Shown here in pieces: positions 1 to 64,000 of a DNA stretch of 64,000 nucleotides. The number at the start of each line of letters is the position of its first letter. The first letter of the stretch is position 1. This DNA is from Rhizodiscina lignyota (lineage: Eukaryota). The notes under the pieces were generated by a model, which saw nothing but the letters and a program-made list of their open reading frames with translations, did not search any database and was not told the DNA's origin. The stretch spans positions 1,116,001 to 1,180,000 of the forward strand of contig ML978126.1 in NCBI GenBank assembly GCA_010015805.1, written 5' to 3'. The translations under genes were made by a program, and so were the position numbers.

Positions 1-2792
1 GTCGAATAAGGTTAGTGGAGCTCTACATTCGTTGTCGGCCCGCTAGAACAATCGCTGACAGTGGCTTTGTGCAGGCTGCAGATGTTGTTGTCGACGAGAT
101 TAAATCCAAGGGCGGCAAAGCTGTACCGAACTACGACAGCGTCGAGAATGGCGAATCCATCATTAATACCGCGATTCAAAATTTCGGGAGGATCGACATC
201 CTGATCAACAATGCGGGCATCCTTCGAGATATAAGCTTTAAAAACATGAAGGACCAGGATTGGGACCTTGTGCTGGCAGTTCACGTCAGAGGAGCATACA
301 AAGTATGATTAGAATGGATTGAGGGAAACATTGGCATGCGCTGATACTACATTATCCAGTGTGCACGTGCAGCTTGGCCACATTTCCGCAAGCAAAAGTA
401 CGGACGGGTAATCAATACGGCATCTGCATCTGGTCTGTTCGGCAGCTTCGGCCAGGCCAACTATTCAGGTACGTCGTAGATCCGACCCTTACTATGCTTT
501 GGTCTGATACATTGCAGCCGCGAAGCTCGCGCTGGTCGGTTTCACCGAGACCTTGGCCAAAGAAGGCGTCAAATACAACATCCTCTGCAATGTAATTGCG
601 CCTGTTGCTGCGTCTCGGATGACGCAGACCGTCATGCCTCCCGAAGTCCTCAACAACCTCAAGCCAGAGTGGGTCGTTCCGCTCGTCGCAGTCCTCACAC
701 ACGAGTCGAATACGGAAACTGGTTCAATCTTTGAAGTTGGTGGCGGGCACATCGCAAAGTTCAGATGGGAGCGAGCAAAGGGGCTTCTACTGAGAGCAGA
801 CAAGTCCTATACTCCCGGAGCAATTTTGGCCAAGTGGGATAAAGTGAGCGACTTCAGTGAGCCAGAGTATCCATCTGGGCCTGCAAACTTTATGGAGCTC
901 TTAGAGAATGCCATGGAGCTCCCGCCGAATCCACCTGGAGAGAAGATTGACTTCAAGGGCAAAGTTGTCCTAATTACTGGAGCTGGTGGAGGGTGAGTGC
1001 ATCAATGCTGTAATTCTGGCTAACTTTGCTAATGGTCACTAGGTTGGGACGAGCATATGCCCTTCTGTTCGCGAAGCACGGTGCCAAGATTGTCGTTAAT
1101 GATCTGGTTAACCCAGACGATGTAGTCCAGGAAATCCGCAAGATGGGAGGTGAGGCTGCTCCCTCAAAGGCATCTGCGGAAGATGGCGACCTCGTCGTCA
1201 AACACACGATCGATGCTTTCGGTCGCGTTGATGTCGTTATCAACAACGCGGGTATCCTACGTGACAAGGCGTTTACAAATATGGACGATAAACTGTGGGA
1301 GAGTGTGATGAACGTTCATCTACGCGGCACATATAAAATCACCAAAGCGGCCTGGCCGTATATGCTGAAACAGAAATACGGACGTATTATCAACACCACT
1401 AGCACTTCTGGAATCTACGGCAACTTTGGCCAAGCAAACTATGCCGCAGCGAAATGCGGTATCCTGGGCTTCTCACGTGCGCTTGCGAGGGAGGGTGCCA
1501 AGTACAATATCTACGTCAACACAATCGCGCCAAATGCGGGTACCAACATGACCCGTACGATCATGCCGGAGGAGATGGTTCAAGCCTTCAAGCCAGATTA
1601 CGTTGCACCGATGGTTGTGCTCCTCTGCTCCGATAAAGTCCCAGAGGAACCGACTGGTGGCCTGTATGAAGTTGGATCTGGCTGGCAGGGTCGAACAAGG
1701 TGGCAGAGGAGCAACGGAGTCCGCTTCCCAATCGACGTTCCATTGACCCCCGAGGCTGTGGCCAAGGTCTGGGACAAAATCCTCGACTTTGACGATGGTG
1801 AAGCAGACAACCCTGAATCAGCACAAGATGCGCTCGGAAAGGTCATGGCCAACTTCTCAAACAAAGCTAATTCCAGCGACGATGAGGAGGACGGCGATTC
1901 CGACAAAGAAGACTACCTTGCGAACATCGAGGCGGCGAAGAAGGCCAAGGCAGAGGGAACCGAGTTCTCCTACAACGAGAAGGATGTCATCCTATACAAC
2001 CTTGGCCTAGGCGCTAAGCGCACTCAGCTCCCACTGGTCTACGAGAACTCGGACGATTTCCAAGTCCTCCCGACATTCGGCGTCATCCCTCCCTTCAACG
2101 CCACCGCACCGTTCAGCCTGAGCGATGTGATGCCAAACTTCTCGCCCATGATGCTCCTGCACGGCGAGCAGTACCTCGAAATCCGCAAATTCCCAATCCC
2201 CACTGAAGCAACACTCGTCTCCTACCCTTCCCTGATCGAGGTCCAAGACAAAGGTGCCGCTGCCGTCGCAGTTACCGGCACCGTCACGAAGGACAAGGAC
2301 TCCGGCGAGGACGTGTTCTACAACGAGGCCACCATCTTCGTACGTGGCGCCGGCGGCTTCGGAGGCTCACCCAAAGGCAAGGACCGTGGCCCCGCGTCGA
2401 AGAACTACAAGCCGCCGCAGCGCAATCCGGACGCCGTCGAGGTGGAGAAGACGTCGGACGACCAGGCTGCGCTGTACCGTCTCTCCGGCGACAGGAATCC
2501 GCTGCACATCGATCCCGAGTTCAGCAAGGTTGGTGGCTTCAAGACCCCCATCCTGCACGGGCTGTGCTTCTTCGGTATCGCGGGTAAGGCGGTGCTTAAG
2601 CACTTCGGGTACTATAGGAATATTAAGGTGCGGTTTGCGGGCACGGTGCTGCCGGGTCAGACGCTCAAGACGGAGATGTGGAAGGAGGGCAAGGTTGTGG
2701 TTTTCCAGACCACGGTGGTGGAGACGGGCAAGCTATGCATTTCTGGTGCAGGGGCAGAGTTGATGGAGGGTGCTGAGAAGGCGAAGCTGTAG
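1..2792 (+). CDS. FOX2: Peroxisomal multifunctional beta-oxidation enzyme (two SDR domains + MaoC hydratase), 5'-partial
   Basis: Two SDR domains (NNAGILRD, GxFGQANYxAAK, TGAGGGLG), hydratase motif [14 protein letters not shown] and C-terminal PTS1 AKL. Introns 11-74, 303-359, 469-517 and 993-1042 restore the frame. Confidence 0.97.
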
Positions 2793-3068
2793 ATTGACAG
2801 GACATGTGAAGGTTGGGTATCATCGTCAAGCTTGGGAGTAGGTTTGATGCAAGGAAATGAAATAGCAAAGCTGTAAATTGAGCGACTTGATAAGAGGTTT
2901 GGCTATCATCGCCCTTTGGCTAGCACGTACTTTGGAAGGAAAATGTAAAAGTAGTGAAATTCAATCAATGTCGATAGGCTCGCGATGCTGCAGTTATATT
3001 AAGTGGGAATGTATTCCAATTGCGCCTATGCCAAACTATCTGGGTATATAACTATCTTGTATATCGCT

Positions 3069-4955
3069 CTATGAAGTCTTTTCCCCAACCGGAGCTTGCC
3101 CTTCTACCGGATGGTTTTCTTCACCAACTACGCCTTCTTCCACATCGCCCTCGCTTAGTGCCTTCTCTTTCGCTTCCCTCTCTATTCTCTGTCTCCTCTC
3201 CTCCCTCCACTGAGGACCCCATTTAATCAGCACCCACTGAATGGGACTAAACGCGGCAACCACCAAAGCAATAAACGTGAAACACCACCCTCGTCCCATG
3301 GCATCCACCATTTCAACGATAATACCCGTACCGGCCGCACCGATCAGACATCTGACCAAATTATTCGCCGCCGTCGCCGTCGCAGGAGCTTGTAAATACA
3401 CATCGACCAACAGCACTGACTGTGCGTTGAATCCGCCAGTGAGCGTGAGGCCTATCACGAAATGTAGGATGAGCGGTGCCGCGAGCGGGGCGTTGATCTC
3501 GAGCATCCAGCCGTACAGTACATAACACACCAGACCGATGTAAATAAGCGGCGTCGCTACCGCGAGCCGCACTTTCTCTAGCGGGAAATCCTTCAGGTTC
3601 TGCGCCACACGGCGATCAACCGAGATGCCCATCTGCCTCGCAGTGCGCGCAAAGTTCCAATCAAGTAGGCGGCCGATGAGGATCGGGGCACACATGGCGC
3701 CGACGCCGAATGGGATGCAACTGATGCCGATCTGCAGGTCGTCGAAGCCGTAGATCTGTGCGAAGAGGTACGGCTGCGACGCGAGGATGTCGAAGAAGGA
3801 GGTGTAGATGATGCTGTTGTATAGCAGCAGCAGACCGAGGTCCTTTTCGAACACGATCTTGATGGTGTTCCACGGGTTGGGGAAGCGAAGTTCTCTTTTA
3901 CGTGCGAGTGCTGCGCGGGCGGCACGCTGGGAGTCGCGCGATACGGTGCGGGAGAGCGTGCCGTTCGCGGCGTCAGCTTCACGCTGCTTTTGGAGTTTGC
4001 GGTGCTGCAGGTAGGCGATGAGGGACATGTTCCAGCCTTGGGGTCTGATGCTGCCGTCGCCGACGATGTTGCGGCACGTCTCGGGGTAGAGGATGAAGAA
4101 TGGGACGAGATAGGATCCGGCGAAGATGGTAAGGAACCAGAATATCGACCTCCAGCCGAGAAATTGTGCTAGAATACCACCAAGGACAGGCCCTATGGCT
4201 GGGCCTATCATTAGGGCTGACATTGACCACCCCATCCAGACGCCTCTTTCTGCAGAGGTTGCTATGTCTGCCACGACGCCAGATGTGATGGCGACCATGC
4301 CGGATGAGCCTGAAGATTGGACGCACCGGAGGATGAAGAGTGCAGCATATGAATTCTGGAGCGCAAGACCTTGAAAGCAATGTTAGCATCTTCTTCTTTC
4401 GATATCTGACCCTTTATGCGTCGTACCAATATTTGCAGCAATATAGATAATAAATCCAATTACAATTGTCGGCCGTCTACCAGCCATATCGCTAAGGTCA
4501 CCCATAATACTTGGAGCTAACCCCTGAAAAATCATGTACGATGTCAATGTAAGATTGATGAGCGTGTTGCTGACATGTAGGTCTGCTGAGAGCGTATTGA
4601 GTGCTGGAAAGTAGATTTGTGCTGTGATGGGACTAATGATTCCGCCCCAGCACATCATGAAGACGATGAATGTTTTCTGTCTCTTCGTGAAGATCGAATG
4701 AACCTTGGGCTGGCCAGAGGCCGTTCCTTGTGCTTCGAGGTCGGCATCTTGGGCCGTGATGTTGTCGTTCGGCTCCGGCTCTGGGCTAGATATCGCAATT
4801 GACGATGGAGTTTTGGGCCGAGCATCATTCTTTTGCTCGTACGCCTCGACTTTCTCGTCTAGTTTTTCTTCGTAAGCTATAACATGTGTCGCATGTGGTT
4901 GCGGAGAGAGATGTTCCGCATCGTTCGCCTTCTTTTCGTTAGATGGGGATATCAT
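3069..4955 (-). CDS. MFS drug:H+ antiporter (DHA1, Qdr/Aqr-like)
   Basis: IYFPALNTL, YMIFQGLAPS, GDLSDMAGRRP, GPAIGPVLGG, LGWRSIFWFL and AANNLVRC motifs; intron 4370-4426. Confidence 0.92.
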
Positions 4956-5453
4956 GATGTTCTAAGAAAATCGTCTGGAGACAGAGACATTGGGAATTGA
5001 GGCTTAAACAGACAGATATATGTACATAGACAGTAAGAGAGATTCTTGAACGAGGCCATGATGACTATCTGAAAATGATATCTGTCGTGCGTACGGCACT
5101 AAGGCAAATCACGATACTTACCGTATATCCGCACCATTAGCGAATGAAGGAAGAGATTTAGTGCCGCATAGTGTCTGATACCATCGACACGGCTCGGAGG
5201 TACCGATGTATCAGTGCTGAGAGCTTTTGATAGAAGACGGTGAGGTCGTTTTTATGCCGATATTGCCGGTAGAGTACTAGCACATAGTTCTGCATTTGAT
5301 CCGAGTTCGCTTAAATACCGATTACTCAAGCCGAGATCGGACCGCTTCCCTCACGTGCTCTCGCGACTGACAGCTGGAGCTTCGAGCTCTGAAGCGTGGA
5401 GAGTAATCCACATCTCAAACGCGCTCGCGAGGGACAGCTCCAGTCCAAGCGCG

Positions 5454-6546
5454 ATGGACATCACACCTCAGTACTACGATCTATGCCGACAGGTTCGACC
5501 AGGCATCCAATTGAAGCTTTACACCTTCAACGTGGACACCCTCAACGAGTTCCTCAAAGAAGCGTACCGCATAGTGCACACCACTTCCCCCATGTTGTCC
5601 CCAACTCATGGCTAACAAACCCCAGAATACACACATCTCAGAATTAGTAACCTACCTCCGCCGCATCCGCCCGGCGTACCTCAGCCTATCGCAACCTGCG
5701 CGCCACACACGCCTCCGCCAATCGACCGACACGCACCTCACCGACGTCCAGCGTGCGCAAATCGATGCCTCCACGTCGCAATTGCTCTCGCAGATCAACG
5801 CGTCCATCACGCAGCTGCATACGGCCGAAACGGCCAGAGCAGAGGGGTACATCCAGATCGCGGCGAAGAAGCGGCAGCGCGGGCTGGGCGTGCTGAAGTC
5901 CTGGGCTAGCGGGGGAGGAGTTGTTGCAAAGAGCCCGGAGGAACAGGAGGAGGATGGGCGGGAGGAGGCGCTGAGGCTGTATAGAGAGGAGGTGGTGAGG
6001 TATTTGCGGCGACGGCTGGAGCGTGCGGGGGAGGCGCAGAGGGGGATGGTCGAGGTGCGGCTGGAGAGGGAGAGGGAGAAGGAGGCCAGTGTGCTGTATA
6101 AGATCCGGGGGGCTGAAGGATCAAGAATGGGTGGGAGTGGAGATTGGAGTAGGATGGGATTTGCTGGTTCTGATGGTCTGAGGGTGGAAGAGCTGCAACG
6201 GGAGAAAGAGGCGGAAAGCGAATTGAGCCCGGAGCAGTTGCAGCTCTTTGAGAAGGAGAATTCTAGTATGCTGAAGCATTATACGGATCAGCTGGACCAG
6301 GTCAAGAATGCGGAGAAGAGCTTGATTGAGATTTCGGATTTGCAGACGACGCTGGCGGCGAATCTGACTGTACAGGCGGATAATATAGACATACTGGTGG
6401 AAGACTCATTCATGACGCACGAAAACGTGGGCAAGGGAAACAAAGAGCTGAAAAGGGCAAGCGAGAGGAAGAGCACGGCACAGATGGTATTTTGGACTAC
6501 GTGTGCGTTTTGCACCGGGTTGGTGGTTTGGGACCTGATATTCTGA
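5454..6546 (+). CDS. UFE1: ER Qa-SNARE Ufe1/syntaxin-18
   Basis: MDITP start, EFLKEAYRI/NTHI, LTDVQRAQID, ELSPEQLQLFEKEN, a SNARE heptad region and a C-terminal TM ending WDLIF; intron 5574-5625. Confidence 0.92.
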
Positions 6547-6783
6547 GCGAGCAGAAGTTCCATACCCAAGTTTATATTGGCTCATGAGAGACGGAAGTGG
6601 AATTGGTATCCATTTTGTCTAACCAGGACTCCTGGATATACACAAATAAAGGCACCATGTCGCAGTGCATAATAGAATCAGAGCATAGAAGCATTCCCCG
6701 TCAACCAGCCATATCAGCATCACTTCATCCCGTCATCACCGTCATCTCGACACCCTTCAAGAGTGGTATACCACCTGGCCAGA

Positions 6784-8280
6784 CTAGTTCGTGGCTCTCA
6801 CAATCTTGTTTATGGCCTCAGCCACGTACTGGACGTTGTTCGTGTTGATACCAGCCATTGAGACACGTCCGTTCTTCGTCATGTAGATGTGCGAGTCTGC
6901 CCTGAGCTTCTGCACCTGTGCCTCAGTCAGGCCGGTGAAGCTGAACATGCCAATCTGATCCGTGATGTGGTTCCACGTTCCAGGCGTGCCAAGCTCCTCG
7001 AGCTTCGAGCGCAGTGCCTTGCGCATCTCGATGATGCGGCTAGACATGGTGCGCAGGTCCTCCTCCCACATTGCGAAGAGCGCGGGGTCGTTCAGGACGA
7101 GGGAAGCAATGCGGGCACCGTAGGCTGGGGGGTTCGAGATTTCAGAGCGCTGAAGAATGGCGAGTTGAGAAGCAACACGAGTCGCAACATCTGTGGCGTC
7201 CGAGGCTGGAGCAGCGACGAAGTGGAAGCATCCAGCACGCTCGCCGTACAGGCCAAAGTTCTTGGCGTATGATTGCGCAACGACCAGCTCGAAGCCTTGC
7301 TCGACGAAGTAGCTGATTGCCCAGCCGTCGCGCGCAAGATCACCGGACGCGAAACCCTGATACGCGCAGTCGAAGAAGGGGAAGAGGTTCCTCGCCTTCA
7401 TGACCTCTGCGACCTGCTTCCACTGATCTTGTGTGGGGTCGACACCGGTGGGGTTGTGCGCGCATGCGTGCAGGAGGATGATGGAGCCCTCAGGGGCAGA
7501 CTTGATGCTCGAGAGCATGCCATCGAAGTCGAGACCGCGGGTCTTAGCGGAGAAGTAGGGGTAGGTGGTGATGGGGAGGTTGACGTTGCTGAAGATCTGG
7601 TTGTGGTTGGCCCACGTGGGGGAGGAGAAGTACACGGACGAGGTTTGGCCGGGGCGGTAGAACTTCTTGAGGAAGAGAGCGCCGAGATGGACAGCTCCAG
7701 TACCGGAGATGGTTTGCAGTGATGCCACCTGTTCGTGGAGTGAGTATGTCGTGGTCAGGACGAAAGGTTCGTCGAAAAGGAAGCATTGAGCTCAGGTATG
7801 ATGTAGGTCATGGAACGCACCCTCTTCTCGCTAATAGCAGGGCTATTCTTCCCAAGAATGAGCTTCTGCGAAGCGCTTGTGAATTGCTGAAGACCGGCAA
7901 TAGGAAGGTATTCGTGGTCGAGGTTCGGATCGCTTCTCAGCACCGCATCCGCCTATGCAAAGTCAGAGAGTTATGTTTCAGAATATGCGCCGCAGCTTAA
8001 GGCTACAATGAGGATCAATTACCTTCTTGACCACTGGCAAGACCCACGGCTTTGCATTGTCGTCTCTGTAAGCTCCAATGCCCAAGTCGACCTTCTTCTC
8101 AAACGTGTCTGCCCTGTACGCGGTCATCAGCCCGAACAGCGGGTCCTCAGGCGCCTTGGGGACGACATCTGCGGCGAAGGACGTGGTCTTGTGGGTGCCG
8201 TTGGTAGCCATGTGTGCCGATAATTGCTGTAGTCTTCGTGTTGGTTGTGGGGGAGGATGTGGAGTTGCGGAGGGAGACAT
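6784..8280 (-). CDS. AAT2: Aspartate aminotransferase, cytosolic type
   Basis: KVDLGIGAYRD, QTISGTGA, HACAHNPTGVD, DCAYQGFASG and the PLP-lysine motif SYAKNFGLYGER; introns 7953-8022 and 7729-7820. Confidence 0.96.
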
Positions 8281-9500
8281 TTTTTAGAGCTGGGCTCTGC
8301 TGCAAGAAGCTCACCGCAACGCACCACCAAAGCCCGTGCTCCGATGCAGCCTCTTCCTTGATTCGGACGCGAATCCCGCGGGAAGAAAATTCCTTTGACT
8401 GCTGGCGTTTGCTCTGACTCGATCACGACAGGCGAGCGAATGCGGCGACGACAGATATCGCATGCAATGGACACTCGACGGTTATATCCAGGTGCGCGGA
8501 CCGTTCACTCAAGCTTGTGACGCTCATGCATCGTTTGGACTCGGGATCTCTTATGTCATTTTCGCCTCGGTGACAGGCCCTGAAGCCACGAGATTCGGAC
8601 GGCACTCCTGCATCCCTTTCACGCAGTATTGAACCTCGGCCTAGCACTAGAGCATAGCCACGAGCGTTTCGCCCTCCTGCTCCATGCCCGGCAATATGCC
8701 TCTAAAGCAGATTCCGCTGTCGGCAGAGAGACGGCGATGACCAAACCAAACCAGCTCTGCAGGTACAATGCATTTCGTATCTCCCATGCTTCCCGCGCAT
8801 GCATGCAGCGAATAAGACCGAGAGAATTTCACACACTACCAAATTCACCTCCAGACCAAGAGATGAAAGTCTGAGGCGGCGCAACAACAACCGCCGTAGC
8901 GCATACCAATCAGGAACCCCTGCATGCGGATCATCCCGCTGCGCGATGCTACTCTCGAGTTCATGTACGAGTTGGAATATAAAAGCTCACGCTCCAAAGC
9001 CAAGGGATGTGGGAGCAAACACCCCACTATGTTTGGGTACAGGCGTTTTGGCTGTTGGTATTCTTGCTAGTGACAGATCCCTGTTGATTGAGCGGTCGTG
9101 CTCGCTATCATTAAACTTGATTGATGATCACCATCGTTAAAGTGCAGTGAGTATTTCTCCTTTTCAACAATGTCCTCATTTTCGACGTCCACTTCCTCGC
9201 ATTGGTCCCCTGGAGCGTCGACGTCGTTGCAATTGGTAGTCTCATGGGTTTTCTCCTGCATCGCACTATCTCTGAGGGTAGAATGTCAAATTACTGCTGT
9301 CATGCACGCGGAGCCCTCTTTCCTGCTTCAAACAATAAAACTCCTGCTTCTGGGCCCCTTTCTGAGCGTATTAGACGTTGCGGTCTGGTATCGATCCGTC
9401 GCATCGAGTCCGGATCAACAATAGACAAAAGACTCAGAGGGAGCTCATTACCCATCGACAATCGTCACGGAAATAATTGTCCAACATATGATTCTGTACC

Positions 9501-10446
9501 ATGATCATGGATATATACGACAAACCCAAATACATTGTAGAAGACACGGACCGGGGCTATGTCGTCCGATCCAAAGACTCAGAAGAAGATGTAGAGTACA
9601 TCTCATTCCCAAAGCGCCTGGACAAGGCAGTCATGCGAGACGGACTGCTATTATATCACACCGCATGTTCGAAAACGTCTCGAGGACTCACCGATATAGA
9701 GCTCGACAATCTCGATGAGGATATCTTTAAACAAGATCGCTGCGAAATGGATAGCATTCTTCAGCGTATGGCGAAAGACAAGATAACCCAGCGCTGGATT
9801 CGGAGCCGACTGCTTGCTGTGGCAGATTGAGGATTGCCACGGTATGTGGGCGGAATACCTCGACTATATGATCGAGTGCATAGACCTCGTACTCCGCATA
9901 TGCCCATTGTGGAGGAGATGCCAGAGGATCCAGAACCAGAGCCGAAACCAGAGCCTGGACAGCGCTGTCCACGTAAGTGTTGGGCTCATGTGAATGTATG
10001 CCTGAAGAAATCGAAGCTTGGAAGAATAAATGGGGAGATGTACTCGGTTCGAAGCCATCGATTGGACAGCGCTGCCCCTGTGACCGCTGAGATTGCACTT
10101 GGACGCTTGAAGACCTTGAGGTATGGAAGGAGAAATAGGGGGATGCGATCAACGATAGATGGGGCCCCCAAATGGCACTCTTGACCTTCAAACAGAGTGC
10201 ATAGTGCCCTATTTGCCAGAGTACCTCGAGGAGCACATGGTATTTGACACACACTTCGATTATGCGACTGCGGAGCTAGAGACAGTGCGGAAATTGATCG
10301 ATGAGCTGCCCGAGGATGGCCGACCAAGTCAGTCGGATGTTGAGTGGATGCTCGGCGACGTACTTCAGTACCTGCGCTTACAGCCCAAGGTTACGGGGGA
10401 GCCGGAGCCGATGTCTGACAGGCAATATGATTGCAAGAGTGTATGA
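9501..10446 (+). pseudogene. Orphan gene or relic with an in-frame TGA at 9828-9830
   Basis: ORFs 9501-9830 and 9834-10184 are in the same frame, separated by one TGA, with protein-like composition. A donor-like GTAAGT lies near 9973 and a further segment at 10159-10446. No family recognised. Confidence 0.35.
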
Positions 10447-12495
10447 ACAAGGTGCAGAAAGTATGAAGATGCTTAGGAAGACGCTGTAATTGATGATTAG
10501 CATGTCTAAACGTATAGTGCAGAAGAATTCGATTTACCAATACATACTTCGATGTTTATCCTCTCTTCCACTGTATTTGGCCGCATGACGTCCAGGTCCG
10601 AAATGAAGAGAATCCAGTCGCGAAGCTTGAAGGGACCTCGATTTCTCCAAGTACACGATCTGAAGAGCCTTGGGCAACAATGTCCATTAGACAACACCTG
10701 TGCTCGCCCGAGCACGTCAAGTGGGCAACGCTGAATCTAGTAAGTTCCTCTTACATGCGTCGCGGCCTTCGTGTTTAACTGTGCGTCATGTTCCTTATTC
10801 GATACATCGTCCGGTGGCGAGAGGGTTATAGAGCGGCCGTGAATAATCGAGTTGCATATGGCAAATCACACGGCTTGGAACAGAGAAGGGAGGCACGGAG
10901 ACTAAAGTGTTGCTCGGCACTATAAACCGGCAGATAGGAAGAGCGGCTTATGACATACTTTTACTGTTTCAGGATATCCAGCGGATTGATCGGAAGAAGC
11001 TTCTCCTATACTCAAGCCATGTGTCAGACACAGGGTACACAAGAAAGAAGTTGCGAACGCGTTCGGACTTATCGCGCTAAAGTGCATGTTCAATCCCCGG
11101 GAAAGAGACCCTAGTAACGGTGTTTGCGAGTGCTTAGCAGCACGAGTAAATGCGATAAGAATAAGCATCTACGCCATGCAACACGTGTAAAGAGAGAGCG
11201 TGCCCCAGAAAGGAGACGCGCAAGCAGAAATAAAAGTGGTGGTCGGTGGTAGGGTACGTAACAGGAGAAAAACGTTCAGCGACAACACACTAGTGTGCTC
11301 TAGGTTGCGGACCAAACAGGTAAGAGGCATGCTAACAACTCGTATGCAGATCCTCAGCCATCAGCAGGTGGTAGAAGCAGATGCAAACACATAGGTGAGC
11401 GCGAAACTCAAGCCTGGTTACGGCTCAGCAAGAGTACGGGTTGGCAGAGAAACTTTACGCTCTAGATCAGTGGTCAAACAGAGAAGACTGTCCATGATCT
11501 GCGAAACGAAGGCCCAGGCATAGTACACGAGGAGAAGAATAACCTGCCGTTGGCAGAAAATGTATGATGTCGTTCCATGTGCGGCGCCGTAGAAGGGTCT
11601 CCAGTGATGTAGCTCACGTACGCTCGGCGACTGGGTGGATACATAGGGGTGCGCCGGCTCCCGTAGCCCTTCAGACCAATCGTCGAACATAGTACAATAG
11701 GAAAAGAAGATACAAAGGCATAGTCCGAGAGGAGACGGGCGTATCCCGCAGAATGACAGAAGTGTAATTTAGTTGCTGTCATCTTGAGTCGGCGATAGGA
11801 TAATAGCGGAAAAGGAGCTGATTCTCCACAAAGACCTGCCTTTCCACTCTGGCAAACTTCACGTCGAAGGTTGGCTCTTGTCGGATAAAATTCGTCAAAA
11901 TCAGACCGTCCGTCGCTACAGAATAAAGTGGGGCAATGTGTTTAAGGGGTACCTCGTCCTTTACGCTTACAAACCCAATAATAACGTTAGCTGCGCCCCT
12001 TTTAGCCAAACATGGATAGTATCGCATCCTCCGCTTGCCTAGAAGGGGTATATTACAATCAGCTACATCAAAGAACCACACTATACAGGGTCGGTATAAC
12101 CTTAAACATAGACTCTATGGTAAGACGGCGCGCTGCACAACATATATAGATTCCGTCTCATCTACTAGCAGTTGTACCCCAATTCTGAATTTCTCCTTCT
12201 TGTAGAGTGCAGCCCCAGTAACGGCTCCACAGCTCGAAGGTTAGTTCTCAATGTGTCTCTAGCTGGAGAAAGAACCCATGTTTACGGGCGTTAGCCTTTT
12301 CGGTCGGACATAAGATCTGGCGCAGTTTCGCGCTTCGAAAGGCCGAGCCGATCTACCGTCCTGGACCGTCCCTTCCTTTTACGCCATCGAAATCCTATAT
12401 TTCACTTAATAAATATTTTCCACCATGCCGTCTTTCCTTCCAGTTCGCGCCTTCAGGTCGTCTTCTCTTTATCACTCTCCAATTCAATAGTAAAG

Positions 12496-13942
12496 ATGGG
12501 CATTGAAAAGGAACACGACCTTTCCCCCGAACCATCGTCCGCGTCCAGCGACGACGAGAACGCGCCCCAAGATATTCCCATAGAACAATTAGACCCAGAG
12601 AAGGCAATCGAAGTTACAGATGACACCGGCAAACCTCTCTCTGGACCTCAGCGCGTCCCAACGCCAAACCTCATCAGTCCTCCACCGAATGGCGGTCTCC
12701 AAGCTTGGTTACATGTTCTCGCCGGATGCATGCTCTTCTTCAACACATGGGGTATCTTGAACGCATTCGGCGTGTACCAAACATACTACGAAGCCGGAAC
12801 GCTCTTTCAGGAATCGTCTAGCAATATAGCATGGATTGGGTCAATACAAGCGTTCATGGTGCTACTGGTGGGCTTCTTCTCAGGCCCGATATTCGACAGG
12901 GGATACCTCCGACATCTCATGGCTGTGGGATCGTTTCTGGTGGTGTTTGGACATATGATGCTGAGTATATGCAAGACGTATTGGGAAGTCTTGCTCGCCC
13001 AGGGATTCTGTATCGGCATAGGAGCTGGTTGTTTGTATGTCCCGAGTGTCGCTATATTGCCTACATACTTCAGCACAAAACTGGGGCTGGCGATCGGACT
13101 TGCAGCAGCAGGTAGCTCGCTGGGTGGTGTCATTGTAAGTTCTTTCTCTTATTTTCGTGCATCAGTTGACTCTGTTGCTGACAATCATGAAGTACCCAAT
13201 AGTATTCTACCGCCTCATCAACGAAGTTGGATACGGCTGGGGCGTCCGCGTAATGGGATTTATGGCTCTTGTCACCCTGATCATCCCTCTCGTCGTAATG
13301 CGCATGCGCCTCAGACCCGCCAAGCCGAGAGCGCTCATAGACTGGGAAGCTTTCGTCGACTTCGAATTTATGCTCTTTACCGTCGGCACGCTGATCGGCT
13401 TCATGGGACTCTACGTCATGTTATTCTACCTCTCATACTACGCATCCGCCGAGCGTATCACAGATTCCGCAATGGCCTTTTACGTCGTTCCAATTCTTAA
13501 CGGTGCATCGACATTTGGGCGTACCCTACCGAACGCTCTTTCCGACTATGCGGGACCGCTGAACTTGATCGTGCCTGGCGCGATAGCGGTTGGCATTATC
13601 ATTTTCTGCATGCTCGTGGTTACGTCTGAAGCTGCAATCATTGTATGCGCCATTTTATTTGGCTTCTTCTCCGGCGTGTTCATTGCGTTGCCGCCGGTCA
13701 CTTTCGTGATTCTGACGAAGGACAAGAGTCGGATCGGCACGAGAATCGGCATGGGCTTTGGCATCATCGGTTTTGGCGTTTTGGCGGGTGGACCAGGCGG
13801 TGGAAATATCCTGGGAGAGAACCCGCCGTACAACTGGACCGGGTTGTGGGTGTTTGGCGGCGTGTCCGCCCTAGCCTCTGGCGCTATCTTCGCGTTTTTG
13901 CGATTCTGGAGAACTGGATTTAAATTGAAGGTCAAGGCATGA
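12496..13942 (+). CDS. MFS monocarboxylate-porter family transporter (Mch-like)
   Basis: PPNGGLQAW, NTWGILNAFGVYQ, AWIGSIQ, GPIFDRG, LAQGFCIGIG and GTRIGM motifs; intron 13135-13192. Confidence 0.93.
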
Positions 13943-14447
13943 GGATGTGGTGGAGCGGAGTGCAATAGAGTTCGCATTTTGTTTTAATATCGCGTGTAAT
14001 CAAAAGATACCCAAAGCATGATGTAAAGCATTCCAGATTTTCTGATTATAAAGACATACATCTGCATTTATGTATCCGTATCTGCAACTTTCGCACTCGT
14101 CCGCACTATTCAGCTACCTACTTTTCGCTAAGCCCAATGCAGCCAATAATGTAGGGGTGTCAGACAGCTCAGCCTGCAGCCACCTCTAGGTAGCCAACTC
14201 AGGCTTCATCATCCTTCAGAGCATTGCAGAAGGTCCCATCAGGGGAATATACCTACGGAGCTGGCTTCGACATGTGCCGTATCGAAATACCTGTCATATG
14301 TGGTAAATCATCCCGGCCTCTGGTCGACTAGTGGTACTATTTACTGGGCAGCCTTTGCCTTTGTCTGAGTGGCAGAGGGGACAAACGTCGTAAATCAAAG
14401 ATTTACGTTAGAGAACAACCTCGAGGATTGTATTCTACCTCACCAAG

Positions 14448-16646
14448 ATGGCTCCTCTTGTCTTTCTAGGAAATGCGGAGCTCGGAATCCCAGCTTTGTA
14501 CCTCCATGACCTGACTGGCACGCCCAACGCTGAACGGCTGCTCAACATATCGCCAACAATACATCCAGAGAGTGCTAACGTTTTACCACGGCTCAAGCAA
14601 TTCGCGCCCACTGAGTATGAGTTGTTTTCGGAGAAAAACGCGGACAAGAAGAGCATACCTTTCAAGCTCATCACGACAAGTCCAACATGGAATGAAGCGC
14701 GCACAACCTCGTTCTTAGCTGTCAGCTATTGTTGGCATGCAAACGACTGGACGGTCGTGTCACGGTTATTTGAGAGTGTCGACCCTGCACGATGGGAACT
14801 TCCTCTCTCTCCGCCGATGATCTCGGCAATCCTTTCGTTAGCAACTTGCGACGACGAAGGCATCTGGATCGATCAGATTTGCGTTAACCAAAGCAATGAG
14901 GATGAAAAGAAGAATGCAATAGAAAACATGGACACCATCTTTCGAAACGCACGCGTTGTCGGGATCTCCATTGAAGACGTGAATATCTCCGAGACTCAAG
15001 AATGCGCTCTGGAGATCTTCTCTGTGACTCAAGAAAGTGCTCTGGAGACGATATTCTCCCACAACCTCGATGAGGAGCGTCGAAATAAAGAAGAGATCCA
15101 GAAAGCTCCCAAACCAATCACACTCGGTCTAGTTGAGGACGTCGTAGCCGCTGGCCAGCTGGAAAGACGCCATATTGGAGGACTTGTTTCCTATATCAAC
15201 AGCTTCTTTTGCGCGCGATGGTTCTCCAGGGCTTGGTGCGTCCACGAGTATCAATTGAACTCCCAGCGCAAATTCATAATCCCAGGACACGATCACAAGT
15301 ACATTACGTTCGATTATTCCTTTTTCGGGGATCTCTACTCGGAAGTGGAGAACCTATTCCCACGCTCTCTGAGCGACGAACTATGCAACCATAGTGGTTT
15401 CTTATCATTCTTGTGGGGACCTCGCCTTCGGACGCCGGATGACTCGTATACCTCATCATCCATCTTCGAGATGTGCTACCTTGTAGAAAACGCAAGGTGC
15501 TCACGCCTGGAGGACAAGATATCGATCGCGTGTAATATCAACGGCTTACCACTTCGCTTCAACGGAAGCGTAAGTGGTCGCTGGGAGTGTATGAAACTGT
15601 TAGCGCTACTTGCATTGAGCGCTGGGGATGCTTCCGTATTGGGCTGCGAGGGAGAGCCCTGTGAATGCAGTAAATTCTCCGGCCATTTCTCATGGCTTCA
15701 GTGGCCTGGATTCAGACCTGGAAAGGGTAATGATTTGAGGCTTGTCGCGGAGAATTATGCATGGACTACCCTTTGCTCTAGGTATATGCAAAAGATGAAC
15801 GCAGAGCATCAGATCAAAAGTATCAATGAGCAGTCAATCATGATGGATCTCTTACAATTTCACGGCAATCTCAAAGAGCCGACGACGACTGGCTATTTCC
15901 GAGCGGCGAATTTCATCCAACGCTTTGGAAAACTGGAGCAACATCTGAAATCGTCAGACGACGACAATCATCTGAAGTTGGCGTTTCAGTTCGGTTTACA
16001 CAACATTGCACATATCGTCGACTTCGGTTATACTTGGTTTCTCAAGTCTTTTAGAACAATGAGCCGGTCATTCCTGGATCGTGTTGAAAATATCTACGAG
16101 AGGCACTCTCCCTTATTAGAAGATGTTTTTAACGAAGGTTCGGACAGTTTTGAGATGCTATTTCGAGCCAATAATGGCCGCCCGAGGCAATTATCTGGCG
16201 AAGCACCTGAACAAATCGCTATGTACTTGAGTTTCATGCTGCTCGGCCTGGAAGCGGGAGATTTTATTGATAATGACGACACTGACACAATGGTGGTACG
16301 CGGAATACGACTTGGAGCTGACCATGAATTCGGCATAGTCTATCTCGACCGGGAATATCTTGCTCGGTATTCTCAAGGAGACGACATGATCCTCGCCATT
16401 CCAGCTGCATTAAACACACCTGATGCGATTGGTGTCAAGCGAGTTTGGGTGCTTCAGAGATTAGATGGACGTTCTAAATCCTGTTCTTTGATTGGCAAAG
16501 GCTACTTGATCGGAAGCAATGCTGTTCCAATTGACGGCGACTATGTCACTTACATGACAGATGTGGAGATCATGGGACCACGTAAAGAAGAGAGCAGCAA
16601 GGAATCGACCTCAAACAAGATTATGGACATGATGGATACATCATAA
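14448..16646 (+). CDS. HET-domain (heterokaryon incompatibility) protein
   Basis: HET blocks FLAVSYCW, IWIDQICVNQ...MDTIFRNA and WFSRAWCVHE, later CSRLEDKISI and SWLQWP; intronless, 732 aa. Confidence 0.9.
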   Translation: MAPLVFLGNAELGIPALYLHDLTGTPNAERLLNISPTIHPESANVLPRLKQFAPTEYELFSEKNADKKSIPFKLITTSPTWNEARTTSFLAVSYCWHANDWTVVSRLFESVDPARWELPLSPPMISAILSLATCDDEGIWIDQICVNQSNEDEKKNAIENMDTIFRNARVVGISIEDVNISETQECALEIFSVTQESALETIFSHNLDEERRNKEEIQKAPKPITLGLVEDVVAAGQLERRHIGGLVSYINSFFCARWFSRAWCVHEYQLNSQRKFIIPGHDHKYITFDYSFFGDLYSEVENLFPRSLSDELCNHSGFLSFLWGPRLRTPDDSYTSSSIFEMCYLVENARCSRLEDKISIACNINGLPLRFNGSVSGRWECMKLLALLALSAGDASVLGCEGEPCECSKFSGHFSWLQWPGFRPGKGNDLRLVAENYAWTTLCSRYMQKMNAEHQIKSINEQSIMMDLLQFHGNLKEPTTTGYFRAANFIQRFGKLEQHLKSSDDDNHLKLAFQFGLHNIAHIVDFGYTWFLKSFRTMSRSFLDRVENIYERHSPLLEDVFNEGSDSFEMLFRANNGRPRQLSGEAPEQIAMYLSFMLLGLEAGDFIDNDDTDTMVVRGIRLGADHEFGIVYLDREYLARYSQGDDMILAIPAALNTPDAIGVKRVWVLQRLDGRSKSCSLIGKGYLIGSNAVPIDGDYVTYMTDVEIMGPRKEESSKESTSNKIMDMMDTS

Positions 16647-16740
16647 CGATTAGGAGACCGCTTCCGGCTTGGTCACATATCCAAGAAAATGGAATTGAAT
16701 TAGTCAAAAATTAGATATACAATGCTAATTTAAACCCAGA

Positions 16741-18391
16741 TCACACAGCATTTAATCGAAGACCATGCCCATCATCCTGAAAGCTGAGCATCATATGCTT
16801 CGACACAGCATGGATCTCACCAGCCGCGCTGGCATCCCTCAGCAGAGCCTGACTATCCTCTGGCAATCCATATGCTAAAGTGGCAATCGCGCTCTCTTTC
16901 CATACCGGAAGTCGTAGATGACGCGTTTCCATCAGGGTAAGGAAGAGGTAAAGACAGCCGCCGAGGACAGCAATTACGGGCAGAGTAATGAATGACCATT
17001 CGACCTTGATTTGGATGACCCATTGCTGAAGTGTACCATATTTCGGGACAGACGAATACTCGCGGATGTCAAGCGTCATGCTACGGGCGACATCGTCGAA
17101 AGTCTTGCTGAGGTTGGGTGATGTCCAGAGCGCCTCTATCACGGTTGGCATGTTGGGAGTGTAGATGCCGTTTGTGTCAGGATAGGCAATGACATTGTTG
17201 ACAGAACTGATACTCTCGGGGGTTGCCCATGTAAGGAGAAAATGGATTTTACTGAGCACAGCTGCCTGCGAGATGTTGAAGCCTCCGGCCATATTTGTAG
17301 TTATTCCGAGAGCGGGGTCTTCGGATACACGCAGCTGAAGATCCGTACGATAGACGTCCTGAGTTCCTGGATCCAGTGTATGATTCGTCTGAGCGGCGTA
17401 AGCTTGAAGGTCGTGTGGATTGATTGGTGTGAGCAAGGATGAAGACTTCCCAGAGGGCTAGCACGATTCGGGTTCTCGCTGCGTCTAAGACTTTATCCAT
17501 GACTCTGAGAGTACACCATCATTCGAGGATGTTTTATAAGCGTTGACACAGTACTGAATGACACACTCAGTGGCGCTGGGCTGCGAATCCTCCCATCCTG
17601 TTCTGTTCTTGATGAAGTCGTCGGTCGTCCGCATTATCGCGAAAGCGATGAGGAGGGTTGTAGAATCCTTGAAACTCACTGTTTCTAACGGGTTTGAGGT
17701 GACTCCAGCTGTCATCCATGGATTCGTGCCCTCATTTAGACCGACTGTAGTATTAGCGTACCCATCAAAGCCTTTCATATGTGAATATGGAAGTGTATAG
17801 CTTGTGAATGATTCCGCTCGCTGTATAGCATCTGGAAGTACTAGATCGCTCCCTTGCTCGTTGGTGGTGCCCTGAGGGTGGTTAGTGACTCCATGGACGA
17901 CACCAATATGTTGATATATCATTGCATGCGCTACAGTATGCCAATGAAGTGTATATGGGCCAGGTGCAATTGCCAGTGCGACAACTTTCCTTCGGCAACA
18001 GTTCAGATGGATTGGGACTCGAGAATCCCCGGTTCACAGCCGCAACGGTGCCAAAGCGTGGACGCGTTGTGAACATTTCGGACGAGAAGTTTCCTGCCTT
18101 GCTCTGGTCAACACCAGCCCCGGTAATATCATTTGCTAAAATTCCCATGTCGAGATTCACCGAGCATGCTGCATTTGGCAGCGCCGAATACCGTGGTGGC
18201 GTTCTTGTGTTGTTCTTGTGATACGATTGTGCATTGGAATTTTGACGAGAGATAAATAAGTCTGAATATGAAGGTCCGTAATTCATGGCTCGCAAGGCTG
18301 GGTCAGAATCCGCTGACGGTGCCCGCTCACCATCTGGATCGTTCAGATGGTCCCCTATGGGTACATTAGTGAAGCTCGTACGGTCTGTCAT
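16741..18391 (-). pseudogene. DUF3176-type membrane protein pseudogene
   Basis: CRTGNCTWPIYTSLAYCSAC, ATECVIQYCVNAY, FDDVARSMT, VEWSFITLP and PVWKESAIATL motifs. Frameshift near 17900, in-frame TAGs at 17485-17487 and 17458-17460, and no N-terminal TM block. Confidence 0.75.
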
Positions 18392-18887
18392 TTCGTCGCT
18401 TAATTCTTATGCGTCGGCTTAATTATTAGGAGATGCACTCAAAGCTGCTCTCCAGGGGTCACTGTCGGGACATGCAACCGTTCAAATAATACTCCAGCAA
18501 GGGAGAGAAGTCGTCGAATATAATGAACGGCACGTTTTAGATCAAGCGAGTTGACTAAGGTTGGAGATGGGCGAAACGAATGTTGAACTGGTCCTTTATG
18601 GGATTAGGACCATGATACAAGATGTTGACAATCTCAGTTCCTCAGTGGCTGAGTAGATTATGTAATACTTCTTCTGCTCCGCCGCCTGCTTGGCTGGGTC
18701 ACGTGAGGAGCCTCTGAAAGGCGTTAGATTGGATGTTGAGCGATCATCCGGATACCAATAGGAAATTGGGGAAGCGATCATATTGCAGGTCGTCGTCTAA
18801 CGCTGTGCCACCGGAGGTTGTAACGCAGCAAGTTACGAACTGTTATATTGAATTTAAGTTTTAGGTCTAATCTGGTTTTTCGACATG

Positions 18888-19002
18888 CACTGAATAACCA
18901 GTGGCATAACTGCAAAGGGCCCCCCCGCCCTTCCTAATAAACTCAGTCAGTCTGGTTTTCCTTACTGTCTCCCCGAGTCTTCGATTCGGGGAGTCAGTTG
19001 GG
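18888..19002. repeat. Cluster of three hairpins in an AT-rich island
   Basis: CACTG/CAGTG (18888-18903), AAGGGC-C6-GCCCTT (18915-18932) and an imperfect ~20-bp stem CCTTACTGTCTCCCCGAGTC-TTC-GATTCGGGGAGTCAGTTGGG (18960-19002). Confidence 0.55.
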
Positions 19003-19429
19003 TTTTGCACTTTTGTTTTCCAAATTCCCCCTTTTTTTTCTTTAAGAAAATACGCTGTTGTTCTTTTTTCTTGGGGGTTAACTCAGTATAATTCTTCATC
19101 ATTTGGCTGGGAGTTGTGGCGAGGGCAGCAGCCTCACGAAGGCCGCAACGTTAACGTGGGTAATCTCCAGCCACACTGGTCGCTCACCAGATACATTGAA
19201 CGACGTTTGGGCACGCTCCATATGCAAATATTCGATGAATAAGAGGTATGAACACAAATGTACACAAGCGTAAAACAACAACATAAAATCCAAATCCCAC
19301 TGCAAAACGCCATCAATGCATGCTCTTTGCCGCCTGCCAGCCCAATTTATTACGCCATGCCGCCAAGTGCAAATGTACAATTCGGGTATGAAAGTCGCTG
19401 CTCTTTGAATGTGCTCATCCTATGCACCT

Positions 19430-21729
19430 CTAATCCACCTTTCCGTTCGACTGCACCCCTCCATTCCCAAAATACCCACCAAGCCCTTTCTCTACCTCGC
19501 CAATCGCACCGTTCAGACCGCCAAACGTACCCCTGAACCCACTTCTTCTCTGCCGTCGGGAGTACACTGTTCCCGCGACGATGCCGGAGAGCAGGATGAT
19601 GGTGAAGAACGGATGGTCTGTCCATATACGTGTGAAGTTGAAGAAGAACGCAAATGCAGATGACGATTTGGGGGAGACGAGATGCGCACTCGATTTGTCG
19701 GTGATGTCGCGCAGAGTTTCGAGGATGGAGGTGCGGGAGGGAGTGATGGCGTTTCCATTGGGGGTGTGGTCGTAGTAGAGTTTACGCTATTGAAGTCAAT
19801 TTTTGGTGTTCCATCGCAAGATGGTTGAGCGGGGCGAGTGAACTTACATCCTCATCATTGACGATGACACGCTCGCCATCGACTTCAACGCGCACACCGT
19901 AAATGTTCTTGATCCACCGCTCCCAAAACACACCATCCACCCAAGCGAAGCCGACCTCTTTCCGTTTGTTCAGCAACTTCTCCGTGTCGACCTTGATCAG
20001 CTTAGCCTTCTCTTCGGCCTTTTCATCGCCCTTAGTTTCCGCTTCTTCAATCTTCAACTGCTTTGCGTCGCGCAGCTCCTGCCTCTCGAGCTGGAACTGG
20101 CTCTTGCTGATGTCCATCCACTCCAGAGCGGCACTTTTAAGCTCCTTCTTCGCGCGACCAAATTCATCTGCTCGGTCGCGAGATAAGATTCCGAGGACTA
20201 CCAAGCGCCCGCCCATGATTTCTCTGGAGTTGCCAGCGGTGAGTTCGGGGACGAGTGGGAGCCAGACAGATCTCATCCATGTAAGCACCTTCGCTACGTC
20301 CCGCATATCTTTAGGCGCAAGTGCAGTGTAGTAGGTTGGCTGGCCATCACGGCTAACGAGTAAGCGCGGCCAAGTTGAAATTTTGAATCGCTCGGCCAGC
20401 TTCTTGTCCTGAGTCTTGACGAGTCGCGCTTTGCCGATCAGTTGGAGACTCAGTCTCTCTAAAGCCGCAAAGTCCTCGGATGTCGTCGCGTGATCGTAGA
20501 AGTAAGTGAAAATGACCTCTTCCGTCTCTTCCATATTTTGAAACTCTGTAGCATCGACATCTAGTACACCCATACCACTGTCGACGGCCTTTTCGGCATA
20601 GCTGATCAGATCGCCAACACCTCGGAGACCTTCGTACTCGACGAACTCCCCGCCACGGAGGAACTTGAGCGTCGGAAATGCTTTGATCTTGGCATTCTTG
20701 CAAAGCTGTTTCTCAACCTCGCAGTTGACCTCGCCGATGTTAAGCTTGCCTTTCATCTCACGCGCCATCTCGGCCCAATTCGGAGCGAGCGCCTGACAGT
20801 GATGACACCATGGCGCATAGAATTTGACAAACCACGGTTCCTTGGTGAATGTAACCTTCTTTTGGAAAGTGTCCATTGTCAAATCCACACTCTTGCCTTC
20901 CAGATTGACATCCTTTGGTGGCTTCGGGGTAGGCTTGGCTACAGTCTCGGATGCCGTCGCAGTTGCAGCGATTTCGTTATGTTTGCTCGCAGCTGCAGCA
21001 CCAGCTTCGGGATCTTTATCCTTTGCGCTCGGCTCGTCTATTTCAGCATCCTCATCTACATGGTCGGCGCCAACCACAGGTAGCTTCACACCTTCCTTCG
21101 GCCGGCTCCCAGGCTTGATAGTCTCCAGAATCTCCTCGACAAAGTCGCTTGCTCGCTTCAGGTCCATCTGGCCTTTGTGCGTCTTGGTAACCTCGCCATT
21201 CTTAATGAGCAACATCGTAGGATACGACTGGACATTGTACTCTGTGCAGAGGTCACCGTTCGCTACACAGTCGATCTTTGCGAAATTGAAGTCGTAGTAG
21301 CGCGTAAAGGAGTTGAGTGCCTCAGCATCTTCGGTGGTGGTTGAGCCAAGAGGATGAGACGTATAGTAGAACTCGTAGAGAGTTTGTAGGACAGGGGCGA
21401 AAGCTTGGCAGTGGTGGCAGTAGGGGGAGAAGAATTCAACGAGCCTAACCAGACGATTAGTATTACTTAATTCCAAGTATATGGAGTATAATATACCAAT
21501 GTCCTTCTTTGACTGCGTCTTTTATTGTATCTGCGTTCAGAAATGGGAACGGTGGGACATGTTGGCCATTGAATTTGGTGCCGACTACCGCTGGATCTGC
21601 GCTTTCTGAGGCCTCGGCGGCGGACGCTGTTGTCGTTTCGGCGAGCGCCTTTTGAGTCTGAGGTGGAGCGGCTAGAGAAGATGAGATGGTGAGAGTCAAC
21701 AGGCCCAATATCGACCAGCGAGGACGCAT
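19430..21729 (-). CDS. EPS1: ER membrane protein-disulfide isomerase, Eps1-like
   Basis: Signal peptide, two thioredoxin motifs (SPYCHHC, APWCHHC), FAWVDGVFWERW, a C-terminal TM and a GKVD tail; introns 21445-21496 and 19787-19847. Confidence 0.9.
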
Positions 21730-22094
21730 TTTTGCGAATTTGGTGAGCGGAGCAGCGCTCCGCAAGTCGGCCGCCGAAGAATACGGAAAGAAAAGGTCGG
21801 ATTACTTTCTCGTTATCATTTGCAAGTCTGGCAGTCGGTAGCTCCACAGTATATAAACCAGCGCGATGCTCCGCGGAGTATGGGGCGATATGACGGGGTG
21901 TGGCGATTAGTAGACAGCTGTTCGCATGCCAGTCCGCGGCGCGTTTGAGGTGAGGTGAGGTCTTGCGACAGCCTTACGGCGAGCCGCAACGTACAAGGTG
22001 CCACTTCGAGCTACCTCCGGCCTTTGCACCTGAACATCATCAGCTCTTTCAGCAGCTCCAATCCGTCTTCACACAGCCCAATTGCTTCTCCAAA

Positions 22095-22944
22095 ATGCGG
22101 GCAGCATTACGGCTCTTCGCAGCCGTCAGGCCTGCATCCAAATTCCTCGAGCCTGGCGCGCCAACCGGTCTCACGGGCCTATACACCCACTCGTCTCCTC
22201 GCGCCGCCCTCATTCTCCTCTACAGCAGTACCCTCGACAAGCTCAGGACGCTACCTGAAGACAGTGTATATCGTGCCTCTACCGAAGCTCTCACAAAGCA
22301 CCGCCTCAATATCGTCGAGTCGTTCCTGCCAGAAGGGTACGAAGCGTGGCAAGATAGGGTGAAAGAGCATGTGGAGAAGCACAAGGACGTGTACGCTGCC
22401 TTTGGACTAGGCACAGAACATGTTATCAACGGCAGACATTTCCTTGCTATTCGAAGAGAAGAGCCACTGACGGATGAAAATGATGAGTGGGATGGAGTGC
22501 CGCCGCAGTATCCCTTGATAGAGGGCACACGGACGAGCGAGGAGAGAGCGCAGATGATTACACAGCTAGCGAAGCCGACTTTCGATAGAGAGGCAAGGGA
22601 GAAGCTGGCTTTGGAGCCTGAGCCACAATTGACCACTGATCAGTGAGTGCATTTGTATACAATCGGTTTGCCGTTCACTACTGACACGGGCTCATAGGAT
22701 ATCACAATTGGAAGAGAAGCTCGGAGCGGGCCTAATCGAAGAGGTCATACAGGTTGCGCAGGGAGAGGAGCAGCTTGTGCAGACTATGTCAGAGAGCAAA
22801 GTGTAAGTGGAACTTGAACATTAATTGATTGTCGAAATTGGCTAATAAGAGTCCTCCAGTTGGGAAGACCTCGTCGAGCCAGCACCTGAGGGCCAGTGGT
22901 CGTATCACGAACGAAACGTTATGACATCGACACAAAAGCCATAG
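22095..22944 (+). CDS. NDUFA5: NADH:ubiquinone oxidoreductase 29.9 kDa subunit (B13/NDUFA5 family)
   Basis: PTGLTGL, SVYRASTEALTKHRL, GAGLIEEVIQVA and WEDLVEPAPEGQW; introns 22643-22697 and 22803-22859. Confidence 0.94.
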
Positions 22945-23199
22945 ATGAGAATCCGGCCGCAGCAACTGTACATAGAAGCAAGCATACATCTCAACGGATG
23001 CAATTCCATCTTTCATATGAAATTCGAAAGCTATTCATTGGTAAGACCGTTGCTCTCGACGGAGATATCATCCTCAGCTGTTCAAAAGCCCTCTACCTTC
23101 CCATTGCGTATAAATTAATTTCCTTTGCAATTAGATTCTCTCAGGCCCCGAGGAAGAAGAACCCACACCAAAGTACGGCCATAGACTCGCAGCCGACCT

Positions 23200-24450
23200 C
23201 TCTCGAAGTCACATTTCAGAACTAGTCTCAAGTGCCCAATGCTCTTGTTTTGTGTTGCCCACCTTCATAGCCATTCGGTTCTGTTCACCAGCCGAATTTG
23301 GCAGATGTCCACCATCATATCATGTTCAGGATCATCTCAGATCCATCAGCAGTGAACTTGTAAGCGCGAACGAATTTGCCATAAGCTTGTGAGCAATTGG
23401 GGCTCTCGCAAGGTTTATGCATCGGGAATGCATCAGGATCACCACCTGTGCCAGCTCCCACGCGGTCCGGCAGTGGTCGTTGCCGTCTGACTAGATACGC
23501 GTACACCATTATAGAAGAGGCTGTCAGTCGTTCGTTTTACAGTGCGTACTCTTCCGTCCTGTGCTGAATCCGTTTGGCGGCCCAAGTCCAGATTGATTTG
23601 TTAGCACATAAATCACCAACATCCGCGTCACTCAGTATACTGAGATGTAGTTCACCTGATTCAGGGTGGATGCATTCACGGCTGACGAGTTTGATACCTC
23701 GGAGTTGAATCTGAACTCTCCTTTCGACCTCGAGGCTCCTTACCAGCAGTATCCGCACAAAAAATGTCGTTAGACTACTACCAGATACTCCTCCTGATTA
23801 CGAATAATGGATTTGTTGGGAAATTTCTCGTTCCTTCTACAGCGACCTCCTGGGCATTGTGGTCAATGCGATTCGCGTCTTTTTCTCTATTGTTGAGAAG
23901 AGTACTGTAACCTTCTACATGAAACAAACAGCGAATGCTGGACAAAGAGAGCGATCACTGCTCATGTGAGAGCACGGATTGCCGTGAGTATCCAGCCAAA
24001 CAGAGCAGAGAAATATTCGCAATGGAGGATGTGACTAACGACACGAAGGAGCACAGGGGAACGCACATGAGGGCACACAAGCTTCTACCATTCCCATGGG
24101 CTCATGGTGTGGAGATCGGGGTGAAAATCTTATCGGTCCTATTGACGTCTGGGGCTTCATTGGAACCCGACAGGTATCCCATCCATTGGAATGGTTCGCA
24201 TTTACGTGACGGGAAATTTGCCCGAGCAAATGAGAATGCTCCTCATTTTCTTCAGTGATACAGCTGGAGAGCGCCCACTCTACCACAATCCAGATATCTT
24301 CTTGTCTTTGACAAAGTCGGCTCTGTTAAACTGGGCAAGATCTAGAAAGGACTCGGTGATTTTATCATGTCGCTCAAGAATGATAGCACTAATCACAAGG
24401 CATCGGAAGGCCTTTCCGATACTATCAACAAGGCGTTCAGCCACTAAGCA
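23200..24450 (-). pseudogene. Decayed gene relic, family unknown
   Basis: Protein-like minus-strand fragments (23315-23509, 23537-23758 and upstream) broken by stops. Confidence 0.3.
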
Positions 24451-25200
24451 AGGCGTTCTCGGTGTCGGATCCTGCTAGTTTCCGGCATCAGTTCATTATT
24501 GCTAGCATCTACCACAGTGGGTTGATACAGAGTGGACAGTGGAGTTAGCTACGGTGGCAGAGATCCAGAGAGGCGCAAGGGCAATACTTGTAGAGTCATT
24601 TACCCTATCAAAGAGGCAGGCTTCTCGAAGGCATTCGAAGTTTTCTTCCGACAGGCCGTAAGCTTTCTTGGCCTCTGCGCAATGTCGCTCTTAACTTCAT
24701 CAAGCAGCGGTGCTTGTTTCGCTATGTATGATGACGTATGATGGATTATCGCAGGCTAATTTACTTACGGGCAACCCTGGTGTGTGAGGGCGAATTAGCG
24801 GACCGTCTGAGCCTCAACTACAACACCGCGCATGGGATCGTCAATCGTTCGTCGCAAGCAGCACGACTCGGCCCAATAAAATCATTCGAGGTTTTCGAAG
24901 CAGCTGTGAGTACGCCTGCGCATCACTACTCACAATGGTATCGACTACTCGCAAAACGCCGCTCGAGGACGCCGAACTCCCTTCCTTCGTGCAAAATGCG
25001 CCCGCGTGCTCATCACTAGTGTCAAGGCCCCTTGGCTCCTCTAGAAAATCGGGAGAGGGCAAAGGAATGTGGAGTGGTGTTGCGGGGAAATATAAGTATC
25101 GTCGTCGCAAGCACATGTTTCTTTCTAATCTCCATTACGCGCTGTCGTCGTTCTTCTTTCTCAGGTCAGGTCTGATCAGCACTTGAGATTTTTTGCAGCC

Positions 25201-27207
25201 ATGGCCTCAGAAAAAGCCGAAAGCATCAACGACAAAGAACATCTTGAGCATCCCTCTATTGATGAGAAGCAGGAGGATGTCGAGGCCAGGCATGGGGTCC
25301 TTGACATCGACGCTGCCCGCCCCGACCAGCTCAGTGCGGTCTTTGAGAATCCTCTCTCTGGTGTCCCCAAGGATCAATTGATGAAGGATGTCGAGCTCTT
25401 CTGCCAGGAGAATGATCTCATGGATCATTTGGAGGTTATGAGGAAGGGCGCGTTGGCATCGAAGGAGCCCTGGAATGTCGACAACATCCCAGAATTGACC
25501 GAAGAGGATCGCGCAATTCTTCATCATGAGAGGACTAACAAATGGGACCAGCCATGGAGGCTCTATTGGCTTGTCTGTGAGTACAGAATAATTTCTCGTT
25601 TCATTAGCTCAGTCACTAAACTTTTACTCAGCAATGGCTTCTCTTGCAGCGGCTGTGCAAGGGATGGATGAAACAGTCAACAATGGCGCACAAGCTTTCT
25701 ATCTTGAGGAGCTCGGCATCAAGCCGTCTACCCGCTTTTCTCCTGACATGCAAGATAACCTCACTGGTCTCGTTGTCGGAGCTCCCTATCTTGCTTGTGC
25801 CCTCATTGGCTGCTGGCTCACCGAGCCGTTGAACAGAGTATTCGCCCGTCGTGGTACCATTTTCCTGTCTTGCGCTATCGCGGCAATAGCCTCAATTTGG
25901 GAGGGTGTTGCGAACTCCTGGGTTAACCTTTTCATTGCTCGATTCGTCCTTGGTCTCGGTATTGGCTCAAAATCTACCACCGTACCAGTGTACACAGCAG
26001 AATGTGCACCAGCTCCCATTCGTGGTGCCTTGGTCATGCAGTGGCAGGTCTGGACGGCTTTCGGTATCATGCTTGGGTGAGTTGCTTTCGATTTGGAGAT
26101 CGTAGAGACTATACTAACACCCTTCATAGCAATATCATGGGTGTCGCATTCGGCGGTCTTCGTCCTGATCTCGCGTGGCGTCTAATTCTCGGGTCCACCG
26201 TTGTGCTTCCCGTCATTGTCTGCGCCCAGGTCTACTTCTGCCCGGAATCACCCCGTTGGCTCATCCAGCACGGCAAGATCAAGAAGGCATACGAGTCATT
26301 CCGCGTCGTGCGTAAGACCGACCTCCAGGCTGCACGTGATCTGTACTATACCCACGTCGGCGTCGAGATCGAGAAAAAGATCAACACCGGCAAGAACATC
26401 TTCACGCAGTTCGGGGAGCTCTTCTCGATTCCGCGTAACAGACGTGCCACTTGGGCTACCTGGATTGTCATGTTCGGACAGCAGTTCTGCGGCGTCAATG
26501 TCATCGCGTACTACTCTACGACAATTTTCCAGCAGGGTGGTTACGGTCGTAACCCAGCACTGCTGGCATCCATGGGCACCGGTATCCTGAATTGGGTCTT
26601 TGCCCTTCCAGCCTTCTTCACTATCGATACGTTTGGGAGACGAAACCTGCTGCTCGTCACATTCCCCTTCCTGGCAATCACCTTGCTGTGGACTGGTATG
26701 AGTTTCTTCATCGATCCTCCCAGCAAGCCAGACGGCGTATCGACATCTAAAGCACGGCTTGGCATGATCACTACTGGCATGTATCTCTTCGAATGCTTCT
26801 ACTCACCCGGAATGGGTCCCGTGCCCTTCTCGTACTCCGCAGAAGCCTTTCCCATGCACGTGAGGGATGTCGGGATGAGTTGGGCAACTGCAACGACCTG
26901 GTGCTTCAACTTCATCCTCTCCTTCACCTGGCCACGTCTCGTGAGCGCGTTTACCGCCCAGGGCGCGTTCGGATGGTACGCCGCATGGTGTGTTGTCTTA
27001 TGGGTCTTGGTATTGCTGTTCATGCCTGAGACTAAGGCGCTCACGCTCGAGGAGCTGGATCAGGTATTCAGCGTGCCGACGTGGAAGCATTCGAGCTACC
27101 AGATCAGGAACTCGATCTGGCATATCAGGCGATATGTCTTCTTCCAGAAGAACTTGGAGCCGCTGCCGCCGTTCTACGTTGGCGCGGATAAGTTGATGGA
27201 ATCCTGA
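25201..27207 (+). CDS. MFS sugar-porter family transporter (polyol/inositol-like)
   Basis: AAVQGMDE, ECAPAPIRGALVMQWQ, PESPRW, QQFCGVNVIAYY, IDTFGRR and PETKALTLEELD; introns 25577-25631 and 26077-26129. Confidence 0.94.
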
Positions 27208-27524
27208 GATGTTGCTGAGGAATGGATTTGGAATTCTGAAGGTTGAAGGGGCCATAATGATAAGGCTCACTGATGTGGGATAGGGATAATGTTTTACATC
27301 CAGACATGGCTGTTTGATCAATTTCCTCGTTAGATACCCTCTTTTACTTGTTTAAGTGGCAACTTGAGTGTCGCCATTATGGTTTGGAAAGCAATACTAA
27401 AGCCATTCCTTCTGCGATGCTCAAGTGGATTTGCTGCATACTATGACGCTATGACACTGTTTCGAGGTGTGATATATCCTTAACATTCTCCATGTCGTTG
27501 AATACTTGGGATCTATTCTACAGT

Positions 27525-29459
27525 TCATGCACTAACAGTCAAGCCCTTCATACTGCCCTCGTTCTCCCATTCCTTCAATGCCGCAATGTACCCATTGATG
27601 CCCCTTCCCCAAATCTGGCCCCTCATCATCTTCGCCTGCACCTCCGGCCCCAGTGCCAGCATCTTGTCCAGTCCGCCCTCCGCGTTCAGATAGTTCGGCG
27701 TACATCCAGCCATGCCGCTCAAGCCCAACGCGTTTGCGGCAACCTGGTCGCCCCACTCGTCTTGAGCCTTCTGCTCCGGCTCAATCACCACGTCTCCCGA
27801 ATTAGCTTTGCGTTGCGCGTTCATGATCATATACACTATGTGGTTGGAGTAGGTGTCCATGTTGTGGATTTGATTTGCGGTCAAGGAAGCCTGCGCGACG
27901 CCGGTGAAGAACAGGTTCGGGAAGTCTTTGCGAGTAAGGCCGTGCAGAGTGCTAACTTCGCGCTGGAATTCGGCGTCCATGTCCAACCCGTCTTTACCAA
28001 TAACGGTAACGTTGTACCTGCCTGCAGGGCTCACGCCCAGGCCGCCAGGAGCCTTGTATCCTGTGCTGAGGATTAAGAGATCGAGCTCGTACTCTTTTCC
28101 GCCTACCACTACGCCTTTTTCGGTGAAGCGATCTACGCCAAGACCATCTGTGTCGACGAGTTCGACGTTCGGCTGGTTGAAAGCGGGCAAAAAGTCGTCG
28201 TGGAAGCAAGGTCGCTTGCACCATGTCGGGTACCAATGCTTCAGTTTCTCGGCCGTGTCCTTATCTTTGACTGTGTCCGCTACACGCTTGCGGATACGCT
28301 CGGCACGTGGAATGTCGTTGATGTGCAAGGTTTGAATGTACTGTGGCAACTCTTCTGGTGTGAGTGGCCGATCATAACCCCATGCTGTGCAATATGATGG
28401 GTTGTTGATAACCCAGTAGTCGTTGACCATATTGACTTCCGGAGCGGGCAGTTTCTGGTGCAGCAGATTGGAGAAATTGGTATTACGATCCATCCACCAG
28501 CCTTTCTTGCTAGTAACCTTCTTCCACTCCTCTGGGTCGGTCTCGCGCTGGTTTCGTATATCCACCGACGACGGAGTTCGTTGAATAACGTAAAGCTTCT
28601 TTGCCCATTTTGCGAGCTCCGGAACGGCCTGCACAGCAGTCGCTCCAGTCCCGATAATACCCACTCTCTTGTCCTGCAGGTTAGTCAACTCCGCCTTAGC
28701 ATCCTGGGAATTGCCTCCAGTGTACTTGTAGTCCCAGCGTGAGGTATGGAAGATATGACCCTGGAATTTATCGATGCCGTCAACGACAGGTATCTTGGGA
28801 TGTGTAAGCTGTCCAGCGGCCAGCATTACGTATTTAGCATGTAATTTGAGATCCAAGTCCCTCTTGTCGCCCTGAAACTGTGTTGTGCAGATCCACTCTT
28901 TCTTGTCTGCATCCCACTGCAGATGCTTTGCTTGCTGTCTGAAAATGGTCCTCGGTCGCAGATTCCACTTTTCCGCAATTCTCTCCGCATGGCCTCTTAG
29001 CTCAGGGCCGTAGCAGTATTTGTACTTTGGCATATAGCCTGTCTCTTCGAGCAATGGCATGTAGCAGTAGCTCTCGACATCGCACATAAGGCCAGGGTAC
29101 CGGTTCCAGTACCAAACCCCTCCATAGCCACCAGAAGGATCGATCATGACGATTTCATCAAGCTTCGCTCCAGCTTCAAGCAAGCGTACGACAAAGAGGA
29201 GGCCGCTGTAGCCAGCCCCGCAAACGAGGTACTTGATCTGCTTGGTGACATCAATCGTCGAAGGAATTGAGGTGTGCTCATCCGGTCCGATCCAAGGGTC
29301 TTCCTGGAGATGCTTGAACTTCTCCGACCTTGTCAAGTCGATGAATTGATCCTCGCCTTGCGGGCGCTCCTTCAATCGCTTGTCACGCTCGGCATTGTAC
29401 TTGGCCTCAATCTCGGCGGCCGCAGCACTGAACATTGAGTCGACTCCAATTTGCGCCAT
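27525..29459 (-). CDS. Type I Baeyer-Villiger monooxygenase
   Basis: GAGYSG, GGVWYWNRYPG..CD, BVMO fingerprint FQGHIFHTSRWD, GTGATAVQ and CKRPCFHDD; intronless. Confidence 0.93.
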   Translation of the reverse strand: MAQIGVDSMFSAAAAEIEAKYNAERDKRLKERPQGEDQFIDLTRSEKFKHLQEDPWIGPDEHTSIPSTIDVTKQIKYLVCGAGYSGLLFVVRLLEAGAKLDEIVMIDPSGGYGGVWYWNRYPGLMCDVESYCYMPLLEETGYMPKYKYCYGPELRGHAERIAEKWNLRPRTIFRQQAKHLQWDADKKEWICTTQFQGDKRDLDLKLHAKYVMLAAGQLTHPKIPVVDGIDKFQGHIFHTSRWDYKYTGGNSQDAKAELTNLQDKRVGIIGTGATAVQAVPELAKWAKKLYVIQRTPSSVDIRNQRETDPEEWKKVTSKKGWWMDRNTNFSNLLHQKLPAPEVNMVNDYWVINNPSYCTAWGYDRPLTPEELPQYIQTLHINDIPRAERIRKRVADTVKDKDTAEKLKHWYPTWCKRPCFHDDFLPAFNQPNVELVDTDGLGVDRFTEKGVVVGGKEYELDLLILSTGYKAPGGLGVSPAGRYNVTVIGKDGLDMDAEFQREVSTLHGLTRKDFPNLFFTGVAQASLTANQIHNMDTYSNHIVYMIMNAQRKANSGDVVIEPEQKAQDEWGDQVAANALGLSGMAGCTPNYLNAEGGLDKMLALGPEVQAKMMRGQIWGRGINGYIAALKEWENEGSMKGLTVSA

Positions 29460-30202
29460 GGTAATGGATCTCTGACAGACTTGACGAAAAGGAAACCGGA
29501 ACACACTCAAGAAAAGATCTGGAGGGGAGCACGCGTGTGAACCGAGGACAGAGACGGGTCTTTATAGCTGACGCGCTCTTTCGAGTAAGAAATAAGGAAA
29601 GCTGAAGACCCCGCGTCTTACAGCTCAGGCAACCCAAGAACCTTGGCAAAATGGCACTCGAAATGGCCTCGGAAGCTTTCCGGAACGATTTCAAAAACTT
29701 AGATACCCTCCATACCCGTCACGCATTGACGAGCAGACGTCTTATAATTTCCCCACGTTGCTATCTTGGGAGCTGCTGACCCGATTTGCGGGGGTGCTTG
29801 CGGACGCAACTTCCGCTGCGCGGCCACAACTTGTGCATCGTGCGAGAAGCTGAAGTCTGGGGTCGATGTGCTTTTGATATCTGATATGTTAGTAATTTCT
29901 GACTTCTCAAATGCCGGTTATATAAGGATTGCGATGATGTCTGACCCAGCTATGACCGAGTCTGGTAGCCGTGCCAAGAAGGTAAGAACCTAAACTGACT
30001 ACTCCGTACGGAGACACGTAACCCATCATTCCTCAGCCTTTCTAAGAGCGGAAACAATGCGGGCCTCCCCACTTTCTCATCCTCACTTGTCAGGAGAGAG
30101 TAGCAATGACAATACCATTTAGACCGTATCGTAGACCGCTTACTATAGGGACTTGGTCTCATTAGGAAATCGTTCCGTTTAAACGGTTCACAACGACCCA
30201 GG

Positions 30203-31923
30203 CTACCTCTCCTTCAGCCCTTCAACCTGAATCGCCCGAGTAGTTTCGTCAAAATAGCATTTCGATTCCTTCCAAGTGTACTTCTCTTTCATGAATTCCG
30301 CATCTCCACCACTTCAGGATGCTTTCTGCGGAAATCCTCCGCACATTTTAGAACATCGCCACCATCAAGCAAAGCAGCGGCACCGAGCAGACCAACAGGT
30401 TCTTCGCCGCTTAGGATCGAACGTGACCTCTCGGCGTGCCAGATGAGGAAGGAGTGGCAGATCAAGACCAGAGCCAGAATGCCGACCATTGTATACGCCA
30501 CTGGAGTTACAACGAACAGTCGTGTCTCCGCTTTCGAAAATGAGGCTGTCGAAGCCGAGACGGCCGCTGTGGGCTGAAGAAACGTTGTCGCTGCGAGGGA
30601 GGCGTATATCGCCGTGAACACATCCTCGGCTGAATTCTTTATGCTGGTCTGGTCCAATGGAGCCAAGTTGTTTTGCAATGTTGAATAATCATACACAAGA
30701 CGACCGAAGGCATCTCCAACTATCGTGTTCGTGGGATCGAACGCTTGATAATCCGGCAGGGTGTCCTCGAATACCTTGTATGAGAACGGACGGATCATCG
30801 ACGCATTTCTCGCGTCGAATGAGATAAATCGCGGCGACACTCCACGCTGGGTCTGCACTGTTAAGGACCCAGATGTGTTCCAGTATTCTGGAATGCAAGA
30901 AAGGACAGTCAAATTGGCTAGATTGTCAACTGCACTTTTCGAATATTCTCCTGAAATGAGGCCAAATCTGCTATAACGAGCGGATATTGTACACTCTTGG
31001 GTATTCCAGGTGTGCAGGTACAGGTGTGTACTGCTCGCAACTGGCATGGGGAAGGTTGGCACATTGCATCCGCGGTCATTGATGTCGATGGTGACGGATC
31101 CATCGCTAAGGTTCATGCTGTACTGCGAGGAGTCCATGATTTGACAATCCAGGTACGCCGAGTATGCGCTCACATCGACAGTCATGTTTCCATTGCCGGC
31201 TGTATCGTTGGAGAAGGTCCCGAAGCCGTATTCAGTTGTCATCCAAGGAAGCGGTGGTGCTCCGTACACTCGTAAAGCGGTAGCTATACTGATAGCTGGC
31301 TGGAGATCGGTCTGTGCGGTTACTGCTGAGTCGTTGAACTGACTTGAAGGGTGTACCCTGAGTATAGACGACGTTTGAGTCGATGCAGAGACCAGCAGGT
31401 GCGCAGTGAGCGGGACAAGAGCGATGGAGCAGATCAAGCTGAGAAGCATAGCACAGCCGATGAGCCAGTGGTGGTGACGGAATGCAACCCCCCAATTGTA
31501 GAACTTGGGATAACCCCGATAATCCAACATGATCGTGCGCCGAACATTGGTGGCTTCTTCGGAAGGCCTGCGAAGCTCAACGAAGGGTTGTCGGTCTGCA
31601 GTAGCAGAGACTGTCGTGTCCCATGCTAACAAATATAAAGACATGAGGAATGATGGAAGGGTTGTCCACAGCAAACCGTAGCTCCACGCCGACTTTATCG
31701 AGAAGGATGTCAGCGACGTAGCCGAAATGCTCGGTACTGAAACGAGCCCATTTCTCGCAGCAGAGACTCGCTCGAGAGCGATAATTGCGGCGATGATTCC
31801 TACATCAATGAGAAGAACGGGGATTGTGAACCACAGCTGAAGCTTCCAGGGCTTCCAATTCTTGTTGCTGTTCGCCAGAATCGGCTTCTGGCTTGTCGTT
31901 GCGCCAGTTTGCGTGGAGCTCAT
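30203..31923 (-). CDS. DUF3433-type membrane protein; possible 1-bp frameshift near the C-terminus
   Basis: WKPWKL, LLWTTLP, RQPFVELR, TIMLDY, PWMTTEY, RLFVV and EPVGLLGAAALL motifs. The ORF stops at 30289 but a shifted frame continues to 30203. Confidence 0.75.
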
Positions 31924-32701
31924 GTTCAATGTGACTGCTGAAGATGGAGAAGATACTCACGGAGTATCAAATTGACAACAGGACAGCTTCCGCATCACTT
32001 GAGCGCGAATGCGAGCTGAAATGGTATGCCACAGCACAGCATCTCGCCTTTCGCCCGAAGCAGAGCCTCAGTCCAAGAATAGCCCACCATAGATGTTGAG
32101 TCGATGAAACGCGAAGTCTGGAATGGTGGTGCAAACATGGTCCAGGCCTGGACATTCCACACGAGCCCTCTCGATTGCATTGTCAGTGGCCACCTCACCC
32201 ATCCAGATTGCAACGTGACTTCCCGCATTCGCCAAAATTCTCTTAATGCGTCCTATTCCATACGAAGTGTGCGGTAACCATACATTGGAAAGGGTAGGGA
32301 GTACGTGTCCAACCGAGGACCAGACACAGGGGCTTTATTGTGGCTGCCTACCGTGCCAATCAAGACCTGTGGCTGGTAGATCTCGGCCAAGCGATGTCAG
32401 GCGTCACCACGAGGCTGCATATCGCTTAGTCGATTCGCCTACGTCCTACCAATCAAGCAATTCGAGATCTACCAAAGCTTATTTGGGTAGGCCAGGATCA
32501 AGACACCCATTTTCGTCCCTCTCCGCAATGCGGCTCTGCTACGATGCTCCAGGCAAGTCGCTCGTCTGCCCTGGCCGGCAGGAAGACAATGAGGGCCATG
32601 GAGAGGTATATACTGGACTCCTTGGGAAAAGCCGTACATTTCCTAGACTAAGATTTTAGAAACTCAGTCTTGAAACAAAGATTCGTTGACCTCTCTGCAA
32701 G

Positions 32702-33659
32702 ATGATTTCTGCCTCTGCATTTTCTTACACCATATTCATTCATTTCTCTCTCAGCCTCGCCCAAACAGCACTGGATCCCACGAAGTGCGTCAAAGGCAGT
32801 GGAGTCACTGCGCTTCCCCAGTGTGACTACTTGTACGATACAGTCGACAAATTCAACAGTACTGCTCCGGGTTCGGCGTTCGTGAACTGCTTCTGCAACC
32901 AGAAACTCTTCAACTCGGTATTCGAGTAAGACCATTTGACGCCACATCATCAGATCTGGCTTTTCTGACTGCCGAACTGTAGCTGTGAGAGCGAGCAACG
33001 CCTGTGCTTCGGCAACGGCGACCTCGATAATACGGCTGAGCAATTTGTCGACACCTGGCATAGTGCGTGCGATAAAAAGATCACCTTCACGCCCACAACG
33101 CCCTCTGTTTCGTCAATAACCGCCTCATACAATGTGCAATACTGCACGACCATGTTTGCGGCCTGCGCGAGCGCTTCGATCGCGAATCAGGCATGCGAGA
33201 GCTCATTCACGATACCGAGCGAGCGAGTGTCGTGTTTTTGTCAGGCTCCATTACTTGCAAACGAATACACCTGTGCGTATTTGGGCAACGTGTCTTGCAT
33301 CCAGACGGAAGCGGCTCTGTCGAGAATACCGGGATACTCCATCTGTCCAAACTTTGAGTCGGTTGTTGGAGGGTTGGCAAATGTGGGTTGTCGAGCACTC
33401 CAGTTGTATTTTCGAGGACTTGGCTGATATTCGGTAGGCGACTGCTACAACCACCGCAAGTGGAGGATCAAGTAGTTCGATCAAGTCCTCTTCCCAAGTG
33501 AGTGGAAGTAGCATCGCATCGATAACAAAGCCTGCGCTCCCTGGCTCGTCCTCTTCAACAGCCAGTCCTTCGCCCACACAGCAAGGTCAAGCAACATCGT
33601 CCGGAATTTCGCACTATGCCTTCCTCATAGCCTGTGTTGCTGTACTGTTGAAGATCTAG
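32702..33659 (+). CDS. Secreted cysteine-rich, Ser/Thr-stalked, probably GPI-anchored surface protein
   Basis: Signal peptide, two CFC modules, a Ser/Thr-rich stalk and hydrophobic C-terminus HYAFLIACVAVLLKI; introns 32926-32982 and 33383-33437. Confidence 0.8.
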
Positions 33660-33805
33660 CTTGGACAAGATGCGGGATTCGTGCAATGAATATTTCATGA
33701 TGCAAATGCAGGCTTCGATATTGCGTCGTCTCTGGGAGATGGCTTCCCTTTGTGGATTTGAGATGTTGAGCGCCCTATAAGGTGCCAATACGAGCAAATT
33801 CGAAA

Positions 33806-35051
33806 TCATCTCTTCTTCTGCCATTTGACCCACTCTTTCATAGCCTTTCGCGCAGAATTCTTGATATTCCGGGTACTGCCACCTTCACTCCCCAGCCTCT
33901 CCCCACTCGCCGCACCCGCAACGGCATCGATGTCGCTATCCGCACCCGTCCCGGTCTTCCACTGCTCTATCAGTGGTGGCGCTACCACTACACCCTTGAT
34001 CTTCCCATCATTCATTCCGAAGCTGAACTCATTGTCTATTCCTAACCCAAAATCTTTGTATCCCCAATTGTACAGCAGGCGCTCCGCACCCCGACGGCTG
34101 ACCGCATAAGCAGTGGTGCAGATGGTGTCGTGGACACGAGCGATGGCGCGGGTAGAAGAGGTTGTGATGTTGTACGCCTTAAGTTCGGAGACGTGCTTGC
34201 TTTCTAGTTTCTTGAGTGGAAGGATCGAAGGGTCCTCGACAGCAATTACTGGGCCGATCTTGGATTTTTCCTTCGGTGGTGTTGATTTGCATTGGCCGAT
34301 GAAGAAGAGATCCCAGTCGGTGCCTGTCAAGTGCATTAGCCAATGTGACAACGATGAAGTGCGTGATTCCTCGGCTAGTGAACGGGCTACGTACCGTATG
34401 GAGCATCTTTGCGGGTATATGCCGTCTGGTTGTCGAGTAAGCTCGTGTGGCTGAGAACACCTTGACTGATCCTGAAGAGCTGGTCCTTTATATTCACATC
34501 CCAATCTGCGTCATCCTCGACAATTAGTGCAGTCTCAATATCCTCATCCATGACTTTTCTCCAAATGTTGGCGTGCGATCTCCAGCAACCAAAGGCACCC
34601 GGGTTAAGATTGGATGCAATGGTCTTTCCTTTAGGATGTACGCTACCTCCATCGACGCCCTCAATCATGGTGGACTTGATCCCCGTGAAAGATGAGAGAA
34701 GCGAAATGGCATCCTGCCGATCAGTACGGCTGCGATCTGTAAGTCTACATCCGTACTGTTCCGTTTGTATTGCTGGGTAACTCACAACGGCAGAGATATA
34801 TAGAAGATTTCCTGAAAGCCGAGAGTTTGATTCCTAGCGAGCTTCGCTGGTGTTGCAAACTTGGCGTAAGCATCGGTACCAGGTAGTCTCTGAAGAGCGC
34901 TATGGATTCGGTCCGGATTTTGTATATGAATGAATGACCCTGTTATGAGGAAGAAGAGAACGATCGCAATAATGGTAAGGTATTTCGGCTTAAGGGCTGC
35001 TAGCCGGCTACTAGCGCTCGGTATTGCAAAGTATCTCGTCGGAAGAAGCAT
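33806..35051 (-). CDS. Glycosyltransferase family 25, type II membrane protein
   Basis: N-terminal TM, NQTLGFQEIFYISLP/RTDRQD, GCWRSH, ALIVEDDADWD, WDLFFIGQC and CTTAYAVSRRGAERLL; two introns. Confidence 0.9.
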
Positions 35052-35542
35052 TGGACAAATCTTTCGATCTCGGCTTCAAGCCAAGAGCTTCTCTTTCCAA
35101 AATTGGAACGTTCAGGAAAGAGGGCTAAGCCTCGAAAATCATGACGTTGAGATGAGTCTGTAGAACAAAATCATGAAGAAGAGAAGAACAAGGAGAAGGA
35201 GGAGAAGAACTGAAGATTCTCCGGGCCACGGAGATACAAATTAGGAACGGCTAACGACAGCTATACGAGATTAGAATATTTGGGTAAGGGGTGGCACGCC
35301 ACGCTCGGATTAGGTATTTAAGGGTCATGTTGGTGCTAATCAGCTAGTATGATCTTGCCAGGATTAAAAGGCGCGAGCTGAGCTGACAGGGCGCGTTGGG
35401 TCTTTTACTCAGAACAAGAGGACGTGAGAAAGAACTAGCCTGCCAAAGGGGAGTCCTCTTTGCTTGTCGCAATTCGCGATGTCCACGGGAAGATCGAAAC
35501 CCGTCAAGCGTATTGAATAGCTCCGTATGAGGCAAACTACCT

Positions 35543-36070
35543 CTAGACCTTTGTCATCGCTCGCGAATCGGGTGTGAAAGACGATATAATCTTAATACAG
35601 CTGTGAAAGGATTCGCGGTTTGAGTTATGCTTATAACTTAGCCAATGCTCTAAAATCTCACCCTGGCCAAAATGGAAGCCAATAGGCAGACGCGGGATGG
35701 GAGCATGGTGCAGGTACCAGGTGCGGAAGAGAGGCGGAGGCACATACATGATACCGCCTAAGCCCCTTTCTTGTGGCCCTCTGTTGGGCACATGGTAGTG
35801 GAAGTCGAAGCGACAACTCTGCGTGGGACGAAATGCAACGTGTTTCGACTTCGGAACTGGCGCGCCTGTCGGGTAAAGTTCGGTTTCATTAGCCGCTTTC
35901 ACCCGCTCTGTCATAGGCACTTGGTGGGAAATACCCCCACGTGGGCCAACGTCAGCGTCCCTGGCGTATGAAATCTCCTCCACTCCTCCTCCTGTAGTAA
36001 TAACTTCAAAGAGCACTCCAGCGTTCTCGAATCTGAGGTTCAGATTCTCTGTGTGTTGTAGTCTGGGCAT
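35543..36070 (-). other. Unassigned 175-aa ORF, possibly a gene relic
   Basis: ATG-initiated ORF just downstream of the aconitase-family gene; no recognisable motif. Confidence 0.25.
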
Positions 36071-36293
36071 GGGTTACTGTAGTCGAGTCTATCAGCTCGA
36101 GAAGCAACCCACCGAACTCGATCTAATCAAGGAATATCACGAGCGGACGAGTGTGACGTTCTCAATCACACATAGTGTCCAAGTGAAGGTCGGATTCATC
36201 GTACGCTCTAACGCTGGTCCCAGAACGCCCGCTAAAACTAGTGAATAGTTGCTGGCGAAGAAGGAGACTCATCTGATATATTACTTATCTTCC

Positions 36294-39120
36294 TTACCAT
36301 TTAAGGCCACTGTCCTCCTGCTTGTCCTCAGAACTTGGGATCTTACCAGTTGTAATCATCTCCATGTACCCCTTTCCCCACAACCGAAAGGCCTCACTAA
36401 CCCCTCCGCACTGTATCAACTTCTTCTCCAACTCACTGAGCTGAAACGGAAACGTCTTTCCACCGCACTTGATCTCTCCCTTCTGTATATCAAGTTCTAT
36501 GTCAACACCCTCTTCTGCAGTCCGGTAGAATTCATCGTCATTTATGATGACTCCAAGCAGGCCAAAGTTCGGCTGGTTTCGCCCGTAGATGAAGGAATAG
36601 CTCTTCGCGATAACAGCTTTGACTCCACAACCCTGCAGTGCTGTAACAGCAGATTCGCGAGAACTCCCGCATCCAAATGCTTTGCCGGCGACCACGACGT
36701 TCATACCAGAGGCGACTTTCGAGCGGAACTCGGGATACACGTATGACATACACCATGTGCCCTGTTCCTTGAACGACATACGTGCGTTCACTAACGCTTG
36801 CGCCGGAATGATTGCATCGGTATCGACGAAGTCGCCCAAGGTGATGACTTTTCCCTTGACAACGTTGTTTTCAGAGGAGCTCGTATCAGCTGTTACAGAC
36901 GTCGGTAATGTTGCCTGGAATTTTTCGCCTCTCTCACTTCCTGGCTCCTTTGCCGCTGTTCCAGGTTCAACATACTTTACTTCCGTCGCCCCTGAGGGTT
37001 TCCTTCCAAGGATGGACTCAAGTCGTGCAATATCAACTTCATCTAGTAGCGGCTTCGGGTCTGTGATCTCCATACCAAAGCTGCTCGCTGCAACGGTGAC
37101 AGCAGATGCGATGCTACCAATTGCACCTCTCCCCATTCTATTCTTAAAGTTCCTATTCTGGCTGCTCAACCACACTTCTCCCTCTTGCCCAACATCAGCA
37201 CTGATTCCAACGCAATAGCTGCAACCTGGAACGCCCACTGTGAAACCGGCATCCTCATAAATTTGAGCGAGTCCACGGTCCTTGAGTTCCTTTAGAATAG
37301 GCCGAGAGCCAGGTGTCACCCTTCTTTTTCCCCGGCTTACTGGCTTCAGCCCTTTCTTCAAGCCCACTTCAAGGACCATGGCTGCAAGAATAAGGTCTTC
37401 ACGCGCAGTGGTACAAGCGCCGATAAAGCATCCATCTAGCTTCTTCCCGGCAATCTCACGGGCCGGCACAACGTCATCGGGTGAGGGATATCGTGCGATA
37501 AACGATTCGACCTGCGAGAGATCGATAGTATGACTCGATGCGTAGACGGCATCTGAGTCTGGCTTGTAATACGTCGCGTACTTCTTGTATTTCGGGTTCT
37601 TGCGTTTGTTGATGAATTCTTGCGTGATCTCGTCAGGAGCAAAGATGCCTGTGACTCCACCAAACTCCTGCAGCGATATGAGTAGGAGATATATGACCGA
37701 TCAAGAGTCATTACATACGGTTGTCATATTCGCAATAGCGAACCTCGCATCACAACTCAAATGCTTCAAGCCAGGCCCGGTATACTCCACCACCTTGTCC
37801 GCGGCGACAGTGTTCCGCTTCAGCTGCTGCAAGACGTACAAGATGACATCCTTGCCACTTAGTCCCGGCTTCGGTTCGCCCACGAAACGAATTTCCGCCG
37901 TCTCCGGAACCTTGAACCAGGTCTGGCCGAGCACCAGCGGCATTGTAACATCCGCTGCACCCATGCCCACTGCAAGACAAGATACAGATCCGGCGGAGCA
38001 CGTATGTGAGTCGGAGCCGATGACGATCATGCCAGGTTGAGAGCGCTCGCGCATGAATTCCGTATGCCTAAGCGCATCGTACACGTTAGCGGACATCCAA
38101 ACCACCGAAGACTGCACAATCTCAGTTATCATTAGGGGAGTTATGTAGCACATGATTTGGGAACTGGAGAAAATGGACACCGTGATCAAAGGTGGCTCCA
38201 TTTATGATGGGTATGTTGAACGTTAACATACATGATAGTATACTGAACTGAATGTTAGATGCGAGCTCTATGCATTCTGAGGGGGTAAGTTGTTGGGGCA
38301 GGAAAACTCACGTTGTTCCCTTGATGCTCCGTCATCTTGAAAACTTGCCGCGCTCGTTCGCTAGCTTCGATGAGCGGCTTTACCTTCGGGGTGTCCATTA
38401 TTCGGGGTTCGACGACGTGGTCACCTGCGATCCAGAGTCTGTCGTTGCGCCAGATGCCAGGCTTGCCCAGCTCCTCATACGTTACCTCCATACCCTACGG
38501 ACAGACGCGTTAGCAGTTGTCTTTGACATGCAGGCGATGAGAATGTCGGTAGCCGAGGAAACTCACTCCCCAAGATATATCAGATGCAATCACCCAATCC
38601 ACATCGACACGAATCACATCGCCTGGCTTAACTTCTCCCTTTCTCTCGACGTCGTGGGCCGCAAAGATTTTTTCAGTTACGGTCATGCCCCGGCGGCCAG
38701 GGGGACGTGAGTCCAGTGGTGGGACAGCTGTCTCGTAGCGATCCTGGGAGTTGAGTGCCTCAAGGTAGGCGGAAACTAAGAACAAGACTTCGCTTTCATC
38801 CTTGCCAGTCAGCGACTGGTCCGCTGTAAGGCCAAGTCCACCGAAATCTGTCGACGTTGTGCTATGAACGATGGCATCTCGAAGGGCTTCAGCTTCACGC
38901 GTAAACTTCTTGGATTCAAGGGCTGAGGAGACGGAGTCCAGATATTTGAGGATACCAGTAGATGCGTCTACGTATGCATTAGTTCAAGTCTATAATGTTA
39001 AGTGGGGGTATTCGACACGTCCTTACCAATTGCGGCAGTTTCACTCCCTATATCAATTTTCCGCAGTTCTTGGAGTTGCTGCAGTACCTGCTCTGACCCT
39101 GAAAGTGTTCTTCCGGGCAT
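36294..39120 (-). CDS. Aconitase-superfamily [4Fe-4S] hydratase/isomerase (LeuC+LeuD fused in one chain)
   Basis: [19 protein letters not shown], cluster ligands GACTT and [17 protein letters not shown], swivel-domain VDTDAIIP and FGCGSSRE; several introns and an 11-nt exon at 38232-38242. Confidence 0.93.
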
Positions 39121-39749
39121 GATGTCTGAATATTGTTCCGGCCAATCAGACACTATTGATTTGATATGCGAGTGATTGTAGCCCGAAGCAAAAGCTAGTC
39201 GGTATACGTCTTATGTATCTGCTGTTTTCTTAGCTAAACATAGAAGGTTCTCAATCTCGGCGGTTTCGTCCAAGTCAGGAAGCTTGCGAAGCCGGAGCCC
39301 ATGAGAACAAGAGGTTCCTCCACTGGCAACATGGTCATCTCATCCGAAAAGCGGAGGTGGTCATCCCGCAAATGGCTGTGAGTTGGAGCTTTCCCCAGGT
39401 TAATGTGCGTGGTCCAATCCCCACGATCGGCGCCCCCGAGAATTCGGGATTTCCTTTCCGTGGTAAATCGCCGGCAACGTCTACCGATTTCTCCACATTG
39501 TTGATTGATACATATTTCAACCATCGCGAATTTACATTGGCCGGACCTGGATTTTTATTGTCCAAAAAGATCCGGAGTTCTACTGTGAGCTGAGTCATTC
39601 GATCCTGAACACCCAATCAGAATAACAATCCATCTGTCAAGCGATCTTGGAGCGACCCTAGATCCACTTGAAGTTACCGTAGAGGATCATCCCTTTTTAT
39701 TCATTCCTTGTTACTTCTTTCCCTTAATTTCGGTCGGGAGATATTCATA

Positions 39750-40812
39750 ATGGCGTCAACCGGTACAAACGGCGCCCGTTATAACCCTAAGCCTGCCGCG
39801 GCCAGACTGCGAGAGATGCTAGCAAGACCAGACAGCTTGGTAGCATGCCCGGGGGTTTACGATGGCCTGAGTGCACGTATTATGTTGAGAGAAGGCTTCG
39901 ATTGTCTCTATATGGCATGTCCCAATCCGTTTCAGCCAACAAGAGCCTGTGCTGATAGTGAGAAAGACTGGAGCAGGAACCGCGGCGTCCAAATTGGGAA
40001 TGCCAGACTTGGGCATCATTACATTGAATGATATCCTTGAGAACGCATCTATGATTGCATCCCTTGATCGAACTGTGCCTGTTATTGCAGATGCAGATAC
40101 TGGATATGGCGGGTACGATCCATTTAGTGAAACTGCATTGACAGAAGTCCACTAATTGGCATCATATAGTCCAATCATGGTCGCTCGAACTGTTAAATCG
40201 TATATTCAAGCCGGCGTCGCTGGTCTGCACATTGAAGACCAAGTCCAATCGAAGAGATGCGGCCATCTCGCGGGCAAAGAGCTTGTCGATCCGGAGACTT
40301 ATTATGCGCGTATCCGAGCAGCTGTACTAGGAAGAGAGGAGATGCGCTCCACGACAGGTGGAGATATTGTCATTATAGCACGTACTGACTCGTTACAATC
40401 GCTCGGCTACGAAGAGGCACTACTCCGACTGAAGAAGTGCATAGAGATCGGCGCGGACGTGGCATTCCTTGAGGGTCCAACGAGTCTGGAGCAGATGAAG
40501 CAGGCATGCCAAGAGCTCGCTCCCGCCCCAGTGCTCTTGAATGCGGTACCTGGCGGTGTCACGCCTCACGTCTCGCAGGAGGAGGCAAAGAAGCTTGGAT
40601 ACAAGATAATGATCTATCCCGCGATATCGTTCGAAGCGGCGTATCAAGCTATATGGGATTCAGCGAAGGAGTTGAAACAGACGAAAGATATTATCATTAC
40701 AGAGCGACAAAAGAAGGAAGGCGTGAAGGCAGTCTTTGGAGTCTGCGGATTGATGGATTGTGTAGAGTTTGACAAGAAAGCAGGAGGTCAATCGTACAAT
40801 AAAGGTGTATAG
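39750..40812 (+). CDS. Isocitrate lyase/PEP mutase superfamily lyase, 2,3-dimethylmalate-lyase type
   Basis: PGVYDGLSAR, YMTGAG (spliced), DADTGYGG, HIEDQ..KRCGH, IIARTD, FLEG and MIYP; introns 39915-39966 and ~40093-40169. Confidence 0.93.
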
Positions 40813-42411
40813 AGCGTAGAAGCAGAAATGGTGCAGCCTGAGCAACACTTTGAAAAGTGTTATATCGACTCACCTTCAAATTCTCTCCAAATCCTTTGAA
40901 GCCGCTATTAGGTATCAAAGAGTTCTAGTGCCGTAGCCAGGGTCCTCATATAGCTCTCCACGGTCATTGCGGGCATTCAATGTGCAATTTTCCTTCTTCA
41001 CTTTGCCGTATGTAAGAAACGCGTTGACGCGTCGAGTTCGGGTGAGCCCAGCCATTTATGGCATGAAAGCTTCATACAAAGTTGGAACCACTCTAAAATT
41101 AAAATGATCAACAGAAATCGCGTGTCTTCCTCAAAAGGAAAAGCAGAAGAAATCGAGGCTTGAAGTGGGTTGTGATATCCCCGAGCTCCTGACTCTTCGT
41201 ACGCGACGCTAACCTTCACCTCAATCAAGCTAACTCAGTTGGGCCAGCCCATCGAGAATTGGCCAAGCAGCAAAGGGTGTGGCGCCTCGTAGGGCTGAAT
41301 CTAAGTTATTACCTTTGTAGATCTTGCAGAGCCATTGTCGTCAATCGGGAGTAGAGACCGTGACAATATGAGGCACAAAGTGAGCACCAATGCCATCTTC
41401 ATAGTTACATCTCAATTTACCAGCTTTCTTTATTTCATTACATGAAGCAGAGGGATCCATTGATCAAAATGCTCAACCTGCGAGGGCCGCTCTTAAAACT
41501 GGTCGGGGCTTCCATTGGCCTTGCCTAAGAGTACAAAGCAGATTACAAGGAGGCAAGGAACTTGAGAAAGCCGATGAGGCATGTAAACCTGTTACAATAT
41601 CGTCCTCCTGCTCTGGGGACATCTCTCGTCTCGTCCCGACGAACACGATTCACACTACAGCGACGATGAGTCTGAGGACGGTGATGAATGGGCTATCAAT
41701 CTCGATAAAGCACGACAAGTTACGAAGAAGAGATACCAGAGGCGGCGCTGTTGATCTGTCCTGGACTGGATAACATGAACGAGCAGCAGAAAGAGAACAG
41801 AGCGAAACGATTCGGTCACTGATATGGCCGTCAAGCGTAGGCCAAGTTCAATGTGCAGCATCTAGATTCGAAGCTCGGAGGCGTCCCACGCACTCAAATC
41901 ACCCGGCTAGTGCTAGAGGGCTCTTATCAATTATTTCCGGCGGTAATTACAAACCCGTGGTCCATTATCAAGACTGAGGAGGCGCAGAAGTGATAGAGGG
42001 CCTCGGTTCGATGCCGGTCGGACGAGAAGGGAGGCAGCAGTACCGGAACAACCGACCATTGCGGAGGATACTAAAGCAAGATACCCTGTACTGGTAGTGA
42101 ATCTGCCAACCCAAGAAGAGATGGATAAGGTTATGGCACGGGTGGAAGCATCAAAGCATGAGGACTAAAAAAATTGATGGGTGAAACATAAGCCGATAAA
42201 ATTGCTGGTTCAACACGGCCGTGGCTAGTCAGGTCGAATAGCGTGGAAAAGGTTAGAATCGTATATTTGGTGATTCCAATAATTGTTATCCTCACTAAGA
42301 CAATAATAGTGAACAGATCTGTTACTTCCGTTGATAACAAGAATCGCGCGAACTGAGATGAACTCCAGAACACGGCGCCTCGGGGTTTATTTCCTTTTTG
42401 GGACTACCTCA

Positions 42412-43688
42412 TTAGAAGATATACAGTGGATGCTCCGGCAGCTGGTAGCTGGGGTCGTTGAAGCGGAGATTGCGATCTAGATCCGATATTGCCTGCAGTT
42501 CAGCATCCGACAGTTCGAAATCGGTTACCGCGAGATTCGACTTCAGACGGTCTGGGTTGTTCGATTTTGGAATGACCGCGATACCACTAAAAATTTCCCT
42601 TGTCAGCATTATCCTCAGGGTCCAGTAAATTGCCCAAACCTACTGCTGTACTGCCCATCTCAGCAAAATCTGTCCAGGATCCTTGCCGTGCGCCTTAGCC
42701 GCCTTCACAACTGGTTCCGCCTCAAACAGCGGTCCAGTGCTCTTCGCAACCTTGTTGAAATTTGTTGGCAGTTCGAGGAAGGACTGTGGGCCGTAAGATG
42801 AGTATGCCGTGACTGCTGTACCAATCTCCTTTGCACGTGCGATCACGTTCGGCTGCGTGAGGTATGGGTGGTGCTCGATCTGGAGAGCGGAGATGGGGTG
42901 GCGTGCGTAGCGGTAGACATCGTTCAGAAGCTGGACTTGGAAGTTCGATACACCGATGGATTTGGTGATACCTTCGTCGACGAGCGTCTCGAGCGCTTCC
43001 CAGGTTTCGCGTATAGGCACGTTGTCCTCCTTCACGATGGTTTGTGCTTCATCTTGCCACCAACCCTACGGTTTTGTTAGCCTCGAACGAAACCATGCTT
43101 TCCCACACAACAGTTAGAAGCATGGAATCTATGAGACATACTGGTGTTCGGATTTTCGCTGGATCGATGTAAGGAAGGGACACTGGAAAGTGGATGAGGT
43201 ACAGATCCAGGTAGCCCAATCCCCACGCATCATTCGAGACCTTGGCCATCTGCAGCGCATGCTCGCGCTTATGATAGTTATTCCATAGCTTGCTAGTGAT
43301 GAAGACGTCTTCTCGCTTCACCAGGCCGTCGTTGATCGCCCTCTGCACACCCTCGCCGCACTCCTTCTCGTTTCCGTAGTCGTATGCGCCATCGAAGAGA
43401 CGGTACCCAGCTTTAATAGCCTAACCATAGCCACAATTAGCTTGAAAGAATCTTGTAAGGGCTCCAGCAAAGACAATTGAGACTGAGACGAACGTTGTAG
43501 ACGGTATCCGCGGCATTCTCGTTCGGGACCTTCCATGTGCCGAAGCCCACCAGGGGCATCTCCCTGCCGGACGCTAACTTGATCGTCTTGCTCATAGCTG
43601 CTGTCCTCGTGAAGCTCCGGATTTGCTGTGATTGGAATGAACGAGCGAAAAGACCAATTCTCCTCTGCGCAACTTGAACACTCCGCAT
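42412..43688 (-). CDS. Aldo-keto reductase, D-xylose reductase-like (core starts at ATG 43595)
   Basis: [66 protein letters not shown] and LRFNDP; three introns. Confidence 0.93.
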
Positions 43689-45300
43689 TTCTGCTTCGAT
43701 GCTTCAGCCGGCTGGCTTTCTCTTAAATAGCAATGAGCGCCCAGTCGTCAAGTGATCTGCTTTGCTCGTAACAAACATCGCGCAAAGAGCCGCTCGAGTG
43801 AGTTAAAGTTCTCACAGGCATTAGCCTAAAATGCAAAATACCACTTGCAAAAGCTGGCGGCTGTTCAGGCTGATTTGCCCTCCGAGAGAACGATTGGCAA
43901 CTACGCACCAAAAGGCCCACCGGAGCAACCGGGCTGGGAGAGGGCTCCGAGAGCATCTCAGCACCACCCAAAAGTGGGACGTCGCGGTCCGCTAGGAACG
44001 AGATAGATGGGCGCGGAAATCTTATCTCACAAATTGGAGAAGCGGCATAATACGGAATAATTCAGCCGAGAGGTTCTGAGGCATCCTAGCCTCCATATGC
44101 ATCTGTTCATCTGACATACATGTGGACGACATCGTGAAAGGAGGAGACGATACAGCGGAGATATAAGGGGCGTCCGGAGACAACGTCCATTTTCAGCGCT
44201 GTGGCACTGGTTCCCCGCTGCTCCAGGAATTGTCTGGAAATGGCCACATTGACAGCCATGTGTGCGGCGTAGATGTTGATCAGCGAGAAAGAATTTGCCT
44301 CTCGGCTTTTCCGACATGGTTGTATATGTACAAAGAATCTATAGCCTAGATGTCACAGCTTCATGCCCTAAGGTGGCTAGATCAGAATGTGAAATGACCA
44401 CGGGCTCGATTTTGTGCAGTCTCTCCTTCAGTAACATGTTTAACGACATCATTCATATTCGATAGGTGGCTTGGTGGACATCAGACCGACCTCCATTATA
44501 GTTTCATGTTGCGCTTCATGCGTCCTTGGTTGAGACCGATAATGACGTTGAAGATGGATATACCCCTCGTGAGTACGAATACGGCATCACTATGATCGCC
44601 TTCTTCTTGTCCAATACAGTCAACACTGCGCTCAATCAGCATCGTACCGCCGTCGTAAGATTGGCCAGCTGCAATGGTCGAGACAGAAGCCAACGTAGTC
44701 GAGCTAGATGAAGCGGGAGGCTACCATCCGCAGCCGTAAACAAGGATGCGGCTGTGGTCACAAGAGTAGCATCAGCACTTGAGATTGGCGAGGGATCCGA
44801 GTCCTCATAACTATCTTAAGATGTAGATGCTGTCGGTGTCGTAGCAGAGCTAGAAAACAATGAAGGATCTACAGCTACGACCATTGCAGAACCAAAGCTT
44901 CACAGTTTGGCATGGACCACTGTGGAGAGAGAAGAGCGGGCAGCACCGCCCAAGGTAGAAGATCGAGCTTCATAGCTACAAAGACATGAGAATCTCTCCG
45001 AGGCAATAGTGAAAATAGAAGAGACGATGTCAAAGAAGAGAGAGGAAAGAAGTGTTATGTAGAAAAAGTAGAACGAATTGATCGAGTGCAGAAGGAAAAT
45101 ATTGTCGAGAGGCTAAGTTGGAGTGTACTCAACAACAGGTTAGATTATGAAATGAACGCGCGGAAGTCATCAATACCAAGAGTTCATTCTCATCTCCAGG
45201 TAAATATCGATATGTGAAAGAGGGTGCCTCGTGAGTTTGATCAGGACAACATTTCGAAAACAGCGAGTACCTATGTCTGAAAACGAAAAGAAGTCAACTA

Positions 45301-45461
45301 CAGAGGGTAACTGCGTCGGTTCGCATGCCTGCTAGCTTTAAGCCACACGCTTTGCCCAAACACAGTAATTTGGGCTGTATTTTTCAAGCCGAAACGTCCA
45401 GAACAGGTCAAGTAGATGGCTTTTCACTAGCAGGCATGCGAACCGACGCGGTTACCCTCTG
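45301..45461. mobile_element. 161-bp MITE of the Tc1/mariner type
   Basis: 35-bp TIRs at 45301-45335 and 45427-45461 with one mismatch, beginning CAGAGGG, flanked by TA at 45299-45300 and 45462-45463. Confidence 0.85.
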
Positions 45462-46308
45462 TATGAATTGAGCAACGGCTTGGTTTGCTGTTGGCAACGT
45501 CTCCATCACAGGCAGCCGAGATGGTAAAAAGCATGAGCCGACCGGCAGATGTGAAGAAAGGAAGAAAATCCCCCCCCCAAACGCCAAGCCTTGTTCTCCC
45601 CGAGATCTTGGCAAGCAATTTCGTGAACCTGCCTTCGCGGCGACGTTTCTCCTCATTTTTCTCCAGCGTTGCAAATACATAGTTGAAATGGAAATGTGAC
45701 TTTGGATCAAAGAATCATCTAGGGCTAAACGTAGATAGGGTAAGGCGTCACCTGTTGAGTCCACGCGCTCATAGATAGCAGCTGATAACGAGCAGATCGA
45801 ACCACCACGACCACGACCTCTCATTCCAATAGCGTCGAGATTCTCTTCTATGTGCAGTCTTGGGTCTTTCACAAACTCTCAGTCTCTCCTGGGACTGGTG
45901 AAAGAACTCGTTCTAGCCCTACTTGCACATAATCGCATCCATGTGATGCCGCCATCGAGCTGTCACTCGCCCTCCAGAGGATAGCACTTTCTGTATCAAC
46001 TCCATGGACCTTTGACCGACGATCGAATTGACACTCATGCTTGTCAAACATTCTATGCGATATTACGTCATGCCGTTTAAGTTTTTTCTCATGCGACACA
46101 CCAACAAGTACGTCGATGATGCAGTACGGAAGGCGTGGTCCCATTGCACTCCATCAATGTCGTCCCCTTCACATGTGATAAGACGCAGCTCTGGAACAAG
46201 AAAGATTCTATCGGCTACTAAATTTAAGGCTGACATTTTACCATTGCGGATATCGTAATCCATGTACATCCCGGACATATCGAAAAGTGCTTCCCCAAGT
46301 CATCTTCC

Positions 46309-47928
46309 TCAAACAGTGGCAGCTTTCGTCCTCATCAGCTCATCGAAATTCAAGACTGATTTTCCAAGTGCTAGTGCCCCCTCGGTACAATCATCCTTAT
46401 CGCTCCATTCTTTTGCAGTGTGACTAAGGCCGTCTTTGGCCCTTACAAACACCCTACGCAAAAATCAGCATACGGAAATGTGAGTAATGCTTTGCAAGGG
46501 AAGTGCTTACATGGCAGTAGGTACTAGGGTCGTCGTCATGGTCGAGTCATGACCCGTTCCGGTTCGAGACCCAATCCCCTTGTCACCACATGCCCTCTTC
46601 ACGCAGTCAATGGCTTCAGGCCAGAAGTCGCCCGGCAACAGATGGATGTCGCGCTTCATCTCAAGCTCCAAGCCGTGTAGTGCAGCAATGTCCTTGACAC
46701 GCTTTTCGATTGCTTGACCCATTGCTTCTTGAGCCACTCCGTCTTTGTTCATTAGACAGAATGATAACTTGGTGTTCGACTGGATGTTACAAGCGCCCCA
46801 TGGACCTGACAAGATGTTCGTCACGGTGGAATCGCCCTTATTCTCGAACGCAACTTTCTCCAGCTCGGTGATGACCTTTGCCGCTCCCAGTAGGGCATCC
46901 TTTCTCTTAGCCATCGGGTAAGTATTTGCATGGCCATCTTCACCTTTAAATTCCATGGAGTCTGGAGAAGAAATGTTAATGTGACTACGCAGGTTCAACT
47001 TATCCAATCGAATACTCACACCAAGTCATGCCCTGCCAACCCTCTACCCATCCGACTGGCTTGCCGGCTTTCTCTAGGTCAGAGGCTTGCTCACAGTGGA
47101 TCTCAAAGTGCGCGGAAATTGGAAACTCTTCGAAAGTATTCGGACCATCGCCAACGTAACCAATCCTGGCCAGCTCTGAGCCCATGGTGATTCCGGAATG
47201 GTCATTGGATAGCGATGCATGCGCTGCTTTGACCGTCGACTGGCCTGCGTACACAATGGATGACCCGAGCAATGGGAAGAATCGAGCGCCTTCCTCGTTC
47301 GTCCAGTTGATGAGTACGAGAGGTGCCCTAGTCTTGATACCTTGCTCTTTCATGCTGCGAAGTACTTCGAGGCCACCAATGACCTATTTTGGAATCGTCG
47401 TTAGCAAGCTGGACACTCTGGTGCCCTTGCTAAATGACTTACACCTAGAGGACCGTCAAATTTTCCTCCAGTGGCGACACTGTCCAAGTGGCTCCCCATG
47501 GCAATCGGCGGAATACTCATGTCTTCCCCTTTGATAAGGGCAAACTGAGTTCCTGTCGCATTGACCTTGTAGTCCGCGCCGAGCGCGAGTACTTGGTCGC
47601 GAAACCAGTCTCTGGCTTGCTTGTCGTAGTCCGTCGCGCAAAGACGCGTAAGACCACCCGGTGATGGTGCACTCCAGTGTGCTGTGTAATGAAGGTCATT
47701 CCTGGTAGAGATTCGGTCAACCATATGATCAGGTCACTTGAGCCACCTCACTTACCAAAGCCTGTCGCCATTCACCTTGAGTTTCTCAGCTAAAGGCGCA
47801 TTTGCTACGGTTGCATAGCTCTTCCTGCCAGCGACAACCGATATAGCATTCCTGCCAACGGGTGTATAGGTCGCTCGAAACGTCTTCACAGAGACCTGCC
47901 TGGCGAAGGAGTTCGTGAGAAGGCGCAT
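46309..47928 (-). CDS. M20-family N-carbamoyl amidohydrolase (beta-ureidopropionase / allantoate amidohydrolase / hydantoinase-carbamoylase family)
   Basis: LKVNGDRLW, GGLTRL, GSHLDSVATGGKFDGPLGV, NWTNEEGARF, FEIHCEQ, GHDS and GLSH; several introns; Arg-rich N-terminus. Confidence 0.92.
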
Positions 47929-48381
47929 TGTGGATTAGCACGCAAAGATTAATGTGCCTGAGGCCAATTCAAATCAACGACCAAATGTAAACAGCACCGA
48001 ACCCACTTCAACTTTTTTTTTCCAGCGAGCGGGGATTCATATTACCATCTGAGCTGCGAACCCTCATCTTGGCGTCTCCTCCTTCTCCACATCACAACAT
48101 GAGTCGTACTAATTAGATATGAATAGGGCCGACTCAAGACGTCGTGTTGCGACCCCTGCTCTCGACGTTTCTGGGACCACATCCGACCACTCGCTTACCT
48201 CCGTGCGACTCGGCGATGCGCGCCGATTGGCTGTCCCTCCATAGGAACAATCCCATTTCTAGCCTTCCGGGTTTTTCTGCCTCCCTTATTCCCAGAACGT
48301 TCAATGGGACTAAAATGTCAGGGTCTGATTGGCGGCGGATATGCGACGTCATGCTGCGGGAGTGGTTTCCCGGTACGTACC

Positions 48382-49148
48382 TTATCAGTGTTGAAGACTG
48401 GGTCTCAGGGTCTCTAACGCGTCGACTCCAACTCCAGATAACAAATGCCTCCACAACGCCCAATTCCAAAGAGGACTTCAATTAAATCAAATTTTCAGTG
48501 TTTACCTCAAAGACTTGTCTTACGATCACAAGAAGTATCCAACATCACCGATCCGAGACGGTCTTTCCACGTTTGTGAGGGAAATCACACACCCGGCCCT
48601 CCGCAACAGTCGAAACAGACGAAACAAACGTCGACTTTGCTCTTCTCCTCATCTCATCGCGTTCTGTCTATCTAAATTTCCTCTTTTGTCAAAAAATGCC
48701 GACCTTATCAGTTTCTCGGATTCTTTCTCAGTTTCTCTTGATCCAGTTCCAAGGATCTGGCAAGGCCGGAGTCTAAAGGCCCCATAAATCCTCTGCACGG
48801 CCCCCTGATTCCAAGTGTCGATCCTACACTCTTGATAAAGTGACCTGCTAAATTCGAGTGAGGAATTAGGAATGATATCGCGCAGCGCAGCCGTCATAGC
48901 GGCATATGCGGCACAAGCGCCAGACGGTGGATTGAACGGGCTCGAACGGACAACGTCACGACTTCATGCGATAGACTCTATCAACGCCCATCCCCCATGT
49001 ATGGCTCCATAGACGGATGAGTACAGCACCATTTAGCTGAATGGTTCACGAATCGAAACCCGAAGGTTTCTTATCTGTCTATTTGACAGGTGCTCCTGAT
49101 ATCCAGTCCTCGGCCCGACACTCTCATCTGCAGATTGTTTATTTATCT
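48382..49148. promoter_or_regulatory. HGATAR cluster (AreA/NIT2-type) in a divergent promoter
   Basis: Nine HGATAR sites at 48382, 48436, 48668, 48705, 48833, 48969, 48978, 49071 and 49143. Confidence 0.55.
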
Positions 49149-49239
49149 ACATGCTATTCGCGTGATTTTTGAAACATTGTGGTAGTGCTTCACTTACTTT
49201 CGTCCTCTCCTTGCAAACCGTAAACCGAAACTTCAAACC

Positions 49240-51682
49240 ATGGTCGAAGTTGCTCCAATCCTGCCGCAAGGCGCCGGGTAGGTCCAGTTCAGCTGCGCAA
49301 CGATGTCCGCCTTTGCTAATACTATCCATGTTATGCCAGGTACGGCGTGGTTGTTGGCATTGGAGGCTTTTTCTCCATCCTGATGATCGGGATCACTTAT
49401 TTTCAGAATAAATACACGAGATATTCCACCAAGGCGAGCGAAGAATTCAATACCGCGAGTCGTAGTGTCAAACCAGGCTTGATAGCCTGCGGTGTTGTTT
49501 CGGCGTGGACGTGGGCGGCGACATTGCTTCAGTCTAGCACAGTCGCGTATGAATATGGAATCTCAGGTCCATTTTGGTGTGCGTACTTCAAGTTCTGCGC
49601 TAGTTACATCTACTGATACGCGGACTTCAGATGCTGGTGGCGCGACTGTTCAAATCTTCATGTTCTCTGTTCTGGCAGTGAAGGTGAAGCAGTACGTGAT
49701 CTGGTCGCGCAAATTGGAATCTCGAGATATGCTGATGTGCACAACAGAAACGCGCCTATGTGCCACACGTTCCTAGAGATCGTGTATCGTCGATATGGGG
49801 CTGCCACGCATATCATCTTCGTGTGCTTTGCGCTAGCGACCAACATTCTTGTTGGTAGCCAATTGCTGTTGGGCGGTTCGGCCGTGGTCACATCTCTCAC
49901 AGGCATGAACGTGTATGCGGCGGTATTCCTCATCCCAACAGGTGTATGCACATATGTAGTGCTTGGTGGACTGAGGGCTACCTTCCTTTGTATGTTGGCC
50001 ATCGAGTATGAATTGATGACTCTCGGCTAATACTTTGAACCAGGCGATTATTCGCATACCATCATCGTCATGATCATTATTCTGTACTTCATGTATGGAC
50101 CAGTCTCTTTCCCTATCCACTGAAGAAGCTTACACGACAACAGGTTCAATGTGTACACGACCAATGACTTGATTGGTTCTCCCTCCCGCATGTGGGAGCT
50201 CTTGCAGCACGCATCGGACCTCCGCCCTGTCGAAGGCAATACCGCCGGATCTTATCTGACACTGAAGTCAAACGGCGGGCTCATTTTTGCTGTCATCCAG
50301 CTGTGCTCCGGCATGGGAACTGTCTTCCTGGATCAAGGCTATTGGCAGCGCGCAATTGCCAGCAGGCCGAAGACCGCCGTTCAAGGATATATTCTAGGCG
50401 GTTTTGCGTGGTTTGCCGTTCCTTTCGGCTTTGCCACAACCCTTGGGCTTGCTGCAGTTGCGTTGACCGATAATCCACGTTATCCAACTTACCCCGGTAA
50501 GCTTCCCCCGTCTTATGCGATAGATGTCCGAGTATCGCTGACTAGTTCCGCGCCAATTAGACAATATGACAGATCTACAAGTCTCCTCTGGCCTCGCCGC
50601 CGCATTTGGCGCAGAAACGTTGCTTGGAAAGCCTGGCTCCATAGCGTACTCCCCCCTCTTCTCCCTCATCGATGTAGCTACGATTCGTAACTAACCGGGC
50701 GCTAGATTGTTGATTACCCTCTTTATGGCAGTGACAAGTTCATCGTCCTCCGAACTCATTGCCGTATCGTCCATACTCACGTTTGAGTCAGTAAGCTCGC
50801 ATTTGTTGCCAGACCAGTTTCTGACATGGATATAGCATTTATAAGACGTACATCAAACCGAACGCGAGGCCAGATCAGCTTATATTCATCTCGCACGTCA
50901 TGATTTGTGTATTCGGGCTCGTCATGGCAGTCTTTGCGACCATTTGGAACGCCATCGGCATCAGTTTAGGCTGGTTATTTTTAGTAATGGGGTTGATAAT
51001 TGGAGGTGCTGTTTTTCCAGCCGCCTTCACCCTTACATGGAAGCGCCAAAGCAAATTAGCTGCGATTGTCGGTTGCCTCGGCGGTCTCGCAGCAGGCTTG
51101 ATTGCCTGGCTGGTCGAGGCAAAGGTATATTACGGCGAGCTAACGGTTGCAACAACCGGCGCGAATTATCCAACGCTTGCTGGCAACATGGCTGGTGTAT
51201 TGACGGGACTCATCCTCTCCGTCGTCATATCGTTCATCAAGCCCGACAATTTCGATTGGGCAGTGACGCGCTCGATTAACGTCACTACACCAACGGAGAC
51301 TCCCAGCCCGATGATGAGTGAAGAGGAGCACGCGAAGCAAGCGGAAGCAGGCGCAGCGCCACTCGAGCTGCCGACGATTCGTGACGAGGACGAAGAGATG
51401 CTAGAAGACGAGAAGGTGATCAAGGATCCGAAGAGCCTCCAAGGCATGTTTTGGACAGCGCTGGTGCTTTCAGCGGTGTTGTCATTCGTGATGGACTTCC
51501 TGATCCCCATGCCGATGTTCTTCACTCACTACGTCTTCTCTAAGCATTTCTTTTTGGGCTGGATAATCATCTCGTTCGGGTGGGTGTTTTGTAGTTTATT
51601 AATTTGTGGAATTTTGCCGATAGTGGAGACGAGGCGCTTCTGGAGGCAACTGTTCGGAGAAATGTTCATGAAGGCCAAATGA
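49240..51682 (+). CDS. DUR3: Sodium:solute symporter family urea/polyamine transporter, Dur3/UreA-like
   Basis: [66 protein letters not shown] and [10 protein letters not shown]; about nine introns. May be a paralogue rather than the orthologue. Confidence 0.9.
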
Positions 51683-51855
51683 AGGTAGACTCAGACAATA
51701 CCTCGGGATTCGGCAATGCAGCTTCAGACGCATTTAGGATAGCTATGATTAGTTAAGATCGCTATAAGGCTGAACAGAGAACTATATTGGTTGAATTTTA
51801 CGCCCGATACAATTGGTAAATCGAGAGACAAGACCCCTCATTCGAGCTTGCGAAA

Positions 51856-52135
51856 CATGTGTTGGCAGCAGGCAAGTGGGTGACAAAAAAGTTGAGTTAT
51901 GGCTACAATATGTCGAATCGCGAGGATATACGATATACCTTCGCGTGTTAATATATCTTATATACACTAACGCTGTGTTTTTTTTTTTTTGGATAAATAC
52001 ACATTTGTGTATATTCAGTCGAGCTTTTAGAGCTGCACTCGGTCCTGCCAAAGAATAAAACTTGTTCTTACCACAGCCGTTCAGTTAAAGCGGGCTCAAC
52101 TATTTTGTCACCTTCGTGCATGTGTTGGCAGCAGG
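51856..52135. mobile_element. 246-bp insert with imperfect terminal inverted repeats, flanked by a perfect 17-bp direct repeat
   Basis: CATGTGTTGGCAGCAGG at 51856-51872 and 52119-52135. Inside these, the ends CAAGTGGGTGACAAAAAAGTTGAG and (reverse complement) CACGAAGGTGACAAAATAGTTGAG match at 20 of 24 positions. Confidence 0.6.
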
Positions 52136-52394
52136 TTAATGCTTGTCTGAATGCCTGCCAAAGTGCCCCACAGCCCGCTGAAAAAGCAAGCAACACACCA
52201 ATCATCTCTTTGCTCAGCCTCGAACAAGCGCTTTATGAAAGCAGGTCGACGACAGCCTTTTGAAGTTAATCTATTTTCGCCGCACATCTAAGATTCTCCC
52301 TCTCTCATCTCTTTCGTCCCCTCCCTGCTATGCTCAAAGGCCCAAGCAATGAGCTTGAACCAAATGACCTTCTCATGCCTCCCTCCAGGCGATC

Positions 52395-53663
52395 ATGCCA
52401 TCGCATAGCACCTACAGATATAGCCCTCTTGGGCGACCGGGCTGCAGCATACGGCTATTGCGACACTATCGCAGTGCTAGGGACATGACGATGAGAATGT
52501 TCAGCCTGGAAACTTTCCCAGTGACGGATTGCCCGCCATTCATTGCAATGTCATACACCTGGGAGCCCCGATTCCCAATGCACCATCTGGAGATAGAGCC
52601 GGAGCAGTTCCTTGAAATAGGGCACAACTTACACCTCGCGCTTAACAGGATATGCAGGATCACGGGCAAGGCAGGCAACTTCCGTGCACTGTATTCCGAA
52701 AGATGGAAAGAGTGGCCCGAATACGAACGCCGCCGTTTCTTGGAGCAGACGAAGTACTGCTGCTATTTCTGGATCGATGCAATTTGCATAGACCAGAGCA
52801 ACATTGCGGAACGAAATCAGCAGATCAAGTTGATGGGAAATATCTATTCCGATGCGGTTTCAGTCATGGTTTGGTTGGGCGAAGAGGAAGAGCGAGATCC
52901 ATGGGCGATAGCCAGATCCCTCGGAGACTTTGATAGCATTCTGGCCAAACTTCAGACTATGAATGCTAGCAAGTCAATCATGGAACGATTCTTCACAATG
53001 GACGATCCATCTATGACGCTGAGAGAGAAGATGACGACTCTGCCATACTGGAATCGACTATGGATCATACAAGAGCTCATGCTCGCCCAAGACATCCTGG
53101 TCTGCTGGGGATCTTCCGTATTTCCCTGGCGATGCCGTGAGAGACAGCGCACAGCAGCTGGAAGTCGGCAAAGGTGTGACGTTTGCTATAGCGCCGAGAC
53201 CGCTGAAGGAAGTCATCCGGACGAGCACCGTGACTTGGAGTCATTATATTCGATCAACAACACCCACGCGTGGGGCGGAGGAAGCTTCCATCTAATCTTC
53301 GACCAGAGGAAATTTTATGAAAGGATATCCAACCGATATCGCTTGCCACTGGACTACTTGATTGAAGCGTTCGCGCTTCATGAATGCCACGACCCAAGGG
53401 ACAAAGTCTACGGCTTGTTGGGTCTCGTCGATACGTCTGACCGGACAAGATTCACCACAGTCACTGCGGACTACCACAGGCCTGTCGAAGATGTATATCT
53501 GGATGTGCTCTATGTCGCGCGGGAGTCACCGCGCCTCAAGTCGATGGGAGCAAAGTGGAGATTTCAGGAGATTCTGAGGAAAGCGCTGGAGATTGAGGGA
53601 AAGGCTATCAGTTTCGAACAGTTTGTCGAGGATTTCAATCGTCGGAGGACAAAGTGGAACTGA
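52395..53663 (+). CDS. HET-domain protein (HET-6-like)
   Basis: IRLL, FIAMSYTW, NLHLAL, FWIDAICIDQSNIAERNQQIKLMGNIY, YWNRLWIIQE and CHDPRDKVYGLLGL. Confidence 0.92.
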   Translation: MPSHSTYRYSPLGRPGCSIRLLRHYRSARDMTMRMFSLETFPVTDCPPFIAMSYTWEPRFPMHHLEIEPEQFLEIGHNLHLALNRICRITGKAGNFRALYSERWKEWPEYERRRFLEQTKYCCYFWIDAICIDQSNIAERNQQIKLMGNIYSDAVSVMVWLGEEEERDPWAIARSLGDFDSILAKLQTMNASKSIMERFFTMDDPSMTLREKMTTLPYWNRLWIIQELMLAQDILVCWGSSVFPWRCRERQRTAAGSRQRCDVCYSAETAEGSHPDEHRDLESLYSINNTHAWGGGSFHLIFDQRKFYERISNRYRLPLDYLIEAFALHECHDPRDKVYGLLGLVDTSDRTRFTTVTADYHRPVEDVYLDVLYVARESPRLKSMGAKWRFQEILRKALEIEGKAISFEQFVEDFNRRRTKWN

Positions 53664-54121
53664 TAATTCGTAAGCGAGGAGTGTAAATATACATGGACTG
53701 TTTCGTTCCATTCATGAAAATACTATTTTGTATAATCTTTAATCCTCCTCAATCGAAGACTTCATTCTGCTTCCAGATGCAATATACCCCTAGCCACCTG
53801 TCCCCGCTTGAGGACCATGGTGTTCTCAGAATCCCTGGAGAAAGGACTGCGATTTACGAATGCTATTGACTAGCATCCGTTGTATGTACTGTTGCCTTGT
53901 TGTTTATGGTGTCTCGCCAGGCAGGTGTGGCGTGAAACTTGTAAAGGAACATCTGGCATTGCGTCGACCAGACCCGTGATTGGACCTTACATAGCGAAGG
54001 GGACCGTGCTTGGTCTATGTGCTCATGTTTGTAGGAGTGGAGGCAGCTTGCTCGCCGGTCGTACCCCTCGCGTAACCAATATGTTGTATCTGCTCCGCAC
54101 TCAGAACAGAAGGACGAGGGC

Positions 54122-55027
54122 TCAGTTGAAGTAGATGTCGACGCTACCGCTGCCTGTGTGGAAATTAAGCGTGCTGTTTCCATTCCCCTTCCTCGCAAAC
54201 ACATCATGTGAGCTTCGCCGGATGATATCGATATCTCCACCGTGAAGTCGTATGCTTCCACTCTGCGTACCGCCTTCGATGGTTCCTTCCCATTCTCTGG
54301 GATATCGAACTGTCAAGCTTCCGGAGCGCGCCCTGTGAACACTTGAAATTTCGGTGATTGATTTTCCCGCGTGTCTCGTGGAGCTAAGCAGCGTGATGGC
54401 TTGACTTCCAGAGACGGTTGTGGTGCTTAAGGTGGACTTGTAGTTGCCCGCCCCGTGTAATGGAAGTTGTAGATCAATTCTTCCAGAGTGTGACACAATT
54501 GAGGTCTTGCGGCCGTGAAGGATAGTTCCATCGACGGATCCCGAGTGAGAGTCGATAGAGGTAATGTAGTCCCGTTCCGGTGCATTGAAAGTGGCAAAGT
54601 TGACGCTTACTGAACCAGAGTGAGAGTCGATCAACAACTCCGCTGGCACAGGATTTTCCTCGTCGGCTGGCTGTGGGTTGATACCGACATTTAATGATCC
54701 GGACTGTGATCGGATAGACAGTAGATCAAGCAAGTCGAATTCAGCGTCAAGGGATTGAGATCCAGTATCGATCCATCGCTTCCTCAAGTCAGAGCGGTCC
54801 ACTGCTTTGAGTACATTTCGCGTCCGCCAACCAGAATTGGATAGCCACAATAATAAAGCAGATAGCCCCAAAAGCGCAAGTACCTTTCCAAACCTGTGAC
54901 CCCGTCGTCTATTAGGGATATCAGTGCCAGTATCAGCACCAGCTTCAGCGTCAACAGCAGTTCGGCCAGCTTCGTAGGCCGGTGGTGGCTCTTGCGGCTG
55001 AGCCTTTTGGTCAATAATGTCGCCCAT
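54122..55027 (-). CDS. Type II membrane protein with repeated S-x-S-G-S beta-strand units (DUF4097/adhesin-like)
   Basis: PPAY motif, one TM, and about eight repeats of the SQSGS/SHSGS/TVSGS/TGSGS type. Confidence 0.7.
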   Translation of the reverse strand: MGDIIDQKAQPQEPPPAYEAGRTAVDAEAGADTGTDIPNRRRGHRFGKVLALLGLSALLLWLSNSGWRTRNVLKAVDRSDLRKRWIDTGSQSLDAEFDLLDLLSIRSQSGSLNVGINPQPADEENPVPAELLIDSHSGSVSVNFATFNAPERDYITSIDSHSGSVDGTILHGRKTSIVSHSGRIDLQLPLHGAGNYKSTLSTTTVSGSQAITLLSSTRHAGKSITEISSVHRARSGSLTVRYPREWEGTIEGGTQSGSIRLHGGDIDIIRRSSHDVFARKGNGNSTLNFHTGSGSVDIYFN

Positions 55028-56955
55028 TTCGATGTATTTGGAATTGGAGTCTACCGTTAATAAATGGAGATGTCCAAACTTTTGGTTCTTGTCAGGTAGA
55101 AGGTTAAAATGACTGTACGGATATCAATGTCGCCACCGGTCCGTTGCTTGCTTAAGGCTTATCTTGAGCTTCCCTTGCGACGTCACTGGATTGCAGATCG
55201 CAAGCACAGAGTCTAAGGCAGCAGTTATTTCGACGCTTGAGATGACGACGCACGTCACAATGATAGCAGAAGCTGGGGTGTCTTGCATGTGGGGTTCAAC
55301 ACGAACAGATGCAGGCGCTAGCCCAATTGGGACGTATTCCACCGGGCGACAGCAAATACGATCCTGAGTTTGAGTTTTCGCTGGAAACTGTCCGCTTTCT
55401 TGTCCAATCAAAGTATTGCCTCCGCGTGGCCACTGAGCAAGAGTACGCGACTACGACCAGTAAAAATCGTACGTATCTCGAGGATCAACGTCAACCAGTG
55501 CGATGCCTTTGACCAAACCTTATCCAATCTCGACTCGAATACGTGGCCAAGTCGTGGAGTCAAAAGGACATTACGTGTAGTGCCAAACAAGACTACCAAC
55601 GGGATGACGCTCGAGGGAGACAATCCATTCAGTTTTCTCAAGAATCTCGATACGGGGACATGGCCAAAAGCAAACTGACAGAACCATTTTTCCGGACAAG
55701 CCTGTCGCGCCTGAGATCGACAAGATGGGCCTAGAGGAGAGACTAGCATCCATCCAACAGGATGTGCTGGTTTTGACCTTATATTCGCTCGGCATTGAGG
55801 GATGGTGGTGTCGCTTATGCCAGGCCAAAATCTAGAACGGTAGAGCGCGTAGGTAACACGGGGAATTAGTTGTGCGTCGCCTATTTTATATATATGAAAA
55901 GGACGATAGCTACTAAATCGCGTAGGCGGCGCGTTAACGGATCCTGATACGATATCCATGCCGAAGCCTTGTCAGGGCTCAAATTGTTCTCATACGCACG
56001 GCAAATATTTTATCGCCCGTACACTGAATAAAGATGATTCCGAAACGGTCCTCTGTTCCCCTTGCTATTGGTATACGAAGAACAAGAAGCATTTCCAAGG
56101 CCGGGTGATGTTTCGGACAACAAAGATGTGCAAAGCAGTTTGTGAAGGTGCGTTTCAATTGGGTACCTAGCGCGTGAAGAGTGAGAAAAAAGTTGAGGCC
56201 AGCACTTTAGGAGGCTGAGCAGCATCAGTGTATAGCTTCTATGATAACGTAGTGTATAAATTTTCTAATAGATCGCTTTTGCTTAGGCCACTCTAAAGAA
56301 CGTATAACCAAGTTTTCAGAGATAATCTCAATTCCTATGAGGTGTAATAGCGATTAGCCTTCCGGTGTTAAGCTTTCCTGCGGCCAAGTATTTTATCAGC
56401 TGCGGGCCCGTGCGTGGCGTGGTTAGAGCGTGGTGGCTTTCAGCGTCTACATAAGCACATACGCGAGACATTAACCCTGTGCACGACATTTTTCCTGATA
56501 AACTTTTCGAAAACTCATGGTCCAAATGACATAGCATGCCTTTTCCAAATGGTGTTACCTCCGCTATTCGATGGGAGCTTCCCTAATCTCGCCCATTTGC
56601 CCCTGGGCGCCTGTAAAAACGTTCTACAAGGCAGGAGAACAGAGCTAGACTACGCTGCTAGGCTATGCTGTGCTACATCTCATATGTCTATCGCTCATTA
56701 CCAGTACAGTCCTTTGAAGCTTTCATGTTCTCTTTAGAATTAATCAATACGGAATAACAAGAAGCTCTCGCGAAAGTATCTGATATGCCTTGAGCTAAGA
56801 ACGACGCAGGCCACAAAAGCGTTCCTGCGACAGCTTGATCCTTCCTACCTCCCTTTCGTCTGCCGCAGTAAGTACTTTCCAACCCTTTACAATTCTCTAC
56901 TGACTGTAATAAAGCCTACAGATGACATTTCCTACTTCCTCCCTATTCGCTCTCC

Positions 56956-59223
56956 ATGAGCTGTTCAAAGGAAACCACAAAACCTGGACCTCCCAGCCCA
57001 TCACCCAGCGGATCGTCGACTGTGCACTTGCACATAGATGGAAGCTCCTCCGGAGCCATTGAGTACACCCAGGAACGGAAACACATTTTTCAAGACAAGG
57101 ATGATATAGTAGTGAAGAGAAAGCGGCTGAAGTCTGGCGACCATGGCAGTACCATCTGCGGTGAATGTAAACGGATAGACTTTAACGGCGTTCTTGACCT
57201 TACAGCCGATATCAGAACTCTGTGGCGGGAGCCGGAGAACGGCATTTTGGTTGCAAACCTGGCAGCTAGATGCACCGGACCACCGACAAATGGTTGCTCT
57301 CTTTGCAGCCTTTTTTTCGCGGCGAGGATACCTTCGGACAGCGCCGAGTACGAACTCCGTGCCCTCTCCTTCATGGGATTTATTACTTGTGTCAACTTCT
57401 CTAAATGTTCTTGGGACTTTAGAGCTAGAGACATTCCTCAGCTTTGTGTTGTCCCTACTGGTATTCGTCCAAAGATGCTGGCATACCACATTATTGATCA
57501 TGTTGCAGCGCACGGCTCAATTTTACCCACAAAACTTGAAGACACCATGAATTCAAACTCGATTTTCTATCCACGACTTGTGAGTGGCCATGTTGACTTC
57601 ACAGTTGTCAAGGAATGGACCGAATACTGCAAGCTTCATCACGGCAGACTTTGTGCAACCGAGAAGGCACTCCCTTCCGGTATGAGATTGATCGATTGCT
57701 TTCGCCCACGCCCAGCCATTGTTCCCGCAGTCGGACGACGTCGTTATGCGGCCCTTAGTTATGTCTGGGGACAAACCATGCAAGAGCGTCGAGAAACAGT
57801 GCCGCCAAGCACGAATGACCTTCCTCGTGTTCTCCCTCAAACACTCATGGATGCAATTCAAGTGTGTAAAGCGATGGACATCCCATTTCTTTGGGTTGAT
57901 CGTTACTGTATTCACCACTTGGATCCTAGGGAGGCACAGGAACAACTTGATCAAATGGATACAATCTACGAGAGCTCGGATATTACGATCATCGCCCTTG
58001 GGCCGGATGCGGAATCGGGGCTTCCTGGCATCTCTACGATAAGAGAGACTCAACCGAGTGTGGGACTCCACGACTTTCACCTCTTCTCAACTAAGCCCCA
58101 TCCACACCTTGCAATCCGCAATTCGACTTGGTCTCAGAGAGGTTGGACGTTTCAGGAGGCCGTTTTATCTCGCCGTCGTCTTGTGTTCACTGAACACCAG
58201 GTGTACTTTGAATGCTGTGCAATGAATTGCCAATAGACTCTTGGGGCAGACTTACAGGAGATCCATTCGACATGGAATGACATGAGCTCGAACCTTTTTC
58301 AAGATGGAATTTTCACTGGGCAAAATATTCAATTTGCAGACGTGGACGGCCATGACCGGACCGCAGTATCGAAATATCAAAGAGCTCTTTGCCTGATTTC
58401 CGAATATACTGGTAGATCACTTACATTTGAGTCTGACTCGCTGAGAGCTTTTGCTGGGATTTTACATTCTCTTCAAGAATCGCGACCAACTGTTAAACAC
58501 CTCTGGGGGCTTCCGGTGATTCTGGACGAAGTTCCTTCTCCCGCAAGTCGATCTTGTAATTTCTCCCTTCTTTGGCTCCATCAACATAAGAGGGAGAACA
58601 GGGTTCGGAGACGCGCTAACTTCCCATCTTGGAGCTGGGCCGGATGGGAAGGTGAAGTGGATTTCTTGATCGCATCGACACGAAAGTATGACAGTCTTGT
58701 CTGGTATCCAAAGATCATGGGTCCGTTGGTGAAGGTATGGGTTGAATATGAGGAGAATTCCCTAGTAGATCTCGATTACCTGTTCAGTCGCCAAATGCCA
58801 GATTCATCTGAACTACAATACCCATTGGCCATTCACCTCGAGGTCTTCGTAGTGCCGTCCGCGGTAATCATTCACCAAGCTGAGCCGACTAAACTGGGAT
58901 GGCGCTTTCGACTATTCGGCCATGTCACCCTTGTCGAATGTTCCGAACCGCACAAATACTCCATGAATGGACTGAGAATGTTCAAAAGCCAACAATTGGA
59001 ACTCATCCTAATGCCTGATGTAACGCCATTTGGACCCCACCGTATGGTCGGACTAGTGATTCAAAATCAATCTGGCTCATCGTCTCGTGTTGGGACATGG
59101 CGCACGGCGAATCACTCGCTTCACGATCTGGAGAATAGCGCCCTGGCTGGATATTCTGATGGCTCATGGGAGTACTTGGAAAGAGATTTCAATTGGATAA
59201 GAAAAAAGGTGCGTTTGGTCTGA
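56956..59223 (+). pseudogene. HET-domain (TOL-like) gene with a single premature TAG at 58234-58236
   Basis: CGEC..CSLC, RLIDC, YAALSYVWG, LWVDRYCI, WSQRGWTFQE and VYFEC; the same frame continues with YTGRSLTFESD, WGLP and FPSWSWAGW. Confidence 0.85.
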
Positions 59224-59742
59224 CTTTAACGGGCGCCTCCGTTTCTATTTGATCGATTTGGCTTCTATTTTGCCCAGGTCTAGCGAGGTCCAGTCTCATG
59301 CAGCTATCTGCTAGAGCAAATTTTCCTACGCTTCTCTCGTCCCTCTTTTGACGCATCGAGGACTCGCGAGGATACTGGTGTCTGGAAAGGCTACAAGCGA
59401 AGCCCGAGAGCCTGGACGCCGCAGCCGCAGGAGACTTTTTGCCCTATTGGAAGGTTATCAGACCACTAGCAGTGATCAGCGAAAGAAAATATGCACTCCA
59501 AGCGCGGTGACTTTCAAAACCCGGCTAGCAAAACAGCTCAAAAGCCCTCATTGACATTCTTGGCACATCGCGAACATCAACCACAGGATCGTTGGCCTTC
59601 GATGGCAGCACTACTATATGGCGCAACAGCGAGGTATAATTTTGGAGGGACTCGCATTGGGTTTTCAATGCCGAACATGACTGTCTCCCTTTGTTCTATA
59701 CCACTGAGTCTCGAGTTGAGAGCTTAGGTGCCAACCGCAAGC

Positions 59743-61897
59743 ATGAAGGTTTCTTCGATCATCTGGTCAGCATGTTTGCTGGCAACGTCCGTCCTTGGGG
59801 ACCAGGGTGCACTCACCGGCTTTCCTGCGAACCCCTACGATCCGTACTGTGCTATGTCCTGCTTGCGATCTCTGTACACCTTAACGCTGAGCTGCTCCGA
59901 TATGGGCGCCACACTTGGGATGATGACCAGCATGACATCCTCCTCGTGCTGGGCCAGCAACACCCCTTACCTCACTAGTCTGGCGTGGTGTATGCACACA
60001 AAGTGTGCCGAGTTCGACGTACCAAATTCAAAGCTCGAGTGGTTTTGGGAAACGGAGGCTACCGGGCAAAGCACCGCCGGCCAGGTGCTTGTTACTCCGA
60101 AGTGGTCATACTCAGAGGCACTTGCAAACGTTCCCCAATCTCCGACAAAGCAACTCAGTGCGAGTGATACATGGCTCAATGTCACCTCTCTAGTCTCACC
60201 GGATGTCTACTTGGAGCAATGGAATGTCCTGACGGGTGTTCAGCGCGAAACGACGGTTGAGAACAGTTACGGGTGAGAGGCTGACCTTGTATCTGACGAA
60301 GAACTTGTTCCAAATGCTAACTACTACTAATTATAGTATCGCAATGCTCGTCACTGGTTTTGGCACACCGATAATACTCACTATATTTCTATACATGCCA
60401 TTTGTCTCCGGGATTTTGAGGAAGCTCAGGCCATATCTGATTTGGCCAAGTACCATGGGCACGTATCAAGTTCGCCCGCTTCCTTACCTCCTTGGGAATG
60501 CTCCCACCGTTGGCCAAACCCTCTACATTGTAATGTTTGTCATTCTCAACATCGTATTGACCTCGGTCGGATATGAATCTCGGCAGCCGAATGCGTGGTA
60601 CGCAACAAGATGGCGAGAGATTATGGCCTTTGTCCTTTACCGCACTGGGAACTTTGCCTATATCATGTCCCCCCTTATTTTCCTCTTTGCCTCACGAAAC
60701 AACGTTCTACTTTGGTTGACGAATTGGTCTCATTCAACCTTTATTGTCCTGCACCGTTGGATAGCACGCGTCTTCACCCTGCAGGTCCTTCTTCACTCCA
60801 TTATTGCTGTGGTATTGTACAAAGAGGAAGGGACTTACAGCTCGGAGGTTAGCCAACCATATTGGATCTGGGGCATCGTGGCTACTCTTTGTTGCGTCAT
60901 TCTCACGTTTGGCAGCGGGCTCTATGTCCGCAATTTCGCGTACGAGATCTTTCTGATCACGCACATTGTGCTTTCTGTCATTCTCATTGTTGGTTGCTGG
61001 TATCATGCTTATGACTTGTACAAGTTCCTTGGGGGGTATGAGGATTGGATCTACGCCGTATCTGCCGTCTGGTTTTTCGACCGCCTGATGCGTGTTGCGC
61101 GCGTCCTCATCGCTGGCCCACGTCGAGCCAAAGTCACACAGCTCGGAGAACGCTATGTCCGGATAGACGTCCCTGGGATCCGCTGGGGTTCTGAGCCCGG
61201 CAAGCACGTCTACATCTACTTCCCCACACTCAATCCGCTACGTCCATGGGAGAACCATCCGTTTTCGGTTCTGCCGACGGCCTTGCTGCAGCCCTCTCAC
61301 TTGCGCGTTGGCTCTGAGAGTCAGAGCCGGAGCTCATCAGATCGGCCAGAAGAGCAGTCCGACGTGGCGAAGAACGACGCGCTCAAGTCTCGCGTCAGCG
61401 CATTGCAAAACAGCCGTCCTACAGTCGGCCTGACACTCTATGTTAGACAGTCGACGGGCATGACGAAGTCTTTGCGCGCAGGTGACAATCTCCTCACATT
61501 CGTAGAGGGCCCGTATCCGAATAACTCAACCGCGGAGGTTCTCCGTTGCGACCGGCTGTTGCTTATCAGCGGAGGCATTGGGATCACGGGTCTTCTCCCA
61601 TTTGTTAACAACCACTGGAACGTCAAGCTGGCATGGAGTGTCAAAGAATCGGCCAGATGCTTGATCGATGACTTAGACGGTGTTCTGAGCCAGATTCCCG
61701 ACAGGGATGTGAGGATAGGCAATAGACTAGACGTTAAGCAGCTACTGGCTGAGGAGATGGAGGCAGGGTGGGGAAAGGTTGGAGTAGTTGTGTCTGGTCC
61801 CGGAGGGCTCTGCGATGATGTCAGGGCCGCCGTTGCTGCTGCCGGCAGGCTTGGGAAGACCGAGTTTGAGCTCGAAGTCGAAGCGTATTCTTGGTGA
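59743..61897 (+). CDS. Ferric-chelate reductase (FRE family)
   Basis: Signal peptide and Cys-rich ectodomain, RNN..WLTNW, heme-ligand HRW/H pairs, YEIFLITH, HPFS, EGPY, SGGIGIT and EAYSW; intron 60273-60336. Confidence 0.93.
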
Positions 61898-62294
61898 AGA
61901 CTTTGTCGGGTCGTCCTTTTCCGCTGCCCTTTCTGCCTCCTCTCCCTCTCAACTTTCTGCTTCTTGGTCTTCCTTTGCGAAGCCATTTCGATGGATTCCA
62001 TGCTCTTTTCCTCTTCTTTAGCAACTCATACTCGGAATCCGTGCTGTGATCATTATGCGATTCGGACTCGATAGCAAACCCCTCGTCCTCATCGTCCAGA
62101 TTGCAATCAATAGTAAAGCCCTTGTCATCGAGACACATAATGTAACGATCTCAAGCAAATCGAATTCAACCCACTATCCAGGTGCTATAATGTATGTAAC
62201 TGGACTCACCACCACAGAGACGCCGGACACTTTTCCCAACTCATAAACCATGCGCTCCCAAAAGTCCGTCAAATCATCGCACATCAGCCTTCAC

Positions 62295-64000
62295 TCAAGC
62301 GTCTACCTCCTCTTCTGCCTCTTCTGCCTCGTCAGCTGCATCTTCCTCGACTCCGTCCTCGTCCACGTCAGCATCACCATTCTCATCTGCCTCACCATTA
62401 ACATCCTCCTTATCAAACGCGTTACCGCCTTCCTTCTCCAGCTTCAACCACTCCTCCCATTCAGGGAACAACTCTTCATCAGCCGCCTCGCCGTCCTTCT
62501 CTGCGCCCGGCGGGACAGCCAACATCCTGCTAACCCTTCCCTTACCATCCTTGTCGAGACCGTCTTTCCATATCCGCACAATAGATGGACACTTAGTTGG
62601 CGTATAAGTCTGTGCGAACAGCACCGCCTCGGCAGTCCTGTTCGTCTTAAGCAGCAAGTCCACGCAAGCTTCCTTCGCGCCAGTTGCCCAGAGCGCGGCG
62701 AATGCGACGTTGTTTGCTGCCGCGGTCTCTGCTTTTTCGGCGAGTGCTTTCAGGCCTTCAACGTCGCCAGATGCGGTTCGGAGGAGAAGCAAGCTTCCCA
62801 GGTCGTTCGCCTTTTCGAAGCACTCTGCTGCGAGAGAGACATCCCACGCCGCAAGTGCGGTATCTCCGACCGTCTTCCACTTTGGTTCTTGGTCGGCTTC
62901 CCTGGCGAGCTCTAGAGCAATGTCCAGTCTGCCGAGACCAAGCGCGAGTTCGAAGCGGTGCTCATCGTCGGTAGCAACTTCCAGTGCCTGTTCCTTGTAT
63001 CCTTGACCTTCCAAGAAGCGGGCAATCTTATTAAGCTGATCTTGAGGAATGTCTGGTAGAAGTTCATTTGCAGAATCCAAGTCTCCACGGAGGACGAGAG
63101 TCTGGTATTCTGCAACACTCAGAGAAAGGGCGTAGGAGAAGACGACGACGTCCTTATCGCAGAGATAGAGACGAGAGTCGCGGGGTAGGTAGCCTAAGAG
63201 ATAACTCGGGCTGTCGAAGTGGGCAATTGTATAGGTTTGGTCGCCGACGAGATAGTCTGTGATCTTTTGTTAGCAATTGTGATTGTACGTGTAGAGTGAC
63301 CACATACTCAGGCGATTGGTGGAATTCGTGTAGACGAAGCAGTCTCCAACCCACTGGCCAGTTCTCACACTCTCGTTGATGTCCGTAATGACCTCGAAAG
63401 CCGATTCAACGCCATCCTCATCTGCCTCTCCGTTCTGCACACCCTCAAGATAGTTCTCTCTTGAATATCGCAATACGTAGAAGGTGTCTTCGCAAGCCAG
63501 TGTGACGAGCTCACCACTCTCCGACCAATAGACATCCTTCGGCTCGACTTCGATTCTCCTGACCAGCTGTCCACTTTCCCAGTCGAACAGACCGATACCG
63601 CCTTGGCCTTTGACGCCCAGCAGTACGCCACCTGCAAGGCCTTCTGCTTGGAATCCTACATTCAACGGACCCTTCTCTTTGAAGTTTCGGAATATCTTGA
63701 CACTTGTCGCGCTTTCGCGAATGGCATAGTCTCTGTCGTTCTCCTTGCTACCCCACGCGAAATCGAGCGCCGAACCGAATGCTTGGTTTCGAAGTGCAAT
63801 AGAGGTATATATGATGAATTCGCCGTCACCGCAAACGGCAACGGAGCGGCCATTGGGAGAGTGGAGGAGAGATTGTGGATACAAGTCGGTGGAGCCGAGC
63901 TCTTTCGCGGGGAGAGTGAGCTTGTCACCATCTTTTAGAGTTTTATCTGTTTAGAATTGTTAGCATAAGATTGCTCGTTGTAGCTCACAGTCGGAAACTT
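62295..64000 (-). CDS. SEC27: Coatomer beta' subunit, 5'-partial
   Basis: HSPNGR, VCGDGEFIIY, LVRRIEVEP, WVGDCFVYTN, KIARFLEGQG, HRFELAL and an acidic tail; introns 63257-63307 and 63947-63988. Confidence 0.96.

What the first reader, a model, noticed from the sequence alone, without database searches (positions are those of the whole stretch)
36294..40812. Divergent pair: fused LeuCD-like hydratase plus dimethylmalate-lyase-type enzyme, a candidate fungal alkylmaleate catabolic module
Seen: two genes head-to-head across about 630 bp. One is an aconitase-family protein with all three cluster cysteines, a fused swivel domain and an extra ~110-aa N-terminal region. The other is an ICL/PEP-mutase lyase with KRCGH and Pro (MIYP) where oxaloacetate acetylhydrolases have Ser. 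Established: in Eubacterium barkeri nicotinate fermentation, a LeuCD-like dimethylmaleate hydratase (DmdAB) feeds 2,3-dimethylmalate lyase; LeuCD-like maleate hydratases (HbzIJ) act after gentisate ring cleavage; the physiological substrate of fungal DMML-type enzymes is unclear. Inference: this is a co-regulated hydrate-then-cleave route (citraconate or dimethylmaleate to 2-alkylmalate to pyruvate plus acetate or propionate), which would give the orphan fungal lyase a pathway.
Basis: partly seen in the sequence, partly recalled or inferred. Interest (0 to 1): 0.78.

Follow-up and report, generated by a model that had tools for sequence, protein, structure and literature searches.

The report
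Fungal acid-hydrating and cleaving gene pair
Many moulds keep two untested enzyme genes head-to-head, one descended from an old fused leucine-pathway enzyme, that together probably add water to a small branched acid and split it into pyruvate plus acetate or propionate.

Summary
In detail: an 803-aa aconitase-family hydratase and a 317-aa KRCGH/Pro lyase lie head-to-head, 629 bp apart. The pairing is conserved. The lyase is divergently upstream in 8 of 12 metagenome loci of this hydratase type; the other 4 contigs end too soon. Accessions or tags are consecutive in 7 of 12 other fungal assemblies. The hydratase is not Leu1, Lys4 or Aco1/2; the genome has those separately. New here: its extra N-terminus is a remnant of the C-terminal helices of isopropylmalate dehydrogenase. 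The family occurs as a LeuB-LeuC-LeuD fusion in early-diverging fungi and protists. The lyase is a sister paralogue of OAH/DMML, not the DMML orthologue, so the characterised orphan DMML gains no pathway. Marker residues fit a dicarboxylate with a C2 methyl. Best reading (about 0.6, inferred, no assay): a 2-methylmaleate such as citraconate is hydrated to a (2R)-2-methylmalate and cleaved to pyruvate plus a short acid. No conserved third gene or promoter motif names the substrate.

The parts
36294..39120 (-). Hydratase gene, 803 aa, fused LeuC-LeuD type [4Fe-4S] hydro-lyase; exons 39120-39027, 38967-38567, 38494-38312, 38242-38232, 38067-37719, 37667-36294
   Evidence: model; P0001, 803 aa; family scores; fold closest to archaeal IPMI/HACN subunits, rmsd 2.9 on 4kp1
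38708..38965 (-). Residues 33-118: remnant of the C-terminal helices of isopropylmalate dehydrogenase (LeuB/Leu2) and the linker of the old fusion; no catalytic dehydrogenase part remains
   Evidence: HMM of columns 1-118 hits the LeuB C-terminus of fused relatives, best E 5.7e-8; best of 740 shuffles E 3.4; profile alignment; helical, block pLDDT 75-93 for residues 11-120
39027..39120 (-). Exon 1, residues 1-31: two short predicted helices ahead of the remnant, origin not assigned
37212..37415 (-). Codons of cluster ligands C431, C495, C498
36393..36863 (-). Swivel (LeuD-like) domain, residues 615-771; the loop after DTD has Val639 where archaeal homoaconitase has Arg
39121..39749 (.). 629-bp divergent intergenic region, candidate shared promoter; no Leu3-type CCG-N4-CGG site and no motif shared above shuffles
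39750..40812 (+). Lyase gene, 317 aa, ICL/PEP-mutase superfamily, sister subfamily to OAH/DMML; exons 39750-39914, 39967-40112, 40170-40812
39915..39966 (+). GC-AG intron; the public model (P0121, 321 aa) carries 4 extra residues here that the solved relatives lack
40252..40266 (+). KRCGH catalytic loop (Cys134)
   Evidence: Cys in 120 of 120 hits
40618..40620 (+). Pro254, the position that is Ser in OAH
   Evidence: Pro in 120 of 120 hits

Best explanation
The two genes form a conserved two-step module for small branched dicarboxylic acids. Step 1 (inferred): the [4Fe-4S] hydratase adds water to a 2-methylmaleate (citraconate is the simplest; 2,3-dimethylmaleate or other 2-methyl-3-alkylmaleates are possible), or isomerises 3-methylmalate, giving a (2R)-2-methylmalate. 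Step 2 (inferred): the metal-dependent lyase cleaves the C2-C3 bond through its KRCGH cysteine, releasing pyruvate plus acetate or propionate with no CoA activation. Shown by sequence: the hydratase belongs to a family that exists as a dehydrogenase-hydratase fusion (LeuB-LeuC-LeuD), keeps only a helical stub of the dehydrogenase, and now travels with the lyase. Inferred: the downstream step changed from oxidative decarboxylation to C-C cleavage. Citraconate/(R)-citramalate as the specific substrate: about 0.3.
For: Divergent lyase in 8 of 12 stub-bearing metagenome loci; the 4 misses have 393 bases or fewer upstream of the match. Consecutive tags or accessions in 7 of 12 other assemblies, covering Verruconis, Elasticomyces, Clonostachys, Seiridium and Xylariales sp. 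PMI_506. A. niger An15g07720 (OAH class) and An15g07730 (aconitase) are numbered as neighbours and both expressed (PMC6320622, PMC6862759 tables). Catalytic motifs are intact in 55-57 of 57 homologues. The swivel loop matches IPMI 3vba, not homoaconitase 2pkp; Arg at that site in 1 of 57. The lyase has Pro at the OAH-Ser site in 120 of 120 hits, Val or Ile at the PrpB Thr212 site in 120 of 120, and Arg at the PrpB Arg241 site in 0 of 120 (the roles of these residues are recalled). A decayed-dehydrogenase copy from another clade also sits beside a more distant lyase of the same superfamily (L044; one locus). A. niger makes citramalate and apparently citraconate (PMC6862759).
Against: No enzyme assay exists in anything I read. 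No third gene is conserved among the neighbours scanned in 8 lyase-bearing loci, so nothing names the substrate or its source. 5 of 12 assemblies showed no adjacency among the hits listed (Talaromyces proteolyticus, Thozetella, Scytalidium, Cladophialophora immunda, LTR10), and this genome's second stub-bearing copy is about 9 kb from its lyase and faces a PrpD-family gene. The family profile scores archaeal homoaconitase subunits slightly above IPMI subunits (248 against 227 bits, 122 against 111). Co-expression is not significant and there is no promoter motif. 0 of 80 prokaryotic loci carry such a lyase, so there is no bacterial precedent from the nearest relatives.
Confidence: 0.6

Rival explanations
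1. Metabolite repair rather than feeding: the pair removes internal by-products or surplus of the leucine/citramalate synthases (citramalate, 2-ethylmalate, 2- or 3-isopropylmalate) by isomerising them to the 2-alkylmalate and cleaving it to a 2-oxo acid plus acetate.
For: Ancestry in a LeuB fusion whose dehydrogenase passes the leuB cut-off (457 against 353); one intact fusion lies next to an acetolactate synthase small subunit gene (L036); steady moderate expression in A. niger; no conserved transporter or regulator.
Against: No Leu3-type site in the window's intergenic region and in only 2 of 9 regions tested; the hydratase would be redundant with Leu1, which is present; the Pro pocket is recalled to fit a C2 methyl rather than isopropyl.
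Confidence: 0.15
2. A methylcitrate-like route for tricarboxylates: a PrpD-family dehydratase makes an alkyl-aconitate, the hydratase makes the alkyl-isocitrate, and the lyase releases a 2-oxo acid plus succinate.
For: The paralogue on contig C1 faces a MmgE/PrpD gene; homoaconitase subunits score slightly higher against the profile.
Against: PrpD found in 0 of 80 metagenome and 0 of 80 prokaryotic loci; no Arg in the swivel loop; the lyase lacks the PrpB Thr212 and Arg241 equivalents and scores 212 against a prpB cut-off of 354.
Confidence: 0.1
3. The genes share a promoter and a condition but not a metabolite; the lyase acts on oxaloacetate (hydrolysis or decarboxylation) or another substrate.
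For: Adjacency is lost in some copies; side OAH activity of DMML is recalled from Narayanan 2009 (paper not held).
Against: Head-to-head order kept at 41-72% lyase identity across fungal classes; Pro, not Ser, at the OAH site; the two chemistries join directly.
Confidence: 0.1
4. The hydratase is a back-up isopropylmalate isomerase for leucine synthesis and the lyase is incidental.
For: Fusion ancestry; IPMI-like loop.
Against: A true Leu1 is present (688 against cut-off 560; the window gene scores 153); A. nidulans is described as having a single isomerase gene, luA (PMC8262921 passages); an adjacent lyase would drain the pathway.
Confidence: 0.05

Closest known systems
Eubacterium barkeri DmdAB plus 2,3-dimethylmalate lyase (nicotinate fermentation; recalled, not compared by sequence here)
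   Same: A LeuCD-type hydratase paired with an ICL-superfamily lyase; swivel domain passes the LeuD/DmdB family cut-off.
   Different: Single-chain hydratase with a dehydrogenase stub, spliced fungal genes, two-gene module; no nicotinate or isomerase gene among neighbours scanned; nearest prokaryotic relatives have no lyase nearby (0 of 80).
Aspergillus niger 2,3-dimethylmalate lyase An07g08390 (PDB 3fa3)
   Same: Best solved match (E 4e-92); KRCGH and Pro.
   Different: Another paralogue in this genome is closer to it; paired lyases read V-(P/S)-G-G after the conserved Asn where DMML and OAH read V-E-(H/N)-G; they fall outside the clade holding Ser-type OAH-like proteins and that paralogue.
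Oxaloacetate acetylhydrolase (PDB 3lye)
   Same: Same fold and catalytic loop (E 1.7e-86).
   Different: Pro instead of Ser; separate clade.
Methanocaldococcus isopropylmalate/citramalate isomerase MJ0499/MJ1277 and homoaconitase MJ1003/MJ1271
   Same: Best solved matches by sequence and fold; maleate hydratase activity is reported for the M. jannaschii LeuC enzyme (PMC8307300 passage).
   Different: About 31-39% identity, fused subunits, extra N-terminal helices; below the family cut-offs for the large subunit.
LeuB-LeuC-LeuD fusion proteins of early-diverging fungi and protists (annotated only by domain)
   Same: About 51% profile identity over 749 columns, including the stub region; same eukaryotic branch.
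   Different: They keep a complete dehydrogenase with its catalytic residues; none of the 4 intact-fusion metagenome loci showed a lyase, though 3 are under 4 kb.
Aspergillus fumigatus AcoC (XP_747512)
   Same: A third aconitase-like protein, 15% identical to AcoA, barely expressed and not studied further (PMC3556520 passages); possibly this family.
   Different: Membership not verified: the accession did not appear in the clusters read.

Membership tests
Aconitase superfamily [4Fe-4S] hydro-lyase | Three cluster cysteines, DSH, SSQNRN and GSSR motifs, swivel domain | tested here: met
Fungal Leu1 orthologue | TIGR00170/TIGR00171 above cut-off and closest copy in the genome | tested here: not met
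   153 against 560; a gene on C15 scores 688 and 258; tree
Fungal Lys4 homoaconitase orthologue | TIGR00139 above cut-off | tested here: not met
   189 against 530; a gene on C8 scores 1245
Mitochondrial aconitase Aco1/Aco2 | TIGR01340 above cut-off | tested here: not met
   140 against 825; a gene on C4 scores 1259, and one exon of a gene on C9 scores 444
LeuD/DmdB-type small subunit | TIGR02087 above cut-off | tested here: met
   118.4 against 108.95
IPMI-type (dicarboxylate) versus homoaconitase-type specificity | No Arg in the swivel loop after DTD (role recalled) | tested here: met
   Val639, as in 3vba; Arg in 1 of 57. Whole-subunit scores do not discriminate
Dimethylmaleate hydratase DmdAB / maleate hydratase HbzIJ | Hydration of (alkyl)maleates | not testable with these tools
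   needs an assay
Dimethylmaleate hydratase DmdAB / maleate hydratase HbzIJ | Orthology to DmdA or HbzI | not tested
   their sequences were not among the tool results
Dimethylmaleate hydratase DmdAB / maleate hydratase HbzIJ | Context of nicotinate or gentisate genes | tested here: not met
   none among the long ORFs scanned in the window and in 12 other loci; short exons were not scanned
ICL/PEP-mutase lyase branch | KRCGH loop, DADTG, IEDQ and ARTD motifs | tested here: met
Oxaloacetate acetylhydrolase | Ser at the marker position (marker recalled; seen in 3lye) | tested here: not met
   Pro254
Fungal DMML (An07g08390 orthologue) | Pro at the marker position | tested here: met
Fungal DMML (An07g08390 orthologue) | Closest copy in the genome to DMML | tested here: not met
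   C11 paralogue 167.2 bits against 139.5 on the matching stretch; separate clade in a FastTree tree that lacked DMML itself
Fungal DMML (An07g08390 orthologue) | Cleaves (2R,3S)-dimethylmalate | not testable with these tools
   needs an assay
2-methylisocitrate lyase PrpB | TIGR02317 above cut-off; Thr212 and Arg241 (roles recalled) | tested here: not met
   212 against 354; Val and Glu at those sites
LeuB-LeuC-LeuD fusion family | Homology through the LeuB C-terminus into the aconitase domain | tested here: met
LeuB-LeuC-LeuD fusion family | Complete dehydrogenase domain | tested here: not met
   no Iso_dh match in P0001; only about 85 residues align

The most novel reading that the evidence does not exclude
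Filamentous ascomycetes run an undescribed CoA-independent route from citraconate or another 2-methylmaleate to pyruvate plus acetate or propionate. It was built by gutting an ancient eukaryotic dehydrogenase-isomerase fusion of the leucine type and re-coupling its hydratase half to a C-C lyase, possibly twice independently (window type and L044 type). The surviving helical stub of the dehydrogenase is kept as a structural cap.
Probability: 0.4. Interest if true: 0.75.

Novelty: new variant of a known kind. Interest (0 to 1): 0.58.

Why it matters
It gives two orphan fungal enzyme subfamilies a specific, cheap test at once: the third, cytosolic aconitase-like protein and the OAH-class paralogue that is neither OAH nor DMML. 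If the route consumes citraconate or (R)-citramalate, it is a likely product-loss pathway in Aspergillus strains engineered for citramalate, and a way fungi could use branched diacids from soil, plants or aromatic ring cleavage. The ancestry matters on its own: a LeuB-LeuC-LeuD fusion spread across chytrids, zygomycetes, arbuscular mycorrhizal fungi, Neolecta and protists suggests that branched-acid isomerases in fungi have two origins, and shows a gene fission with a visible scar.

Tried and rejected
Leu1, Lys4, Aco1/2 orthology: rejected. A conserved third gene: none among 94 long ORFs from 12 loci; MFS transporters lay near 3 lyase-bearing loci and a Zn2Cys6 factor near 1. Promoter motifs: top shared 6-, 7- and 8-mers did not exceed shuffles in 9 intergenic regions; CCG-N4-CGG in 2 of 9, not in the window. 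Prokaryotic precedent: 0 of 80 loci with a lyase or PrpD, 13 of 80 with an isocitrate/isopropylmalate dehydrogenase-family gene; among 101 flanking ORFs from 35 loci, thiolase (5), synthase-like (2) and citrate synthase (1) appeared. An independent match of the stub to solved dehydrogenases: none at E up to 10 with the full-length profile and none among the listed Foldseek matches of the full model; the stub was not folded alone. RNA evidence: no RNA holder listed. The 'maleate hydratase candidate' induced by salicylate in Cochliobolus (PMC12130555, section 2.3 and supplements): its reverse primer reads as a motif found in this genome's mitochondrial aconitase and in none of the stored proteins, so it is not evidence for this family. 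A 1062-aa Aspergillus hiratsukae member is joined to ArsH, not to a lyase. Itaconate as inducer: An15g07720/30 change at most about two-fold where ictA and ichA rise about 30-fold. Narayanan 2009 was not held. Earlier scan findings were not available. No complex prediction was run, as no binding is claimed.
Full report
Observation. Built from the window by coordinates, the minus-strand gene has six exons (39120 to 36294) and gives 803 aa; the plus-strand gene has three exons (39750 to 40812) and gives 317 aa; the start codons are 629 bp apart. The database holds an 803-aa protein, P0001, labelled Rhizodiscina lignyota, matching the query exon at 100%. C431, C495 and C498 and the motifs DSH, SSQNRN and GSSR are present in 55 to 57 of 57 aligned homologues. 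The lyase has KRCGH and Pro254; OAH 3lye has Ser there and DMML 3fa3 has Pro.

Is the pairing conserved? Yes, often. A scan of metagenome contigs kept the best 80 of 358 confirmed loci. Twelve carry the N-terminal region typical of the window's hydratase. Eight of these have a lyase divergently upstream at 41-72% best-segment identity; the other four have 393 bases or fewer upstream. Two of the eight (L039, L109) are close relatives. In named assemblies where my hit lists held both a hydratase and a lyase, 7 of 12 have consecutive tags or accessions: Verruconis gallopava, Elasticomyces LTR17 and LTR97, Clonostachys chloroleuca and C. rosea IK726, Xylariales sp. PMI_506 and Seiridium cupressi. 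Five do not: Talaromyces proteolyticus, Thozetella, Scytalidium, Cladophialophora immunda and LTR10. The lists held only the best 120 hits of each search and both genes have paralogues, so a miss does not show absence. In A. niger, tables in PMC6320622 and PMC6862759 (passages read) list An15g07720 as an OAH-class protein and An15g07730 as a cytosolic aconitase. That An15g07730 is the family member XP_001397294 seen is my inference from recalled accession order, not a tool result. Their four expression values correlate at r = 0.78, p = 0.22, which proves nothing.

What the hydratase is not. The genome holds separate genes that pass the cut-offs for LeuC/LeuD, homoaconitase and mitochondrial aconitase, while the window protein scores 153/560, 189/530 and 140/825. 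It passes only the LeuD/DmdB small-subunit model. Its closest solved relatives are archaeal isopropylmalate/citramalate isomerase and homoaconitase subunits, by sequence and by predicted fold.

Where it comes from. Homologues from Kickxellales carried an Iso_dh domain. A search with residues 300-800 of the 1104-aa Kickxella protein returned 928 hits; 102 of the best 120 carry both Iso_dh and aconitase domains (the query held part of the dehydrogenase, so it favours fusions). They span Kickxellales, Harpellales, Mortierellales, Glomeromycota, Entomophthorales, chytrids, Blastocladiomycota, Piromyces, Neolecta and several protist transcriptomes, plus a separate group in Fusarium, Clonostachys and Verticillium. 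The Kickxella dehydrogenase passes the leuB cut-off and keeps its catalytic residues. An HMM built only from alignment columns 1-118 of 57 unfused hydratases hits the fused proteins at the C-terminal helices of that dehydrogenase: 6 of 37 at E below 0.001 (best 5.7e-8), 22 of 37 at E up to 10; the best of 740 shuffles was E 3.4 (Z = 1000). A profile alignment runs without a break from that region into the aconitase domain. So the extra N-terminus is a dehydrogenase stub; its LEALN-type motif is seen in 64 of 75 full-length hits. It did not match solved dehydrogenases directly. In a quick IQ-TREE tree of 67 rows, the 17 stub-bearing proteins form one branch (SH-aLRT 100), next to fused and fully truncated groups, with Myxococcota- and KSB1-type bacterial LeuCD fusions outside and Leu1, Lys4 and Aco2 on long branches. 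The order among the eukaryotic groups is unresolved, so loss from a fused ancestor is the simplest reading, not a tested one. One intact fusion lies beside an acetolactate synthase small subunit gene, and PMC8880518 (passages) places Mortierella leuB1 in an ilv cluster. The same paper lists a separate Leu1 orthologue, so the fusion's hydratase half need not be the main leucine isomerase.

What the lyase is. The genome has five OAH-class copies. On the same stretch, the copy on C11 matches DMML better than the window's gene (167.2 against 139.5 bits). In a FastTree tree of 51 rows, all 15 paired lyases fall in one branch (support 80, which also holds unpaired and untested rows) apart from a branch (98) with the C11 copy and Ser-type OAH-like proteins; DMML itself was not in the tree. 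So this is a sister subfamily, and the characterised DMML is not the paired gene. Among the 120 best hits, Cys and Pro are invariant, the PrpB Thr212 site is Val or Ile, and the PrpB Arg241 site is never Arg. From recalled structural work, that means a methyl pocket at C2 and no succinate pocket.

Mechanism. The swivel loop has Val where homoaconitase has Arg, like IPMI (Arg in 1 of 57), which by recalled work points to dicarboxylates with a hydrophobic side chain. Whole-subunit scores do not back this and lean slightly to homoaconitase for the profile. Joining the two enzymes gives: 2-methylmaleate plus water to (2R)-2-methylmalate, then cleavage to pyruvate plus acetate or propionate. Gene structure, conservation, ancestry and marker residues are shown; both reactions, the direction and the substrate are inferred. 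Possible sources exist: citramalate and apparently citraconate in A. niger, and maleate and D-malate in salicylate-fed Cochliobolus (PMC12130555, section 2.3). Neighbours do not choose among them. I put hydrate-then-cleave of an alkylmaleate at 0.6, internal repair at 0.15, a tricarboxylate route at 0.1, unrelated co-location at 0.1 and back-up Leu1 at 0.05.

Against and open. This genome's second stub-bearing copy faces a PrpD-family gene and is about 9 kb from its lyase; a third copy has no stub and no lyase match nearby in the own-genome search. No promoter motif rose above shuffles. None of 80 prokaryotic loci has a lyase. L044 has a decayed dehydrogenase fused to the hydratase and a more distant lyase upstream on the same strand; it suggests a second coupling but is one locus.

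What is in print. Nine searches of the open library plus the passages read showed no paper describing this pair as a module or the triple fusion; subscription journals are largely missing from that library, and I read passages, not whole texts. The A. niger genes appear only as table rows. PMC3556520 (passages) names A. fumigatus AcoC as a third aconitase-like protein that was not studied further; whether it is this family was not verified. Narayanan 2009 on DMML, the work on DmdAB, HbzIJ and archaeal IPMI loops, and a 2012 survey of fungal gene fusions that may list this fusion are recalled and were not read. Supplements of the Hossain papers were not opened and may hold more expression data.

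Verdict. A real, widely conserved two-gene module of untested enzymes. It probably works like the DmdAB-Dml step of E. barkeri but has its own origin and is not shown to be a member of that system. New variant of a known kind; interest 0.58.

Noticed in passing
G000:C15:168400-170600 (L028:1399-3605 +); L052; L055: A third clade of this hydratase family has lost the stub entirely and lies head-to-head with a sugar-porter MFS gene in 3 of 4 loci seen; L052 also has a hydroxyacid dehydrogenase / four-carbon acid sugar kinase gene.
   Followed up: partly
P0362, P0379, P0380, P0384, P0387, P0388, P0394, P0395, P0397, P0398: Fusarium/Clonostachys/Verticillium-type fusions keep the dehydrogenase's catalytic Tyr, Lys and Asp residues but differ at substrate- and cofactor-side positions, suggesting an active enzyme with another substrate.
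   Followed up: partly
L044:3665-4544 and 5054-8474: Hydratase fused to a fully decayed dehydrogenase, downstream of a distant PEP-mutase-family lyase on the same strand.
   Followed up: partly
L026:2906-4408 (-) and L026:5229-7745 (+); L017:9037-9999 (-); L018:3289-6076: Second stub-bearing hydratase faces a MmgE/PrpD gene; its nearest lyase sits 9 kb away beside AtuA-family and enoyl-CoA hydratase genes.
   Followed up: partly
L023:5965-6965 (-), G000:C3: A lyase paralogue that lacks the KRCGH loop in the tblastn alignment and has a stop near its end; possibly a pseudogene.
   Followed up: no
window 39915-39966: GC-AG intron; the public gene model appears to use a nearby GT and adds four residues.
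   Followed up: yes
window 38068-38231 and 38232-38242: An 11-base micro-exon followed by a 164-base intron, about three times the length of the gene's other introns.
   Followed up: no
L114-L193: Nearest prokaryotic relatives are single-chain LeuCD proteins of Myxococcota, KSB1, Ktedonobacteria and others with a conserved FCHL swivel loop, near dehydrogenase, thiolase or homocitrate/isopropylmalate-synthase-like genes.
   Followed up: partly
window 42481-43722 (-), 46507-47733 (-), 14412-16643, 52368-53660, 56926-58233: An aldo-keto reductase about 1.7 kb past the lyase, an M20-family hydrolase, and three HET-domain genes; none recurred next to the pair elsewhere except a HET gene in L039.
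   Followed up: no
P0404: An Aspergillus hiratsukae model joins the hydratase to an ArsH arsenic-resistance protein, probably a merged annotation of neighbours.
   Followed up: no
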